In this document: positions 1 through 64,000 of the stretch, one piece after another
How positions within the stretch are numbered: position 1 is the stretch's first letter
How the letters are laid out: each line of letters opens with the position of its first letter
Virus record (IMG/VR): IMGVR_UViG_3300033076_001181
Coordinates: 14,362 to 78,361 of that record
Source: a virus
Taxonomy: Duplodnaviria > Caudoviricetes
DNA length: 64,000 nt
Direction: 5' to 3' (one strand)
Notes under the pieces: model-generated
Seen by the model: only the letters and a program-made list of their open reading frames with translations
Told to the model about the DNA's origin: nothing
Databases searched by the model: none
Position numbers and translations under genes: made by a program

Positions 1-521
1 TCTGGATTTGTTTTAAGGTCGTTGATTAGAATTGCTATTTGGTCAATGACTGTTTGGTCAGCTTCACCAAAGATATTTTCATAACTACCATCTGTTGATA
101 GATACATTTTATTTTTAGTCCAACTTCTCCATTGCTTACCGTAAATTGGTCCTAAATCCCAAGTAGATTCATGAAATGAACTATCACCTGCTAATGCAAA
201 TTTTTTCATTTCATCTAAACTATACGGTTCTGAGCATGTAGTTTTGTAATGTTTATACCAATCTCCATCCCATATAGTACAGTTGTTTTTCCAAAGAAAT
301 CTTATATCAGTATCACCTCTTAAAAACCATAGTAGTTCAGTTACAATCTGCTTCCAAGCCATTTTCTTGGTTGTGAGTAAAGGAAAGCCTTCACTCATAT
401 TGTGACGAATCTGCCAACCAAAGACTGATTTGGTCCCCGTGCCGGTTCGATCTTTCTTTTCTACTCCATTTCCTAGAATATACTCTAGGAGCATTTGGTA
501 TTCTTTATCTAGGTTGTTCAT
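1..521 (-). CDS. thyA: Thymidylate synthase ThyA, 5' part (runs off window)
   Basis: Manual translation from ATG at 521: MNNLDKEYQMLLEYILGNGVEKKDRTGTGTKSVFGWQIRHNMSEGFPLLTTKK..ELLWFLRGDT..DLGPIYGKQWRSW; contains the ThyA motifs DRTGTGT, FPLLTTKK and LGPxYGxQWR. Confidence 0.97.
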   Translation of the reverse strand, partial: MNNLDKEYQMLLEYILGNGVEKKDRTGTGTKSVFGWQIRHNMSEGFPLLTTKKMAWKQIVTELLWFLRGDTDIRFLWKNNCTIWDGDWYKHYKTTCSEPYSLDEMKKFALAGDSSFHESTWDLGPIYGKQWRSWTKNKMYLSTDGSYENIFGEADQTVIDQIAILINDLKTNP

Positions 522-526
522 ATTAG

Positions 527-1060
527 TTAATCTTTCACAATCATTTTCTTTTCCCTTGACCCATCACTATAAACATAGATGTAGAATCTATTTGGTTCTG
601 GAGTAGCTTCCCTACCAGTTTCATCAATTACTTTGATTAGTTTTTTACTGATTGATAGTTCTTCAACACCTACTACATCAGAGCAATCAGTCCATGAAAC
701 ACCGTAGAACCCACTACCTCCAATCTGAAAAACATGAAATCCATGTTGAGTAGAGTCAAGTGTTTCAGTGAATGTTGTGTCAAATACACAACCACACATA
801 CCTACCGCATGAACAGTGTAAGTAATAGGTACTCCAATTGGTACAATAAACTGATAATTTCCATTATATGGACCTTGTGATGACACGTCTGGTTGTGGTG
901 AAATACTGATAACAGGTAAGCCGTTTTGCATTGTAGCAAATCCACCACAAATTGTGTCATAAGTTGAACTCACTGAAATGGTTTGGTTAAAGTCTATGAC
1001 TTGTGAATAACCGATTAAGGTTGTTAAGCTCATTAGAGCAATTAAAAATAGTTTTTTCAT
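527..1060 (-). CDS. Secreted protein with signal peptide and T9SS C-terminal sorting domain-like tail
   Basis: N-term MKKLFLIALMSLTTLIGYS/Q; C-term VGVEELSISKKLIKVIDETGRE..FYIYVYSDGSREKK resembles Bacteroidota T9SS CTDs. Confidence 0.65.
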   Translation of the reverse strand: MKKLFLIALMSLTTLIGYSQVIDFNQTISVSSTYDTICGGFATMQNGLPVISISPQPDVSSQGPYNGNYQFIVPIGVPITYTVHAVGMCGCVFDTTFTETLDSTQHGFHVFQIGGSGFYGVSWTDCSDVVGVEELSISKKLIKVIDETGREATPEPNRFYIYVYSDGSREKKMIVKD

Positions 1061-1083
1061 ATTATTTGTTTTTGTTTTTGTTT

Positions 1084-1452
1084 TTAGAATAATAATGCTC
1101 CAACAATAGCCCCTTCAACAAAACTACTACCATTATCTACAACTACAGTTTTAGTTTGGGTTACTGGCGGAGTATTAGCTCCAATATTCATTTTGGTTTC
1201 ATTTGGTGGTGTACCATCATTATTAGTGCTCAAACTAGGGACAATTCGTGCAGTTACATTTGCATCTTCATCATCTGCAATTAAGATACTAGAATGTATT
1301 GGGCAGGAGAAAATTAATTTTTGATCAATATTAACGAAATTTCCATTACCATTGTAGTATGCGTCTGTAATTTTGAAAATTACATTTCCTTGAATTACTG
1401 TGTAATCCGAATATGTGCGTCCATATGGGCACGTTTTTTGTTTTTTACTCAT
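1084..1452 (-). CDS. Hypothetical protein with hydrophobic C-terminus
   Basis: 122-aa ORF downstream of a promoter motif; ends GAIVGALLF. Confidence 0.7.
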   Translation of the reverse strand: MSKKQKTCPYGRTYSDYTVIQGNVIFKITDAYYNGNGNFVNIDQKLIFSCPIHSSILIADDEDANVTARIVPSLSTNNDGTPPNETKMNIGANTPPVTQTKTVVVDNGSSFVEGAIVGALLF

Positions 1453-1471
1453 TGTATTTATTTTTTATTTA

Positions 1472-1500
1472 AATATACGATTAAATTTTGGGAAGCCAAA
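1472..1500 (-). promoter_or_regulatory. Class I (host-sigma-type) promoter TTTGGC-N17-TATATT
   Basis: Recurrent bipartite motif upstream of the ORF ending at 1452. Confidence 0.7.
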
Positions 1501-1517
1501 CAATATATTATTTGTTT

Positions 1518-1781
1518 TTATTCTAAACTTAAATTATTTTCTGACATGAGTCCACGAAGTAAGTCTCGTACTTTTTGAGCCATATCTATTTCAGTCTCAC
1601 TTGCTTCACCTTGCTCAATCATACTTCCTCCGTACTTAACAACCTCACGTAGTTCATTATCTAATGACCGTACAACATCTTTCCAATCTCTGGCTTGCAT
1701 TGCTAGTTTAGCTTCATGAGCTTCTTCGTAACTATCAAATTCTAGAATTATCTTTCCCATAACGTTCTCTAAATGCTTCAT
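1518..1781 (-). CDS. Hypothetical protein
   Basis: 87-aa ORF in a co-oriented run. Confidence 0.65.
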   Translation of the reverse strand: MKHLENVMGKIILEFDSYEEAHEAKLAMQARDWKDVVRSLDNELREVVKYGGSMIEQGEASETEIDMAQKVRDLLRGLMSENNLSLE

Positions 1782-2022
1782 TATTTTTTAATTCATGTTT
1801 AAACCACTCATAATCAGGAATATCTTCATATCCAACAAAATGTTTAGTATATTGTTCATATAATTTCCATTCAATAGGTGGATTATTTAATTCCTCAATT
1901 ATAGGTCTAATATCATCAGCCCATTTCTTTTTCCACTCCTCAAATGTAAAAGTTGATGTTGGATTACTTTTAAGAAAATTTTTGTATTGTGTTTCTAGTG
2001 TTGCCATAATTAATCCCACCAA
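1735..2022 (-). CDS. Hypothetical protein
   Basis: 95-aa ORF in a co-oriented run; true start may be MATLETQY at 2007. Confidence 0.65.
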   Translation of the reverse strand: MVGLIMATLETQYKNFLKSNPTSTFTFEEWKKKWADDIRPIIEELNNPPIEWKLYEQYTKHFVGYEDIPDYEWFKHELKNNEAFRERYGKDNSRI

Positions 2023-2534
2023 TAATCAATATGATCAGCTAAGTATTTATAAGCTTCTCGTTTATCTTTTTTATATTGTTTTTCAGCTTTAATCATTCCA
2101 GCTCTAAACTCTTCACGATACTGCTTTTCATCTTCAGGTGTTTTAACACCCTCATGATCAATAAACATTTCTTCAGTGTCTGTTCCTTCAATTGGAACAA
2201 ATCTTAAAACACCCTCACCCCACTTAACATCTAATTCTCGCATCATAGGACACTCATAAAATTCCCAAGAGTCTCTAGTTTTATGAAGCATATCAATTGC
2301 TGTTTGAATTTCCTCAGCTGTTTCTTTAGTTCTAACTATATGTGTTCTATCTGATAAGAAGAAATCGCGTTTATGTTCTAATTTCTTAATTAGAATCTCA
2401 TTAAAATAATGATGATCCCAATCTCTGTCTCTCCAAATAACTGGGAACCATCTTAACACATTGCGGCATTGTCTAAAAAATATTTTAATTCTATACATAA
2501 CTTTTAAAATAAATCGTTTAATTCTTTTGGGCAT
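2010..2534 (-). CDS. Hypothetical protein
   Basis: 174-aa ORF; no recognisable family motif. Confidence 0.75.
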   Translation of the reverse strand: MPKRIKRFILKVMYRIKIFFRQCRNVLRWFPVIWRDRDWDHHYFNEILIKKLEHKRDFFLSDRTHIVRTKETAEEIQTAIDMLHKTRDSWEFYECPMMRELDVKWGEGVLRFVPIEGTDTEEMFIDHEGVKTPEDEKQYREEFRAGMIKAEKQYKKDKREAYKYLADHIDYWWD

Positions 2535-2582
2535 TCATCAACAATATAACGTTTGATAAATTTTCTCCAAGCCTGTTTTATT

Positions 2583-2930
2583 TTATCTAACATTCCTCAT
2601 TACTGTTGCAGTTCCACCAATTATAAATGTTACTCCAATTGGAATCATAAATGGGCGAGTACCTTGTTTAAAGTATGGATCATAATACCATCCACCACCT
2701 TGTTTAGCATGTTTCCAAGCCTCATTACCCTCAAATTGATGGGCAATAATAATAGCTGTTCCAGCCACTACAGCAGCAAACCCACCCCATCTCATAACAT
2801 CAGCATCTGAGACATAGTTGCCTCTCATAGCTGAGCTCATTCTATCAAAAGCAGCATTGCGTTGCTGTCTTGTTTGTGCTTGACTAGACAATGCTAGTAA
2901 ACACATTAACATAACCATTATTTTTTTCAT
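2583..2930 (-). CDS. Exported or membrane protein with Q-rule signal peptide
   Basis: MKKIMVMLMCLLALSSQA/Q plus two hydrophobic Gly-rich segments. Confidence 0.65.
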   Translation of the reverse strand: MKKIMVMLMCLLALSSQAQTRQQRNAAFDRMSSAMRGNYVSDADVMRWGGFAAVVAGTAIIIAHQFEGNEAWKHAKQGGGWYYDPYFKQGTRPFMIPIGVTFIIGGTATVMRNVR

Positions 2931-2931
2931 A

Positions 2932-3084
2932 TTACTTTATTGTTTCAACTTTATCATAAGCCGCACATTTAGGATGTTTAGCTACACATCCCGTTGCTAA
3001 TATCATTACAATAGCTACACCTAGTATAATACCTGTAATAACTGCTATTGTCAATTGTTGGATTTCTTTTTTTTGCTCTATCAT
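2932..3084 (-). CDS. Small putative lipoprotein (50 aa)
   Basis: Manual translation MIEQKKEIQQLTIAVITGIILGVAIVMILATGCVAKHPKCAAYDKVETIK; lipobox-like LATG/C. Confidence 0.55.
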   Translation of the reverse strand: MIEQKKEIQQLTIAVITGIILGVAIVMILATGCVAKHPKCAAYDKVETIK

Positions 3085-3614
3085 ATTATTTGATCTATTA
3101 CTTTATATTCTAAAGCATCATTAGCATCAAAATACCAATCATACTTCCCTCTTTTAACCTTATCTAATTGTTTTTTAGTGAGTGATGTTTTACTAAAAAT
3201 ATAATCATCATACATATCTAAAATACGTTCTGTCTCCTCTAAATTCTCTTTTAATGTAGTTACCTTTTCATAGTCCCCAAACACACTTAAACATTCATGG
3301 TACATAAATGAAGTTAATTTGTGAGCAAATCGTTTATGACCTGATAATAAAATAGGTAGAGCCATTGACATAATAGCGCCGTAACCGCAAGTATAAACTG
3401 GGGTAATTGATGATTCAATAGCTCCTATGATTGCAAAACCATCATACATTGAACCACCTAAACTGTTAATTTTTAGTTGGATTGGAACTCGATCTTCAAC
3501 TGGTCCATGATCATCCTCATTAATGTCATTTATATGTTGAATGATGTTTTGAGCTGACTCTTCATTTATCTCTCCACTAAGAACTAAGTTCCGGTATACT
3601 CTCTTCTTGTTCAT
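3081..3614 (-). CDS. clpP: ClpP-like serine protease
   Basis: INSLGGSMYDG, AIMSMA (Ser), FMYHE (His), DWYFDANDALEYKVID (Asp); start refined to MNKKR at 3614. Confidence 0.85.
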   Translation of the reverse strand: MNKKRVYRNLVLSGEINEESAQNIIQHINDINEDDHGPVEDRVPIQLKINSLGGSMYDGFAIIGAIESSITPVYTCGYGAIMSMALPILLSGHKRFAHKLTSFMYHECLSVFGDYEKVTTLKENLEETERILDMYDDYIFSKTSLTKKQLDKVKRGKYDWYFDANDALEYKVIDQII

Positions 3615-3819
3615 AAATTTCCTCCCATTCGGGTTCTTTAATTGTTTCACATAACAGAAAATGAGACTCAGTTTTTAAAACATGATCCGCATCTAATCCT
3701 TCCTTCCATAAATGAAGTAAATCTCTTTTCAATTCACCTTCCTTACTAAAAAAATAACTTGCAGGAATAGCTCTTAAAACAACATACACTTCACCATTGT
3801 AAAAATATAACTGTTTCAT
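3577..3819 (-). CDS. Hypothetical protein
   Basis: 80-aa ORF with ATGA coupling to the upstream ORF. Confidence 0.65.
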   Translation of the reverse strand: MKQLYFYNGEVYVVLRAIPASYFFSKEGELKRDLLHLWKEGLDADHVLKTESHFLLCETIKEPEWEEIYEQEESIPELSS

Positions 3820-4309
3820 TTTTTAATTGAAATATAATCTCCTCTATACCATCCAAACACTTCATCATCAAATTCAATTCTACGTTCAAATTGATCTAAA
3901 TCAACTTCCATTTCATGATGATCACTTTCATTTGGAAACCGTACCCATAACTTTTTACTCTTCGCCATATTTGAATTTTTCTCGTTTGTATGTTTTAGCA
4001 GATGGTTTGCATCTTTGTATCATTTTTCTTCTAATGATTTGAGCTACATGGCGCTCACTTAATCCGTTTAATGTTTTCTTTTCCATTGTGTTATTAATTA
4101 TATATAAATATAATATCTAACTCATGGAGAGCCAAACATTATCTATTAAACTTTAATCTAAAATGAGCCATTTCATAAAAATCAATTGAGCGTTTTGATC
4201 TATCTTGATTCTTATATTGATACTCTTCAACTAACCCCATTAATTCATGATAAGTTCCAGCTTGATGTGCTTGATATAAAATTTCTTCAATTCTTTCTTC
4301 GTTACTCAT
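3816..4309 (-). CDS. Three small ORFs below the track cutoff (3816-3968, 50 aa; 3955-4086, 43 aa; 4139-4309, 56 aa)
   Basis: Manual translation (MAKSKKLWV.., MEKKTLNGL.., MSNEERIEE..); they tile the gap with overlapping start/stop codons. Confidence 0.55.
4107..4136 (-). promoter_or_regulatory. Class I promoter overlapping a class II ATATTTAT motif
   Basis: TTTGGC-N18-TATATT; ATATTTAT at 4104-4111. Confidence 0.7.
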
Positions 4310-4517
4310 TATAATTAATTAATTTTGATTTAAAGTGTATTAATGTATTAAAGTGACGTAAATAATGCCTCAATGTTTTAATATTTATTTTTTTCACTTT
4401 CCAATAGTCAATAAAGTTTTTTACTATTTGTCTAGCTGATTCTATATGCTCAGGTGTAGTACAAGAATGAATTGTCTTGTTTATTTTAGAGATATGTTGA
4501 TCAAATAGCTTGAGCAT
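4302..4517 (-). CDS. Hypothetical protein
   Basis: 71-aa ORF in a co-oriented run. Confidence 0.6.
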   Translation of the reverse strand: MLKLFDQHISKINKTIHSCTTPEHIESARQIVKNFIDYWKVKKINIKTLRHYLRHFNTLIHFKSKLINYNE

Positions 4518-4530
4518 GTATATACATACT

Positions 4531-4872
4531 CTACTTTCCTAACTGTTTCCTAACTCTTTCATCTTCTAGGAAATGCATTTCACCAGGTCGCAATTGTGGT
4601 TTAGGTTTTATATCATTTAGGTAAACATATCCTTTTTTAGTTTTATCTTTTAACCTCTTATTTGACTCATAATAATAAACTGGTCCATGATATTCCTTAT
4701 ATTCACCTTTACCTTCTTCATTAAGATATAAAATACGTCTTGGACCATTATAACTCCTAAAACGATTGCAAGTCACTCTAATCCAAAATCCATCTTCATA
4801 ACCAATCTCAGTTGATAATTGAGTTGGAAAGTCATAAACTAATTTTTCTGTTTGTCCTCTTTTTTCAGCCAT
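4531..4872 (-). CDS. Hypothetical protein
   Basis: 113-aa ORF in a co-oriented run. Confidence 0.7.
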   Translation of the reverse strand: MAEKRGQTEKLVYDFPTQLSTEIGYEDGFWIRVTCNRFRSYNGPRRILYLNEEGKGEYKEYHGPVYYYESNKRLKDKTKKGYVYLNDIKPKPQLRPGEMHFLEDERVRKQLGK

Positions 4873-4873
4873 A

Positions 4874-5212
4874 TTATTTCCAAAATAGTTGTACTAATAA
4901 AATTAAAACACTTAAACCTAAACAAATTGCTGTTTTAGTATTAATTGGTTCATTAAACCAAAGCATTGACATAAATGTAAAAACAATTGTCCCAACTGCA
5001 AAACCTATTAGGCGAGAAGGCCAAAGTTGTCCTTCAAAATGAGTCACCATATGTTGAACTGATGCCATGAACAAGTATGAAATAGGTAAACCTAATAATA
5101 CCATCCACCATGGATTTTCTTTCATCCAATCAAACTTCCATCTGCCTTGCAGTTGGACAAATGTTAAAAACTGAGCTATTATTCCTAATAGCATTCCTAT
5201 AATTAAATTCAT
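4874..5212 (-). CDS. 4-TM membrane protein, SMR/DMT-like
   Basis: Four hydrophobic segments in 112 aa; WFNEPINTKTAICLGL resembles the DMT loop3-TM4 motif. Confidence 0.55.
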   Translation of the reverse strand: MNLIIGMLLGIIAQFLTFVQLQGRWKFDWMKENPWWMVLLGLPISYLFMASVQHMVTHFEGQLWPSRLIGFAVGTIVFTFMSMLWFNEPINTKTAICLGLSVLILLVQLFWK

Positions 5213-5436
5213 ATATAATCTTTCATTACTTGACAGTCTGCGATTCTACAGATATGTACAAATTGTTCTTCATAACCTAATACTTTAGCCTCATCAAAAT
5301 CATCTGAGAATGCTACTCTTCTTCCTCCATCTAATAACCCAACCCATACCTGTAATTTATCATTCAGGACAATGTATGGTTTGTAATCAGGGTCAATTAG
5401 AGGTTGTTTTTTCTTTTTCTTAGATGTAGGAGTCAT
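5209..5436 (-). CDS. Hypothetical protein
   Basis: 75-aa ORF with ATGA coupling. Confidence 0.6.
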   Translation of the reverse strand: MTPTSKKKKKQPLIDPDYKPYIVLNDKLQVWVGLLDGGRRVAFSDDFDEAKVLGYEEQFVHICRIADCQVMKDYI

Positions 5437-5653
5437 AAGCTGGTATTACATTTAGGTCTTCCAACTTAACCCATACTCTCATTTTCCATAAGTCAAGAGT
5501 ATGACCATCTAATTTTTCAGTTTCTTTCTCAGTTTCAAGAGCTAAAATCAATAGACACTCATCCAGTTTCTCAACTGCTTCATTAACTTGTTTTGATTTA
5601 ATGAGTTGAAGTGCTTGCTTCCATGTGTTAGTAATCTTTCCTACTTTCTTCAT
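5420..5653 (-). CDS. Hypothetical protein
   Basis: 77-aa ORF in a co-oriented run. Confidence 0.6.
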   Translation of the reverse strand: MKKVGKITNTWKQALQLIKSKQVNEAVEKLDECLLILALETEKETEKLDGHTLDLWKMRVWVKLEDLNVIPAYDSYI

Positions 5654-5658
5654 AACCT

Positions 5659-5961
5659 TTATTTATTTACTTGTTTAATATGTTTACAAACGCGATCTTT
5701 TGATCTCCAATAACCTTGACAATTACAAATCCATTTAACACCTACTTTCTGAACTTGGTAAAATCCCTTACCATCAGAACTAGGCACTTCAAATATATTA
5801 GGATCTGGTTTTGGTAATGCAATATCCTTTTCCCAAGTCACTTGATCCAATGTTGTACCAATTGGTACTTCAATCCATGCTGGAACTATATAACTTTTGT
5901 TAGGAAAATTCGCTATTGCTGGGGCAAATGGTGACTTAACATGATACATTTGTTTTTCCAT
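5659..5961 (-). CDS. SWIM-type zinc finger protein
   Basis: C-term CNC..CKH; start refined to MEKQ at 5961. Confidence 0.7.
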   Translation of the reverse strand: MEKQMYHVKSPFAPAIANFPNKSYIVPAWIEVPIGTTLDQVTWEKDIALPKPDPNIFEVPSSDGKGFYQVQKVGVKWICNCQGYWRSKDRVCKHIKQVNK

Positions 5962-5978
5962 AATCTTAATTATGGCTA

Positions 5979-6008
5979 AATATAACAAATAAGAAACAAA
6001 AAGCCAAA
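5979..6008 (-). promoter_or_regulatory. Class I promoter
   Basis: TTTGGC-N18-TATATTT. Confidence 0.75.
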
Positions 6009-6012
6009 CTTC

Positions 6013-6325
6013 TTATGAGGGAAGTTTGACTTGTTTTGTCCTTTCTAGTTGAAGTTGTTTATCTAGAGTTAAGAGTATACATAAATCCTCTAATCCACTC
6101 CAGTTCAACTCAGCTAATAATACTAGGTATTCATCAGGTATACTTTCAAAGTATTCCCAAATATTATCCTTCATGCTCATCTTCATAACGTAACGCTGGG
6201 TGGTTCGCTGTTCTGATGAATTTTTCTTTTTTAACTGGGCGTTGTTTCTTTTTACGACCATTTTCAGCTGCTAGAATATAATCTTTTAAGCTGTTGTAAT
6301 TTTGTAATACACTGTTTTTACTCAT
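6013..6325 (-). CDS. Two small ORFs (6013-6174 MKDNIWEY.., 6164-6325 MSKNSVLQ..)
   Basis: Manual translation; better tiling than the track's 6261 start. Confidence 0.5.
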
Positions 6326-6329
6326 AACT

Positions 6330-6473
6330 TTAACCTTGTCCTCGATTTACTTTTTTATATAACTTACTTGATTTTAATTTGCTGTATTTGCATTTTGAGT
6401 GAATACCAGGGCGTTTTTTTCTTGGTTTTTTAATAAACGCCTTTGTCGTGTTTGTTTTTGCTTTTGCTGCCAT
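6330..6473 (-). CDS. Highly basic 47-aa protein
   Basis: MAAKAKTNTTKAFIKKPRKKRPGIHSKCKYSKLKSSKLYKKVNRGQG. Confidence 0.55.
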   Translation of the reverse strand: MAAKAKTNTTKAFIKKPRKKRPGIHSKCKYSKLKSSKLYKKVNRGQG

Positions 6474-6783
6474 GTGTGTTTTCTTTTTCTTTTAGTGTGT
6501 TTATTGCTTCTACTATTTTAGAACATTCTTCATATAACTCTTGTTCCACATAGTACTTTAGGTTCTCTTGTAATGTCTCAGCGAAGTATTTTCTATCCAA
6601 AGTAATATCAAATGTTGATTGTTCTTCTAAACAATTAACTGATAATACATGAACATGTTTTTTACGACCATTCAAATTAGATAAAATAGCTTCTACAACT
6701 GCTTTGGCAATTGTGAAATCTTTTCTTTCAATCATTTCTTGAAATTCTTCACTATTGTTTAAGTTGATTTCTGTTGCCATCAT
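6430..6783 (-). CDS. Hypothetical protein
   Basis: 117-aa ORF in a co-oriented run. Confidence 0.7.
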   Translation of the reverse strand: MMATEINLNNSEEFQEMIERKDFTIAKAVVEAILSNLNGRKKHVHVLSVNCLEEQSTFDITLDRKYFAETLQENLKYYVEQELYEECSKIVEAINTLKEKENTHGSKSKNKHDKGVY

Positions 6784-6941
6784 TAAAATAAATTTAAAAA
6801 TTTTGGGTCAATTTCTTTACCCTTTAATTTACTCATCTTCTCATCATTAGCCAACATTTTTGTAGCTAATTTATCAAGATGTTTTGACTTGATAATATCA
6901 TAGTCATTAATTACTTCTTGATGTTTCTTACTCCTCTTCAT
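6783..6941 (-). CDS. Hypothetical 52-aa protein
   Basis: Manual translation MKRSKKHQEV..; ATATTTAT motif at 6950-6957 upstream. Confidence 0.5.
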   Translation of the reverse strand: MKRSKKHQEVINDYDIIKSKHLDKLATKMLANDEKMSKLKGKEIDPKFLNLF

Positions 6942-6960
6942 TTTTGTTTATAAATATTGT

Positions 6961-7602
6961 CTAAAGTCTACTAATAAATTCTGAACCGTCATTTTTAGGT
7001 TCTGGTTTGTCTAATCCTAACTCAATCAATCTCTGTTTAGTGTAGTCATCTAATTCCCAATCAACTTGACTGTTATAAGTTGGTTTATGATCTTCTAATC
7101 CCTCAATTTGTTTGTCTCCAAACACATCTCCAATCATTAAAAAGTAACAATTGTAACATAACATCTCAATATTACCAGGTCCATAATGTTGTTTATTACC
7201 ATCCTTGAAGTTCATGATAAGTGGGATTTTATAATCAGAAACTCGCCTTTCATGGAAGCCGCAATTAGCACATTCTTCCTTTAAGTAACCCTCTGTTATC
7301 AACCTATACTTCAACTTTTGTGGGTTGAAATGAGAGGCATCTACTCTACCTTCAATTACATCTAGTATGGCTGGTTCTTTTTTGTTATGGTGAGATACTG
7401 ATAAGAATTTAGGAATACCTTTACCTGACTGATTTTTATGTAAGTCAAATAAAGATACTCCATTTTCATCCTTATACATCTTCATATACATCTTCAGATG
7501 TACATAAGAGCAATTTAAATACCTAGCCGCCGCACGAACAGACCTTGTTTTGTCCATCGCACTCAAAATCATTTCTTTTGTTAGCGGTTTTGCTTTAGCC
7601 AT
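6961..7602 (-). CDS. HTH plus HNH-like zinc-binding protein (catalytic His apparently lost)
   Basis: N-term AAARYLNCSY helix-turn-helix; CANC..LIMNFKDGN..NIEMLCYNC. Confidence 0.6.
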   Translation of the reverse strand: MAKAKPLTKEMILSAMDKTRSVRAAARYLNCSYVHLKMYMKMYKDENGVSLFDLHKNQSGKGIPKFLSVSHHNKKEPAILDVIEGRVDASHFNPQKLKYRLITEGYLKEECANCGFHERRVSDYKIPLIMNFKDGNKQHYGPGNIEMLCYNCYFLMIGDVFGDKQIEGLEDHKPTYNSQVDWELDDYTKQRLIELGLDKPEPKNDGSEFISRL

Positions 7603-7967
7603 TAGTCCTCGTCTTCAGTGTAATCTTCTTCTTCAATATCATCATTTTCCTCATCCCAATCATTCTCATCATCCAAACCATCATTTAATGTTTCATCCCA
7701 TTCATCAATAAAAGCTACACTATCTAAAACAGTTGGTATTGGATCTGGTTTTGCTTTTTTACCTGTTTCTAACTCAACCATTTTATCATAATCAGCTCTA
7801 TCTACAGCATATGTTTCAATCCATGTATGATCACCTTCTCCCATTTGTACTGTCACTGCTACTTTTTTCTCAGCGGTTGAATGTTGGGTACATGTTTGTG
7901 TATGAGGTAAAATTGCAATTCGTCTTGGATCAATTTCTACTCCACATGTAATACATTGTCTACTCAT
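7602..7967 (-). CDS. DksA/TraR-type zinc finger protein with acidic tail
   Basis: CITCGVEIDPRRIAILPHTQTCTQH matches CxxCGxxIxxxR..P...CxxC with the last Cys replaced by His. Confidence 0.7.
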   Translation of the reverse strand: MSRQCITCGVEIDPRRIAILPHTQTCTQHSTAEKKVAVTVQMGEGDHTWIETYAVDRADYDKMVELETGKKAKPDPIPTVLDSVAFIDEWDETLNDGLDDENDWDEENDDIEEEDYTEDED

Positions 7968-8350
7968 TTCTCTTTACTATTTGATTTATTTATTTTCTCT
8001 ATTAAGTTCCAAAGGTCTGTTGGTGATTTAAGAAGGAATCGTTTCTTTTCCTTACCAGGAAATGTTACATCTAACCCCAATAACTTCCCATCAGCATCAA
8101 ATCTATCATATACATACCATAATATTAGATTAGCTATGTCTTCAGAATATTTCATGAATATTAGATTCTCAATTACTTTATAGTAATTTTCTTCATAATT
8201 CCATAAATCGATTTTTACCTCTTCATGTAGGAAATTTGTTTTCAACCAGCAGTGTTCTAATAGAACTATAGTCTCAATGAATGTTTCTTTTTCATTAGAC
8301 TGGCGATCACGTTTAGCGATCTTTAGTTTACCAAAATTATCTAAACTCAT
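7964..8350 (-). CDS. Hypothetical protein
   Basis: 128-aa ORF with ATGA coupling. Confidence 0.7.
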   Translation of the reverse strand: MSLDNFGKLKIAKRDRQSNEKETFIETIVLLEHCWLKTNFLHEEVKIDLWNYEENYYKVIENLIFMKYSEDIANLILWYVYDRFDADGKLLGLDVTFPGKEKKRFLLKSPTDLWNLIEKINKSNSKEK

Positions 8351-8520
8351 TTTTTAATACCTACTGAATAAAGTTTTAGAAATTCTTCTATGTTTAATGA
8401 TTTCATTGAGGCAAAGTGAGTCACAGCTATACCTATAGTACCGGCAGTACATGTCCCAATTGGTTCTCTAAACGCATCATTGTTAGCGTAGAAATAGTAA
8501 TCTTTATATTCGTAATCCAT
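8347..8520 (-). CDS. Hypothetical 57-aa protein
   Basis: Manual translation MDYEYKDYYFYANND..; first gene after the promoter at 8539-8568. Confidence 0.55.
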   Translation of the reverse strand: MDYEYKDYYFYANNDAFREPIGTCTAGTIGIAVTHFASMKSLNIEEFLKLYSVGIKK

Positions 8521-8538
8521 AACCTTTTATTTGAACTA

Positions 8539-8568
8539 AATATAATAAAGAAAATTTAATAAGCCAAA
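8539..8568 (-). promoter_or_regulatory. Class I promoter
   Basis: TTTGGC-N18-TATATTT abutting the stop of 8569-9483. Confidence 0.75.
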
Positions 8569-9483
8569 CTATATTTTAATAAGAGTGTTTTGATATTCAT
8601 CCATTGAATTAATAGTGATTTTTAAATTACCTAATTCAAATGAACCTATTTCTCCATTTTCTTTAATGATATCATTTAGCTGTTGAATAATTTGGAAATC
8701 ATCTTGAGTGAATAAATTTCCATTTATCTCAACAATTATGTTATCTCCTCCATCAAACCATGGTTCTAGAATTTGATCTAATTGAGGATTAGAGTTATTT
8801 ATTTTAATAGATTTTTTATAAACAACATTATGTATAGAGTTTCTAAAACCCCATTTTTTAACAAAATTTATATTTGATTGTTGTTCTATAACTTGATAAT
8901 CTGTTGTAGTACGAGATGTTTTACTTACAAAGTGATATACATGAGCTGAGCTTACTTTATGTTCGAAACCAGCTAATTTATATCTTAGATGTAAATCATC
9001 ATCCTCACAGAACATTTTAAAAGTGTATCCATCTATTCCTATATAATCTTCTTTCATACATCCAAAGAATAATTGTGAACCTCCATCAATTAATTCTTCT
9101 TCAATATTAAATTCATTAAATCTTTTACTATTAAAATTATTAATATCACTTCCACAATCTAATAAAACTTTACCTGGGTATGTATCAGGAAAAATAGGTG
9201 GTTCTACTCTAGTGTATGTAGTTATTCTATTTTTAGCAATATGTTTATCCATGGTTTCAATAAATCCAGGTTTAATAACCATATCATTATGAAGTAAAAT
9301 AATTTTTTCACCATTAGCTTTAGCTACAGCATTATTATAATTTATTCCTAAAGTTACATTATCGTTTTCTTCAACAATTATTTCAATTTCATTTTCATTA
9401 GGATAAATTTCTCTAATATTATTTATAATATTTTGGGTATAATTTTTATTTTTTGTTGTTGTGGGTATTACTAATGATATCAT
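8569..9483 (-). CDS. Glycosyltransferase family 2
   Basis: ISLVIPT, NNAVAKANGEKIILLHNDM, FCEDDDL. Confidence 0.85.
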   Translation of the reverse strand: MISLVIPTTTKNKNYTQNIINNIREIYPNENEIEIIVEENDNVTLGINYNNAVAKANGEKIILLHNDMVIKPGFIETMDKHIAKNRITTYTRVEPPIFPDTYPGKVLLDCGSDINNFNSKRFNEFNIEEELIDGGSQLFFGCMKEDYIGIDGYTFKMFCEDDDLHLRYKLAGFEHKVSSAHVYHFVSKTSRTTTDYQVIEQQSNINFVKKWGFRNSIHNVVYKKSIKINNSNPQLDQILEPWFDGGDNIIVEINGNLFTQDDFQIIQQLNDIIKENGEIGSFELGNLKITINSMDEYQNTLIKI

Positions 9484-9495
9484 TTTTATTTTATT

Positions 9496-10179
9496 TTAAT
9501 ATTCATACTGGTTTTTATCTGAGTGTAATTCAATTAAATCAAGATTATTTTTTAACCATTTTACCTTAATATTATTTTTTAGACAATCATTCATAAAAAA
9601 ATTAATATTGTTTTCTATAAATGTATTATAATCTAATTTAAATTTCAAATTAGAATTAGAAAAATAATTATAAACTATAAGTGATTCTGGGGGTATTTGT
9701 AAATTTTGTTCTATTTGGAAATTAAAACATTGTATCATATTTTCTATATTTCCATATAAAAATAAATCAACTGGGAAATCAAAGCTAGTATGTGTATATT
9801 CTAATTCATAGTATAATGGTCTAACATTAGGTTTACATATAGCTAAAAATGTTAATGGTTTTTGTTTTAAAATATTTAATAATAAATGAATGTCATTTGG
9901 TTTTAAATCACTTCTAATTTTTAATACCTCAGTAACATTTTTAGATTTTAAATACTCTAAACCAATATATGTACTTAATGCTTGATAATTAACATTTAAA
10001 TATCCTGCGAATAAAGGTTTAGAAGATTGAATTACATCTATATTTTTAGATTTTATATACTTTATATTTTCTTGAGGTTCATCATCCCAAGTTGAAAATA
10101 CAACATTAGGTATATCTATGTAGCAATCTATTATTTCTCTACAATAGTTAGTTGGGCCTTGTATAACTATACCTTGCAT
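9496..10179 (-). CDS. WavE-like polysaccharide/LPS synthesis protein
   Basis: IVIQGP..VVFSTWDDE..NxQxxSTxxGL..VLKIRSD. Confidence 0.65.
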   Translation of the reverse strand: MQGIVIQGPTNYCREIIDCYIDIPNVVFSTWDDEPQENIKYIKSKNIDVIQSSKPLFAGYLNVNYQALSTYIGLEYLKSKNVTEVLKIRSDLKPNDIHLLLNILKQKPLTFLAICKPNVRPLYYELEYTHTSFDFPVDLFLYGNIENMIQCFNFQIEQNLQIPPESLIVYNYFSNSNLKFKLDYNTFIENNINFFMNDCLKNNIKVKWLKNNLDLIELHSDKNQYEY

Positions 10180-10185
10180 ATACTG

Positions 10186-11058
10186 TTATTTAAAGATATT
10201 ATATAAAAATTCATTCATAGCGTGAGTATTTTTTTGTTCTAAAATTTTATATAAACTATCATTTCTAGTTGAAATTGTATTAGTTCTTTTTAATGGATGG
10301 AGATAATTATGTCCTTTTATTATATTAGAAATTAAATATTGAGGTATATTTTTTAATTGGAAAAATTGTTGAGCACAGTAATCTTCTCTAACAAAATTCA
10401 TTTCTGGGGAGATGAATGGAGTGGGGAGATTTTTAGATAAAGCTAATAAACTTCCATCTATTTTAACAATTGGAAGTTTTTTAATATTGATTTCCCCTCC
10501 AGATGAGTTAAATTCATTTAATTTATCTTGGGTTATAGTATCAAAATATCTAAAAGGAAAATATTCTTTCATAAATGATGGGTTATTCATGTCAACTTCT
10601 TCCCAAGATTTAAAATTTTCATGTTCTACTATATTCCATGTTTTATCCCAACATTTTCTAGAAGATAAACTTAATATATGAGGTTCATCAATATTAAGAT
10701 TAGATAATATATAAAAATATTCTTCTGGGATTAGACAATCACTTTCACCCCAAATATTGTATTTAAAATCATTTGAATATATTTCTCTTCTCCAATCACC
10801 TATATTATAAAAAGGATCATTATCTGTTTTATAAATAATCTCCGCATCATTTAATACAGGATGATTTATAAATTCGTTAAACATATCCTTAGATTCACCT
10901 ATAATAGGTTTTTCTATATACGTTTGAGAATTTAAACAAAATTTTAATTTTACTGGGAGTGATGAAAATTGAATAGCATTTTGGAGTGAGTCTAATGTTT
11001 CGTTTAACATTTTAGACTCATACCACATTATATGATGTTGGTATAGAATTTTATCCAT
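10186..11058 (-). CDS. Putative GT-A fold glycosyltransferase
   Basis: YNIWGESDCLIP (DxD-like), REDY and C-terminal GHN; cluster context. Confidence 0.5.
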   Translation of the reverse strand: MDKILYQHHIMWYESKMLNETLDSLQNAIQFSSLPVKLKFCLNSQTYIEKPIIGESKDMFNEFINHPVLNDAEIIYKTDNDPFYNIGDWRREIYSNDFKYNIWGESDCLIPEEYFYILSNLNIDEPHILSLSSRKCWDKTWNIVEHENFKSWEEVDMNNPSFMKEYFPFRYFDTITQDKLNEFNSSGGEINIKKLPIVKIDGSLLALSKNLPTPFISPEMNFVREDYCAQQFFQLKNIPQYLISNIIKGHNYLHPLKRTNTISTRNDSLYKILEQKNTHAMNEFLYNIFK

Positions 11059-11920
11059 ATTGAGTTATATTATCTATTTCTATTGAATTATGTTCTATTT
11101 GATTGGTTCCTTGTTTATTAACATATGGTACCATATCTTCAACTCTTATTATATTAAAATGAGATTTTACTATATTTATAGAATTGTTTGGATCAGGGAA
11201 TATACCCATAGATAATAAAAAAGAAGTTCCAATAACCATCTCAGGTACTATTCCTATATACCCCCCAGGCAAATACTGAGGAGATCCTATTTCTGGAGGA
11301 TTCGGATATGAGGTATATAATGTTCTTGAAGAAGAATTATATGAATATAGTTGAATAATTTTTAAAAGTTCCTCTTTAGATATAATATTTTCTTCTTCAG
11401 TAAACATATATGCTCCTGAGATTAAAGGAATTTGATGATTTTGGAGTCTATATAACGTTAATTTAAAAGTATCTAATATGTTTTTAGTTAATCCACCTAT
11501 TACTTTATCACTAGGGTGAAATTTATATAGATAGTCTGGTCTAAAATGTAAGTTAACACAATTATATTTATCAGGATTATTAATTACTTCATTGAAAAAA
11601 GGTGATAAATTTCCAAACCATTGATCTGTTCTAAGTTTAATCACATATTTAGTGTTTACTTTTTCTAATCCTTTTAATGTAGTATATGTTTGATAATATA
11701 TGTTTTGATTATTATATTCTTTAAAACAAATATGAAATTTATTTTCTATTAATGTAAAATTTTTATCTTTTAAATATTCTAATAGTTCTTTATCATCAGT
11801 ATCCCAATAAGAAATAATAATATTATCAGTATATGTTGTATAATTATTTAATAGACCATAGATAAAGTTTTTGTGAAGAGGACCTTGAAATACTAAAGTG
11901 AAGTCATTATAAGGTTTCAT
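11051..11920 (-). CDS. WavE-like polysaccharide/LPS synthesis protein (second copy)
   Basis: LVFQGP..IIISYWD..NIYYQTYTTLKGL..YVIKLRTD. Confidence 0.65.
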   Translation of the reverse strand: MKPYNDFTLVFQGPLHKNFIYGLLNNYTTYTDNIIISYWDTDDKELLEYLKDKNFTLIENKFHICFKEYNNQNIYYQTYTTLKGLEKVNTKYVIKLRTDQWFGNLSPFFNEVINNPDKYNCVNLHFRPDYLYKFHPSDKVIGGLTKNILDTFKLTLYRLQNHQIPLISGAYMFTEEENIISKEELLKIIQLYSYNSSSRTLYTSYPNPPEIGSPQYLPGGYIGIVPEMVIGTSFLLSMGIFPDPNNSINIVKSHFNIIRVEDMVPYVNKQGTNQIEHNSIEIDNITQYG

Positions 11921-12552
11921 ATATTGTTAAAATTAGGATTATAAAATTGAATATTAATTTCATTTCCTCTTCCATTTAAATTTGGGTCGTTTGGAGTTAT
12001 TGATGTTACTTCAAAATCTTTTTCAGAAAGCCACTGTATTACTTCTTTTAATGTGTGTTGACTTTTATATAATGCTACTTCTGAGTTTTGAGCTGTCTCA
12101 ATAACTCCTTTTTTAACTATATTCAAATATTTACCCAAACCTATTAAGACATTTAAATCTTGACCTTGAGCATCGCAATGAAGCCAATCAATATATTTTA
12201 TATCATTTTCTTCAATAAATTTTTCTAAAGTAATGACTTCAACTTCAATTTTATGAGTTACTTTAAAATCTTCTCTTCCAGGCCATGTTTGATTTAAGTT
12301 TTCATTAAACTCTAATAAAGAACTACACCCCCAATCTGCCTGTCCTGCTACATTAAAAGTAGATATTCCATTAAAATCACTCACAGCTTTAGATATTATG
12401 TGATAATTAGGTAAATTAAATGTTTTATCTTTAAGTATTTTACTTAATTCAGGTGTTGGTTCAAACGCATATACTTCATCCCCTCCTAAAGCAAATGGGA
12501 TTGAATTCTCTCCACTATTAGCTCCAATGTCAAAAATTATTCTTTTTTTCAT
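11917..12552 (-). CDS. FkbM-family SAM-dependent methyltransferase
   Basis: IFDIGANSG, VYAFEP, KAVSD, IDWLHCDAQGQD; start refined to MKKRII. Confidence 0.88.
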   Translation of the reverse strand: MKKRIIFDIGANSGENSIPFALGGDEVYAFEPTPELSKILKDKTFNLPNYHIISKAVSDFNGISTFNVAGQADWGCSSLLEFNENLNQTWPGREDFKVTHKIEVEVITLEKFIEENDIKYIDWLHCDAQGQDLNVLIGLGKYLNIVKKGVIETAQNSEVALYKSQHTLKEVIQWLSEKDFEVTSITPNDPNLNGRGNEINIQFYNPNFNNI

Positions 12553-12553
12553 A

Positions 12554-12997
12554 TTATTTATTTTGATATTTTTCAATATAATCACTACAAATTCCTAAAC
12601 AATCAATAATATTATCATTATTAATCTCTGGCATGACTGCTATACTATTTTTAATAGGTTGTTTACCGGGATATGCCCAAATATATTTTTTAGATGTAAG
12701 TGTTACTGTGTCAGTTTCATGCCAAAAATAATTTATATCATAATCATGTTTATTAAGAAAACTTAATGCTTCTATATTTTTACAATGAACCCAAAGTTTA
12801 TGACTTCTATCATCAATCCAATCTATACTAATTTCATATTGAGGTTTGTCATGACCTAAAAAAAACTTACCATTAATAAACCAAATATCAATTTCAACAT
12901 TATATCCTAAACAAATTGTATCATCAATATATGATGGATTATTTTCTGATTCAATAATCCGTCCATTAATATTACCTCTATGTGAAATTAAAATCAT
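12554..12997 (-). CDS. Glycerophosphodiester phosphodiesterase-like (GDPD) protein
   Basis: ISHRGN..SEN..GYNVEIDIW..GHD..LWVHCK. Confidence 0.75.
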   Translation of the reverse strand: MILISHRGNINGRIIESENNPSYIDDTICLGYNVEIDIWFINGKFFLGHDKPQYEISIDWIDDRSHKLWVHCKNIEALSFLNKHDYDINYFWHETDTVTLTSKKYIWAYPGKQPIKNSIAVMPEINNDNIIDCLGICSDYIEKYQNK

Positions 12998-14346
12998 TTG
13001 TAATTCTCTAAGTAATTTTTTAAATCTTCAGGTGTTCCTAATCCCCACATTCCTTTAACATTAAATGTTCTAATTTCTTTAGTAGCTTTTATAGCTTGAT
13101 TAAACACAGGACAAACATAAAACTCATTATTCACTCTAATGTTTTTTTTAATCATTTCCTCGGCATATTTAACAAAATCTGATCCATGTTTCCAATAATA
13201 ATATCCAACTGTGGCTATATCTGAAATTGGATTTTTCTCTGCTACTTCAGTAACTAATCCTTTTTCATTTATTTTAGCAAATGACCATTTTGGATGAGTA
13301 GCAGTAAATGTGACTATACCTCCATCAGCATTAGTTTCATTCATCTTATACATAAATTCATTTGAATCCCATTCTACAAACTGGTCTGAGTTAGCGAAAA
13401 ATAATGGATTATCATTATTAATGTATTCTTTAGCTAATAATGCAGTACATGCTGCTCCTTCAGTTAAACCATCTGTTTCTACTATTTTACATCCAGGAGT
13501 TAATAAATTTAATAATGTATCTAAATTATATTTTTCTCGATGTGCTTTTTGTACAACATATATATAATTAGCGTCTAGATTCAAATTTTCAATTACAACT
13601 TGAATCATTGGTTTATTCTTAACTTCAATAAGTGGTTTAGGAAATGTATACCCAGCTTGTTCAAATCTAGAACCAGCACCAGCCATTGGAATCAAAACAT
13701 TAAGTTTTTCATCTTTCCATTTAGGTGTCATGTTTACTTTTTCTTTATTTAAATGTTTATATATATTAATATAATTAATTTCTTTTGGAGAACCAACTCT
13801 CATTACATTAGCTTTACTTCTATTTGCTGCTAATAATCCATAGGGTGAATCTTCAACAATCAATGTTTCTTCAGGTAAACATCCCATCATACTCATTGCT
13901 TTCCAATACATTTCAGGATGTGGTTTACTATTCTTAACATCTTCATTTGATAAGATTAAATCAAAACGATCAATGATATTAAATTTAGATAACACTGTTA
14001 GTACTGTTTTACGAATACTATTTGAACATACTGCTAATTTATATCCATTATTAACTAACATATCCATACAAGCCTGTAATTGGGGATTTGGTTGTAAATT
14101 AGATAATGCTTCTAAAGTATATTTTTGTTTGTCATCCCAAATTTGTTTATGATTTTTAATAGGTAAACCTTTTCTTTTAGTTAACATATCTAGTTTTTGA
14201 TTTGTTTTTAAACCATCATAAACTGATAAATGTTCATCCCAAGATATAGAATATTTTTCACCTAATGCTTTGTTTAAAGCATCATAATGGATTTGTTTCG
14301 CCTCCACTAGTACACCATCTAAATCAAATATAATTAATTTTATCAT
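12994..14346 (-). CDS. HAD phosphatase fused to sugar-phosphate nucleotidyltransferase
   Basis: N-term IFDLDGVLV, KSKPHPE, IVEDS; C-term LIPMAGAGSRF..FPKPLI, ANSDQ, GLGTPEDL. Confidence 0.88.
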   Translation of the reverse strand: MIKLIIFDLDGVLVEAKQIHYDALNKALGEKYSISWDEHLSVYDGLKTNQKLDMLTKRKGLPIKNHKQIWDDKQKYTLEALSNLQPNPQLQACMDMLVNNGYKLAVCSNSIRKTVLTVLSKFNIIDRFDLILSNEDVKNSKPHPEMYWKAMSMMGCLPEETLIVEDSPYGLLAANRSKANVMRVGSPKEINYINIYKHLNKEKVNMTPKWKDEKLNVLIPMAGAGSRFEQAGYTFPKPLIEVKNKPMIQVVIENLNLDANYIYVVQKAHREKYNLDTLLNLLTPGCKIVETDGLTEGAACTALLAKEYINNDNPLFFANSDQFVEWDSNEFMYKMNETNADGGIVTFTATHPKWSFAKINEKGLVTEVAEKNPISDIATVGYYYWKHGSDFVKYAEEMIKKNIRVNNEFYVCPVFNQAIKATKEIRTFNVKGMWGLGTPEDLKNYLENYK

Positions 14347-14956
14347 AGTAATTATTTTGTTTTTCTTGTCTTTCTATTGTTTTAGGATGATATAAAGCAT
14401 ATCCTTCATCCATAGGTAGGTAAGCGAATTCTTTATGCCCATCTAATCTTTCATGAACCTTATTTACCCATTTAATATCAGAATTATTTTTATATATTCT
14501 AGTTTGATAATCAGGCCAATTAACCCAGTTATTTTCATTTACATACCATCCCCATTTTTGTATATGTTCTTGAGTTAAACCTTCAACTGTATTAACTCTA
14601 GGTACAACATATAATTCAACAGCTGAATTATGTTCTAATATAGCTGGTAGATCTTCTATAAGATTAGGATGAGGGTATTCATCCGCATCAATTTGAAAGA
14701 TATAATCTCCAGAACACATTGCTGTCAATTCATTTTTCCAATTGGAGAAATGTCCTTGAAATGTACTTTCCTTTAGAGTGATTATATCCTTAGATGACCA
14801 ATAATAGAGCTCATTTTTTAACTCCTCTGATGCCTTTGGATAGTCTAGTAAAACACAAATTTCATCTTTAGGACGTTTATGTTGATGGAGAAAGTTAAGT
14901 AAACGACTTACTTCCTCCAACTCATTACATACTGTGATAGCATAACTAATTTTCAT
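14324..14956 (-). CDS. Glycosyltransferase family 2
   Basis: ISYAITVCNE, HFSNWKN, DYIFQIDADE, WPDYQxR, KVHE. Confidence 0.88.
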   Translation of the reverse strand: MKISYAITVCNELEEVSRLLNFLHQHKRPKDEICVLLDYPKASEELKNELYYWSSKDIITLKESTFQGHFSNWKNELTAMCSGDYIFQIDADEYPHPNLIEDLPAILEHNSAVELYVVPRVNTVEGLTQEHIQKWGWYVNENNWVNWPDYQTRIYKNNSDIKWVNKVHERLDGHKEFAYLPMDEGYALYHPKTIERQEKQNNYYDKINYI

Positions 14957-14963
14957 ATAACCT

Positions 14964-14993
14964 AATATAATAAAATTATCCTATCAAGCCAAT
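14964..14993 (-). promoter_or_regulatory. Class I promoter with ATG 5 nt after TATATTAG
   Basis: ATTGGC-N18-TATATTAGGTTATATG. Confidence 0.75.
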
Positions 14994-15431
14994 ATATTCT
15001 AGAGCATCTATAAATTCTCTCTCATCAAAATGTTGAATAGTAGTCATATCCATTCTATACTCATAGAATTTGCCTGGTTGTTTTGGGATTGGGTATTTTT
15101 CTTTTTCTTCTTCAGTTACAGGAACTGCTTTAACAGCTGACCATTTCCACTCCTTGGCATTAGTACCATTGGCGAATACCATTCCTTGCTTAGGTTCATT
15201 AATAGTTTGTGGTAACCATATTAACCCTGTTGATTCATCTTTCCAAGCTAAATCTCTATACAATTCAGGCAATGAAGACATTTGTTCAGTATAGAACTCA
15301 CTTCCTTCTTTCATTAAACTATTAGTCCAATATCCACAAGATAAAGACATCCAGTTAGTTATTTCAGGTGTGACCTGTGTTTCATAACACAAGTCACCTC
15401 CTGATTTAGGGCACATTATAATTTTATCCAT
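14976..15431 (-). CDS. Hypothetical protein in the glycosyltransferase block
   Basis: 151-aa ORF with N-terminal Cys residues. Confidence 0.75.
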   Translation of the reverse strand: MDKIIMCPKSGGDLCYETQVTPEITNWMSLSCGYWTNSLMKEGSEFYTEQMSSLPELYRDLAWKDESTGLIWLPQTINEPKQGMVFANGTNAKEWKWSAVKAVPVTEEEKEKYPIPKQPGKFYEYRMDMTTIQHFDEREFIDALEYIGLIG

Positions 15432-16734
15432 TGTTTTCTACTTTTTGTAATTTAGGTAATTCAATTTTCTTTAATTTAGGTAACTGTAATTGTACTTGTT
15501 TTGGAAACTCAGGAATATATTTAGTGAATAATTCATCTGTTTTATCCTTCATTTTATCCCAACTAAATTCATTTTTACTTCTATATGCTTGACGTTTTCC
15601 ACCATCAACATATTTTTTATAATCAGTAAATATATCCATCATGGAATTCGCAGCTTGTTGATGATCAACTGAAAACCATTGTGATTCTTTTAGTAACCAT
15701 CCATTTGCCGCACTTGGGTGAACATTTGTTAATTGACCAGGCAACATAGTAGTGAATTCAGATTTTAAGAAATCAGTATGACCACTCCAATTAGTTGTTA
15801 TAATTGGTTTTTTAGTTAGACTAAATTCAAGTAATGGTCTACCATATCCTTCACCTTTAGTTAAATTAATCATTGCTTTAACTTTAGAATGATTATATAA
15901 CTCATTCATTTCAACGTCTGTGAATTCACCATGTAATAGATAAACATTAGGTAAATCTTTACTATTAACTGATTTAGCAATTAATTTAATTTTCTTTAAA
16001 ATATCATCTCTATCAACATATGAAGATCCCATTTGAGATGTTTTTAAAATTAATGCTGGTTTGTCTTTCTTATTCTTAAATACTTCAAAGAACATTTTAA
16101 TTAATAGACCAACATTTTTTCTATCTTCACCCACATCTCCATTAATCCAATGACCAACAAACAAGAAAGCAAATTTTTCTTTAATATTAGTTAATTCAGA
16201 GAATGAATCTACTTTATCTAATACTTTATAAATTTCAGTATCAGCACCTTCAAATAACACTTCAATTGGTTTTTCAACTTTAACTTCTCCTATTACTTGA
16301 TTAGTACGTTGATCTACTTTTTGTAATGCTGTGTCTAAAAATACTTTTTTAGAATGCTCAGATGAAGTTAATGTTAAATTCATTCTATTTACTCCCTCAA
16401 TCCAATCTCCAGGTGCTAATGTTGTTTCAATACCTGCTGTCACACCAATATTATATTTTCCAACTGGTTGGAATTCACTTGGGATAGTAATCTGCATCCA
16501 AATATCAGGTTGTGAGTTGAGTTGAGGTTGAGTCCAAATATGTTTATTTAAAAATTCCCATTCTGGGTTTTCATTGATGAATCCCCAAGGTGTATTACCC
16601 CACATTTGAGGAATGATTTTAACATCATATTTATCTAATTGAATAATTGCTCTAACTAAATCTCGAGAGCGCGCTCCATAACCACTATAAGTGTCAATAG
16701 GGCAGGAGATAAAAAATAACGGTTTGTTTTCCAT
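15424..16734 (-). CDS. GT-B (GT4-like) glycosyltransferase
   Basis: SGYGARSR, FLFVGHW, RKNVG, GEGYGRPLLE, TNWSGHTDF. Confidence 0.85.
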   Translation of the reverse strand: MENKPLFFISCPIDTYSGYGARSRDLVRAIIQLDKYDVKIIPQMWGNTPWGFINENPEWEFLNKHIWTQPQLNSQPDIWMQITIPSEFQPVGKYNIGVTAGIETTLAPGDWIEGVNRMNLTLTSSEHSKKVFLDTALQKVDQRTNQVIGEVKVEKPIEVLFEGADTEIYKVLDKVDSFSELTNIKEKFAFLFVGHWINGDVGEDRKNVGLLIKMFFEVFKNKKDKPALILKTSQMGSSYVDRDDILKKIKLIAKSVNSKDLPNVYLLHGEFTDVEMNELYNHSKVKAMINLTKGEGYGRPLLEFSLTKKPIITTNWSGHTDFLKSEFTTMLPGQLTNVHPSAANGWLLKESQWFSVDHQQAANSMMDIFTDYKKYVDGGKRQAYRSKNEFSWDKMKDKTDELFTKYIPEFPKQVQLQLPKLKKIELPKLQKVENNG

Positions 16735-16740
16735 AACTGT

Positions 16741-18177
16741 TTAGTATACTAATTTGTGAGGTACTACTTTATCTTTAACTTCATTTGTGTTTATAAATTC
16801 ATATTTTTCTCTTGGCTTCCAAGTCTTAAATAATTTATCTAAAGTAGTGATTACTTTTTTACCCATATTTGAACCTGTGAAACCTGCTTCATCTGATAAA
16901 GCCCACTCACGTCCTTTAAGGCCTAATGTTTTTCTTTCTTCTTTAGACAACTTATAAACATTCATAATTTGTTCAGCTGCTTCTTCTGCATTACATCTAT
17001 CATCCCAAATATAAGGTGTTAGTGGTGAACCTTGAATTGATCTATTAGTTGGGTATACTGGAAACGCCCATTCACCATGGTCTTTGATTTTACCAGTATG
17101 GTTAGAAGGAAACTCAGCATTAAAATCAATCCATTTGCCTTTTTTGCTAAAACGCATTTGATCTTGCATTCCACCAGTCACATTAGCAATAATTGGATTG
17201 CCTACTAAAATAGCTTCAGTTAAACTTAATCCCCAACCTTCATTATTAGTTAATAAAATTTGAGCATCAGTAGCATTATAAAGCATGTTCATTACATCTG
17301 GTGTTCCATACTTATCAGAGTAGATAATATTATATTTAGTATCACTACCAAATAACATTTCTTGTACTGCTGCTAAATCTGTTCCATTGTCATCTACTAC
17401 TTGAGTATGTAAAACAAAAGCACATTTTCTTGCTTGTTCTTCAGTTAATGAATCAATAAAGATTTTGTAAGCAAACATTGTATCTGGAATTTGTTTGCGG
17501 CGAATATTTCTTGAATTAAAGAATAAAGCAAAATCAATATCTTTACCTTTAAACAAATCTTTTTTAAATGCTTTTAACTGTTCATCATTTTGATTAAGTG
17601 GTTTAAAAATATTTTCATTTAGACCATGAGGTACATATTCAATGATTTTATTTTTAGCTTTATCACCTAATACTAATTCATTGATATTTTTAGTCTGTTT
17701 TGAAATAGCTAATAAAGCATCACATGATTCATAATATGGTCTATTATACATTGGTGCTGGGTAGTCGTCCCAAATATTCAAGTATATAATAGGCATTTTT
17801 CTTCTAATCTCATTTTCAATTTGGAATAACCAAATGAAATATCTTGGATCAGTAATCAAGAAAATAGCGTCTGGTTTTTCAACGCTTATTAGTTGCCTAA
17901 TCATACGAGCATCACCATATCCATTGCTTGGGTATAAAATAACTGAACTGTCAGTTAACCCAGTGTTAGTGTTGGTATCTACGCTTAGATCTAAACGTTT
18001 GCCTGCTTCTGGGTGATTAATTGCTCCACCCACATTTACCCAGTTAAAATGTTGAGCAGTGTTAATTACTAATTCTCGAGCGACTGTTGCTACACCTGAG
18101 TGTACTCTAATGTCGTCACAAATCAGTAAGATTTTTTTCCTCTCATTTTGAGGAAGATAACCAAAACTTTGATTCAT
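16741..18177 (-). CDS. GT-B (GT4-like) glycosyltransferase
   Basis: SGVATV, FNSRNIRRK, NEGWGLSLTEA, TGGMQD. Confidence 0.85.
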   Translation of the reverse strand: MNQSFGYLPQNERKKILLICDDIRVHSGVATVARELVINTAQHFNWVNVGGAINHPEAGKRLDLSVDTNTNTGLTDSSVILYPSNGYGDARMIRQLISVEKPDAIFLITDPRYFIWLFQIENEIRRKMPIIYLNIWDDYPAPMYNRPYYESCDALLAISKQTKNINELVLGDKAKNKIIEYVPHGLNENIFKPLNQNDEQLKAFKKDLFKGKDIDFALFFNSRNIRRKQIPDTMFAYKIFIDSLTEEQARKCAFVLHTQVVDDNGTDLAAVQEMLFGSDTKYNIIYSDKYGTPDVMNMLYNATDAQILLTNNEGWGLSLTEAILVGNPIIANVTGGMQDQMRFSKKGKWIDFNAEFPSNHTGKIKDHGEWAFPVYPTNRSIQGSPLTPYIWDDRCNAEEAAEQIMNVYKLSKEERKTLGLKGREWALSDEAGFTGSNMGKKVITTLDKLFKTWKPREKYEFINTNEVKDKVVPHKLVY

Positions 18178-18186
18178 AAAACTTTT

Positions 18187-18372
18187 TTATCGATTTAAAT
18201 TATTGTGATTGTGAACTGATTTTCTAAATTCATTATCTGTAAGATATAAATGAATTGTGCGATCAACAAGCTTCTGTAAAGAAAATTTTTGTTTAACGCA
18301 TTCCAGTTTAAAGTCTTCAAACAAGTCGCTTTGTACTTTTACGCTTGTTAATGTCATATCCTTTTTACTCAT
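18187..18372 (-). CDS. Ribbon-helix-helix-like DNA-binding protein
   Basis: LTSVKVQSDLFEDFK..SLQKLVDRTIHLYL pattern; ATATTTAT at 18388-18395 upstream. Confidence 0.55.
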   Translation of the reverse strand: MSKKDMTLTSVKVQSDLFEDFKLECVKQKFSLQKLVDRTIHLYLTDNEFRKSVHNHNNLNR

Positions 18373-18406
18373 AGCTTTTATTTGTATATAAATATATATG
18401 AGTTTA

Positions 18407-19342
18407 CTATTTGTTACAAAGTTCTTTATTATTGTTAAAAGGACAGTACTGACAATTTTTGTTTGGTGTTATAGGATGTTGAGTATCTTTAAACGAACCA
18501 TCATAGTTAAAACATTGTTCTATAAAGTTAGCCATTGAACTCATTGCCTTATTCATTTTAATTTTTCCACTTGGTGGAGCAAATTCTTGAATTCGACTTT
18601 GTGGAAATTCACTTTCCTCCCATATTTTTCTCTTTAGAATAACAAACTCAACATCAATATTTTCTTCAGGTACCTTATATTGTTTACTATAATAGTTTTT
18701 GTAAAATATTAATTGAAACTGCTTACCTTCATCTTTTTTAACATCGGCATTCCATCCTCGAGTAGATGTTTTAAAATCGATGATCTTATGTTTATCTGTG
18801 TTTTCATTATACAAGACTAAATCAAGATAACCTTTATACAATATACTTGGATATTGAGGATTAGGATTAATTACAATTGGTAATTCACATCCTACTAAAT
18901 GCCACCCACGTTTACTGAAGTATGAGCCTCGATTTTTCTTAAAATAATTTAATATGTTAAGACCATCTTCATAAAACTCTCTCATTTCAGCAGCGTCACT
19001 AAAATGAACATTTTTATTTTTCTTATACTCTTCTAGATATACTTCTCTGAATTTATCTTCAAATTGAGATTCAATATCAGTTCTATCAGCTGCTGCTCCA
19101 CTTTCTTCATACATTACAGTGATATAACTCTGAAGTACTTCATGAACCGCGGTTCCAAATACAGTATGGATTGTAGGTTGATATTCATTCAATCCTTGTT
19201 TATATAACAACTCCCATTTGTGGGGACAGTCATTATATATAGAGAACTGACTATAAGATATAGTCTTTTGGGAAGCATAATTAATCTCTTGAGGAGTATG
19301 ATTCCGAATCGCTCTTACTATGAACGGTGTTCTTTTACTCAC
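18407..19342 (-). CDS. PD-(D/E)XK exonuclease (RecB/AddB/Cas4-like, four Cys)
   Basis: ISYSQF..CP..GTAVH, GYLD..IIDFKT, QL..Y, CQYCPF..C. Confidence 0.88.
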   Translation of the reverse strand: MSKRTPFIVRAIRNHTPQEINYASQKTISYSQFSIYNDCPHKWELLYKQGLNEYQPTIHTVFGTAVHEVLQSYITVMYEESGAAADRTDIESQFEDKFREVYLEEYKKNKNVHFSDAAEMREFYEDGLNILNYFKKNRGSYFSKRGWHLVGCELPIVINPNPQYPSILYKGYLDLVLYNENTDKHKIIDFKTSTRGWNADVKKDEGKQFQLIFYKNYYSKQYKVPEENIDVEFVILKRKIWEESEFPQSRIQEFAPPSGKIKMNKAMSSMANFIEQCFNYDGSFKDTQHPITPNKNCQYCPFNNNKELCNK

Positions 19343-19557
19343 TTGTTTCCTACTTTATGGGGATCAGTTACTTCTTGAATGAACTGTTGTTTTAATTTTT
19401 CTAGATACAAGATAGCATCCATATGCTCTTGTTTAGCATGTTCAATCCATTCTAGCAAAGACAAATCTTGTCTATCTAAATCAGTACCATACTTTTTCTT
19501 ACCTGCAACACTTCGATCTTCGAATTGTTTGATTATTGATGCAACTATACTATCCAT
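19339..19557 (-). CDS. Small all-alpha protein, possibly MazG-like fold
   Basis: KYGTDLDR..HAKQEHMDAILYL resembles an EExxD..Y acidic helix. Confidence 0.4.
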   Translation of the reverse strand: MDSIVASIIKQFEDRSVAGKKKYGTDLDRQDLSLLEWIEHAKQEHMDAILYLEKLKQQFIQEVTDPHKVGNK

Positions 19558-19972
19558 TTTTTAATAACTTTTTTTGTTCTTTTTCTTCAACACCTAACTG
19601 ATTTAGAATGTTTTTAACACCATTTTCTCTTAAAATATCAATATATTCTTCTGCTTCACCTAATGAACATTCATAGTATGAAGCAATATGCTTAAGCAAT
19701 TTTTCTTGCCTTTTAGCTCTAGAGGATTTAATATATTTTAGAAACATTTTCTTTTTAGGTATCATATATAAATATATATTATATATTTTTTCCTTATCAG
19801 TAACTTGAAATACTTGTACTAAATTTACAAATTCAATATAATCAGGATTCATACTGAGGAAGCGATGAATCATATATGGTTCAAATGATTTTTTGTCTTC
19901 CTCAGTGAATGAATTCCAGGGTTGTTTTTCGTAAGTAATTTGATTAAGCCAATCAAAGATTTTCATACTCAC
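19550..19972 (-). CDS. Clamp loader small subunit (T4 gp62-like)
   Basis: FDWLNQI..PYMIHRFLSM..IPKKKMFLKYIK..YYECSLGEAEEYI; adjacent to the gp44-like gene. Confidence 0.75.
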   Translation of the reverse strand: MSMKIFDWLNQITYEKQPWNSFTEEDKKSFEPYMIHRFLSMNPDYIEFVNLVQVFQVTDKEKIYNIYLYMIPKKKMFLKYIKSSRAKRQEKLLKHIASYYECSLGEAEEYIDILRENGVKNILNQLGVEEKEQKKLLKNG

Positions 19973-20192
19973 TTCTAAATTCTTTAGGTAACATTTCTAC
20001 TAATACTTTACCTGTCTTTACATCGTAGAAACAAGGAATTGGCATAATAGCGTCTTCAGCTGTACCAGCTAAGAACTTAGATACCTTACGCAAAATAACA
20101 CCCTCAGCGAAGATATGATTACCTTCTGGTGATGTGATAGCCACTGTTTGGCTTGGATCAACTTTAACGTTGAGCTGTTGTTGGTTTTCCAT
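19953..20192 (-). CDS. Hypothetical protein
   Basis: 79-aa ORF within the clamp-loader operon. Confidence 0.7.
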   Translation of the reverse strand: MENQQQLNVKVDPSQTVAITSPEGNHIFAEGVILRKVSKFLAGTAEDAIMPIPCFYDVKTGKVLVEMLPKEFRSEYENL

Positions 20193-20193
20193 A

Positions 20194-21129
20194 TTAATTG
20201 TTTATTATTTTTAAAACTGATGCTAATAATGCCATAACATTGATTTCTTTGTCTAGGCGAAAATTAGCGTGGTACATATAATTTTCTATTTCAATCACGA
20301 TCAACGCTTTAGCTAGATCATTCTTGCCATATTCATCTAGTGTGTCATATAGAAATCTATAAACATCTTCAAAATCATCCAAATTACTATCAGCAAGTAT
20401 TTGTCTGATGTTTTTGAAACTGGTTTTAGATGGTGATTTAAGTTCTTTTAGTAATTCATCTTTATAACCACCTGTTAATACTGTTTTATCTACTTTAAGG
20501 TATAGATCATTTGCCCCACCATCAATTGTATTTACTTGACAAGTGTTTAATATTTTTCTAACATCAGGATAATGTTTATTAACTATTAAAACTAGATCTT
20601 CTAGTTCATAATTAATGTTTTCTTTCTCTAAAATGTTAGCAGTATGTTTAGCTACTTCTTTTTTAGATGGAGGAGTAATCTTTAATACTTGACAACGTGA
20701 TTGAAGGGGATCGATAATTCGTTCAAGGTAATTACATGTTAAAATAAATCGTGTTGTACGAGAGAATGTCTCAATAATGTTTCGTAGTGAGGCTTGAGCT
20801 TGAATAGTTAAAAAATCTGCTTCGTCTAAAATAATAATCTTAATTGGTTTGAATGAAGCACTTGAAGCAAAACCTTGAACTTTTTCTCTAATAGTATCAA
20901 TCCCCCTTTCATCACTTGCGTTTATATAAAGGTAATCACAATCAAAATTATTTACAATTAATTTAGCTAATGTAGTTTTACCTGTACCAGGTGTACCATA
21001 CAATAGTAAATTCTGTAAATCATTATTGTTGATATATTTTTCAACAATTTGTTTTAATTGCTCATTACCGACATACTCATCTAATGTTTTAGAGCGATAT
21101 TTTTCTACAAATAAACTATTTTCTTTCAT
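20194..21129 (-). CDS. Clamp loader large subunit (gp44/RFC-like AAA+)
   Basis: EKYR, GTPGTGKT, NASDERGID, LDEAD, LQSRC; start refined to MKENSLF. Confidence 0.95.
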   Translation of the reverse strand: MKENSLFVEKYRSKTLDEYVGNEQLKQIVEKYINNNDLQNLLLYGTPGTGKTTLAKLIVNNFDCDYLYINASDERGIDTIREKVQGFASSASFKPIKIIILDEADFLTIQAQASLRNIIETFSRTTRFILTCNYLERIIDPLQSRCQVLKITPPSKKEVAKHTANILEKENINYELEDLVLIVNKHYPDVRKILNTCQVNTIDGGANDLYLKVDKTVLTGGYKDELLKELKSPSKTSFKNIRQILADSNLDDFEDVYRFLYDTLDEYGKNDLAKALIVIEIENYMYHANFRLDKEINVMALLASVLKIINN

Positions 21130-21136
21130 ATAACTT

Positions 21137-21166
21137 AATATAATAAAAAATGGCCTAAAGGCCAAA
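21137..21166 (-). promoter_or_regulatory. Class I promoter embedded in a terminator-like hairpin
   Basis: TTTGGC-N18-TATATTAAGTTATATG; hairpin TGGCC-TTTA-GGCCA-TTTTTT. Confidence 0.75.
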
Positions 21167-21173
21167 TTTTAAT

Positions 21174-21434
21174 TTAATAATCTCCATACATGTTAAACTT
21201 CTTTGGTGGTGGAGGTGGTGCTTTTTCAACCACCTTACTATCAATAGCATATAACTCACCTTTTATAGGTGATAATCTGAAGTCACATGGTTGTTGAACT
21301 TCTTGAAAATAACCCTCTAATGCATCTGTTAATGAAGGGTATACATAAGTAGGATCACTAAGCAATGCCCACCTATCTGAAGGTGGGACACGCTTAGCAA
21401 TCAACACGACTTCTTCCTTAACTTCGGTAGCCAT
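21174..21434 (-). CDS. Hypothetical protein
   Basis: 86-aa ORF coupled to the groEL stop. Confidence 0.7.
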   Translation of the reverse strand: MATEVKEEVVLIAKRVPPSDRWALLSDPTYVYPSLTDALEGYFQEVQQPCDFRLSPIKGELYAIDSKVVEKAPPPPPKKFNMYGDY

Positions 21435-23050
21435 TAGAACATACCTCCCATTCCGCCCATCATATCATCCTGCTTTTTATCTTCAGGCTTGTCTACGACT
21501 GTGCATTCGGTTAATAAAATTGTTCCTGCTACTGAAGCGGCGTTTTCGATCGCGGTCCTCGTGACTTTCGTTGGATCAATAATACCAGCTTCTTTCATGT
21601 TTACCATCTTATCAGAAGTGATATTGTAACCTTTCCAATTGTCTTTGCCTGTTAATTTATTAATTAACCCAAATGACTCTTGGTCAGTATAACCGGCGTT
21701 AGATAAAATCTTCATAAATGGTGACGCACATGCTTTATAAACAATGTTTCCACCTGTTGTATGACGATTTACAATTGCTTCACGAGCATAAATTAAAGCA
21801 GCACCACCACCTGGAACAATACCTTCTTCAATTGCAGCTTTAGTTGCTTGAAGTGCATCGTCTACGCGATCTTTCTTTTCTTTAACTTCTGTTTCGGTAT
21901 TACCACCTACGTGAATAATTGCTACTCCTCCGATAAATTTCGCCAGTCTTTCTTGGAGTTTTTCTTTTTCAAAGGGCGAATTTGCTTTTTCGATTTGTTG
22001 CTGTAGCTCTTCAATACGTGTTTCAATTCGTTCAGGTTGTCCTTTTCCATCAATAATGGTTGTTTGATCTTTTGTTACTGTTACAACTCGGGCTTCACCA
22101 AACCATTTTGAATCAAAACGATCTAATTTCATACCCTTATCAGTACTAAATACCTCACCACCTGTTAAAAGTGCGATATCTTCTAAAATCAATTTTCTAC
22201 GATCACCAAAGTCAGGAGCTTTAACTGCTGCTACTTTAAGTGTACCTCTCATTTTATTTACAATCAATGTTGCTAATGCTTCACCTTCAATATCCTCAGC
22301 AATGATAAACAATGGTCTACCTTGAGATGATACTGCCTCTAGCAATGGTAGCAATTCTTTAATCGCTGTAAATTTCTTATCTGCGATAAGGATAAGTGGA
22401 TTTTCTAATGTACAAGACATTGAGTTGTTGTCTGTTACAAAGAAATGTGATTTGTAACCACGATCAAATTGCATACCTTCTACTGTTTCAAGATAAGTAT
22501 CGCCTGACTTTGATTCCTCAATATAAACAACTCCCTCACGACCTACTTTTTGCATTGCAGTTGCAATCAATTTTCCTACTTCAGGATCGTTATTTGCAGA
22601 AATTGTAGCTACTTGTTCCAATTGATCTTCAGAACTGATGTCTTGTGAAATGCTTTTACGTAATTCTGTTACTACATCTTTAACTGCAGCATCAATTTCA
22701 CGCTTAATAGTTACAGCGTTAACTCCATTGTTTAATGATGTTAAACCTTCTTTAACCATGTTTTGAGCCAACAATGTTGAAGTAGTTGTACCATCACCTG
22801 CACCATCAGCAGTTTTAATAGCTGCTTGTTTAACCATTTGTACACCCAATTCTTCAATTGGATCTTCAAGTGAGATACTTTTTGCTACTGTTACTCCATC
22901 TTTTGTTGATTGTGGGTAACCACCTTGATTTGCTATAACCACATTACGACCATTTGGACCTAATGTAGACGTAACTGCGTTTGCTAATTTGTCAATACCA
23001 GTTACGAGTTTTTTCCTTGCTTCAGGACCGAATTCGATAATTTTACTCAT
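21434..23050 (-). CDS. groEL: Chaperonin GroEL
   Basis: TLGPNGRNV, TKDGVTVA, GDGTTT, EGMQFDRG, ERLAK, GIVPGGG and GGM tail. Confidence 0.98.
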   Translation of the reverse strand: MSKIIEFGPEARKKLVTGIDKLANAVTSTLGPNGRNVVIANQGGYPQSTKDGVTVAKSISLEDPIEELGVQMVKQAAIKTADGAGDGTTTSTLLAQNMVKEGLTSLNNGVNAVTIKREIDAAVKDVVTELRKSISQDISSEDQLEQVATISANNDPEVGKLIATAMQKVGREGVVYIEESKSGDTYLETVEGMQFDRGYKSHFFVTDNNSMSCTLENPLILIADKKFTAIKELLPLLEAVSSQGRPLFIIAEDIEGEALATLIVNKMRGTLKVAAVKAPDFGDRRKLILEDIALLTGGEVFSTDKGMKLDRFDSKWFGEARVVTVTKDQTTIIDGKGQPERIETRIEELQQQIEKANSPFEKEKLQERLAKFIGGVAIIHVGGNTETEVKEKKDRVDDALQATKAAIEEGIVPGGGAALIYAREAIVNRHTTGGNIVYKACASPFMKILSNAGYTDQESFGLINKLTGKDNWKGYNITSDKMVNMKEAGIIDPTKVTRTAIENAASVAGTILLTECTVVDKPEDKKQDDMMGGMGGMF

Positions 23051-23051
23051 A

Positions 23052-23354
23052 TTATTCTTCTATTGTTTCAATAATTCCTAAGATTTGATTTTCTGGGCAC
23101 ACCCAATATTCTTGGCCTTCCAATTCTACTTTAGTAGGACCCATTGTGGGTAGCATTACTTCCATACCTACTTCCAATGTTGTAGGAATAAGTTCACCTG
23201 TCACTGATGGTTGTCCTGGGCCTACAGATACAACTGTTCCAATTAGGGCTTTTTCTTTACCTAGATCAGGTACGATGATGCCCCCATACATCGTTTCTTC
23301 TTCTTCACGGGGTTTAACTATAACCGCGTTAAATGTTGCTTTTAACTGTTTCAT
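23052..23354 (-). CDS. groES: Co-chaperonin GroES
   Basis: VIVKP..GGIIVPD..GTVVSVGPG; immediately upstream of groEL. Confidence 0.93.
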   Translation of the reverse strand: MKQLKATFNAVIVKPREEEETMYGGIIVPDLGKEKALIGTVVSVGPGQPSVTGELIPTTLEVGMEVMLPTMGPTKVELEGQEYWVCPENQILGIIETIEE

Positions 23355-23668
23355 ATATTTACCATTTGTTTGATTTCATTTCTTACTGATTCCCAAGCTT
23401 CAATATATTCTTTAATAGAATTAAATACTGGGCGTTCTTCTACTTTTAATTTTGCAATAGAATTCAAAGCTGAAGCAATATCAGAGTGGAATGTTAAGGT
23501 TTTGACTGTTTCTTTTGTTCTTGTTTTGCGACCTCGTCCCTTAGTATTAGTACCAGGCATAACTGTTTGATAAACAGTATAACTGTTAGTATCTTTACCA
23601 ATAAAATAGGGCTCAAGGATTGGATCCTTAATCATCGTCATTGAAGACGGCATTTGATTTTCACTCAT
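23351..23668 (-). CDS. Hypothetical protein
   Basis: 105-aa ORF, first gene of the groES-groEL operon. Confidence 0.7.
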   Translation of the reverse strand: MSENQMPSSMTMIKDPILEPYFIGKDTNSYTVYQTVMPGTNTKGRGRKTRTKETVKTLTFHSDIASALNSIAKLKVEERPVFNSIKEYIEAWESVRNEIKQMVNI

Positions 23669-23688
23669 AACTTATTTATTTATAACTA

Positions 23689-23718
23689 AATATAACAATT
23701 TTTCACTAAAAAGCCAAA
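23689..23718 (-). promoter_or_regulatory. Class I promoter
   Basis: TTTGGC-N18-TATATTT; ATATTTAT also at 23728-23735. Confidence 0.75.
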
Positions 23719-23741
23719 TTGTTTGTAATAAATATACAAAC

Positions 23742-24467
23742 TTATTGTTCTTTTGCCACAATATAGTAAACACTTGTGAAATTCTTGTGATTAAATGATA
23801 ATTTCATTAAACCATTACTATTTACATGAATACGACCACTCTCCATATCTTTATTAGCAACTAATACTTCTTTCAATAGAACTGAACTATAGACTAGTTT
23901 AAATTGAACTCCACTGTTGTTTTCTAGATTTTGAATGGAGTAAGTGACTTTATTAGCGTATTCGATGTCTCCTCCGAAAGTAAATTCTAAGCCAAGTAAA
24001 CCCGGTGTTACAACAACGCTTTCGCTATTTGATAATGCGTTTTTAGCTTTAATCAATGCTGTTACTACTTCATCAGTCAATTCAGTATCAATATCATATT
24101 CTTCAGGCCCAGTGTATGTTCCTGATTTTGGTATTGTGAATAAATCAGATAAAGCGTAATCTAGATTAAATTGTTCATCTGAGATTAATAATTTAGTAAT
24201 GATTGATTTTGTTTTAGTATAGTCTAATACTAGATCACCACTTGTAATAGATAATAATTTATCTAGTTGTGATGTATTACTAATTCCAATTTCTGATTCA
24301 GGTAATGGGAAATTAGAATGAACAACACTTCCTATCAATTCACGAGTTGGAGCTGTGAAGTTAATAGTTAGTTGTTTATCTTTGTTGATAGACCACTTAA
24401 CATTTTCAATTAGACCATTTAAATGGTACTTTTCAATAACTGATTGTAGTTGTAATTTTGATATCAT
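23742..24467 (-). CDS. Sliding clamp (T4 gp45-like)
   Basis: 241 aa, IGISNTSQL..LL; position between PolB and clamp loader; start refined to MISKL. Confidence 0.72.
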   Translation of the reverse strand: MISKLQLQSVIEKYHLNGLIENVKWSINKDKQLTINFTAPTRELIGSVVHSNFPLPESEIGISNTSQLDKLLSITSGDLVLDYTKTKSIITKLLISDEQFNLDYALSDLFTIPKSGTYTGPEEYDIDTELTDEVVTALIKAKNALSNSESVVVTPGLLGLEFTFGGDIEYANKVTYSIQNLENNSGVQFKLVYSSVLLKEVLVANKDMESGRIHVNSNGLMKLSFNHKNFTSVYYIVAKEQ

Positions 24468-24474
24468 ATAACCT

Positions 24475-24504
24475 AATATAATAAAACCTTTATTTAGAGC
24501 CAAA
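24475..24504 (-). promoter_or_regulatory. Class I promoter with ATG 5 nt after TATATTAG
   Basis: TTTGGC-N18-TATATTAGGTTATATG. Confidence 0.78.
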
Positions 24505-24505
24505 T

Positions 24506-25153
24506 TTATTCTATTCCAGCACCTATTTTCTTTCCTATTTTTTTATAGGCTAAAACAACATTTTCTAAATCTTCATTTTCTCCATTATCTACTTTATATA
24601 AAGTATCAAGCAATTTAGATATATCTATAAATAAATCTTCAAATTCATCACTATGAGTTACATACTTATTGTTTTGTTTAAACATGTTCCATAACTGTTG
24701 CCCTACTTCAAGATAAAATTTTGCTATACTATTTAATTTCCATTTTTCATCTTGAAAATCTTCTCTATAATTTGGTGAGTTAAAATCAGCTAAATTACTA
24801 ATAAATGTTTTAAGATATGTTTTATGTTCTTTTTCTAATTTTTTTATATCACGAAGTATTTCAAAATCTTCACCGGTAACTTTAATTGGTTGAACAAACT
24901 GAAATGGAACAGTAACTTCACCTTTACCTATTTTTACAGTATATTTTTTATTTTTACTATCAATATCTGTGATAACTCCTTGACCATGTTTTATTACAGT
25001 CACATCTGATCCTATATCTATGCCCCTATCTAATGGGTTATCTTTATTTACATCTATATTTAGTGAATTTAGAAAAGATTCAAATTCATTTTCACTCAAC
25101 TGTTTAGGTTGAGTTTTAGCAATTTCTTTAAGTAAGTCAACTAGTTTAATCAT
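24506..25153 (-). CDS. Hypothetical protein (MIKLVDLLKE N-terminus; class II motif upstream)
   Basis: 215-aa ORF; ATATTTAT at 25158-25165. Confidence 0.7.
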   Translation of the reverse strand: MIKLVDLLKEIAKTQPKQLSENEFESFLNSLNIDVNKDNPLDRGIDIGSDVTVIKHGQGVITDIDSKNKKYTVKIGKGEVTVPFQFVQPIKVTGEDFEILRDIKKLEKEHKTYLKTFISNLADFNSPNYREDFQDEKWKLNSIAKFYLEVGQQLWNMFKQNNKYVTHSDEFEDLFIDISKLLDTLYKVDNGENEDLENVVLAYKKIGKKIGAGIE

Positions 25154-25167
25154 GAATATAAATATGA

Positions 25168-27756
25168 TTAAAAACTAAAAAATTTATTAACATTAGCGTT
25201 TAGTGGTGGAAATTCCCACTTAAGATCTTTATAAAGTTCCTTTAATTTGTTTAATAATAATGATTCAAAGATCTCATCTATATCAATATATGTTTTAACA
25301 AATTTTTCTATTTCATCAGGAACCTTAGCATTTGGTAAACCAACTGTTTCTAATTTATATGGGTTGGCTTTTAAGTTAATGATAAAAATCTTATCACCTT
25401 CAATAATAGATTCATATTGTTTATCTAATTTTTTAAACCTTAATAAATCATTATAGCGAACAGCTGCTTTAGTATTAGATGGTGCTTTCAATTTAAATGT
25501 ACTAAACATTTCACCTGCTCTAGGAGTGTTTCTATATGAGGCAATTTGTTTTACTCCTGTTGGTTTACCTAGTTCTCGTGGGTCTAATGTTTTAACTAAC
25601 TTATAGAAGTTAATAATTGAATTGTCTAATTCATGTTTTGGCTTACCAAATAAAATATCTTTAATAAATTGTTCACCAAACGATTTGAATCGTTTATTCA
25701 TATTAGACTTCATCAACTCTAGACCTTTCATGTCTAGTTCTTCAACAGCAACACCTTCCTTATTAGTAACATACATTGCGTATCTTCTCTTACCTGTAAC
25801 TAAGATACCAGTAGCAATTACTTCTTGTTTTAACTGAAAGTAATGTTTAGAAGCATCAATGTTAAATAAATTCTTACACATTGTGTTAAGATTATTATTT
25901 GCTTCATCTTGTATCTCAATTGCCATTTCTAGAATGTACTTGTCTTTCTCTTCTTTAGTGGCGTTAGGATATCTATGTCTTAATAAATCACCTAATTCAA
26001 TATACATAGAGTCAGTATCACTAATACAAATGTATTGTTTGTCTTCTGATTTTAGCTCAGTATTTAGTTTATCATTAGTGAATATGATTGATTCTTGAGT
26101 CAATCTTTGACCTGTGTTTGTAATAGCAGCACTACAAATTAATTGACCATCAGTATATCTCCATCCACTTTTAGCGAATGTACCATACATAGCGTTTTGC
26201 AAGATCTTAAATGCATGTTGGAACAAATCATATAATTTATAGTTAGCCCAATCTTCTTCTTTACCTGCTTTCTTCTTTAGACCTCTATAATGTTCTCGTT
26301 TTTCAAACCAACCTTCTAAAATCTTAGCAACTACACTTTGTTCATCTGTTCTAAACATTGCCCCAGAAGCAGATATAGTGAATTTATTATCTTCAATAAT
26401 CTTAATAAGTTCACCTATAGTAATCTTAGCCTGTGATGTTGTATAGTTCTTTTTATTTACTTTTTCAACAACAATTACTTCTTTAGGGTCACGTTCTTTA
26501 AGTTTTTCTAAACTATGGTTTTGTTCATAGGTTGGTCTATGATCAACTTTAATTCTACCAACTAATGTTTCAATACCTAAATTAAGTGATTTAATAATTG
26601 AAGGATATAGTGAAGTAAAGTCTAAGTCAATAACATCAAAGTACAAACCAGGTATTGGTTCTAATAGATAACCACCAGCATATGTTTCCTTAAATGATTT
26701 TAATGCTTGATTATGAGTTGTTGGTTTATTAGGTGAAATAATACCTTCACGTTTAAGATGCTTTAGAATAGCTCCTTCATTCATAACTGTATTCCAATAA
26801 ATTGATTCATATGGAATATTACAGATATGAGAAATCATAATTGTTAAGTTGATAAACTTAAGTTTATCTTCTAACGCTTCAATAATTTCAACGTCTCGTA
26901 AGTTATAGTCAATAAAAGTATCTATATCATCTCTGAATAGTGTATTTAAGTTACCTTCATATTCAATCTTACCTAAACCAACATATTTAGCTCCAATATC
27001 ACCTAATTTATATGATGGTTCTTCTTTCATGATGTACTTTTTATGTAACAACATGTAATCTAAACAATTCACACCTCCAATAGTGATTTGTGATTCACCA
27101 TTAAATTCTCGTTGTGATACTTTCTTAAGTGGGGATAAACGGGCGGTCTCTGCTTCACCGACAACATTCATAAGTCTATGGTAAATGTACGGTATATCGA
27201 AGTAATCTGAGTTATAACCGACTAATATTGTTGGGTCTAGTTCCTCAAATTTAGATAAGAATTTACCTATTAACTCACGTTCATTTTTACAAGGAATGAT
27301 ATGTTTGCTGTTCTGATTCGTTTCTTGGATTTGTCCTGATGGGTCAACTACAAAACATATTTTTTGTTTAGTAGTCACGTCTATTAGAGCAATAGATGTG
27401 ATTGGCATAGGAGCTTGTTGAATATAGTAAGGTGTTAATGCACCTCCCATTTCAATCTCAATATCTATATAAACTATATTATGCCAAGCAGGAACAGTAT
27501 CTTCTTCTTTATAATATAACTCTCGAAGTATTAGTAGATTTTTATCAATATCCTTTTCTAACAAGTCAGGATCATTTTTATCTAATTTTTTAGTAGGTAT
27601 AGCCCAACCGCCAGTTAGAACTGGTCTAGCACCTTCTTGATATTCATTTACACGTTTCCAATAAGTTGGTTGGAATTGGAACTCTAACCAGCCTTGTTTA
27701 TCATCTCGTAAATGATAAGTGTAAGTTGAGAAATCATAATAAATACTTTGATACAT
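25168..27756 (-). CDS. Family B DNA polymerase with 3'-5' exonuclease
   Basis: YIDIE, GYNSDYFDIPY, DYNLRDV, DLDFTSLYPS, KILQNAMYG, DTDS. Confidence 0.97.
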   Translation of the reverse strand: MYQSIYYDFSTYTYHLRDDKQGWLEFQFQPTYWKRVNEYQEGARPVLTGGWAIPTKKLDKNDPDLLEKDIDKNLLILRELYYKEEDTVPAWHNIVYIDIEIEMGGALTPYYIQQAPMPITSIALIDVTTKQKICFVVDPSGQIQETNQNSKHIIPCKNERELIGKFLSKFEELDPTILVGYNSDYFDIPYIYHRLMNVVGEAETARLSPLKKVSQREFNGESQITIGGVNCLDYMLLHKKYIMKEEPSYKLGDIGAKYVGLGKIEYEGNLNTLFRDDIDTFIDYNLRDVEIIEALEDKLKFINLTIMISHICNIPYESIYWNTVMNEGAILKHLKREGIISPNKPTTHNQALKSFKETYAGGYLLEPIPGLYFDVIDLDFTSLYPSIIKSLNLGIETLVGRIKVDHRPTYEQNHSLEKLKERDPKEVIVVEKVNKKNYTTSQAKITIGELIKIIEDNKFTISASGAMFRTDEQSVVAKILEGWFEKREHYRGLKKKAGKEEDWANYKLYDLFQHAFKILQNAMYGTFAKSGWRYTDGQLICSAAITNTGQRLTQESIIFTNDKLNTELKSEDKQYICISDTDSMYIELGDLLRHRYPNATKEEKDKYILEMAIEIQDEANNNLNTMCKNLFNIDASKHYFQLKQEVIATGILVTGKRRYAMYVTNKEGVAVEELDMKGLELMKSNMNKRFKSFGEQFIKDILFGKPKHELDNSIINFYKLVKTLDPRELGKPTGVKQIASYRNTPRAGEMFSTFKLKAPSNTKAAVRYNDLLRFKKLDKQYESIIEGDKIFIINLKANPYKLETVGLPNAKVPDEIEKFVKTYIDIDEIFESLLLNKLKELYKDLKWEFPPLNANVNKFFSF

Positions 27757-27776
27757 AACCTTTTTAATTTTAATTT

Positions 27777-28127
27777 TTAACCACTTACTAACTGCACTTC
27801 AACATAATTGTCATCCACATATCCATCCTCTACATAATATAATTTAACTGTTGTTCTTCCAGAAACTGGACTAAGTCTAGCTGGGAGTAATGATTTTAAA
27901 TTATTTATTAATTCTACATATGGATTACTATAATTAGGAGACACATACACTATTCCTGGGTCAGTATTAGGAATAGATTTTTGATTAGGATTTAAATTTA
28001 TTAAATCTGAGTATCTATTACTATTATTAGGTGATATATATACTTTTCCAGGGTTAGTATTGGGGATAGATTTTTGATTAGGATTACTATCAATTAATTT
28101 TTTATATCTATCCCCAAATGTAGCCAT
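27777..28127 (-). CDS. Hypothetical protein with internal 31-aa tandem repeat
   Basis: NPNQKSIPNT(N/D)PG.VY.SPN twice; ATATTTAT at 28139-28146. Confidence 0.65.
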   Translation of the reverse strand: MATFGDRYKKLIDSNPNQKSIPNTNPGKVYISPNNSNRYSDLINLNPNQKSIPNTDPGIVYVSPNYSNPYVELINNLKSLLPARLSPVSGRTTVKLYYVEDGYVDDNYVEVQLVSG

Positions 28128-28146
28128 TTATTTTATTGATAAATAT

Positions 28147-28635
28147 TTATTTATCAAGGAACTGCTTTAAATTAGGACGAAAGTAATTTATGTTTTTCAT
28201 TACTTTACGATCCCGAGTTCTATAAACAATCCAATAGTCACCTACTTTTTCATAATGACATGGTTCACCTTGTTCTTGTTCACGTACTTTAACTGTTTCT
28301 TTAGCTTCAGCTTCGTCTTTACAAGCTTTAGACATATTACTTGCTTGAACTTCTGCGTACGCGGGTTGAATTTTGTCTTTTAATCCGTGCAGCATGGCTC
28401 CGTTTCCTAGCGACACATATGTAATATCGCACAAGGCGTCTAAGACCTCTACTATGTTTCCTGTTTCGCATGCATGTTTATATTCTTCTAGTTCTTCTAA
28501 TATAAAATTGTAAACAAATTCCCATTCTTTTTTAGCTGGGATTGTTGGTTCATAATTGTTTGGTTTACCCATTGTAGCGTTAAATGTTTCTACTTCGCTA
28601 ATAAATGGGACATAATTTTCTTTAGATTGAGACAT
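28147..28635 (-). CDS. MazG/PRA-PH-like nucleoside triphosphate pyrophosphohydrolase
   Basis: ILEELEEY..VEVLDALCDITYV..SNMSK. Confidence 0.85.
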   Translation of the reverse strand: MSQSKENYVPFISEVETFNATMGKPNNYEPTIPAKKEWEFVYNFILEELEEYKHACETGNIVEVLDALCDITYVSLGNGAMLHGLKDKIQPAYAEVQASNMSKACKDEAEAKETVKVREQEQGEPCHYEKVGDYWIVYRTRDRKVMKNINYFRPNLKQFLDK

Positions 28636-28763
28636 GACTATTGACTATTATTTATTATTTCTTTAAGTTTTAACATATAATCATAATATGGATCTTCACC
28701 ATGAACATGAACTAAACGCTCATAAATCCATTCCAAATGATTTCTATCAGATTGAGACATGAC
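28624..28763 (+). repeat. 15-bp direct repeat AGATTGAGACATGAC (28624-28638 and 28749-28763)
   Basis: Read directly; both copies contain an ATG TCT CAA TCT start on the minus strand. Confidence 0.85.
28638..28760 (-). CDS. Hypothetical 40-aa protein
   Basis: Manual translation MSQSDRNHLEWIYERLVHVHGEDPYYDYMLKLKEIINNSQ. Confidence 0.55.
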   Translation of the reverse strand: MSQSDRNHLEWIYERLVHVHGEDPYYDYMLKLKEIINNSQ

Positions 28764-29442
28764 CATTATTTATTTTAAGTGAATCAAAAAATTCTTTACG
28801 TGCTAAGTTATCATTTTCCATAAACACACCTGATGCTTTAGTAGTAACCATAGCAGCACCTTGATGTTTAATACCACGACAACTTACACAGTTGTGAGTT
28901 GCAACTACAGTAACAATAACACCATGGTTGCCTTCACAAACCTTATTTACTGCTTGATGAATAGCTGCTGTTAATTGTTCTTGGATAGCACCTCTACGAC
29001 CAAAATGTTCTACAATACGATTTAGTTTTGATAAACCAATTACTCGGCCTTCTTTACCTGCAATGTAACCAATATGTACTACACCTCGAATTGTTTGGTG
29101 ATGATGCGAACACATTGAAGTTAATTGAATATTACGCTCAATAATTACTCCATCATAACCATCTGACGGAAATGAAGTAATATCAGTAAATCCATTGTAA
29201 CGACCAGCCCACAAATCATTAACATATGCTTTAGCTACACGACGAGGTGTATCAGCAGAGTTAGGATCGTTTTGCCAATCACATTTTAGTGCTGTTAGGA
29301 AATTACCAAAATGTACTGTTGCTTCTTCAATCATTTGTTGCTTTTCTTCATCTGTCAATGGACGATCTAAAGCTGAACCGTTTGCGAGACCATTCTTAAC
29401 GCATTCGATATCATTGTGAAATTTTTTTCTATTATTTTCCAT
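28747..29442 (-). CDS. folE: GTP cyclohydrolase I
   Basis: DTPRRVAK, SMCSHH, VIGLSKLNRIV, QEQLT, HNCVSCRG. Confidence 0.96.
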   Translation of the reverse strand: MENNRKKFHNDIECVKNGLANGSALDRPLTDEEKQQMIEEATVHFGNFLTALKCDWQNDPNSADTPRRVAKAYVNDLWAGRYNGFTDITSFPSDGYDGVIIERNIQLTSMCSHHHQTIRGVVHIGYIAGKEGRVIGLSKLNRIVEHFGRRGAIQEQLTAAIHQAVNKVCEGNHGVIVTVVATHNCVSCRGIKHQGAAMVTTKASGVFMENDNLARKEFFDSLKINNGHVSI

Positions 29443-29449
29443 ATAACCT

Positions 29450-29479
29450 AATATAATAAATTATTTTTAAATTGCCAAT
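29450..29479 (-). promoter_or_regulatory. Class I promoter with ATG 5 nt after TATATTAG
   Basis: ATTGGC-N18-TATATTAGGTTATATG. Confidence 0.75.
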
Positions 29480-29976
29480 ATATATGGCAAACTTCTTTTT
29501 TGATGATGTTCATCATCCATTCCATATCCAACTACCCACTCATCAGTTATTTCAAATCCATAAATTGAACCTACTGGTAAGTCAATTTCATTGATTGCTC
29601 GTTTAATTAGAGTAACTATTTGAACTGATGCAGCTCCTTCATAAATGAAATGTTTACGCAATGTATCCATTGTAACTCCTGAGTCATAGATGTCATCTAT
29701 AAGGTAGACATGGTTATCTTGCATCTCTAATGACTCACGAAGTTTAATTTCTAAATCACCTCGTTCTTGACCCTCATATGACTTTACTTTTATAAAGTCA
29801 CATTTTGGATCAAGTGAGGATAACTTTTTAACTAATTCACTATAAAACATAAAACCACCATTCAATACACAAATTAGAATAATTGGTCGTTTTTCTGATT
29901 TATGACGATTAAAAATTTGGGTTGCGATTTCATCAATTCGCTTTTCAATTTGGTTTTGATTAAATAATACTTTCAT
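29467..29976 (-). CDS. hpt: Hypoxanthine/guanine phosphoribosyltransferase-like
   Basis: ICVLNGGFMF, VKSY, LIDDIYDSGVT (PRPP loop), WVVGYGMD. Confidence 0.9.
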   Translation of the reverse strand: MKVLFNQNQIEKRIDEIATQIFNRHKSEKRPIILICVLNGGFMFYSELVKKLSSLDPKCDFIKVKSYEGQERGDLEIKLRESLEMQDNHVYLIDDIYDSGVTMDTLRKHFIYEGAASVQIVTLIKRAINEIDLPVGSIYGFEITDEWVVGYGMDDEHHQKRSLPYILAI

Positions 29977-30235
29977 ATAACTCTTTGATTGGATGTAACC
30001 CTGGGTATGATTTCTGTTTGCCTTTATAAGACATTATTACATGTGGATAAAAATCTACTGCAAATTCGTCTTCTAATTCAGTTGCCTCATTAAGCTTAAC
30101 TAATTTAAATTTTAATTTGTTAGCAATTTCTTCTACCATAGGCATGGCTACTTTGCAGCCACCGCACCAATCGGCGTAAAAGAGTACTATAGTATTCTCT
30201 TTTTGTAGTGTTTCAGTTAATAGTTGTTTATTCAT
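29960..30235 (-). CDS. Thioredoxin (WCGGC)
   Basis: FYADWCGGC and downstream cis-Pro FYP. Confidence 0.85.
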   Translation of the reverse strand: MNKQLLTETLQKENTIVLFYADWCGGCKVAMPMVEEIANKLKFKLVKLNEATELEDEFAVDFYPHVIMSYKGKQKSYPGLHPIKELYESII

Positions 30236-31017
30236 TATACTTCTCGTTTTGTATCAAATGCTATTATATGTTCTCTACCTGTGAAATTATAACCATTATC
30301 TCTACAAAAATCCATCACCATCGGATACACTCTAATTAATTCATCTCTTGTATCACCAGGAGGCATTAACCATGTTTTACGTTTTGGAATATCCATTTCA
30401 ACTCTAAACGCTTCAATCTCATTCCATGCTTCAGGCATTTCAATAGGATTACAAACTGGTTTGTAATGATAGTCACCATGGTATTCAATCATTTTCTTAA
30501 TCGCGTCTTTATTAAGGCGGTATTTGTTATGTTGGTCCACCATTTTTTGGTCTGCTTTCTTACCTTGCGGTGTATCAGTCCCAATTGCAGGCACACTATT
30601 ACTGAACTTAGGAGACAAAGATACCAAACCGATTGGAAAGTCAGTTTCAATAAAATGAGAACCTTCTGTTTCAATTGTAATAAATAAGCCACGTTTTTCA
30701 GCTAAATGAGTTAATTCGTTTACTAGATCAGGATGCATAGTAGGTGAACCACCTGTTAACATCATTTCTCTAATATATGGGTTATTGTCATACATAGCAA
30801 TAATATCATTGAATGTGTATTTTCCTTTTTCAGGATGAATACTAGTATACCATGAATCACACCACCCACCTTCACCAAACCAACATCTATGAGTACATCC
30901 TGTAGTTCTAATAACTACTGTAGGCATTCCAGCTCTACTACCTTCTGATTGTACAGCTGTATATAGCTCTATAATTGGAAGTGTTTTATTATAATCTTCT
31001 ATTCTACCTGGTTTCAT
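30235..31017 (-). CDS. queE: 7-carboxy-7-deazaguanine synthase (radical SAM)
   Basis: ELYTAVQSEG..G.P..IRTTGC..C..CDS, LTGGSP, ITIETEG, SLSPK. Confidence 0.92.
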   Translation of the reverse strand: MKPGRIEDYNKTLPIIELYTAVQSEGSRAGMPTVVIRTTGCTHRCWFGEGGWCDSWYTSIHPEKGKYTFNDIIAMYDNNPYIREMMLTGGSPTMHPDLVNELTHLAEKRGLFITIETEGSHFIETDFPIGLVSLSPKFSNSVPAIGTDTPQGKKADQKMVDQHNKYRLNKDAIKKMIEYHGDYHYKPVCNPIEMPEAWNEIEAFRVEMDIPKRKTWLMPPGDTRDELIRVYPMVMDFCRDNGYNFTGREHIIAFDTKREV

Positions 31018-31502
31018 ATTTCCTCGTAAATTGAACTGTTATTATCATTTTCAAAACACTCTACTTTAATACATTTACAACGACCAGCATCAGTTTTAGA
31101 TAAAACATCATTAAAATGTTCATATACCATTCTAGCAGCACTTTCTGCTCCAATTTTATCCATGATAACTAACTTACATAGCCCTTCCATCTGCATTGTT
31201 TGGAACAAATCCAAATATGGATCATCTTTTTCAATCAACATTGTATGATCCCATTTATCATCCATCCAAGCTTTCAAACCATTACCTTGAGGTGCAGGTT
31301 TAAATCCACCATAGTCAACAATCCAATTCATATCATCCAATTGTTTTTCAACATCTGGTTCAACACTTGCAAACCATACTTTAAATTTTAAAGCATAACC
31401 ATGTAATAATTGACAGTGTGAGTGTTGTGCTTTCCATTGTCTGATTGCTACTGAATAGTTTTCAAATAATTTAGTTGATATATATCTTGTTTTAGTTTCC
31501 AT
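31014..31502 (-). CDS. queD: 6-carboxy-5,6,7,8-tetrahydropterin synthase
   Basis: SHCQLLHGY, WIVDYG, WDHTML, SAE, VECFEN. Confidence 0.9.
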   Translation of the reverse strand: METKTRYISTKLFENYSVAIRQWKAQHSHCQLLHGYALKFKVWFASVEPDVEKQLDDMNWIVDYGGFKPAPQGNGLKAWMDDKWDHTMLIEKDDPYLDLFQTMQMEGLCKLVIMDKIGAESAARMVYEHFNDVLSKTDAGRCKCIKVECFENDNNSSIYEEI

Positions 31503-31746
31503 AATTTAGCCAGTCTATAATTTGATTAAATGATTTAAGTCCTGTAAAACGTCTTACTTCTTGTCCATTTTCTACTAATATAACAGTAGGAACACTACGA
31601 ACATTTGCTGCTGTTAAAATAGCTGGGTCAACATAGTCAATGTTTTGTTTACGAACAGGTATTTGTTTGGCAACATCTTCCATAATTGGACCTAATGTTT
31701 GACATGGGTTGCACCAATTTGCTGTGTAATAATATAATTCTTTCAT
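31492..31746 (-). CDS. Thioredoxin (WCNPC)
   Basis: TANWCNPC, VRSVPT. Confidence 0.9.
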   Translation of the reverse strand: MKELYYYTANWCNPCQTLGPIMEDVAKQIPVRKQNIDYVDPAILTAANVRSVPTVILVENGQEVRRFTGLKSFNQIIDWLNYGN

Positions 31747-32049
31747 ACTAATTCCTCCAATATACCCAAACCTTCACTAGCTACTAACACAGTAGCTGCT
31801 GCTGGGATATTAATGAATAATAATAAATAACCTACAATTCTCAAAGCTGATTTAGCAAAGCTTATCTGTTGGTGTTTTTTAGGATTCGGATGTTCCATTG
31901 TTTTCAGTTTGTTGAGTTTCCATTTGTTGTTTTAACATAGCCATAAACTTACGTTCCATAACTAATTGATTTTTAGCGATAACAGCATTACGCTTAGCCA
32001 TTCGCTTGTTGTGAGCCTTTTTACCCCCACGTTTTCTTGATACTGGCAT
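31743..32049 (-). CDS. Two small ORFs: 51-aa membrane protein (31743-31898) and 56-aa basic protein (31879-32049)
   Basis: Manual translation MEHPNPKKHQQISFAKSALRIVG.. and MPVSRKRGGKKAHNKR.. Confidence 0.55.
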
Positions 32050-32053
32050 AATT

Positions 32054-32938
32054 TTATTTATTGTGATTATTTAAAATTGTTTCTACATGTTTAACTACTG
32101 TCTCCCAACTTACAGGACCACTTTCATCAGCATAACTGCAAGGGTCTGGTTTTCCAAGTTTCATAAACGCTTCAACTCGTTCTACAGACGATGCTGATTT
32201 ATAATCTGAGTACCATTTACCTCTTACTCCTGGGAATTCAGCTGTTTCTGGTTTGTTATTATGTGGCCAAAAGATTGGCTTATAAGATGTATTAGTGCGT
32301 GCATATACCTTGTTAAAATCAAGACCTAAGCACTCGCAACAACTGTCACCATCTTGTAAGATAGAGTATTTATCTCCATTTAAATACGGTGTATAGTGAT
32401 ATACTTTTTCAGCTCCCCAATTACCTGCTTTGAATGCTTCAAAATCGATATCTCTAAATTCTTGACGACAATCAGGATAGATAGCATGATCACCAGCATG
32501 AATACCCATTGCAATAGCACATTCAGTATTCTTTTGTTCAGCAATTGATAATGCAACTGCTTGAATAATAGAACTAAATATTTTATTACGATTTGGTACT
32601 ACTGTTGCTTTCATATTTTCTTCAGCATAGTGTCCTTCAGGTACTTCATCACCTCCAGTTACTAGAGCTGAGTTTAATAGTTGTTGTAAACCATCTAATT
32701 TGATTACTTGATGTTTTACTTTAGGAAATTTTTCATCCCATACTGGTTTATCAGTTTTTGTTAAATTATTTTCATTAATATATTTAACTAAATCTTTAGC
32801 ACGCTCTAATTCTACATTATGTTTTTGTCCATAATCAAATGATAATGCTGTAACTTCATAGCCATTGGCAAGTAGATGAAGCAATAGTGTGGAGCTATCC
32901 ATTCCTCCACTTAGTGATAATACTGCTTGTTTATTCAT
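32054..32938 (-). CDS. queC: 7-cyano-7-deazaguanine (preQ0) synthase
   Basis: LSLSGGMDSS, FDYGQKH, TVVPNRN, HAGDHAIYPDCR, TSY..S..ERVEAF. Confidence 0.96.
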   Translation of the reverse strand: MNKQAVLSLSGGMDSSTLLLHLLANGYEVTALSFDYGQKHNVELERAKDLVKYINENNLTKTDKPVWDEKFPKVKHQVIKLDGLQQLLNSALVTGGDEVPEGHYAEENMKATVVPNRNKIFSSIIQAVALSIAEQKNTECAIAMGIHAGDHAIYPDCRQEFRDIDFEAFKAGNWGAEKVYHYTPYLNGDKYSILQDGDSCCECLGLDFNKVYARTNTSYKPIFWPHNNKPETAEFPGVRGKWYSDYKSASSVERVEAFMKLGKPDPCSYADESGPVSWETVVKHVETILNNHNK

Positions 32939-33188
32939 ATTTTTTATATAATTTAGTAATCATTTCAACTTCTTCATTACTCATTTGATAAAACTTTGAA
33001 GATAAGTTAATCAACATACCATGAAATTCATTTTCTAATGATGATGTAGTTGGTGGGATATCATAACCTTCTGGTTTGTCATCTATGTAAGCATCTTCTT
33101 TTAACCATTCAACCATTAATTTTTTATCACGATGGCCCATTTCATTATAGACCTCCTCTAAATCTAAATCAATTCTAATATAACTCAT
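32931..33188 (-). CDS. Hypothetical protein
   Basis: 85-aa ORF between the TGT-like gene and queC. Confidence 0.65.
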   Translation of the reverse strand: MSYIRIDLDLEEVYNEMGHRDKKLMVEWLKEDAYIDDKPEGYDIPPTTSSLENEFHGMLINLSSKFYQMSNEEVEMITKLYKKYE

Positions 33189-33193
33189 AACTC

Positions 33194-33991
33194 TTATTGT
33201 TTTATACCGTTAATTTTTTTAAATGTAAATAAATTGTGATAAATTAATGGAAAATGAGGAGCCAAATCATCATAAGTCATATTCATTGTTTCATCAATTT
33301 TAATTTTAGGTTTAGTTAATAGACCATTTTTAGTGTATTCTAAACCTTCAATGCCAGCCATTATAGGATTTGATGTATCAATTGTTTCTACAAATGGCAT
33401 ATAGTGATAGAAATTAAATTCTTGTGGTGCGGCGCATCCTAACAAATGTACTCTGTCATTAGTTTCAATAACTTTATCTTTAAACAACTTACTAATTACA
33501 GCTACACGACCCATTGAAGCAGCAATTGCTGTAATTGGATGTGGAAAATGTTCTTGATAGTAATTAGCACCATATGAGAATGCAATCTTTTTATATCCTA
33601 ACATCTTATATTTAGTATAACACTCAGCTGCTTCTTCAATACTTTTAGCTTGAACAACTGCTACTTTAGTTGTATAGTAAGGCAATTTAATTCTAGCCCA
33701 TTCAGCAGCATTTTCTAAAGATGCTTCCATATCCTGCCATACATCAGGAACAATAAATTCATTTGGTTCAAAATATTCAACCCAATGTAATAAACGATCT
33801 GTATCATAAGCATGTCCTAGTTCATGTAAACTATTATCCATGATGATATAACGATCATTTTCTTTAGCCCATTTAAAATAATTTAAATAGTCCTCATTCT
33901 GATCTAGCAAATGAGGTAAACAATAATCATAGTGATTAAATGTTGGAGAGCTCTTAATTAGAGCAACTGGAACTTCGTGTGATACTTTCAT
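33194..33991 (-). CDS. TGT-fold transglycosylase-like protein (DpdA-like)
   Basis: IIMDNS, VPDV, AVVQ, VHLLG, IDTSNP in TGT barrel order; no C-terminal Zn site; heads the que cluster. Confidence 0.7.
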   Translation of the reverse strand: MKVSHEVPVALIKSSPTFNHYDYCLPHLLDQNEDYLNYFKWAKENDRYIIMDNSLHELGHAYDTDRLLHWVEYFEPNEFIVPDVWQDMEASLENAAEWARIKLPYYTTKVAVVQAKSIEEAAECYTKYKMLGYKKIAFSYGANYYQEHFPHPITAIAASMGRVAVISKLFKDKVIETNDRVHLLGCAAPQEFNFYHYMPFVETIDTSNPIMAGIEGLEYTKNGLLTKPKIKIDETMNMTYDDLAPHFPLIYHNLFTFKKINGIKQ

Positions 33992-34000
33992 AACTGATTT

Positions 34001-34030
34001 AATATAAATATGCTTTTACTTATTGCAAAA
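34001..34030 (-). promoter_or_regulatory. Class I promoter (TTTTGC variant) overlapping ATATTTAT
   Basis: TTTTGC-N18-TATATT; ATATTTAT at 34004-34011. Confidence 0.65.
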
Positions 34031-34037
34031 CTAATTC

Positions 34038-34562
34038 TTAGAATGGTTCTTTTAAAGTATTTTGTCGTTCAATCCATTTAGGATATTGTTTGATAATTTC
34101 TTCAACAGTACCTTCAGCTACTTCATAAACAAATTGCTTGACCTGTTCTTTACGCCCACTGAAATGATATTGGAGACTATATAATAAACTATCCATTCTA
34201 TCTTTTTCATCACGTTCAAAATCTTTTCTTAGATTATCAAATCGTCTTTTATAGTCTCTATAAATTTCCATTTCAGCATCTTTTTTGAACTCATGTGATT
34301 TATCACTATTGCGGACTTCAACAATTTCTTCAGCCATCCACCAATATTCATAATTTAGATATTGGGCGTACGGTGAATAATCAAAGTCACCATTTTTTAG
34401 TTTCTCATCAATACGAGCTCTATCCTTTAATGATTTATGAGTTGGATATCGTCTATGCCAATAATAAACATTAAACTTAGCCATTTTAGGTGGTTTAGGA
34501 GGAGCTGGATCACATGTACTTAGTGGGTGATACTCTCTTAAAACTTCTTCAATTGTAACCAT
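34038..34562 (-). CDS. Hypothetical protein
   Basis: 174-aa ORF in a co-oriented run. Confidence 0.7.
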   Translation of the reverse strand: MVTIEEVLREYHPLSTCDPAPPKPPKMAKFNVYYWHRRYPTHKSLKDRARIDEKLKNGDFDYSPYAQYLNYEYWWMAEEIVEVRNSDKSHEFKKDAEMEIYRDYKRRFDNLRKDFERDEKDRMDSLLYSLQYHFSGRKEQVKQFVYEVAEGTVEEIIKQYPKWIERQNTLKEPF

Positions 34563-34852
34563 TATGCTTCTACTGTTTGTAATACTTCTTCTACTAATTC
34601 TAAAACCAAATCATCTATTTCAGTCATTTCTCTGAAACGCTCTATATTAAATGATGGTTCAGCTATCATCCCACTTGGGAATACAATGTCTGGGTTGTGA
34701 ATTTCTTCTAGATGCAAACCAACACCATGTTTATACTCTTCAATTCCTCTAATAACATATGCGTTACCTTTTAGAGGTCGATTGGGAACAGATTCTAATG
34801 TGCGTGGCTCCCAAATATCATTTATACATTCTACTATTGCGCCTACTTTCAT
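34562..34852 (-). CDS. Hypothetical protein
   Basis: Start refined to MKVGAIV; the track's TTG start lies inside the promoter. Confidence 0.7.
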   Translation of the reverse strand: MKVGAIVECINDIWEPRTLESVPNRPLKGNAYVIRGIEEYKHGVGLHLEEIHNPDIVFPSGMIAEPSFNIERFREMTEIDDLVLELVEEVLQTVEA

Positions 34853-34859
34853 ATGGTTA

Positions 34860-34889
34860 AATATAACAAAGAATGGCCCGAAGGCCAAA
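34860..34889 (-). promoter_or_regulatory. Class I promoter embedded in a UUCG hairpin
   Basis: TTTGGC-N18-TATATTTAACCATATG; TGGCC-TTCG-GGCCA-TTCTTT. Confidence 0.78.
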
Positions 34890-34915
34890 CTTTAAGTACA
34901 ATATGTTATGATATT

Positions 34916-35128
34916 TTATTTATCTTCATGGATTGGATTATCAGGAAATAGAATATCCATGACTGCGTGAACATCAAATTTAACTCCTAATTGTTGAAGT
35001 GCCTTTAATGTATCCATGATACCGTTTTGATATTGTGAGGGAGTATTTGTATCTTTACCTGGGTAATCAAATCCCAATTCTTTTAGTACTTCTTCTTTGA
35101 TGATCTGTTTTAGTTCTGAGCGTTTCAT
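34916..35128 (-). CDS. Hypothetical protein (MKRSELKQIIKEE N-terminus)
   Basis: 70-aa ORF; ATATTTAT motif near 35147-35154. Confidence 0.6.
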   Translation of the reverse strand: MKRSELKQIIKEEVLKELGFDYPGKDTNTPSQYQNGIMDTLKALQQLGVKFDVHAVMDILFPDNPIHEDK

Positions 35129-35155
35129 TTTTAGCAATAATTTATTATAAATATA

Positions 35156-36877
35156 TTATCCCTCACAACTCACACAATCAGATAGTCGTTGTAAATTATC
35201 TCCTCTTAATACTGATTCAGTACGTAGGTAGTATAATGTTTTAACTCCTGTCTTATGAGCTTCCTTATGTACTTGACTAATCCACTTTGGTGTGTCATTT
35301 GGATCAAAACATAAGTTTAATGAAATTGCTTGATCAACATATTCTTGTCTAATAGCATTTTGTCTTACAATTTCTAACTGGTTGATTTCTTTAAATGTTA
35401 AGAACACTTCTTTTTCTTCATCAGTTAAAATATAAGACGGAACATTGATTACTGATCCTTGATCTTTAAGTATTTGATCCCAAACACTATCAATGTTGTA
35501 TCCTTTTGACTCAAGTAATTGTTCTAATACTTTATTACGTTTAATGAATACACCTTTTGCTGTTTTCAAATTATAAACGTTAGCAGGTATAGGTTCAATT
35601 GATGGGGACACACCTCCTGAGATATGAGCGTTTGATACTGTAGGTGCGATTGCTAAGTGATGAGTATGTCTCATACCTGTACCTTTACACCATTCTGGTT
35701 CACCATATAATTCTGCTTGATCACGAGATGCTTTTAGAGCGCCTTTTTCAATAAAGTCAAACATCATTCTAGTGTAAGCACTCGCTTGAATACCTACAAA
35801 CGGTAAATTCTTTTGTTGTAAGAATGTATGCCAACCTAAAACACCAATTCCAATTGCTCTACCTTTAGTAGCTGAACGAACTGTGTTTTCCATGAATTTG
35901 ATGTTTTTAGCTCTATCAATAAATTCTTGTAATACACCTTCTAGGAACCAACAAGTTATTTCAGGTAATGTCATTCCATTTTCAAATGTATAATCTTTCC
36001 ATTCATCCCAACGAGCTAAATTTAAAGACGACAAACAACAAATAAATGAGTGTAATTCGTCTGTATATAAGGCAATCTCAGAACAGATGTTAGTCATTGA
36101 TACATGTAAGTTATTTTTCTTATATGCTTCAGGATTAGCATTGTTAATGTTATCTTCAAACATTAAATAGGGTTCACCTGTTTCTAAACGTGTCTTAAGA
36201 ATTTCACCCCACAATTTTAATGACTTAGGATCTTTATTATCCAAATCATTCATAAACTTATCATCAATAACAATACATTGATGTAAATTCAAACATTGAC
36301 GATTAACATCACCTTTTGGTCTACGAATTTGTAAAAACTCTTCAATATCTGGGTGATGGATACTTAAGTTAACTGATGCTGCTCCTCTACGAACACTACC
36401 TTGGTTAGTAGCTAAAATAGTAGAATCATAAATTTTACACCATGGAACTACACCTTCTGATACTCCATTGTCTTTAATTGCTTTACCTCGGCCTCTAATG
36501 CGAGATACACCAATACCTACTCCACCACCTTGAGATGATAGTCTCATTAATTCAGAGTTAGCATCCGCAATACCTTCAATACTATCACCAACATCAATAC
36601 CAAAACATGAAATAGGCATTCCACGTTCTGTACCTAGGTTTGATAATACAGGTGATGCTAAGCATAACCAGTTTTTAACTATTGCTTCATAAAAGAATGG
36701 TTGTAAATCTTTTCGTCTTAAACGACGTGCTGCTGATTTACTTACTCTCTTATAAGCATCAAATACATCTTCATCAGGTAGTAAATATCCCTTAGATATC
36801 ATACTAACTGCTATTTCATCCATCCATTCAGGATAGTGTTTTCCTTTAATCCAATTTGTTGTGTCTACTGCGCTCAT
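35156..36877 (-). CDS. nrdA: Class I ribonucleotide reductase alpha subunit (no ATP cone)
   Basis: SPVLSN, ISCF, GGGVG, NICSEI, CCLSSLNL, AIAPT, LYYLR, C-term CxxC. Confidence 0.96.
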   Translation of the reverse strand: MSAVDTTNWIKGKHYPEWMDEIAVSMISKGYLLPDEDVFDAYKRVSKSAARRLRRKDLQPFFYEAIVKNWLCLASPVLSNLGTERGMPISCFGIDVGDSIEGIADANSELMRLSSQGGGVGIGVSRIRGRGKAIKDNGVSEGVVPWCKIYDSTILATNQGSVRRGAASVNLSIHHPDIEEFLQIRRPKGDVNRQCLNLHQCIVIDDKFMNDLDNKDPKSLKLWGEILKTRLETGEPYLMFEDNINNANPEAYKKNNLHVSMTNICSEIALYTDELHSFICCLSSLNLARWDEWKDYTFENGMTLPEITCWFLEGVLQEFIDRAKNIKFMENTVRSATKGRAIGIGVLGWHTFLQQKNLPFVGIQASAYTRMMFDFIEKGALKASRDQAELYGEPEWCKGTGMRHTHHLAIAPTVSNAHISGGVSPSIEPIPANVYNLKTAKGVFIKRNKVLEQLLESKGYNIDSVWDQILKDQGSVINVPSYILTDEEKEVFLTFKEINQLEIVRQNAIRQEYVDQAISLNLCFDPNDTPKWISQVHKEAHKTGVKTLYYLRTESVLRGDNLQRLSDCVSCEG

Positions 36878-36886
36878 TTTTATTTT

Positions 36887-37837
36887 TTATAAATCATCCC
36901 AATCTGCTGTTGATTTTGAATAACTTGTTACTCGTCCAGCAAAGAAATCTTGATGTGTTTTACCTGATGTTAAATGACCAAACCACTCAATTTGTTTTAA
37001 CAAACCTGGGTCAATATCATTATATATTGCATTATAACCTAATTCTGCCATTTTCTCGTTAGCACGTGCTTTAATGAAATTCTTTAATTGACTAGTATTC
37101 AACCCATCAATATCTCCCATTTCAAATGCTTTATCAATAAAATCAAATTCTAATTGTACTGATAATTGACATGCTTCAGCTACTTTATTTCTTAATTCAG
37201 CTGTATTTAGTTCAGGTTGTTCTTCAAGTAGTGTTTTGAATAACCAACATCCTGCTTTAGAATGTAATGATTCATCTCTAACACTCCATTCAACAATTTG
37301 ACCTGTTCCTTTCATTAAGTTTCTCAATTGGAAACTCATTAATATAGCAAACGAACTAAACAAATTTACACCCTCAGTGAATGCTGAGAATATAGCTAAT
37401 GATAATGCTCTTTCCTCTATTGTTTCGCCTGGTGTTTCAACTAAGCGATCAATTTTAGCTTTTGATACTTCGTCCTCTAAGAATGCTTTAAAATTATCTA
37501 AACCTAATTCTTCATTTAAACGAGCATATGCCTCAGCATGTATTGATTCAAAATCAGCAAATACACGAGCCATTGCTTGTATTTCAGGCTTTGGAAACCA
37601 TACTGATACTTTAGTTGACCAATAATCGTTTACATGTACTTCTGTTTGAGCAAATGACTTTAATATGTTTCCAATTAAATTCTTTTCTGGCTCTGTTAAT
37701 TTTAATTTCCAATCGTTCAAATCTGAAGCGAGTGGAACTTCGTCTGCTAGCCAATGTGCTCTATGTTGATCTTTGTAAAAATCAAAAGCTGTTTGGTACT
37801 CAAACGGTTTATAGTAATTTCTAACGTCTGTAATCAT
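36887..37837 (-). CDS. nrdB: Class Ia ribonucleotide reductase beta subunit
   Basis: W..DEV, EVHV.DY, ESIHAEAY, EGV.LFSSF, RDESLH, DFF. Confidence 0.96.
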   Translation of the reverse strand: MITDVRNYYKPFEYQTAFDFYKDQHRAHWLADEVPLASDLNDWKLKLTEPEKNLIGNILKSFAQTEVHVNDYWSTKVSVWFPKPEIQAMARVFADFESIHAEAYARLNEELGLDNFKAFLEDEVSKAKIDRLVETPGETIEERALSLAIFSAFTEGVNLFSSFAILMSFQLRNLMKGTGQIVEWSVRDESLHSKAGCWLFKTLLEEQPELNTAELRNKVAEACQLSVQLEFDFIDKAFEMGDIDGLNTSQLKNFIKARANEKMAELGYNAIYNDIDPGLLKQIEWFGHLTSGKTHQDFFAGRVTSYSKSTADWDDL

Positions 37838-37852
37838 AATTGTAATATAATG

Positions 37853-39217
37853 TTAAGATTGTAATTCGAAGAACGCTTTTTGAAGAGTCTTTCGTTCTTG
37901 GACGTTTACGTCACTAAAGTCATTAACTGGTTTGGATGGGTTTTGTAATTCGTCATTTTCATCATAATCATCAAAGATTTCGAAATGACCTGTTGATGTA
38001 TCGACTTTGGCTCCAAATGTCATTCCATCACCACCATATCTGTTTTTCATGATGTGGAATCGGCCTGTACCAGCTACTTTGTCTTCTTTCTTACGAGATA
38101 ATGATATAGATATGTCTGTAATCATAATTTTGTCATAGCTGCCTGCGGCTTTGTCACCTTCAATAATATCGTCTTTAGCACCTGACCTATTAACTTGAGA
38201 CACACTCCAAATTGGAATTTTCATCTCACGAGCTAAGCCTTTTGTGCTCAAATAAATATCATCAATTTCTTCTTTCCTCTCAGAATTTGTTCTTTTAGAG
38301 CGAAGTAAGTCTACATAATCTATAATAATAAGATCTGGTTTGAAGTCTTGTTCAATACACTTTTTAATATGTGCCTCTAATGTAGACATTGATGCTTTAC
38401 CTGGTGAGTATTCCTTAATAATCAAATTGCCTGGTAAATCAACAATAGTGTCTTGTACTCTGTCTTTAAAATCTCGAATTGTATTTACAGGCACTCCTGT
38501 AAAACAAGCATCATATCTTAAACCAACATAATCTTCACCTAACTCTAATGTATAGTGAATAACATTAAAACCTAATTTAACAGCGTGTGCTCCTAAGGCA
38601 ATTAATGTCCATGATTTACCACCTCCAGGATTACCAAATATTAAACCAAAATCACCTGGTCCAATACCACCTTGAAATAGGTTATTAAATAGATCCCAAG
38701 GTGTAGGAATTGCTACACGATGTTCTTCTCTATATCGAGTTTCAATATCTTTAGTATATTCTAGACCAACATTTTTATCTTGACCTGCTTTTAGAGCGTT
38801 ATCAACTAAATGTCTAATAGAATCATAGTCACCTGCTTTTAACAGATCAACTGATGTTAATAATGCTTTCTTTAATTGTTGATTCTTACAGAAATTAGAA
38901 AATTCTTGTTCTACATAAGCCAAATCATCCTCTGATGCTGTATAAGCGTCTCGTAGTTGTTCCTTGATGGCAAGTTGTAAAACTTCATTTTCAATTTTTT
39001 TTACCTCAACTTTAAGAATATCCATACTAGGAACAGTATGATATTTCTCATAGTATTTAAGGATCTCATTTATAATCCATTTATGGGCTGAGTTATCAAA
39101 GTATTCATCACTTAAAACATCATGGATGTTGATTAAGAATTCTTTACGAGTAAGTAAAGAGGACAAAACTTTGATCTGGAAGTGTGTTCCATATTGAGCT
39201 AGTGTGCTTAATGTCAT
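37853..39217 (-). CDS. Replicative helicase (DnaB/gp41-like)
   Basis: GNPGGGKS, YTLEL, IIIDYVDL, VSQVNR, MKNRYG. Confidence 0.93.
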   Translation of the reverse strand: MTLSTLAQYGTHFQIKVLSSLLTRKEFLINIHDVLSDEYFDNSAHKWIINEILKYYEKYHTVPSMDILKVEVKKIENEVLQLAIKEQLRDAYTASEDDLAYVEQEFSNFCKNQQLKKALLTSVDLLKAGDYDSIRHLVDNALKAGQDKNVGLEYTKDIETRYREEHRVAIPTPWDLFNNLFQGGIGPGDFGLIFGNPGGGKSWTLIALGAHAVKLGFNVIHYTLELGEDYVGLRYDACFTGVPVNTIRDFKDRVQDTIVDLPGNLIIKEYSPGKASMSTLEAHIKKCIEQDFKPDLIIIDYVDLLRSKRTNSERKEEIDDIYLSTKGLAREMKIPIWSVSQVNRSGAKDDIIEGDKAAGSYDKIMITDISISLSRKKEDKVAGTGRFHIMKNRYGGDGMTFGAKVDTSTGHFEIFDDYDENDELQNPSKPVNDFSDVNVQERKTLQKAFFELQS

Positions 39218-39226
39218 AACTTTTAT

Positions 39227-40270
39227 TTATTTAAAACTACTTAATGTTCTGAATGTATCTCTAATCCAAAAATCTACATTTTTTAATGTGTGGCCTAAGC
39301 CATCTTCATGGTACATTTTTAAGAAATCAGAAGCGTTTAGTTTAGTTACAGTTTCTTCTGTTAACTGTTGTATCAACATCTTCTCATCCTCATCTACTAA
39401 CGGGCTACCTAAATCCATTATCTTAAAGTTCCTCTGTAACATCTCGTAATCAAATATTACTCTCGAGTAGATAATGTTTTCTTTATACTTCCCTTCACAA
39501 ATATTGTGCAGATCTTCTAAAGACATCTCTTTGTCTTGAAGTTCTGGAAAAAGTTTAAATAATTTTTTAGGTCCTAAACCTTTTAACCCAGGCACTTTAT
39601 CTGAATTATCTCCCATCAGTATCTTATACAAGATAAAATTCTGTGGAGGTAAGCCAAATTTTTCTTTTACTAGTTTAGGTGTGTAATACTCTTTAGCAAT
39701 TGGACTATAAACAGTAACATTGTCATTTACTAATTGTAGAAAATCTTTATCCGCAGAAACAATTGTAACATCCGAGTTATAGGAGGCCACTAAGTGTTGG
39801 GTTAAATGCGCTATAATATCATCTGCCTCGACTTTATCGAGTGATATGAGATGTACGGGTAAACACTTTAAATAATGTATTAAACGCGCTATTTGATTCA
39901 CCTTCGAGTCTTGTTCTTCATCTAAATCATCAAAGGCAGAATGATTTGTCATTCTAGCTAAATTTCGTCCTGATTTATATTCGGGGAGTAAGTTCTTCCT
40001 GTTTTGGGAAGAACCTATTCCATCGAATACTACATAAACTGAAGTGGGTTTAATATTGTTAATTAGGGCACCTAACGAGCGCAAGAATCCACCTAATCCA
40101 CCAACATGAACTCCACCTTGGTTTACGAAATTTAAAACCGCGAAATTTCTTAAGAACATGTTTAATCCATCAATAATGAGAACATTACTATGTTTATTAA
40201 ATGTTCCACCTTTAGGAGTATCATTTTGTTGGATATTATCCAATAATTTTAAAATTTCGCTATGCTTCAT
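39227..40270 (-). CDS. 5'-3' exonuclease/flap nuclease (T4 RNase H, PolI N-domain family)
   Basis: IIDGLN, VFDG, YKSGR, VEADD, SADKDF, GDNSDKVPG..G.GPK. Confidence 0.93.
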   Translation of the reverse strand: MKHSEILKLLDNIQQNDTPKGGTFNKHSNVLIIDGLNMFLRNFAVLNFVNQGGVHVGGLGGFLRSLGALINNIKPTSVYVVFDGIGSSQNRKNLLPEYKSGRNLARMTNHSAFDDLDEEQDSKVNQIARLIHYLKCLPVHLISLDKVEADDIIAHLTQHLVASYNSDVTIVSADKDFLQLVNDNVTVYSPIAKEYYTPKLVKEKFGLPPQNFILYKILMGDNSDKVPGLKGLGPKKLFKLFPELQDKEMSLEDLHNICEGKYKENIIYSRVIFDYEMLQRNFKIMDLGSPLVDEDEKMLIQQLTEETVTKLNASDFLKMYHEDGLGHTLKNVDFWIRDTFRTLSSFK

Positions 40271-41346
40271 TCTTCATCAATTAATGTGATTGCTTCTTTA
40301 CTTTCTTCCCACTCACTCATATCTTCAATTAAGCCAATGTCCTCAACACTACCTAAAATATGAACCCATTCGTTGGCATATTTTTTCTTGTAGTCGTTAA
40401 TTTCTTTCTCATTAATAAATCCATGAATTGTAGCGATAACTGTACTTTTTGTTTGTAATCCTGTAACGTGATTTTTATCTACTGATACTTTAGTACGGAC
40501 TGCAAATTCAACTTCCTTAGCGTTTTTAGTTGCTTTCATTTTACTTGTACCACTATTAGTAATATTACCAAATGTAATTACAATTGAAGCGTCTAAAAAC
40601 ATTGTTTCACCATTTTTCATTTTCATTTTAGGCTGAGACATAATTGTTTCAGCTGGTGCAACCCAAATCTTGTTAATTGCGACCATTGAATTTGTATATG
40701 GTGATGATTCTTTTCTTGATAATGGGAATCGTTGATTAATAAAATTACCAAATTGTTGTGACATTGCTCCCGCATTCCACATTGGATTATTTTTATTTGC
40801 TTCAACACTCATTTTACAAGGTATAGAACCAATTGAATCCCAAAAGAAACATAAATCATATGGTAAATTACCTTTACGTTGCTCATCTAACAAATCAGCA
40901 ATAAACTCAGCTACATCTTCAATTGTATTGAGTGAACCTCTGTCTGCGTATAGGAAGAAACCTTTATAATCTGTTACTTCTCCTGTTTCTTGATCTACAA
41001 TGTCTTCTACTTGGAAACCCATTTGTTTAGCATGTTCCCAAGACCATTTCATCTCTGTAATAATGAACACAGGCAAAATGCCCATTTTCTGGGCATTAAT
41101 TGCCAACTCAAGTAAAGCTGTTGTTTTACCGGTGTTACTGTGTCCTCTTAATAAGGTGATATGACCCATAGGTGCTCCTGGAATCGAAACCGAGTCCTGA
41201 AGTGCTTTCGAAAATGGGATCCACTTTTGTTCTTTAAATTTAACATTGCCTGTTAGCAACTTTTTTTCCTTGAACTTCTCTAAATTGAAGTTCGATTTCA
41301 TTTCAGCTGAAACAGCTGTTGTAAGTGAATCTTTTTTCTTGGCCAT
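40267..41346 (-). CDS. RecA/UvsX-like recombinase
   Basis: GHSNTGKT, ITE, WDSIG, INK; adjacent to SSB. Confidence 0.85.
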   Translation of the reverse strand: MAKKKDSLTTAVSAEMKSNFNLEKFKEKKLLTGNVKFKEQKWIPFSKALQDSVSIPGAPMGHITLLRGHSNTGKTTALLELAINAQKMGILPVFIITEMKWSWEHAKQMGFQVEDIVDQETGEVTDYKGFFLYADRGSLNTIEDVAEFIADLLDEQRKGNLPYDLCFFWDSIGSIPCKMSVEANKNNPMWNAGAMSQQFGNFINQRFPLSRKESSPYTNSMVAINKIWVAPAETIMSQPKMKMKNGETMFLDASIVITFGNITNSGTSKMKATKNAKEVEFAVRTKVSVDKNHVTGLQTKSTVIATIHGFINEKEINDYKKKYANEWVHILGSVEDIGLIEDMSEWEESKEAITLIDEE

Positions 41347-41359
41347 AACTTATTATTTA

Positions 41360-42220
41360 TTAGTTTTCATCTTCATCCTCAGCAAACAAAGCATCAAATT
41401 TATCTGCTTTAGTTGTTTTTGCTTTAGGTTGTAATGAATAGTTTTTCTTAGGTGCTGGTGCTTCTTCTTCCTCATCTTGTTCCCAAGGTAAATCACCTTT
41501 TGATACTGGTGTTTCTTCTACATCTGTATCTTCTGATTCATCTTCTTCAATATCTGGATTTAAGAATTTAGCTAGAATATTTTTAACTTCATCAAATGTT
41601 AATTGTTTTTGAAGTGCCAATACATCAGGTTGTTCAGTCAACCATGTTTTAATAGTTGCCTTATCAGCACCTAGTGGTGATGTTTTAGGTTTAATACGAA
41701 TTGATGATTTCAATCCTTGACGACCACCAATATCACCCATTACAGCTTCAACTGTAAAATCACGACCTTCATTGATGTCTGTGAAGTCTCCATAATCTTC
41801 ATCCTCAGCAATACCTAATAGCTGTAGATAAATTTCTTTACCAAATTCCCACAAACGAACACCTTTTTCTTCTTCACCACGAACAACTACAGGAACAAAT
41901 ACTCGCATTTTAGGATCTAACTTTTTAGCTAGTTTCCAATTTTCTTTGTCATTACTGTTACGAAGTTGTTTAGCGAACTCAACGATTGGATCTTTTTCAC
42001 CCCAATTGGTTAAAGCATATACTGGGAATCTTGATAATCCATAGTGTACATACACTTCTTGAAATGGATTGTCTTTGTTGATTGCTGAAGGTACAATTCG
42101 GATTTGATACTTACCTTCTGACTTTGGCTTCCAATAATACTTGGAATAGTCAATTTTTTCCTTTTTCTGTCCGGACGACTGTAGAGAATTCAATCTCTGT
42201 TTAATTGCATTAATGTCCAT
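41360..42220 (-). CDS. Single-stranded DNA-binding protein (gp32-like)
   Basis: YWKP..IRIVP..DPI..RVFVPVVVRG..LWEFGK..GRDF; acidic C-tail ending FAEDEDEN. Confidence 0.85.
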   Translation of the reverse strand: MDINAIKQRLNSLQSSGQKKEKIDYSKYYWKPKSEGKYQIRIVPSAINKDNPFQEVYVHYGLSRFPVYALTNWGEKDPIVEFAKQLRNSNDKENWKLAKKLDPKMRVFVPVVVRGEEEKGVRLWEFGKEIYLQLLGIAEDEDYGDFTDINEGRDFTVEAVMGDIGGRQGLKSSIRIKPKTSPLGADKATIKTWLTEQPDVLALQKQLTFDEVKNILAKFLNPDIEEDESEDTDVEETPVSKGDLPWEQDEEEEAPAPKKNYSLQPKAKTTKADKFDALFAEDEDEN

Positions 42221-42250
42221 AATTTAACTTGGTTTTATTTATTTGTTATT

Positions 42251-42280
42251 AATATACTACATTTTTCTTACAGGGCCAAA
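42251..42280 (-). promoter_or_regulatory. Class I promoter
   Basis: TTTGGC-N18-TATATT upstream of SSB. Confidence 0.75.
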
Positions 42281-42350
42281 TTATACTGCCTCTTTTTATT
42301 AGTAGTGTTTTTCCTTAACTTGTTCTAACCTAATGACACCGTTGTGTCTA

Positions 42351-42794
42351 TTATAGCTCTATAATCTTAAACACCTTGGTGTTTAATTGTTTTAACTCAT
42401 TATGTTGAGTTAATAAAATACTGTTTCTATAGTGTTGCCAATCTACTCTATAATTTATATCAACTACTCCTCTGTTTAATGATTTGATTAATTCATTTAG
42501 AGCGTTTATAGTATAAAGTGTATTGGTTTCTTTTTTACGATGAACTAAAATTGTGTTCTCAGGTATTTCATTAATATTACCTTGATCGACATTGTAAGTG
42601 ACAACATATTCGTTTGTGCTTTTTACAAATAACACAAACATTTTATTATACATGATAGTGTAAGACCTAGAAATATCTTCTACGAGAATGTCTAATCCAT
42701 CAACACTTGTAAATGTGCAAAATAACTTGTTGTTCAAATCTTTAATATTGTCAATATTCAGATCATACATATCATAATTTGGTTTAAAAGTCAT
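42351..42794 (-). CDS. Hypothetical protein
   Basis: 147-aa ORF overlapping the PolA-like gene end. Confidence 0.75.
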   Translation of the reverse strand: MTFKPNYDMYDLNIDNIKDLNNKLFCTFTSVDGLDILVEDISRSYTIMYNKMFVLFVKSTNEYVVTYNVDQGNINEIPENTILVHRKKETNTLYTINALNELIKSLNRGVVDINYRVDWQHYRNSILLTQHNELKQLNTKVFKIIEL

Positions 42795-44061
42795 AATTCC
42801 TCCCTCTGTTAATCTTTATCGCTAATTTAAATTCTTTAAATATATTTTTTATTTGTTCTAATTCTTGTTCCTCATCCTCATCCCAGTCTAACAAGAAGGA
42901 ATCATATGTGTATAATACTATTTTAGTATTTTTATTTGCTAATATTTTATGTATTTTAAGTAATATCTGAATGTTAGTAGATGTTTCTAGGTTTTGTAAG
43001 ATATAATTGAAAAGTTTCTGTGGATTCATATTCTCCAACTTATCCTTCTCAAATCTATAACCTGATATAGGAGCGTCAAGGTATCCTTGTTCTTGAAATA
43101 ACTTCCAGTTATTAGCAGTATATTCAGCTACTTTTTGGAAAAATTCTAGATGTTGATATTCTTTAAAAACACCCCCATTAAATTGTTTGAATGTTAACTC
43201 TTTTGCTGTCTTATAATCTACATTATATAAAGCAGCAAACTCAGAATGAATATCAGAGTTACTAAATTCATAACCCACCAATTGTCCAGCAAGGGTTGGA
43301 TGATATGCTGAGATATCAATTTCAATAAATTCATTGTTTGATGATATAAAGCTTGATCGAGAATGATTATCCTTCTTCAAAGCAGCGAAGTTAATGCTAT
43401 TAAATGCATTAGACGGTCTTCTCGTTGTAGTGTTAAGGTTATATTGAGTAAAAATTCGATCATTATAAATCGAATAACTTTCATTGTTTGGTTCATAATA
43501 CTTATAAAACTTATCTTTATTTATTTTAATACCATTTTTTTCTATACCAAAAAATGCTAAAGCTCCTTTATTATAGAATTTAACATAATCAGGTTTAGGT
43601 TCTAAAATTACTTGTTGTAATTTATTATAAATATTCTCACATACCTCATAATGCTTAGAAACAGGTATTATCTTGTTAATATCCTGCTTATTAGTATGTA
43701 ATCGATAGAATATATCAAATACAGGTTCAAGTGTTGTATCTACGTTTTTAAGCGATGATATATCAACTACTTTATTTAATTGAAAATAATATAAGAATGA
43801 TTTTTTATCTCTAACATATACTATGTCTGTATGTTGGAGTATTTTTTCTATATATGTTTTTCCGATAGACATAGTTTCACTATGATCTATACATAACATA
43901 TATCCTTTAGAGTCATAAGTTGGTCTTATATAGACTAAACATATATCATTTAAAGCAGGATGAATATGGTTATGATAAGGAATAACTTCAACAAAGACTT
44001 CTTTAAAATCTTCATTGACAAATTCTCTTAATTGTTCTTTAGTCTCTATTAGCCAAAACAT
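42784..44061 (-). CDS. Divergent family A DNA polymerase-like protein
   Basis: TTTRRPS, motif A DISAYHPTL, motif B KTAKELTFKQFNG, motif C YTYDSFL; 425 aa; no 5'-3' exonuclease domain. Confidence 0.75.
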   Translation of the reverse strand: MFWLIETKEQLREFVNEDFKEVFVEVIPYHNHIHPALNDICLVYIRPTYDSKGYMLCIDHSETMSIGKTYIEKILQHTDIVYVRDKKSFLYYFQLNKVVDISSLKNVDTTLEPVFDIFYRLHTNKQDINKIIPVSKHYEVCENIYNKLQQVILEPKPDYVKFYNKGALAFFGIEKNGIKINKDKFYKYYEPNNESYSIYNDRIFTQYNLNTTTRRPSNAFNSINFAALKKDNHSRSSFISSNNEFIEIDISAYHPTLAGQLVGYEFSNSDIHSEFAALYNVDYKTAKELTFKQFNGGVFKEYQHLEFFQKVAEYTANNWKLFQEQGYLDAPISGYRFEKDKLENMNPQKLFNYILQNLETSTNIQILLKIHKILANKNTKIVLYTYDSFLLDWDEDEEQELEQIKNIFKEFKLAIKINRGRNYDF

Positions 44062-44078
44062 AACCTTTATTTTCTAGT

Positions 44079-44107
44079 AATATAACTAAGCTTTTTAGTA
44101 AGCCAAG
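44079..44107 (-). promoter_or_regulatory. Class I promoter
   Basis: CTTGGC-N17-TATATT; marks the structural-to-replication boundary. Confidence 0.7.
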
Positions 44108-44401
44108 TTATACTTTTGAAAATGTAGAGGCGCTATTTATTGGATTAGCATTTTGAAGCATTTCAATAGAATAAGTATCTAAAGCATCTATTAATTGAGA
44201 ATAAGGATCTGTTATAGAGACATCATATGTTAAAGTATTTTTGTCTATGTTTCTATAACATATGTTTCCACTGTCTCCAATATTGATAATTAGTTCTAAT
44301 CCATCAGCATATACTAATTGGGGGACCATTGCTAATAATGGTGAATCGTAAATTAAATTTGTTTGTGGGTTTTGAAAATACCCTGTTACTTGTACTGCCA
44401 T
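44108..44401 (-). CDS. Hypothetical protein (possible fibre-associated)
   Basis: 97-aa ORF directly after the fibre genes. Confidence 0.6.
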   Translation of the reverse strand: MAVQVTGYFQNPQTNLIYDSPLLAMVPQLVYADGLELIINIGDSGNICYRNIDKNTLTYDVSITDPYSQLIDALDTYSIEMLQNANPINSASTFSKV

Positions 44402-44411
44402 AATTTTATTC

Positions 44412-46073
44412 TTAATAATCTACTTCTATATATATTTTAACTACTCCTAATTGTATTGCAGTTGCTGTTGTTAATGCTGCATTACTTGCTAATACGTTAG
44501 CTGTTAAACCCGTTCCAGCTGCGGGTACGTTAGTGGTAGTTGTTCCACTAAATTCGGTTCCAGTGTTTATATCTATAATTCTATATCCTATTGTCCCACT
44601 GTTAGGAGCATTAAATATAAAGATATCATATCCTTTGTTTGATGAGATAGTTAATCCAGTTGATACTTTTGTAGCAGATGTACCTCTTGTTAAGAATGAT
44701 ATAGCACCATTATCAGCTGCATCTACACAGAATCCAACTGTATTATTTAATGCTGATGGATCTGCTGATATGACTGTTGTTGCAGTTGCCATACCTGCAA
44801 AGAATCTTCCTCCGTTAGTCCAAACATCAAACCCACATCTAGTATAGAAGAAAAATCCACCTTGTCCTGTTGCTGCTCCTCTGAAGAAAATAGCATCCGC
44901 ATTTCTTTGTCCTAAAACTTGGTTTGTTGTTGTTACAACATTTGCATATCTTGCTCTTCTTATTGATTGATATATAGTACCTGTACCGTTAATGGTAGGG
45001 GAAGTTACACTTGAGAATGTACCAGCACCTGTTCCAGATGTGCCTTGCCAAACACCATTTGTAGCTGTTGTTTGAGTCCAAAGATATATATCATTTTGCC
45101 ATAGTGAAGATTGAAGCGCATAATCTAATCCACTAGGACCTTTTACTTTAGGAACAATTCTACTAGCTATATCTTTTGAATATAAAGCCATAACACCTGC
45201 CGCGGGGGTTGAGGGGTCAGTTTGTGCTATTAAATTTAAATTTCCATTAGCTGATATTTCAACATTGGCTGCTCCTGCAAATCCTCCTGCTCCATCATTA
45301 TATTGAACTTCATTAGCATTACCACCTGGGGTTCCTCCTCCACCTCCTCCAGTAGTAGTAATCACATTACCACTACTATCTACAGCTAATGTAGCTGCTG
45401 CTGTTCCTGGGAAAGCTCCAGAACCTGTATAGTTAGGTATTTGGATTTGACCAGTTTGTAAGTCAATTTGCATTTTAAATGCATCACTACCAGCATTTGT
45501 ACCTCTTAGTATTCTGAACTTGTTTTGGTAATTATCTATCATTGATGCTGAGGAGTATAGCCCTCCAGAAGCCATTAATAGAATTTGTCCTCCTTCTCCT
45601 ACTCCTCCGTTTGGTGGTAAACCTACTGTTAAAGTATTTTCACCTCCACCTAAACTTGAACTACCTACTGTTAAACTGTTTACTATTAAAACATCTTGGT
45701 TTAATGTATTAACATATGATGCTGTTGCTACAGACATTGAACTAGTTTGAGTGTTTGTTATAAAACTGCCTGTTTGGCTATTTAAAACAAAACTACTTGT
45801 AGCACTATTTAAGACATAGTTGGGTGCTAACGAAGCAGTAGCAGCGTACGATGCGCTTACTACAGAACCTAATAAGGTTTGTGCTGTACTAGCATACGAT
45901 GCTGTAGTAGCATATGATGCACTCACAACAGAACCTAATAAGGTTTGTGCTACAGAAGCATATGAAGCTGATACAGCGTTTGTAACAGAACCTGACACTG
46001 TAGCTGCGAATAGAGCATATGATGCTGTTTCAGCGTTTATATTTAATCCGTTTATTTGAGATATATTAGCCAT
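44412..46073 (-). CDS. Tail fibre/spike-like structural protein
   Basis: SASYA/TASYA repeats, Gly hinge GGGGGGTPGGN, beta-rich Thr/Gly C-terminal domain. Confidence 0.65.
   Translation of the reverse strand: MANISQINGLNINAETASYALFAATVSGSVTNAVSASYASVAQTLLGSVVSASYATTASYASTAQTLLGSVVSASYAATASLAPNYVLNSATSSFVLNSQTGSFITNTQTSSMSVATASYVNTLNQDVLIVNSLTVGSSSLGGGENTLTVGLPPNGGVGEGGQILLMASGGLYSSASMIDNYQNKFRILRGTNAGSDAFKMQIDLQTGQIQIPNYTGSGAFPGTAAATLAVDSSGNVITTTGGGGGGTPGGNANEVQYNDGAGGFAGAANVEISANGNLNLIAQTDPSTPAAGVMALYSKDIASRIVPKVKGPSGLDYALQSSLWQNDIYLWTQTTATNGVWQGTSGTGAGTFSSVTSPTINGTGTIYQSIRRARYANVVTTTNQVLGQRNADAIFFRGAATGQGGFFFYTRCGFDVWTNGGRFFAGMATATTVISADPSALNNTVGFCVDAADNGAISFLTRGTSATKVSTGLTISSNKGYDIFIFNAPNSGTIGYRIIDINTGTEFSGTTTTNVPAAGTGLTANVLASNAALTTATAIQLGVVKIYIEVDY
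45862..45951 (+). repeat. 66-bp-period coding repeat with identical 24-bp core ACAGAACCTAATAAGGTTTGTGCT
   Basis: Copies at 45862-45885 and 45928-45951; encodes AQTLLGSVVSASYA twice. Confidence 0.85.
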
Positions 46074-46082
46074 AAATTATTT

Positions 46083-47825
46083 TTATATTCTATACCAATC
46101 ATTAGATGGTCTAAATTTTAATATCCATTGTCCTGCTGTAACTGAATTTTCATAGTAGCAGTGTCCTACTACTCTTACAAATCCAGATGTTGGAATAGAT
46201 GTTGACATGTTTCCACTAGTGGCTCCTTCTTTTATATATACTGGTAGTCCATGGTTTGCTGATTGAATAGTATCTAGTGTAACGTCTCCTTCTAGTAATA
46301 TCATTTCATTATCTAGATATATACCTAGCATTTTTGTAGGTGATTGTGTTCCTTGATCTACAGCATACCATACTCCATCTGTATCTAACCATATTAAATT
46401 TCCAGGAACACATGATCCATGAATTTTACCACTATATCTAAAGGCTTGGCCTGAGTAGTCTAAAACATGCTCAGAAAGTAATTCTCCTTCAGCATCTATT
46501 CTACTTTCTTGTTTATGGTAAATATTTGAAGTACTTAAATAATCATTACTCCATTGTAAAGCTGTGTTTCCTCCAGGTGTTGTTAGTGCGGGTGTAGCAA
46601 AATTTACAACAACTTGATTAGAACTATTAAATAGTTGACGTGTTGATGTGTCTATAGATTTTATATTACTACTATCAGTTGTAATAAAACTTCCAGTAAC
46701 TATTAATCCATTTGTAAATCTACCACTTCCACTTACATCAAATTGATATTGAGGAGTTAATGTATTGATACCTACTTCACCACTAGCTGATATATAAACC
46801 CTAGTATAATCATCTGTTGTTCCGCCAGTGTATAGATATAAACTAGCATCAATTCCAGGAGCATGCCCTATATTACCAATATGCATATGCTCACCAGCAC
46901 CAATAATATAAGTATCATTAGGTCCACCAACATAATCTTGATTATAGGTACTACTATTAATACCCATATCAATAAAGTAAGCAAATGTTTCTCCTAAATC
47001 ATTTTGAGCTACAATATCAGAAGAAGCAGACACTCCACTATTAACATTTTTAAATACACTTTGAACGAAGCCATTTAAATCAGCTTCAGTTTCAATCATA
47101 TTAAAAGTATTATTATTAGGAGGTAAAATTCTTAACGCGGCTGGGTTATTAATGTCTCCAATTGTTTCTGTGTTAATACCAATCACACCAGTATTGATAT
47201 CATGGATATACATCCTAGCGTTAGCTGCCGCATCCGTTCCTCCATTAAATATGATTACTTCTTTTCCAGTAGAAGCATTTCCTATAAGTAAATTTTCACC
47301 TGTAGAATAAACATAAGCATCTCTAGCATTCCCTACTAATCCTGTATTAGTATATCCTGATCCGTTAATACCCATGTCGATAAAATCAACACTTTCATTT
47401 CCTGTATCAGCTGTTGCTACTACGTCTGAGGACGCTTGAGATCCAGTGTTGAAGTTTATAATATTTAATTGAGAGTAACTATTAATATTACTATGTCCTG
47501 ATATTAAATTATATGAGGTTGTAGTCCCTTGATATACAGCAAATGCTTCTTCATTTCCAGTATGGACAGAAGCTGTAGCTCCTAATATAATTTGGTTTGG
47601 AGCAACTTGATATAATGAACTTGTTGTTTGGGATGAAGAACCAGACCATAAAGGAATGTATTTATTTGTCCCTCCAGCTAATCTAGGAAATTCTTTTACA
47701 GCATTTCCCGAACCACTTCCGTAAAACAATTTTCCATCAACTACATTGATAGCTAATTCACCTTGCACTAATGATGAAGGTGTTACTCCTGAGCCTGTAC
47801 TATTTTTTGTTATTATTGTAGCCAT
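46083..47825 (-). CDS. Tail fibre-like structural protein
   Basis: GELAINVVDGKLFY N-term; duplicated ASSD.VA..D.G....FIDMGIN module; GINT motifs. Confidence 0.65.
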   Translation of the reverse strand: MATIITKNSTGSGVTPSSLVQGELAINVVDGKLFYGSGSGNAVKEFPRLAGGTNKYIPLWSGSSSQTTSSLYQVAPNQIILGATASVHTGNEEAFAVYQGTTTSYNLISGHSNINSYSQLNIINFNTGSQASSDVVATADTGNESVDFIDMGINGSGYTNTGLVGNARDAYVYSTGENLLIGNASTGKEVIIFNGGTDAAANARMYIHDINTGVIGINTETIGDINNPAALRILPPNNNTFNMIETEADLNGFVQSVFKNVNSGVSASSDIVAQNDLGETFAYFIDMGINSSTYNQDYVGGPNDTYIIGAGEHMHIGNIGHAPGIDASLYLYTGGTTDDYTRVYISASGEVGINTLTPQYQFDVSGSGRFTNGLIVTGSFITTDSSNIKSIDTSTRQLFNSSNQVVVNFATPALTTPGGNTALQWSNDYLSTSNIYHKQESRIDAEGELLSEHVLDYSGQAFRYSGKIHGSCVPGNLIWLDTDGVWYAVDQGTQSPTKMLGIYLDNEMILLEGDVTLDTIQSANHGLPVYIKEGATSGNMSTSIPTSGFVRVVGHCYYENSVTAGQWILKFRPSNDWYRI

Positions 47826-47840
47826 TATCTTATATAAATA

Positions 47841-49901
47841 TTAAAAAGTACCTCCATCTATTACACCAGTTACTGTTAGATCTCCTGTTATTCTAGAACT
47901 ACCGCTTACATCTAATCTATAAGCTGGTGATGTGGTTCCTACACCTAAATTACCGCCTGCATTAAAATAGGAATTGGCGTTAGCACTTGCTCCTAAAAAT
48001 AATCTGTTTGCAGTTCCACTTTGAACAGCATTTGTGATATATATATTACCTGTTACACTTTGGTTACCAACTAATGTTAATACTGAAGTGGTTGGAGTAG
48101 TGGTTCCTATTAAGACTTTTCCATCAGGAGCTACTATGAATGGAGTAGAGTCTGGATTCGCTGAGTCTTCTACTACTATAGCATTACCATTTCCAGTCTG
48201 GGTGATTCGTAAAGCGGCGCTGGACGTTAAAGATGAGCTAACCTCTATTATAGCTCCATTTTCTTGAGTACTTGAAGAAACATGAAGTAAGGCTGAGGGG
48301 GTAGTTGTACCTATACCAACATTTCCACTTCCAGAAATGACCATTCTAACTTTTTTACCTGTGGCGGTATCATTAGTTATGAAGTAATGTCCTTTATCTA
48401 AATAGTTATTTACATAAAGAGCATCATTTCTACTTGCATATAATGCTGTAGATGCTCTATCTAATCCGATCCAATAAGAAGTATTGATACTATATGCATT
48501 AGTTCTATCAGACAGTACTAATAAAGGTAATTTAATAGATGTATCAGCTGCTGCTACTAAATTAGCATTTGCTGCTGTTCCACCATCAAAAAACATTATT
48601 GTATCAGTAGCAGTAGATGAAGAAGCTACAATAGCATATTGTGGTGATGATGTTCCTATACCTACTTTACCTGTTGCGTCTATAACAAACGGTGTAGCAT
48701 CTGGGTTTGTGCTATCTTCTACTGTTAATGCATTTCCGGTTCCGGTTTGAGTTATGCGTAAAACAGCATCTGATGAGGCAGTATCTATAATAAATGATCC
48801 GCTTACTACTTGATTACCAATAAATGTATTAGAACCAGTAGTTGCTAAACTTGCTGATTTAGATACAAATATAGGATCTGTTTCTCGGTAAAATGAAGCT
48901 GTTAACGCTTGTGAAGCACTTTGAGCCCAACTTGCTGTTCCAAATAATGAACCTGTGAATCCTAATGTAGCATTTAAACTACCTGTTAACCCATATGAAC
49001 CGGTTAATTGATTAGAATTTATCCATAATCCATCATTATTACTTCCACTTCTAACTAATAGTTGTCCTGCTGTGAGTGAAGCAGTATTTATTCTAACATT
49101 ATGTAATTCGTCTATTTCATAACCATTATCTACTTTAACAAAGATTTTGCCTTGGTTTTGTTGTTTATAAACTACATATCCTAATATTATAGTGTGATTA
49201 GGAGCTTGAGGTTTAATATTTGTTACTGCTCCAGGAGTTGTAGGAGATAAATATAATACGTCTCCATCATTCCAAGTTTCACCTTGTAATGTTCCGGTAG
49301 TATCTATATCACGAACAAGGCCAAAAGTAGTTATAAATCCTTCTTGATTAACTGCTATATTTTCTGTGACTAAGCCTAATGTATCAACTGAATTAGTGTC
49401 ATTATTTGCTTGAGCTAATACTATTGCTAGTCGTTGACCTTGGGCTCCTCCTTCATCAAATCTACGTATGCGTACTGCTTTATATTGACTTTCTAATAAA
49501 TCAGCGCCAGTTTTATTAACAACACGTATAACTTGTTCTTGACCGATTTGTAAAGTAACATTTCCTCCTTTTAAACCTAAGTCTAAAGTACCATCAGTAT
49601 CATTCCATCTTAAACGACTTGCAGCCCCAGATCCTGAAAAATAAATAGAGTCAGTTATATTTAATGATCCTGTTAGAGTAACAGCATTTGTAGCTTTGTT
49701 AAAAGTAAAATTGCTGCTACCACTTGTAGTACCAGCATCATTAAATTGAACAGATTGGTTAGGACCAGCAGGAGCTGCTACAGCAGTAACAGTGAATAAA
49801 GAACCTGTACCATCATAGATGTTAACACCATCAGGAGTTTGTAGAACTCGTTGATAGGTATTTTCTATATTTTCGCCTGTAAGATCCCATTGATTAGGCA
49901 T
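47841..49901 (-). CDS. Tail fibre-like structural protein
   Basis: G.VGIGT repeats, duplicated LRITQTG.GNA..VEDS.NPD.TPF module; ends DGGTF. Confidence 0.7.
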   Translation of the reverse strand: MPNQWDLTGENIENTYQRVLQTPDGVNIYDGTGSLFTVTAVAAPAGPNQSVQFNDAGTTSGSSNFTFNKATNAVTLTGSLNITDSIYFSGSGAASRLRWNDTDGTLDLGLKGGNVTLQIGQEQVIRVVNKTGADLLESQYKAVRIRRFDEGGAQGQRLAIVLAQANNDTNSVDTLGLVTENIAVNQEGFITTFGLVRDIDTTGTLQGETWNDGDVLYLSPTTPGAVTNIKPQAPNHTIILGYVVYKQQNQGKIFVKVDNGYEIDELHNVRINTASLTAGQLLVRSGSNNDGLWINSNQLTGSYGLTGSLNATLGFTGSLFGTASWAQSASQALTASFYRETDPIFVSKSASLATTGSNTFIGNQVVSGSFIIDTASSDAVLRITQTGTGNALTVEDSTNPDATPFVIDATGKVGIGTSSPQYAIVASSSTATDTIMFFDGGTAANANLVAAADTSIKLPLLVLSDRTNAYSINTSYWIGLDRASTALYASRNDALYVNNYLDKGHYFITNDTATGKKVRMVISGSGNVGIGTTTPSALLHVSSSTQENGAIIEVSSSLTSSAALRITQTGNGNAIVVEDSANPDSTPFIVAPDGKVLIGTTTPTTSVLTLVGNQSVTGNIYITNAVQSGTANRLFLGASANANSYFNAGGNLGVGTTSPAYRLDVSGSSRITGDLTVTGVIDGGTF

Positions 49902-49914
49902 AACTTTTATTTAA

Positions 49915-50475
49915 TTATTTTTGTGGGAGTTTTTCTATAATCCCATTTATAATATCTTGAACTATTTTTTGTTCAATTTTATTTTCATTTAAATAAGTAC
50001 CAACTATATTATTTAATTTGTCTTTTTTAACTGTTAGATTTTTAAGATTGATATCTTCTTTAACTAACATTTTAACTAATCGAATAATATGTTCTGTTAC
50101 TGGGTCTACTTCTTCAATTCCTGTAATTTGAATTTTAGGAGCATTTTCTTTTATAACTTCAGCATCGTTTGATTTAACTTCAACAGTTACTTTACGAGAC
50201 GCTTCAACTATAAATTCTGACTTCCAAGGTGTAAAATACGTATCCTCTGCGATGACCTCAAGCTTTATTTGGCCTGAGGTACTATCTTCTAAAAGACCTT
50301 TTAATTTTTTAATAGGTATTGAACACTTACCATCTTTATTAATGGTTCCTTCGAACATTAAATTAACATCTTCTGATTCGATGATTAATCTCGCTTGACT
50401 GTTTTTTAATGAAGCTCCTTCAAGTTTAATATTACACTCAAATACTTCAGTTTTATCAGTAAATAATTTATACAT
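49915..50475 (-). CDS. Hypothetical protein in structural operon
   Basis: 186-aa ORF, stop-start coupled. Confidence 0.7.
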   Translation of the reverse strand: MYKLFTDKTEVFECNIKLEGASLKNSQARLIIESEDVNLMFEGTINKDGKCSIPIKKLKGLLEDSTSGQIKLEVIAEDTYFTPWKSEFIVEASRKVTVEVKSNDAEVIKENAPKIQITGIEEVDPVTEHIIRLVKMLVKEDINLKNLTVKKDKLNNIVGTYLNENKIEQKIVQDIINGIIEKLPQK

Positions 50476-50792
50476 TATAATTCTACTTTTATGTTTATAC
50501 CTAAGACTTCCTTAGCTACTAAGGATACGTCCGATATACGTATTTTACGATCTAGTACTTCTTTAGTTTCTTTATATTCTTTACCTTCTACTTTACAAAG
50601 TAGTTTAATAAATTTTCTTTTTTTCTCGGGATGTTTTTTAAAATACTCTTCTGGTGGTATACCTCCACCTAACACCTCAAGTATAAGTGCGCAATCATCC
50701 CAGGTAAACGGATTTCTACTTTGGTTCGGGAATGGATTCGACTCCCAAGCAAAATTTGCTTTACCCCACTGAAATGGTATTCTAGTGCTCAT
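50475..50792 (-). CDS. Hypothetical protein in structural operon
   Basis: 105-aa ORF, stop-start coupled. Confidence 0.65.
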   Translation of the reverse strand: MSTRIPFQWGKANFAWESNPFPNQSRNPFTWDDCALILEVLGGGIPPEEYFKKHPEKKRKFIKLLCKVEGKEYKETKEVLDRKIRISDVSLVAKEVLGINIKVEL

Positions 50793-51004
50793 TAGAATGT
50801 ACCTCCATTAATGTATGAGGCAGTGATAGATAATGAAGCAGTAGTATTTAAAACACCGGGGATTGTTGCTTCTGTAGAGTCAAATATTACTTCTCCGCTA
50901 GGGCCTATACTCTTTAAAGAAAATACAGCTGTAGAGTTTAGGGTTTTAGTTTCTAATGAGTCTACATCAACACTTAAAAGATCATGTATTGTTTTTTCAA
51001 CCAT
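50792..51004 (-). CDS. Hypothetical structural protein ending NGGTF
   Basis: 70-aa ORF; SITASY motif. Confidence 0.6.
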   Translation of the reverse strand: MVEKTIHDLLSVDVDSLETKTLNSTAVFSLKSIGPSGEVIFDSTEATIPGVLNTTASLSITASYINGGTF

Positions 51005-51522
51005 TATTTATAATATTTAGCGTAATCGTTATTTAAATATACATTAAAACCAGGAATATTACTTCTTTGCTCAGTTAGTAATGACATATTTTTATTTATA
51101 TTATAAACAATATCTATATTTTCTCCAGTTAATCTCCATTCCATAGAAAAAGGAGTATATAGAATTGAGGTTTCCTGTTGAAATTGATCAAAAGTTAATT
51201 CTTGAATTAAAAATTCATTTACTTTTTTTCTAAAATACCTTATAAAGAATCCATTCTTGTAATCTTCAGGAGTTGGAAATAAAGGAGGAGTATTTGTTTT
51301 TGGTAATGTTGGAGGGGGTGTTGATATTGGATTTAATGGAAATAATTCTTCATTAACTCCATCCCCAGGAAATTTACCTGTATAATACTTACCACTAGCT
51401 AGTTTATAATAATATCCTGAGTATGTAGTTCCTCCAGCAGAGTTAGCCATAGTTACTGTTTGGAATTCTCCTCCACTAGTAGATAAATTTGTTTTTATTT
51501 TATTTTTAGGATAATAAGCCAT
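51004..51522 (-). CDS. Hypothetical protein in baseplate region
   Basis: 172-aa Tyr-rich ORF following the hub gene. Confidence 0.7.
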   Translation of the reverse strand: MAYYPKNKIKTNLSTSGGEFQTVTMANSAGGTTYSGYYYKLASGKYYTGKFPGDGVNEELFPLNPISTPPPTLPKTNTPPLFPTPEDYKNGFFIRYFRKKVNEFLIQELTFDQFQQETSILYTPFSMEWRLTGENIDIVYNINKNMSLLTEQRSNIPGFNVYLNNDYAKYYK

Positions 51523-51527
51523 AATAA

Positions 51528-54500
51528 TTATATTTTACCTTTAAGACCTAAAGCGTTTTTATATCTTGTGGTAACAAGACTAGCGTTAGGTACACCTTCA
51601 TAAAGATATAATGCTACCATAGTGGCTCTTAATATAGCACAAGGATCATTAATATCAATAGCTTTTAATTTATCTAAGACTGTAGTCTTATATGCTCCAT
51701 TTAATTCATGAGCCATATATTTAGCCTGATTTTCTAAATTATCTATGGTACCTCCTTTAGTCCAACTGTTATAATATTCTTCTTTTCGCTTTTGAGTCCA
51801 TTGAGCTATACCATATGCTGTTATTGGGTTCCCTTTATAAGTTAATTTTAAAGGATTAGAACTATCTAATTTATCTCCTTTACCACTACCAGCGTTAATA
51901 ACTGTGTTGCCAGTTGATATATTTGTTTTTCCTATGTTCCAAGCTTGATAATTGATACCCGACTCAGCTATAAGGCATCCTATCAAACCATATGTAGCAG
52001 CATCACTTAAACCCAGTTTTTGTAACTCAGTTTTTACTACTTTAGCTTTACTTATAATATCTGAAGAAAGAGGGTTTGGTTGAGTATTATTACCTATTGA
52101 TGGACATAAACTAGAATAATCATTTTCTAATTGTTTAGCAGAACTCCCTTTAGCTGTAGATTTAACTTGAAGTAAATTAAGCTTATTCATTCCTTTAACA
52201 GTAATACCTTTTTGTTTTGGACCACAAATGCTGTTTAAAGTAGTTGTCCATTCACCATTAGATATATTATGAGATACTCCTGAGCATATAAATTGAATAG
52301 CGTTTTGGTATGATTGAGGTAATAATTTTGTATCTATAGTATATGATTCATATATTCTAGGACCACTTAAACCCATCATGTTTATCTCTAAATCAAAAGG
52401 TATAAATCCTATACCTGGGTATTTATCTTTTAAAACAGCTGATGATATTTTAGCTTTATAAAGATCTGAAATTGAATTTTTTAATTTGTTTATATCTTCA
52501 TCTGAGATATCATGATCATTAGTTAAATTAATTAATGTTTGCAAAGCATTAACATTAATTATAAATGTATTATCAATTGTTTCTTCAGTAGTACTATCTG
52601 TAAATTTACCATTAGGATTAGTTTTAGTCTTTATAATTCTATCTTCTAACCCAGTATTCCATTTACTTAAAGCAGTTGCATCTGATCCTACAACTGCTCC
52701 GTTTTTCTGGGCTCCAATTGTAGTCATAGTAGCAAAAGCATTAGATAATTTTGTTCTAAAATTTATATTTTTAACAAAACTTCCTCCTTTAGTACCTTGT
52801 TCACCATTAGCTGATATTAAGAACTCAACTATGGTTTTTTGAGTTTGATCACCACTTTCAAATTGTCCTGGAATAAATGTGTTGTCTATTATTTTAAAAG
52901 TGTTAGTATCTTCTTTATATATTACTTCAAAACTATTAATATTACCTAAAGCGTTTTGAATACCATTCATTAATTTTTCTAAAAACTTATATAAATTTAA
53001 TTCTCCAGTTTTAATATTATAATTATCAGCTAAAACTTTACAAACATATTCCATATTAACATGGATATGCATAGTTCTAGCTGTATAGTTATTTTCTTTT
53101 GTAAAATCTACAAAACCAACTTTTTTAGATGTTTTATTTTCTTCAATAATAATTTCATCATTTGCCTTTTTTAAATCAATATAAACACCATCTGTTTGGT
53201 TACTTAATACAGCTGATGCATTTGTATTAGAAAATTTTCTAGTAAATATTGTAAAGGTATTTTTTGTCACATTACCAATAGTTTCAGTAATAACATCATT
53301 ATTATTATTTCTAAAAGTACTTCGTGATGCACTATATAATGTAGATGAAGGACCTTCTATAATTTCAGAACTCACTATAGCCCCAGTTGTATCATTGCGA
53401 AGATATTTAAATTTATAATACTCTGTAGATGCTTTAGATGATGGATTTGTTATATATGAGTCACCTAAAATAGAAGTTACATTAGTGTTAATTTGATTAT
53501 TTGTAAAAGCATTATTAATATCACTAACTGTACTAGCAAAACTAGATATATTTCCATTAGTATAAAACTGTTGTAATAAAGTAATTAAACTAGGATCATT
53601 AGGCACTTTATCTATAATTGCATTATTACTTGAATCTACAGTTCCTTTCCATTCATTCAATATAGATGTTGAAGAATCTAAAGTTACGGATACATTTTGA
53701 ACTGTACCTAATCCTACAAACCCCAAATCAAGGGACTGTACTAAGTTGTAAGGTATACTTTTACTTTGTAAAGCTTTTTCTAATACTTGTCCTCCAGGTC
53801 CACTATATACTGAGTAGGCATATGTTGTATCTTCGTAAAAAACTTTACCAGCTTTTAAAGCATTAGCACTATTTTCTGTGTTGATAGGGATTAGACATAC
53901 TTTAGGATCTACAGACGCATGTCCTGGAATAGTGAAGCAAAAATTATTAGTAAAATTGTAATCTATTTTAAATAAAGGATCATCATTATCTTGATCATTA
54001 TATATTGTTAAGAATGAATCTATTATTCTTAATAATGCTCCTAATTTTATATAATGTTGGTTATTCCAATATCCTTCACTTAATTTTTGGAATGTCCAAG
54101 TTTTAGCTTCATACCCTGTAAGAAGATTATTATATTTACCATTATCAACAAAGGTTTGGTATTTAGCTGGTGTTAGTCCAGTGGTTGAACTTAATTTGTT
54201 ATTATTTAAAGCAAAAGATAAATTCGCATCAGTAATTCCATGAGCGTAATCTTGAAGAGGAGGACTAGATGTTTCATATCCAGGAACAACATTTAAAGCT
54301 ATAGCAGATAATATTCTATTTAATGTTGTTTTATAACGATCTCTTTCTAAAAGAGTAGACGCAGACCCAGAAGTACCTAATATAGGTGCTACATTAGAAT
54401 CAAATGAAGAATTAGTATTTAATTTTAATGACTCAATAACGTCTCCTGCTGCTCTAGCTATTAATGTTACATCATATCCTCCGTCAGGTCTAACAGTCCA

Positions 54501-55187
54501 TTCAAAATTAGTTACTAATCCAAAAAAAGCGTCATAATTACCATCAGATACTTTTTTTTCTTCTTGAATTTTACTTAAAACTTTAGTTTGGTTATATTTT
54601 CCTGAAAGGAATTCATCTGATAAATCGTGGGTTGAGTTTATTAACTCCCCATCATTATTAAAATAAAGACTATGTCCCCATTCTAATAATATAGAATATT
54701 TTAATCTTAAATATAATGCTTCAATAATTTGAAATTGTTGAAGATTATTACATTGAATTTGGATAGTAGCTTCACGTAATGAACCTCGATTTAATGCTTT
54801 AATATTAGCTGATATTAAACCTGGGGGTGGAACTAATCCATATGATGTATATGTTGGATCAGCAAAACCATATGATGATTGAAAATTATATCCTACTCCT
54901 TTAGTAAAAGAATACTTATCATTATCTTTATCATAAGCTTGGGCAGCAAATAATTTAAAATGTTTAGCTAAAGATGAATCTTTATATGTTGATGGATCTA
55001 GCCCTAAATTATTTTTAACAAAATCTTCAGAGACATTCACACCAGAAGTTAGACGTAAAAAAGCATTATTGGTATTATTCCATCTTATTACATCTAGATC
55101 TGTTTGTCCATATCTTAGTTTTTCCTGGCGTTTTAATACTTGTTTTTGAACATATTCGTCAAAACCCATTCCTATAATATCTGCCAT
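51528..55187 (-). CDS. Baseplate hub-like protein with C-terminal phage tail lysozyme domain
   Basis: C-term GLIGCLIAESG..AYGIAQWT..R..LENQAKYMAHEL; position after LysM-like gene. Confidence 0.72.
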   Translation of the reverse strand: MADIIGMGFDEYVQKQVLKRQEKLRYGQTDLDVIRWNNTNNAFLRLTSGVNVSEDFVKNNLGLDPSTYKDSSLAKHFKLFAAQAYDKDNDKYSFTKGVGYNFQSSYGFADPTYTSYGLVPPPGLISANIKALNRGSLREATIQIQCNNLQQFQIIEALYLRLKYSILLEWGHSLYFNNDGELINSTHDLSDEFLSGKYNQTKVLSKIQEEKKVSDGNYDAFFGLVTNFEWTVRPDGGYDVTLIARAAGDVIESLKLNTNSSFDSNVAPILGTSGSASTLLERDRYKTTLNRILSAIALNVVPGYETSSPPLQDYAHGITDANLSFALNNNKLSSTTGLTPAKYQTFVDNGKYNNLLTGYEAKTWTFQKLSEGYWNNQHYIKLGALLRIIDSFLTIYNDQDNDDPLFKIDYNFTNNFCFTIPGHASVDPKVCLIPINTENSANALKAGKVFYEDTTYAYSVYSGPGGQVLEKALQSKSIPYNLVQSLDLGFVGLGTVQNVSVTLDSSTSILNEWKGTVDSSNNAIIDKVPNDPSLITLLQQFYTNGNISSFASTVSDINNAFTNNQINTNVTSILGDSYITNPSSKASTEYYKFKYLRNDTTGAIVSSEIIEGPSSTLYSASRSTFRNNNNDVITETIGNVTKNTFTIFTRKFSNTNASAVLSNQTDGVYIDLKKANDEIIIEENKTSKKVGFVDFTKENNYTARTMHIHVNMEYVCKVLADNYNIKTGELNLYKFLEKLMNGIQNALGNINSFEVIYKEDTNTFKIIDNTFIPGQFESGDQTQKTIVEFLISANGEQGTKGGSFVKNINFRTKLSNAFATMTTIGAQKNGAVVGSDATALSKWNTGLEDRIIKTKTNPNGKFTDSTTEETIDNTFIINVNALQTLINLTNDHDISDEDINKLKNSISDLYKAKISSAVLKDKYPGIGFIPFDLEINMMGLSGPRIYESYTIDTKLLPQSYQNAIQFICSGVSHNISNGEWTTTLNSICGPKQKGITVKGMNKLNLLQVKSTAKGSSAKQLENDYSSLCPSIGNNTQPNPLSSDIISKAKVVKTELQKLGLSDAATYGLIGCLIAESGINYQAWNIGKTNISTGNTVINAGSGKGDKLDSSNPLKLTYKGNPITAYGIAQWTQKRKEEYYNSWTKGGTIDNLENQAKYMAHELNGAYKTTVLDKLKAIDINDPCAILRATMVALYLYEGVPNASLVTTRYKNALGLKGKI

Positions 55188-55190
55188 ATT

Positions 55191-55493
55191 TTAAGAATTT
55201 AAATTTCTATAACTGGTTAAAATTTGATTTACTTCTACAGGGATACGAATTTGTGTTCCTGTGGGTATAAATATAGAATCTTGTTCTAAAAAAGTATTAG
55301 CTATTGATATTACCCACCATAAAGTTGAATCACTATAATATTGTTGTGCTAGTAAATCTAATCTATCCCCAAATACAGTAACAACATATATATCATTTGG
55401 AGATACAGGGACATCAGGGTATTTACTATTTTTGTAATACTTTACTTTATTAGTAGAGTCTGTAGTTGATTGTATATATTGATAACGATTCAT
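55191..55493 (-). CDS. LysM/tail X-like baseplate protein
   Basis: GDRLDLLAQQYYSDSTLWWVISIAN..IPTGTQIRIP. Confidence 0.85.
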   Translation of the reverse strand: MNRYQYIQSTTDSTNKVKYYKNSKYPDVPVSPNDIYVVTVFGDRLDLLAQQYYSDSTLWWVISIANTFLEQDSIFIPTGTQIRIPVEVNQILTSYRNLNS

Positions 55494-55499
55494 AATATT

Positions 55500-57431
55500 T
55501 TACGCTACAGGTAAATTTAAATTATTGTTTGGAGAATTTGATGGAATTGAAGAATCAGTTCCTATAATATTATCATATGGATTAGGATCACCTATTGTGA
55601 ATATTTTACTTTGTTCAGGACTATTAGCTTCATATGCTGGGTCGATAGTATCTTCCCCAGTATATTGTTTACCAATTATATCTGGTCTATCTTTAATAAC
55701 ATGTGTTCTATTACCAATAAATGCTTCTCCTCTTTGTGGAGTATAGAATAGATCTTTATTATTATTTTCTTCATTAACACCAGTATTTTGAGTTAATGGA
55801 GTCATAGTACATGATACTTTAATACCTTTAGGTAATTGACCTGTATATAAATCAGTTCCTTGTTCAAATATATTATATCCTTCATCTCTATTAATATCAA
55901 ATCCCATTTCCATTATTGGAGAAAATGTAATATTTCTCATAACAATTACTGCTCTATTAAAATAATCTCCCATTGTGAAATAAGCCAAATTACCTCTAAT
56001 ATATCCTACATCAGAATAATCAGGCATTGTCAACCAGGTTAAAGCATTTAATTTTTGATAATTAGTAATTAAGTCTGTTCTTGATAAAGTAGGAACAACA
56101 AAATTAATATTAAAATCACGAGTGAATCCCTTATATCGATAGAAATTTTCAGCCCTACCCATATATTTAAAAGCATCCCACTCACCTGTAAAGTTATCTC
56201 CAAAATCTTCTATATATGCTCGTAATGGAATTTTAGTATTATTATTAGTACCATCATTATTAATTAATTCAAAATGAAAATTAATAATGTCTCCTTCATC
56301 TGGAATTACTTGATCTGATGATATAGATAAATTGGGATTAAATATTTTAACTACCCCATTACGTTTTCTAGAAAATGTAGTTTTACTAGTATTTAATTTT
56401 GTTTCTCTAAAAAGAGGATAAAAGGTTTTAACATCACCATCACTTGGTGTTAGATAAAAATCTGGGTTGTCTGGGTACTCTTCATTTTTAACAATATTAG
56501 TATAATTTGGAAACGGATTATTTTTAAATTGTAATGGGTTCCAAATTTTTAAATTTGTATTACCTATACCTAAAAATGATCCAGGACCACCACCATATGA
56601 TATTAAGTTAATATTATCATCTACCCCAGTTATACTATATAGTTGTTTAGCTAGTTTTATTTGAGTATCTTTTTTAGCAAAATTTATACCAGTACCTATT
56701 AATAATGGTAAGGCGGAAAGTGCTCCTAAACCAGCAAAAGCTAAAGGATTTCTTACACCTGAGTCTAGTAAACCTAATGTTCCTATACTTGCAATTGCAG
56801 CTGCAGCGGCTATGTTTCTTCCTTGTATGTTAGCTGATAGTCTACGTTTTTGAACTGTTATATTAGAAGATTCATCACCTAATCTTTTAACTGAGTATAG
56901 TAGTTGGAGACGATTACGAGAAGAGCCTCCTTCATTATTCCTATCATTATCATAAGTTGTAATATAATACCCAGTATCACCACTTCCATAGTAACCTGCT
57001 TTAAATGGGTTTAACCCGTCTTTATCTAAATGAAAACCAAAAGCACTCAAACCAGCTTGAGCTATAGTGTTGGTAGGGAAATAGGTTCTACTTCTACCAT
57101 CTAACACATCAGCATTTTGTCTAGCTAAAATAGCTTGTTTAGCTACAAATAATGCTCCATTTAATGAAGCGCCCTTAGCAAACGGATTAAAAAATTTAGT
57201 TAACCTAATAGTATCATTAACTGACGCTGCAGTTGCTCCTAAAGCACCTCCTCTTAATAAAAAGTCATTACCTAAAACATTATAGGCTAAAGTACCTTGC
57301 TCTGCTCCTAAAGTTACATCAATCGGATTCTGAATATAAGGCTGATTACTAGACCCACCATCTGGTCTATCATTTCCAAATGGGATACTTTTTAGTTTTG
57401 TTTCATCTAATCTGTCTCTTAATAAAGGCAT
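55500..57431 (-). CDS. Tail tube initiator/baseplate protein
   Basis: C-term RAYI..F.D.FTGEW...YMGRAE.FY.Y.GFTR.FNINF; between TMP and LysM genes. Confidence 0.7.
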   Translation of the reverse strand: MPLLRDRLDETKLKSIPFGNDRPDGGSSNQPYIQNPIDVTLGAEQGTLAYNVLGNDFLLRGGALGATAASVNDTIRLTKFFNPFAKGASLNGALFVAKQAILARQNADVLDGRSRTYFPTNTIAQAGLSAFGFHLDKDGLNPFKAGYYGSGDTGYYITTYDNDRNNEGGSSRNRLQLLYSVKRLGDESSNITVQKRRLSANIQGRNIAAAAAIASIGTLGLLDSGVRNPLAFAGLGALSALPLLIGTGINFAKKDTQIKLAKQLYSITGVDDNINLISYGGGPGSFLGIGNTNLKIWNPLQFKNNPFPNYTNIVKNEEYPDNPDFYLTPSDGDVKTFYPLFRETKLNTSKTTFSRKRNGVVKIFNPNLSISSDQVIPDEGDIINFHFELINNDGTNNNTKIPLRAYIEDFGDNFTGEWDAFKYMGRAENFYRYKGFTRDFNINFVVPTLSRTDLITNYQKLNALTWLTMPDYSDVGYIRGNLAYFTMGDYFNRAVIVMRNITFSPIMEMGFDINRDEGYNIFEQGTDLYTGQLPKGIKVSCTMTPLTQNTGVNEENNNKDLFYTPQRGEAFIGNRTHVIKDRPDIIGKQYTGEDTIDPAYEANSPEQSKIFTIGDPNPYDNIIGTDSSIPSNSPNNNLNLPVA

Positions 57432-57712
57432 TATCTAGGTTGATTAAGAGTATAAGGCAAAGCTTGTCCACTTGGAGAGATTGATGGGGTTGTGCCTCCT
57501 AAATCTAATTGAGAAGGAGTAGGTAAAACATTATTAACTCCATCTAAATATTGTTGTAAAGCATTATTCACAGCCCCAGCATTTTGTCCAGTGATAGAAT
57601 AACTATCATGCATTAATGATTGAGGAGTAGCTAATGGATTGATTGGAGGTGTATTTCCATTATATGGAGTTAATGTTGTATCTCCTTGTTGTAATTTATC
57701 TAGTAATCCCAT
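57431..57712 (-). CDS. Hypothetical Pro/Gln-rich structural protein (MGLLDKL)
   Basis: 93-aa ORF; ATATTTAT at 57729-57736. Confidence 0.65.
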   Translation of the reverse strand: MGLLDKLQQGDTTLTPYNGNTPPINPLATPQSLMHDSYSITGQNAGAVNNALQQYLDGVNNVLPTPSQLDLGGTTPSISPSGQALPYTLNQPR

Positions 57713-57742
57713 AATATTATATTTTATTATAAATATTTATTT

Positions 57743-60142
57743 TTATTGGAGTTGCATATATCTTTTATCTAGCTCTGTGACTATAAATGGAGTTACTAGT
57801 CGAGCAAAAGCAGTACCATCAATTGTAAGAGATGTTTCTCCACCTTTAACAATAACTTGAGATTCACCTTTTGAATTAAGAATATCTTTTGTTTTTCCTG
57901 CTGTAGCGACATTAGCTCCAGCTGGTAAAGTAACAAGTTCTGGGCCTTCTTCTCCAACTAAGGCTATTCCACTATTAGTAACTAAACCTCCATTTTTATA
58001 TGCTGGTATTTGGGATGCTTGTTCTTTATTATCAGTAAACGCACCCATAGCTGCTGCTACAGCAGTACCTACAGCTAGTAATCCTATACCTAAAGTTATA
58101 CCTGCAGCCCATGTTAAAGCTCCAGCAGCCGCCATTCCTGTTGTAGCAGCCATAGTTGCTAATTGACCTAAAAATCCAGCTAGTTTTATAGCTCCAAAAG
58201 CAACACCTATAGCTTGGATTGTAGTTACTATTCTATCAGTTAGATTTCCAATATTAGATAACATATCTACAAATTTAGAAGCAGGACCTTCTATAAATGA
58301 GGCTAATATGGCTTTACCTTTTTCTAATATCTCATTAAATTTAGTTTGAGCATCTATTTCTTCTAATGCTTTTTTAGCTGCTTCTTCATTACCAATAGAG
58401 TTTTCTAACATTCTCACTTTATCCATATCACCTCTTTGTTTAGCTAAAGCAATCTGTTCTTCAATTTGTTTTTTAGTATTGGCTCCTAAATTATTAATAT
58501 TTTCATTATATAATAACATATTAGCTAATTCATCTGCATTCATACCTAACGCTTTAGCATAGGCTTCTTGTTGTAAAACATTCATGCTAGAAAATTCAGC
58601 TGATGTTCCTATTTGTTCAGCTACTTTAGATGCTGCTTCAGCTGTTTTGCCATTTAAAGCTAATAATCGAGCTTCTTCTAAATTAATTTGTTTACCAGTT
58701 AATAATTCTGCTTCTAATTCAGCTGAGATACTGTCTTCAAATTGAAGTAATGAATTAGCCATGTTTTTAGCTTTTTCAAGGTTTATACCTAATTTTTCAG
58801 TTTGAACGACAGCTTGGGCTATTAAAGCAGGATTGTTTTGATATTGTAATCTTAATTGACCTGATACTTTAGCTACTTCACTTAATACTTTTTTATTATC
58901 TAATTGTATTCCGGTTTGTTTAGCTAACGCGGATGTTTGTTTAATAGTAGTTTTTAGAACTTGATCAGCTGTCATTCCATTAGCCATAGCTAATTGTTGT
59001 AATCCAGCAGCTTCTTCTTCTTGTAATCCTAATAATGTAGTTAATTTAATTTGGTCTTTTAATTGAGCTTCAGTAAATCCTCTTGTAGCCCCAAATGCTT
59101 TACCTAATTGAAAAGCAGACTCAGCGAGTCTTTGTTGGGTTACTAGTAATCTTTCAGCCTCATTAGCTGAGTTGCCTGTTTCTCTAGTTATTTCTCCAAA
59201 ACGAGTATTTAAGTCTCTGGCTTCTTCTTTTGATATAGCTAAGCCTTTCCCTAAATCTACAATACGTTTATCAGCGGCAAAACCTATATTTAAGAATTCT
59301 TTAAATAATTTAACTAACAGCATTATAGATGTTAAAGGATCTTGTAATGTTTCAATTAATCCTTTACCCATCTTTTTAAAAGCCATACCCATGGCCTCAG
59401 TTTTCCCAACTATTCTATTTTCGTTTTCAGCTATGTCAGCGATATCTTTTTCTACTTCACTTAATATCCCACTCATTCCAGGTAAATCTCCTAAAAATGG
59501 AATTTTAGACATTCCTTTCATTAGTGTTCCAGTAACACCTAAAGATTTTTCTATTTGTTTTTGAACATCTATATTATGATCTAACTGATGATTAAAATCA
59601 TTATATGCATTTATGTTTTCAAAAAGTTGAGTATTAATATTTTGGAGAGAAGACTGTACTTGGGCTAATCGTGCAGATTCAGCATCATTTAGTCCTTGAC
59701 GTCTTTTCTTTAATAATAATCCAGCAAGTTCAGTTTTTTCAAGTTTAGAGGCTAATTCTAAATCTTTTATTTTTTGTTGTGATTTCTTTTTTAAGTTTTC
59801 TAATTCTTTAGAAGACAAACGATTAAGACCTGATTGATGATATTGAAGTTTAGCTGCTAAACTTTCTAAACCTTTAAAAGCAGAAGTTGCCCTTCCTACT
59901 CCACTGCTCATCCCCTTAATTTCATCTACTATATTAGCAAATGCAAGTCTAGTACCTTCAATATCTTTAGTAAGATCTTTCCATTCTTTTTCTAAACGAC
60001 TTAATTCTTTAGCTGCTCTACCTTGTTGATTAGCAAAATCAGCAGCGTTTTTAGCAGCTGATTCAGTTAAACCATCTATTTTCTTGTATAAATCTATTAA
60101 TTTCGCTAGTTCAGCTGGTGATAGGTTAGGTTGTTGAGCCAT
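57743..60142 (-). CDS. Tape measure protein
   Basis: 799 aa, helical Ala/Leu/Lys/Gln-rich; C-term GGLV..LVGEEGPEL; follows the chaperone pair. Confidence 0.88.
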   Translation of the reverse strand: MAQQPNLSPAELAKLIDLYKKIDGLTESAAKNAADFANQQGRAAKELSRLEKEWKDLTKDIEGTRLAFANIVDEIKGMSSGVGRATSAFKGLESLAAKLQYHQSGLNRLSSKELENLKKKSQQKIKDLELASKLEKTELAGLLLKKRRQGLNDAESARLAQVQSSLQNINTQLFENINAYNDFNHQLDHNIDVQKQIEKSLGVTGTLMKGMSKIPFLGDLPGMSGILSEVEKDIADIAENENRIVGKTEAMGMAFKKMGKGLIETLQDPLTSIMLLVKLFKEFLNIGFAADKRIVDLGKGLAISKEEARDLNTRFGEITRETGNSANEAERLLVTQQRLAESAFQLGKAFGATRGFTEAQLKDQIKLTTLLGLQEEEAAGLQQLAMANGMTADQVLKTTIKQTSALAKQTGIQLDNKKVLSEVAKVSGQLRLQYQNNPALIAQAVVQTEKLGINLEKAKNMANSLLQFEDSISAELEAELLTGKQINLEEARLLALNGKTAEAASKVAEQIGTSAEFSSMNVLQQEAYAKALGMNADELANMLLYNENINNLGANTKKQIEEQIALAKQRGDMDKVRMLENSIGNEEAAKKALEEIDAQTKFNEILEKGKAILASFIEGPASKFVDMLSNIGNLTDRIVTTIQAIGVAFGAIKLAGFLGQLATMAATTGMAAAGALTWAAGITLGIGLLAVGTAVAAAMGAFTDNKEQASQIPAYKNGGLVTNSGIALVGEEGPELVTLPAGANVATAGKTKDILNSKGESQVIVKGGETSLTIDGTAFARLVTPFIVTELDKRYMQLQ

Positions 60143-60166
60143 AAATTATATATATGTAATAAATAT

Positions 60167-60194
60167 AAAAAAAGCCAAGTTTTAATACTTGGCT
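60167..60194 (-). terminator. Rho-independent terminator
   Basis: AGCCAAGT-attaaa-ACTTGGCT followed by a T run. Confidence 0.7.
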
Positions 60195-60476
60195 GTTCTT
60201 TTACTATTAGGTATTTGTCCTTTAAAATGAGATGGAATATTTACTTTACCTTCTTTAATTTTTTGAGACTGGGTAGCTAAATCTTCATTTTGTTGTTTGT
60301 TTTGGTTTTCATAATGTTCTCGTAATTTACTAAAAGTAAATCTACGTAACCAAACAGGCATGTTATATACTGTTTCCCAATCATATCCTCCATTTCCATG
60401 GAAAACTATTTCATGAATTTGAGTAAATATATTAGCTCTTATTTGAGGTACTATCTCAGATGTCAGGCCAAAAAAA
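60182..60476 (-). CDS. Tail assembly chaperone second part (probable frameshift extension)
   Basis: Open +1 frame from the T7 run at 60470-60476: FGLTSEIVPQIRANIFTQIHEIVFHGNGGYDWETVYNMPVWLRRF.. Confidence 0.65.
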
Positions 60477-61187
60477 GCTAAGTCCAACTGGAATTGAAAC
60501 TTTTTTGTCGCTCCTGTCGGGAAAAAAGGTTAGGTCAACATCTGGCTGAACCTCCTTTATATACTCTCTTAATGCTCTTGAGTCCCGAGCTAACAATTGT
60601 GTGTCTACAAATTGTCTGATGTCTTTAGTTTCTCTATTGCCGTTTACTGACGTTATAATATATTTTAAACGAGTGGAAAGTTCGGGAGATGAGTCTTTAT
60701 TAATTTTTTTAAGACCTTCTAACTCATTATTGATTTTTTTCTCATCCGCTCCTGTTAGTAACTTAAATGTAATATCTATTTTAGAAGCAGGTAATGTGAA
60801 ATCAAATTCATTAATACCTTTTTTAAATAAATTTTCATTTAAAGGTTTGTTTTCTAATACAGATAGATCAACTGTATGTTCTTCTCCACCCCACATGAAT
60901 GTATAATCTTTACCATAACCCAAAACACGAGCTGCTACTAATAAAGCATTTTTATCACCCACACATAAATCATTATAATTTACCTCAGATACAATAAGAG
61001 ATTTAATCAACTCATCTAATACTGTTCCTTTATTGATGTAGTTTTGATTAGTTAAAATATCTTCTTCTTTAGCGGTCATGTATTTCATTTCAACCTCACC
61101 TTTAGATAAAGGAGAAGATGGAGGATATATTAAACCTTTAGAAGGAAGTTCAACAATTTCTGTTGGGATGTTTAGTTTATTTTCCAT
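60456..61187 (-). CDS. Tail assembly chaperone/baseplate hub assembly protein (gp26-like)
   Basis: LPSKGLIYP..MTAKEEDIL..GDKNALL..AR..GYG; between tube and TMP genes. Confidence 0.75.
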   Translation of the reverse strand: MENKLNIPTEIVELPSKGLIYPPSSPLSKGEVEMKYMTAKEEDILTNQNYINKGTVLDELIKSLIVSEVNYNDLCVGDKNALLVAARVLGYGKDYTFMWGGEEHTVDLSVLENKPLNENLFKKGINEFDFTLPASKIDITFKLLTGADEKKINNELEGLKKINKDSSPELSTRLKYIITSVNGNRETKDIRQFVDTQLLARDSRALREYIKEVQPDVDLTFFPDRSDKKVSIPVGLSFFWPDI

Positions 61188-61241
61188 AAATTTTATTTGA
61201 TATAACTTTATATTCTTATATAAATATATACAAAATTAACT

Positions 61242-63167
61242 TTATTTACTTCCTACTGGTAAGTCTTCAATAACATCTAAATATCTTTCTGATGGTTTAT
61301 ATTTTTGAGTAAATTGAATAGCTGATCCTGAAGGATTCATAGTTACAGTTATGTTTAATGGAAGTTGAGGCTGTACTGGAACATTAACTGGTAGTGGTGA
61401 AGATGTTGTTTCTAAATGATTTTCATTTGTATTGTCTAAACCAGTCTCCCCTAATGTATTAGTTTGTGGACTATTAGGATCTTGAATTTCAACATTATTT
61501 AAATAGCCATTATTAGGTGAGTAAACATTTATAAATGTACTAGGAGCACCACCAAATTCCCCCATATATGTTTGAGGTGGTAAAACTGTTGGGGTGGCTA
61601 CAGCTATTGCAGGAGTTACTGTGGTAGAAAGTGAATTATTATTAGTGTCTAACCCAGTTGAATCTAAAGTATTAACTTGTGTATTACTGTTATCATCAAC
61701 TATAGTATTATAGTTATCTAAATATGTTTGATTAGGATTATATTGTGGAGAAAATTGTTCTGGTGCTCCTTGAAATGGGCCCATAAAAGTTTGGGTAGGT
61801 AGATTTTGAGGAGTTACAGGTAATTCTTGTAAAGTATTTAATGGGTTAGTTGTTGAAGATATTGAGTTTTGATTCTCTATATCAAGACCAGTTTCACTTA
61901 ATGTGTTTATTTGTGGGCTATTAGGATCTTGTATTTCAACATTATTTAAATATCCTTCATTTAAATTAGGAGTATATAATTGAGTAAATTGTTCAGGCGC
62001 TCCTTGAAACTCACCCATAAATGTTTGAGGAGGGAGATTTACAGGAGTGACTGGAAGTTGTGAAAGAGTATTTAATGGATTAGTGGTTGTAGGTGCTGAG
62101 AGTTGTACTGTATTATCTAAACCTGTTAAACCTTCTAATATAGTATTCTGCTGGATGTCTGGGTTAAGCGCGTTTAAATAAGTATTATCCGGAGTATATG
62201 GAGTTATATATTGGTCTGGGGCTCCGCCAAATTTACCCATTTGAATTAAAGGAGACGCCGACGGTATACCATAGTTAGTAGGTGAACTTATACTATTAGG
62301 TGTTGAAGTAGTAGGATCAGAATTTGGATCTAAATTATCTAATCCAGTTTTATCAAGTGTATCAACTTGAGGATTAGTTTCTTCAGTAGTTAAAGATGGA
62401 AGTGTACTTAAATAAGTATTATTAGGCCCATATAATGGATTATATTGTTCTGGGGCGCCACCAAACTCACCTGTTGGTGAAGAAGATGGAATACCATAAT
62501 CAGTAGGAGTTGTTGGTGTAGTTGTAGTTGGGGAAGAATTAGGATTTAAATTATCTAACCCAGTTTGGCCATCTAATATAGTATTTTGTTGAGAATTTGG
62601 ATTAAATGTGTTTAAATAAGTGTTATTTGGAGTATATATTTGATTAAAATTATTACTTTGTCCTTGAAATTCTCCTGAAGCTAAACTAGGGTAAGCGGTA
62701 TTTGTAGTAGGTACAGTTGTGGTAGGAGCAGCATTTTGATTTTCTACATCTAATCCAGTTTCTGATAATGATTGTTCAAGTGGACTTGTGGGAGCTCCAG
62801 CTACTACATCATTATAATTAATAACTGGGTTCCATATTTGTAAAAATTGTAAAGCACTTTGATTTAAACTACCTTTAGCAATAGCTGGATACTGAGTTAA
62901 AGTATTAGGTGTAGTTGTAGATGGGATTGATGTTAAATCATCTACATCTAGTCCTGTTTCTGATAATGTTGGAGGTTGGATTCCAGTATTTGTTCCTCCA
63001 ATAAATGAATTAACATAAGTATTATTTGAATCCCATACTTGTTGGAATGGAGTAGTTCCAGTGTTAAATTCTCCAGTAGGTGTTCCTACAGGGCCATTAC
63101 CTTGATTAGGAGTTGGATCTACATCTAATGTAGTTTTATTTTGAAGGAATAAGTTTAATAAACCCAT
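61242..63167 (-). CDS. Pro/Thr/Asn/Gln-rich tandem-repeat protein
   Basis: Eight TGLD motifs, each in a roughly 60-75 aa module with GEF.G.P and YL.N motifs. Confidence 0.8.
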   Translation of the reverse strand: MGLLNLFLQNKTTLDVDPTPNQGNGPVGTPTGEFNTGTTPFQQVWDSNNTYVNSFIGGTNTGIQPPTLSETGLDVDDLTSIPSTTTPNTLTQYPAIAKGSLNQSALQFLQIWNPVINYNDVVAGAPTSPLEQSLSETGLDVENQNAAPTTTVPTTNTAYPSLASGEFQGQSNNFNQIYTPNNTYLNTFNPNSQQNTILDGQTGLDNLNPNSSPTTTTPTTPTDYGIPSSSPTGEFGGAPEQYNPLYGPNNTYLSTLPSLTTEETNPQVDTLDKTGLDNLDPNSDPTTSTPNSISSPTNYGIPSASPLIQMGKFGGAPDQYITPYTPDNTYLNALNPDIQQNTILEGLTGLDNTVQLSAPTTTNPLNTLSQLPVTPVNLPPQTFMGEFQGAPEQFTQLYTPNLNEGYLNNVEIQDPNSPQINTLSETGLDIENQNSISSTTNPLNTLQELPVTPQNLPTQTFMGPFQGAPEQFSPQYNPNQTYLDNYNTIVDDNSNTQVNTLDSTGLDTNNNSLSTTVTPAIAVATPTVLPPQTYMGEFGGAPSTFINVYSPNNGYLNNVEIQDPNSPQTNTLGETGLDNTNENHLETTSSPLPVNVPVQPQLPLNITVTMNPSGSAIQFTQKYKPSERYLDVIEDLPVGSK

Positions 63168-63190
63168 ATTATTTTATTATAAATATTTAG

Positions 63191-63223
63191 AAAAGAAAAG
63201 CCCACATTACTGTGGGCCTTTTT
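63191..63223 (-). terminator. Rho-independent terminator after the tube gene
   Basis: GGCCCAC-AGTAAT-GTGGGCT-TTTCTTTT. Confidence 0.75.
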
Positions 63224-63241
63224 ATGTTTAAATAGTGAATA

Positions 63242-63730
63242 TTAGAAGTTTAACACGCAATAATCTACTGCTACAGTCATGGTTAAATTAACTGCGGTAT
63301 CAGTTGTGTCCCAGTTATAATCACCAAAATTAGCATCTTTAATAAATGCGCCTTTAAGAATCCATTCACTTACAACATCTCCTACAGGTCCTAAAACATC
63401 TAATACTAGATCCTTTTTATAAAAATCTGAGTATCCATCACGACCTGTTACTGATTCGTGATGCAAACGAACCCATTCCATTACAGCTTGAGCTCCAGAA
63501 GGTGTGATAGGATCAAATAATGTCATTTGAACATCATTCCAAACTGTCTTTCCTTTTACTTTTCTTTGGATGTTAATATGATTTAAAGTTACTTCACCTT
63601 GTGTCAAAGTTATAGCATTAACACCTTTAACTATATAGCTAGGCACTCCATCCATATATAGGATGAAGCGATTAGCTTGTTTTGGTTCAAATGCTGTGAA
63701 GAATATTTCGTTTGAATTTAATATTGCCAT
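63242..63730 (-). CDS. Tail tube protein (gp19-like)
   Basis: FEPKQANRF..WNDV.MTL.DPI..WV..YKKD..L..LGP.G....EW.L.GAF. Confidence 0.9.
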   Translation of the reverse strand: MAILNSNEIFFTAFEPKQANRFILYMDGVPSYIVKGVNAITLTQGEVTLNHINIQRKVKGKTVWNDVQMTLFDPITPSGAQAVMEWVRLHHESVTGRDGYSDFYKKDLVLDVLGPVGDVVSEWILKGAFIKDANFGDYNWDTTDTAVNLTMTVAVDYCVLNF

Positions 63731-63766
63731 GTTTTTATTTATTATAAATATTCAATCTTTAAATTT

Positions 63767-64000
63767 TTATGCTGGGAAACTAGCTCCTGTTGGTGTAACA
63801 ATGAAATCTAGGTAAATGAATTCAGCAGTTTTAGTTGGTTGAACATAAATTTGACCTACTAATTCATTTCTATCAATTACATCAGCTGTATTGTTACTAT
63901 CATCCATAATTACTTTAAACGCATACAATCCTTGTCTTTGTTGAACATTTTCTAAGTATGGGTTTACTTGTGCTAAGAAGTTATTTCTTGTAGCTGCTGA
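63767..64000 (-). CDS. Tail sheath protein, C-terminal part (runs off window)
   Basis: Manual translation ..TRNNFLAQVNPYLENVQQRQGLYAFKVIMDDSNNTADVIDRNELVGQIYVQPTKTAEFIYLDF.. Confidence 0.93.
   Translation of the reverse strand, partial: SAATRNNFLAQVNPYLENVQQRQGLYAFKVIMDDSNNTADVIDRNELVGQIYVQPTKTAEFIYLDFIVTPTGASFPA

Follow-up and report, generated by a model that had tools for sequence, protein, structure and literature searches.

The question raised by this locus is whether a purine phosphoribosyltransferase (PRTase) gene, hpt, found inside a set of 7-deazaguanine genes, builds a modified nucleotide before replication or recycles guanine released from DNA. The locus lies in a 64,000-nt stretch of DNA (the window; all coordinates are positions within it), spans positions 25168-37837, and probably comes from an uncultured phage of the Flavobacterium phage immuto group. 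The contig that holds the window is ~47% complete, and a QueF, kinase or dGTPase gene could sit in the remaining half.

Using the ORF list, Pfam and NCBIfam, we found all of the genes on the minus strand, in the order nrdB, nrdA, three ORFs without a family match, a DpdA3-type transglycosylase gene, queC, trx, queD, queE, trx, hpt, folE, a MazG-like hydrolase gene, one further ORF and polB, which confirmed the order given in the initial annotation. The three ORFs between the ribonucleotide reductase (RNR) genes and the transglycosylase gene (34916..35137, 73 aa; 34562..34888, 108 aa; 34038..34562, 174 aa, denoted orf174) matched no Pfam, NCBIfam or PHROGs family, and an Atlas search returned no useful match; orf174 recurs directly upstream of DpdA3 in relatives, with tblastn matches in 27 of 80 loci. 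There was also no family match for an 85-aa ORF between DpdA3 and QueC (32931..33188) or a 116-aa ORF between the MazG-like gene and PolB (27777..28127). Relatives carry small ORFs in the first of these positions and ORFs of ~100 aa in the second. Two thioredoxins are encoded within the que genes. The first (WCNPC motif, 31492..31746; PF00085, E 7.7e-13) overlaps the start of queD, and the second (WCGGC motif, 29960..30235; PF00085, E 3.4e-14) overlaps the start of hpt by 17 nt, a thioredoxin-PRTase pair that is kept in relatives. From the first thioredoxin gene to hpt, successive ORFs share 1 to 17 nt with their neighbours, an arrangement suggestive of a single operon. The module is embedded in a block of replication and nucleotide-metabolism genes. 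Matching synteny was found in dozens of IMG/VR and metagenome contigs, so the gene order is not due to chance, with the proviso that these relatives share descent and are not independent observations.

We then characterized the predicted transglycosylase (33194..33991; phrog_19058, E 1e-39). Its sole Pfam match was a weak one to DUF6610, and it was 35% identical to DpdA3 of immuto (E 2e-58) and 32% identical to gp056 of CP220. The best PDB matches of its AF2 model (pLDDT 97.6) in Foldseek were all TGTs, with probability 1.0. Residues D52, D83, Q114, H182-L-L-G and D205 were invariant in an alignment of ten sequences (A1); in an alignment of 81 sequences (A2), D52, H182, L184, G185 and D205 were invariant and D83 and L183 nearly so. 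The conserved residues align with the DSG, HGFG and DSS motifs of classical phage DpdA, to which the window protein gave only a remote profile match. By these sequence and model comparisons, the predicted protein is a member of the DpdA3 subfamily, with a minimal TIM barrel of the TGT fold and the catalytic aspartates intact. The DpdA3 subfamily includes the enzymes of three phages, immuto, CP220 and phiST, in which all guanine is replaced (PMC10516641). Since the transglycosylase belongs to DpdA3, the near-total G replacement proposed in the initial annotation is plausible, and by homology with these phages most or all G is probably replaced in the DNA of this phage. The DpdA3 homologue and the que genes likewise bore out the proposed deazaguanine DNA system. 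That the que genes only boost a queuosine precursor for host tRNA and leave the DNA unmodified, a role raised by Hutinet et al. 2019 for phages with preQ0 genes that lack DpdA, is very improbable here, given the DpdA3 homologue and the fully modified DNA of all three tested DpdA3 phages.

The deazaguanine pathway genes are predicted to encode FolE, a GTP cyclohydrolase I (28747..29442; PF01227, E 1e-41), QueD, a 6-carboxytetrahydropterin synthase (31014..31502; PF01242, E 3.1e-12; weak TIGR03367), QueE, a radical-SAM 7-carboxy-7-deazaguanine synthase (30235..31017; PF04055), and a QueC-like 7-cyano-7-deazaguanine synthase of 294 aa (32054..32938; PF06508, E 3.9e-37). NCBIfam FolE models matched with E values near 1e-40 without reaching their curated cut-offs, and each of several matching NCBIfam QueE models was also below cut-off. 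QueC has a long C-terminal part and is 62.6% identical to immuto QueC, and queE shares 83% nucleotide identity with immuto queE over 300 nt. We found no QueF in the window's contig (~47% complete) or in relatives that are 93-100% complete. The end product should therefore be preQ0 or ADG, judging from this gene content.

The predicted Hpt protein (29467..29976; PF00156, E 7e-20) is HGPRT-type. It scored 130 bits against TIGR01203, below the cut-off of 150 bits, and its PDB relatives were all HGPRTs. It contains the motif LIDDIYDSG. Both the window Hpt and nearly all of 40 orthologues retain the DDIxDSG Asp, the TLIKR Lys, W-VGYGMD and the Arg. This confirmed the retained HPRT Asp noted in the initial annotation and added the other 6-oxopurine residues. 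With every hallmark residue kept, Hpt is, as predicted from its sequence, a canonical 6-oxopurine (guanine/hypoxanthine) salvage PRTase.

A same-strand PRTase was present in 44 of the 44 DpdA3 loci that reach FolE (HGPRT-type in 36, Gpt-type in 8, never both), which share ancestry and thus do not represent 44 independent events. The exchange of HGPRT-type and Gpt-type enzymes in one slot is consistent with both types acting on guanine. In immuto and phiST a stand-alone gene encodes the Gpt-like PRTase, and in Vibrio phage VpKK5 and Pseudomonas phage Baskent_P4_1 it forms an N-terminal fusion with FolE; in VpKK5, a member of the Queuovirinae, a classical DpdA adjoins the fusion. The PRTase match in Stenotrophomonas and Sphingomonas phages falls under an annotated GTP cyclohydrolase, and no PRTase was found in CP220. 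Across these genomes, the predicted PRTase tracks FolE, not complete replacement. Our literature search found no paper discussing the PRTase of such loci.

Nucleotide-salvage genes are frequent in large phages. Hpt could accordingly be a general auxiliary enzyme for purine salvage from degraded host nucleic acid, placed in the locus by history and having no link to deazaguanine. Its canonical active site and its position in a nucleotide-metabolism block with RNR, thioredoxin and ThyA are consistent with such a role. However, cultured phages almost never carry HGPRT-type genes (matches were limited to 18 records, mostly short unannotated entries from phage collections or faecal viromes, with one Salmonella genome record among them), and the constant placement of a PRTase beside FolE, its non-orthologous replacement in the same slot and its fusion to FolE in other phage lineages argue against it. 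We regard general salvage as unlikely. The comparative evidence favours what the initial annotation had offered as the simpler alternative, that Hpt salvages guanine released by transglycosylation.

The main proposal of the initial annotation was a pre-replicative chain modelled on Z-genome phages, in which Hpt would attach preQ0, CDG or ADG to PRPP and kinases, RNR and thioredoxin would turn the resulting nucleotide into a modified dNTP for incorporation by PolB, while the MazG-like enzyme destroyed dGTP. Complete replacement is known in DpdA3 phages, hpt lies within the que operon and overlaps a thioredoxin gene, and modified dGTP has been proposed earlier for Campylobacter phages, as cited in PMC6884629. 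TubE is moreover a validated CDG-PRPP transferase encoded in a FolE/QueD/QueE cluster (PMC6112128), so a PRTase beside these genes can mean nucleotide-level assembly. Against this, CP220 is completely replaced yet has no PRTase, and the PRTase-FolE fusion occurs in Queuovirinae phages with classical DpdA; a PRTase route to total replacement was not supported. The Hpt of the window is a canonical HGPRT in which the N7-directed Asp is kept; it is not of the Gpt/4Z1O type with which TubE is compared, and it interchanges with Gpt-type enzymes. The chain would also leave DpdA3 without a role. We consider this route quite improbable.

The MazG-like gene (28147..28635; PF01503, E 2.5e-9; phrog_671) also argues against this chain. 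It encodes an all-alpha PRA-PH/MazG-like NTP pyrophosphohydrolase. The slot after FolE is occupied by a MazG-like gene in 27 loci and by a DCD/dUTPase gene in 11, never by both and never by neither. There was no PF01503 match in the DCD-type genomes, two of them 93-100% complete, and no PF00692 match in the MazG-type genomes, the complete immuto genome among them. The window's contig (~47% complete) carries ThyA, and neither a dUTPase nor an HD-type dGTPase was found in it. Judging from gene displacement, the MazG-like enzyme is most likely an analogue of dUTPase or dCTPase rather than a dGTPase. The mutually exclusive replacement in sister phages gives no support to removal of (d)GTP.

The remaining genes are NrdB and NrdA, the class I RNR small (36887..37837; PF00268, E 2.3e-64) and large (35156..36877; PF02867, E 4.5e-95; PF00317) subunits, and PolB, a family B DNA polymerase (25168..27756; PF00136, PF03104). 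The RNR class differs between sublineages, with class II RNR in sister phages, and the replicative polymerase of this phage group can be PolA, PolB or PolC. NrdB is a generic nucleotide-supply gene, and PolB is the replicase and not specific to the modification system. This variation does not support reduction of a modified nucleotide by RNR and thioredoxin and its incorporation by PolB. Together with the PRTase-FolE link and the displacement of MazG, it leaves the Z-genome-like chain as a whole unsupported.

Another route to complete replacement is that DpdA3 swaps guanine on dGMP or dGTP, so that the polymerase sees only modified dNTP, and Hpt recycles the freed guanine. dGTP would then be depleted without a separate dGTPase, and we know of no biochemical precedent for complete replacement by a post-replicative enzyme. 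However, every characterised TGT-superfamily enzyme acts, to our knowledge, on polynucleotides, and in DpdA3 the catalytic motifs correspond to those of classical phage DpdA. Classical phage DpdAs are equally small (307 aa), and the missing Zn subdomain is therefore no argument. Next to DpdA3, CP220 and immuto each encode an AAA_28 P-loop kinase, with 32% identity between the two, and the family also occurs in relatives, but the kinase is absent from phiST and was not found in the window's contig (~47% complete). Replacement is complete in the three DpdA3 phages, and heterologous DpdA3 tests in E. coli failed and action on DNA was not demonstrated there (PMC10516641). The ADG nucleoside seen in CP220-infected cells, as reported in PMC10516641, hints at a nucleoside or nucleotide pool. 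On balance, we give little credence to exchange in the pool.

We lean, at somewhat better than an even chance, towards a DpdA3-type 7-deazaguanine module in which bases are exchanged on DNA and the guanine set free is recycled by Hpt towards GTP for FolE. FolE would catalyse the first pathway step, and FolE, QueD, QueE and QueC, by family membership, would convert GTP to a preQ0-level base. DpdA3 would swap guanine in phage DNA for this base during or just after replication, each exchange freeing one guanine and consuming one GTP-derived base. As the comparative genomics suggests, Hpt would use PRPP to convert the freed guanine to GMP, and host kinases would return GMP to GTP for FolE, closing the guanine loop. 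The MazG-like enzyme would most likely keep the pyrimidine dNTP pool clean and supply ThyA with dUMP, while RNR, the thioredoxins and PolB would provide general replication and nucleotide supply, co-expressed with the pathway and not parts of it. The DpdA3 gene set was already known; the additional purine enzyme encoded within it most likely recycles guanine and does not build modified nucleotides.

In the Z-genome system of cyanophage S-2L and relatives (PurZ/MazZ/DatZ/DpoZ), one base is completely replaced, as is predicted here, and the genes for the pathway and the polymerase have an all-alpha MazG-type NTP pyrophosphohydrolase gene close by, as they do here. Unlike in that system, we found no HD-domain canonical-dNTP triphosphohydrolase in the window's contig (~47% complete), dUTPase/DCD can take the place of the MazG-like gene, pathway and polymerase are not inherited together, and a base-exchange enzyme, DpdA3, is present. 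The tubercidin and toyocamycin clusters (TubE/ToyH) resemble the locus in encoding a purine PRTase with FolE, QueD and QueE. TubE joins CDG to PRPP, and its authors compared it with 4Z1O, a Gpt-type enzyme of S. solfataricus (PMC6112128), whereas the window Hpt is HGPRT-type and 4Z1O was not among its PDB relatives. These clusters lack DpdA, and their tailoring genes (GMP reductase, PurA/PurB-like, UbiD and Nudix) were not found here.

Among phage systems, those of the Queuovirinae (dPreQ0/dG+; VpKK5; CAjan, 9g) also have FolE, QueD, QueE, QueC and a small TGT-fold DpdA adjoining a DNA polymerase, and a Gpt-like PRTase linked to FolE in VpKK5, Baskent_P4_1 and others. However, their DpdA belongs to another, classical subfamily, the PRTase is a domain fused to FolE and not a separate HGPRT-type gene, and the members characterised so far have only part of their G modified, about 25-30% (PMC10516641; PMC10484667). 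The dADG system of CP220 (Firehammervirus), with 100% G replacement according to Crippen et al. 2019 as cited in PMC10516641 and PMC6884629, shares the DpdA3 homologue (32% identity), QueC and QueD. It differs in lacking a PRTase, in its genes being scattered and not in one operon, and in a DpdA3 flanked by an HD-kinase fusion and an AAA_28 kinase. Immuto differs in its Gpt-type PRTase (HGPRT-type here), its PolA replicase (PolB here), the AAA_28 kinase that flanks its DpdA3 (not found in the window's contig, ~47% complete) and its QueF and DpdN (not found in this contig or in near-complete relatives); its product is formyl-preQ1 (PMC10516641), whereas preQ0 or ADG is expected here. Nevertheless, DpdA3 (35%), QueC (63%) and the MazG-like NTP-PPase (79% identical) resemble those of immuto, the local order QueD, QueE, PRTase, FolE, NTP-PPase within a replication block is the same, and both phages have a genome of about 160 kb, Cpn60 and a divPolA1-like gene, so they probably belong to the same phage group.

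We recovered every gene named in the initial annotation at the position and in the order assigned to it, using Pfam, NCBIfam and PHROGs matches. On the minus strand, the cluster reads NrdB, NrdA, three unknown ORFs, a TGT-like protein of 265 aa, an 85-aa ORF, QueC (32054-32938, 294 aa), two tiny ORFs, a thioredoxin (WCNPC), QueD, QueE, a second thioredoxin (WCGGC), an HGPRT-like phosphoribosyltransferase (PRTase; here Hpt, 29467-29976), FolE, a PRA-PH/MazG-like pyrophosphohydrolase (28147-28635), a 116-aa ORF and PolB. The reading frames from the first thioredoxin through hpt overlap by 1-17 nt. The source contig has 78,361 bases and was estimated by CheckV to be about 47% complete; the G+C content of the window is about 31%, and the minus strand carries nearly all genes.

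The cluster is flanked on one side by replication genes (DnaB, a 5'-3' exonuclease, a RecA/UvsX-like protein and gp32) and on the other by Cpn60, a clamp-loader-like ATPase, a PD-(D/E)XK nuclease, a glycan-synthesis island, ClpP and ThyA. The phage-encoded Cpn60/GroEL gene is located at 21434-23050, and relatives carry a Cpn10-Cpn60 pair at the same site downstream of PolB. The low-GC glycan-synthesis island (8569-18177) contains two GT2 and two GT1-like glycosyltransferases, a WavE-like protein, an FkbM methyltransferase and a HAD-nucleotidyltransferase fusion. A 425-aa protein (42784-44061) without a Pfam match is probably the divPolA1 of phages of the immuto group (preprint 10.1101/2024.04.26.591309). 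Upstream of the window, the full contig encodes a 4HBT-fold thioesterase homologue (G000:C1:12942-13319); in the clusters of relatives this gene is found between QueE and the thioredoxin-PRTase pair, and one is located near the cluster in Flavobacterium phage immuto. No usable signal came from an analysis of palindrome under-representation or from a scan for promoters and terminators.

The TGT-like protein was found to match the DpdA3 subfamily named by Cui et al. 2023 (PMC10516641). It was 35% identical to DpdA3 of immuto (E 2e-58) and 32% identical, over 99% of its length, to gp056 of Campylobacter phage CP220, a hypothetical protein also present in relatives of CP220, and it matched phrog_19058 (E 1e-39). 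An AlphaFold2 model built from 81 diverse homologues reached a pLDDT of 97.6, and the top 50 Foldseek matches to this model were all tRNA-guanine transglycosylases (probability 1.0, TMq 0.58-0.66). Across the 81 sequences, D52 (in a DNS motif), H182, L184, G185 and D205 (in DTSNP) were invariant and D83 (in PD) and L183 nearly so, while Q114 was invariant only in a ten-sequence DpdA3 alignment. Based on motif order and hhalign, the conserved residues match the DSG, HGFG and DSS motifs of a classical DpdA of Queuovirinae. The family is large: it comprises 3,064 clusters when grouped at 90% identity and 1,496 representatives at 50%, and an alignment query found at least 584 loci in IMG/VR, where a single-protein query gave no match. 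These numbers indicate that the DpdA3 module is abundant among environmental phages.

The deazaguanine synthesis genes FolE, QueD, QueE and QueC, identified by Pfam and NCBIfam matches, are encoded together with DpdA3. Judged from its sequence, the window module is a DpdA3-type deazaguanine DNA-modification module, a further member of a known system. No dG was detectable in CP220 (which carries dADG), Cellulophaga phage phiST (dDG) or immuto (formyl-preQ1), and these three are the only DpdA3 phages for which complete replacement of dG has been established (PMC10516641). Since the window module belongs to this system, near-total replacement of G in the phage DNA is a reasonable prediction by homology. 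With respect to the identity of the base, the window QueC is 63% identical to the QueC of immuto, which must be functional and must make preQ0 for QueF. Searches of the contig and of relatives with 93-100% completeness revealed neither QueF nor DpdN. The apparent absence of both, together with the closeness of the two QueC proteins, suggests that the expected base is preQ0 or ADG. By eye, the C-terminal part of the window QueC has no obvious CxxCxxC zinc motif, which we take to be a feature of canonical QueC.

We then considered the MazG-like protein, which was proposed in the initial annotation to remove (d)GTP and thereby to allow near-total replacement of G. The protein matched PF01503 (E 2.5e-9) and phrog_671 (E 4e-28), its Atlas neighbours were all PRA-PH proteins, and it was 79% identical to the NTP-PPase of immuto; a PDB sequence search gave no match. 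The protein is highly conserved: all but one (66%) of its best 120 relatives shared 82-99% identity with it, which is too little divergence to be informative. Both the MazG-like gene and the que genes were present in every member of the lineage examined, so their co-occurrence within the lineage is uninformative, and many phages that lack DpdA3, for example Microbacterium phages, encode members of the wider family. In each of the 38 loci that continue beyond FolE, the slot before PolB was occupied by the MazG-like protein (27 loci) or by a trimeric protein of the dUTPase/dCTP-deaminase fold (DCD, 11 loci), never by both or neither. The choice followed the class of ribonucleotide reductase (RNR), with a MazG-like to DCD ratio of 16:0 for class I and 0:11 for class II. 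A PRA-PH match was lacking in all four DCD-type records searched, of which two are 93-100% complete, and a dUTPase match in all five MazG-type records, the complete immuto genome among them. The contig of the window has ThyA and no detected dUTPase. This mutual displacement points to a role in pyrimidine metabolism, as a dUTPase or dCTPase, instead of dGTP removal, and makes a dUTPase analogue the most likely identity of the MazG-like protein. The ThyA gene (3-521) is truncated by the window edge; its presence bears on the reading in which the MazG-like protein supplies dUMP. A search for an HD domain of the dNTPase type found none above the Pfam cut-off in the contig, the near-complete relatives or immuto, with one weak sub-threshold match in immuto.

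To characterize the PRTase, we tabulated the gene neighbours of 80 IMG/VR loci that encode a DpdA3 with 52-66% identity to that of the window. Of these loci, 44 extend as far as FolE, and each of them has a PRTase on the same strand, in most cases no more than 80 nt from FolE. The enzyme was of the HGPRT type of the window in 36 of these 44 loci and of the small Gpt type of immuto in the other 8, and no locus had both. The sequences of the two types can hardly be aligned, and the swap is a non-orthologous replacement within one slot. HGPRT-type genes are otherwise nearly absent from cultured phage genomes. In phiST the Gpt-type PRTase is a separate gene. In Vibrio phage VpKK5, a member of the Queuovirinae, it forms the N-terminal domain of FolE, with a classical DpdA as the next gene, and it is likewise fused to FolE in Pseudomonas phage Baskent_P4_1; in phages of Stenotrophomonas and Sphingomonas, the PRTase match falls under an annotated GTP cyclohydrolase gene. 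A PRTase is missing from CP220, whose DNA is fully substituted. The position of the PRTase beside or fused to FolE across lineages, combined with its absence from CP220, suggested that it tracks FolE and not complete replacement.

The fusion proteins, gp32 of VpKK5 (L091:4998-5900) and its counterpart in Baskent_P4_1 (L090:4971-5864), are annotated as GTP cyclohydrolases of about 300 aa. Their Gpt-like N-terminal domain spans about 115 aa and bears the motifs RGG...DDIxDSG...WVVFPWE. We found no paper mentioning the fusion in these phages. In Baskent_P4_1 we also identified a missed dpdA gene between folE and the polymerase processivity factor (L090:5747-6784), 55% identical to the DpdA of VpKK5.

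Hpt itself contains the motif LIDDIYDSG. When it was aligned to the HGPRTs 1HGX, 4QRI and 3O7M, the PRPP loop and the purine-site residues were found to be kept. The HPRT Asp of DDIxDSG, the general base, which had been described as retained, is indeed conserved in Hpt and in nearly all of 40 phage orthologues, as are the Lys contacting O6, the aromatic residue before VGYG-D, an Asp and an Arg. Hpt scored 130.3 bits against TIGR01203, below the NCBIfam equivalog cut-off of 150, so it is a diverged member and is assigned at the family level. Guanine phosphoribosylation is the activity common to HGPRT-type and Gpt-type enzymes. Each base exchange would release one guanine and use up one GTP-derived base, and the freed guanine could return through GMP and GTP to FolE. 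Such a salvage loop is the simplest explanation of the PRTase, with Hpt most likely acting as a helper that recycles guanine. The initial annotation had raised salvage of released guanine as an alternative, and this alternative is now favored, because the PRTase follows FolE and the residues for a 6-oxopurine are kept. The constant presence of a guanine-type PRTase beside FolE in the lineage of the window points to the same loop, which could be required to sustain genome-wide base exchange. In a full-text literature search, we found no paper discussing a PRTase helper of deazaguanine phages. DNA in which deazaguanine fully replaces guanine is resistant to many restriction enzymes, a property relevant to phage-host biology and to DNA technology.

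A recycling loop of this kind would also fit another reading of DpdA3, in which the enzyme exchanges guanine for 7-deazaguanine on dGMP or dGTP and not on DNA, so that replacement is pre-replicative and Hpt closes the guanine loop to FolE. Cui et al. 2023 suggested a post-replicative origin for every modification of this type. The same authors reported the ADG nucleoside from infected cells and noted that DpdA3 function could not be demonstrated in E. coli (PMC10516641). For Campylobacter phages, Crippen et al. 2019, as cited by Hutinet et al. 2019 (PMC6884629), proposed that a modified dGTP is used by the polymerase. DpdA3 was found fused to homing-endonuclease modules, a DpdN-like formyltransferase and DUF3310, and none of these fusions discriminates a DNA from a nucleotide substrate. 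We consider exchange on free nucleotides unlikely; if true, DpdA3 would be the first TGT-fold enzyme acting in this way, and a remarkable new way of rewriting a DNA base.

Several other features were considered and set aside. An acidic pI was uninformative as a hint on DNA binding: the median of DpdA3 is 5.6, yet the classical DpdA of VpKK5 has 5.1. The missing Zn/Ins8 subdomain was rejected as a sign of a small substrate because classical phage DpdAs are equally small. A 174-aa ORF upstream of DpdA3, considered as a partner, had no homologue in immuto or CP220 and gave no fold lead. The formyltransferase fusions, observed in the metagenomic proteins P0203 and P0212, carry a PurN-like (DpdN-like) domain and join base exchange and preQ1 formylation in a single polypeptide. 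A P-loop kinase of the AAA_28 family, which carries a thymidylate kinase annotation, is located beside or near DpdA3 in CP220 (gp057, L003:12819-13361) and immuto (gene 68, L001:3885-4409). The two kinases are 32% identical to each other, and four relatives of the window encode members of the family at other positions; no member was found in the contig of the window (about 47% complete), phiST, VpKK5 or Baskent_P4_1.

The remaining genes of the cluster, RNR, the thioredoxins and PolB, are generic. The class of RNR varies between sublineages. Both thioredoxins are conserved inside the cluster of relatives, and by default they are read as serving RNR. The replicase is PolB in the window and PolA in immuto, and phages of the immuto group use PolA, PolB or PolC beside a divergent PolA (preprint 10.1101/2024.04.26.591309). 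In Queuovirinae, the que/dpdA cluster also adjoins a polymerase. These swaps of polymerase family and the adjacency in Queuovirinae suggest that the position next to PolB reflects co-expression with replication and no dedicated incorporation step; PolB, which had been put forward as the incorporating polymerase, is not co-inherited with the pathway.

Taken together, these observations speak against a pre-replicative route resembling that of the Z-genome, in which preQ0 would become a nucleotide through the PRTase and be incorporated by PolB. The PRTase tracks FolE and is missing from the fully substituted CP220, the polymerase varies, and neither the HD domain search nor the MazG-like slot, where a dUTPase/DCD protein substitutes, revealed a conserved enzyme removing a canonical dNTP. 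A caveat comes from TubE of tubercidin biosynthesis, a validated transferase joining CDG to PRPP (PMC6112128), which its authors compared to the Gpt-type enzyme 4Z1O of S. solfataricus. The structures 4Z1O, 4TRB and 1VDM matched the Gpt-type phage PRTase and were absent from the PDB matches of Hpt. Overall, we regard this route as very improbable. With 4Z1O as a proxy, TubE is comparable to the small phage PRTases, whereas the window Hpt lies outside this Gpt/archaeal-type branch. A dedicated polymerase co-inherited with the pathway, as a Z-genome-like system would call for, is not seen here, the window having PolB and immuto PolA.
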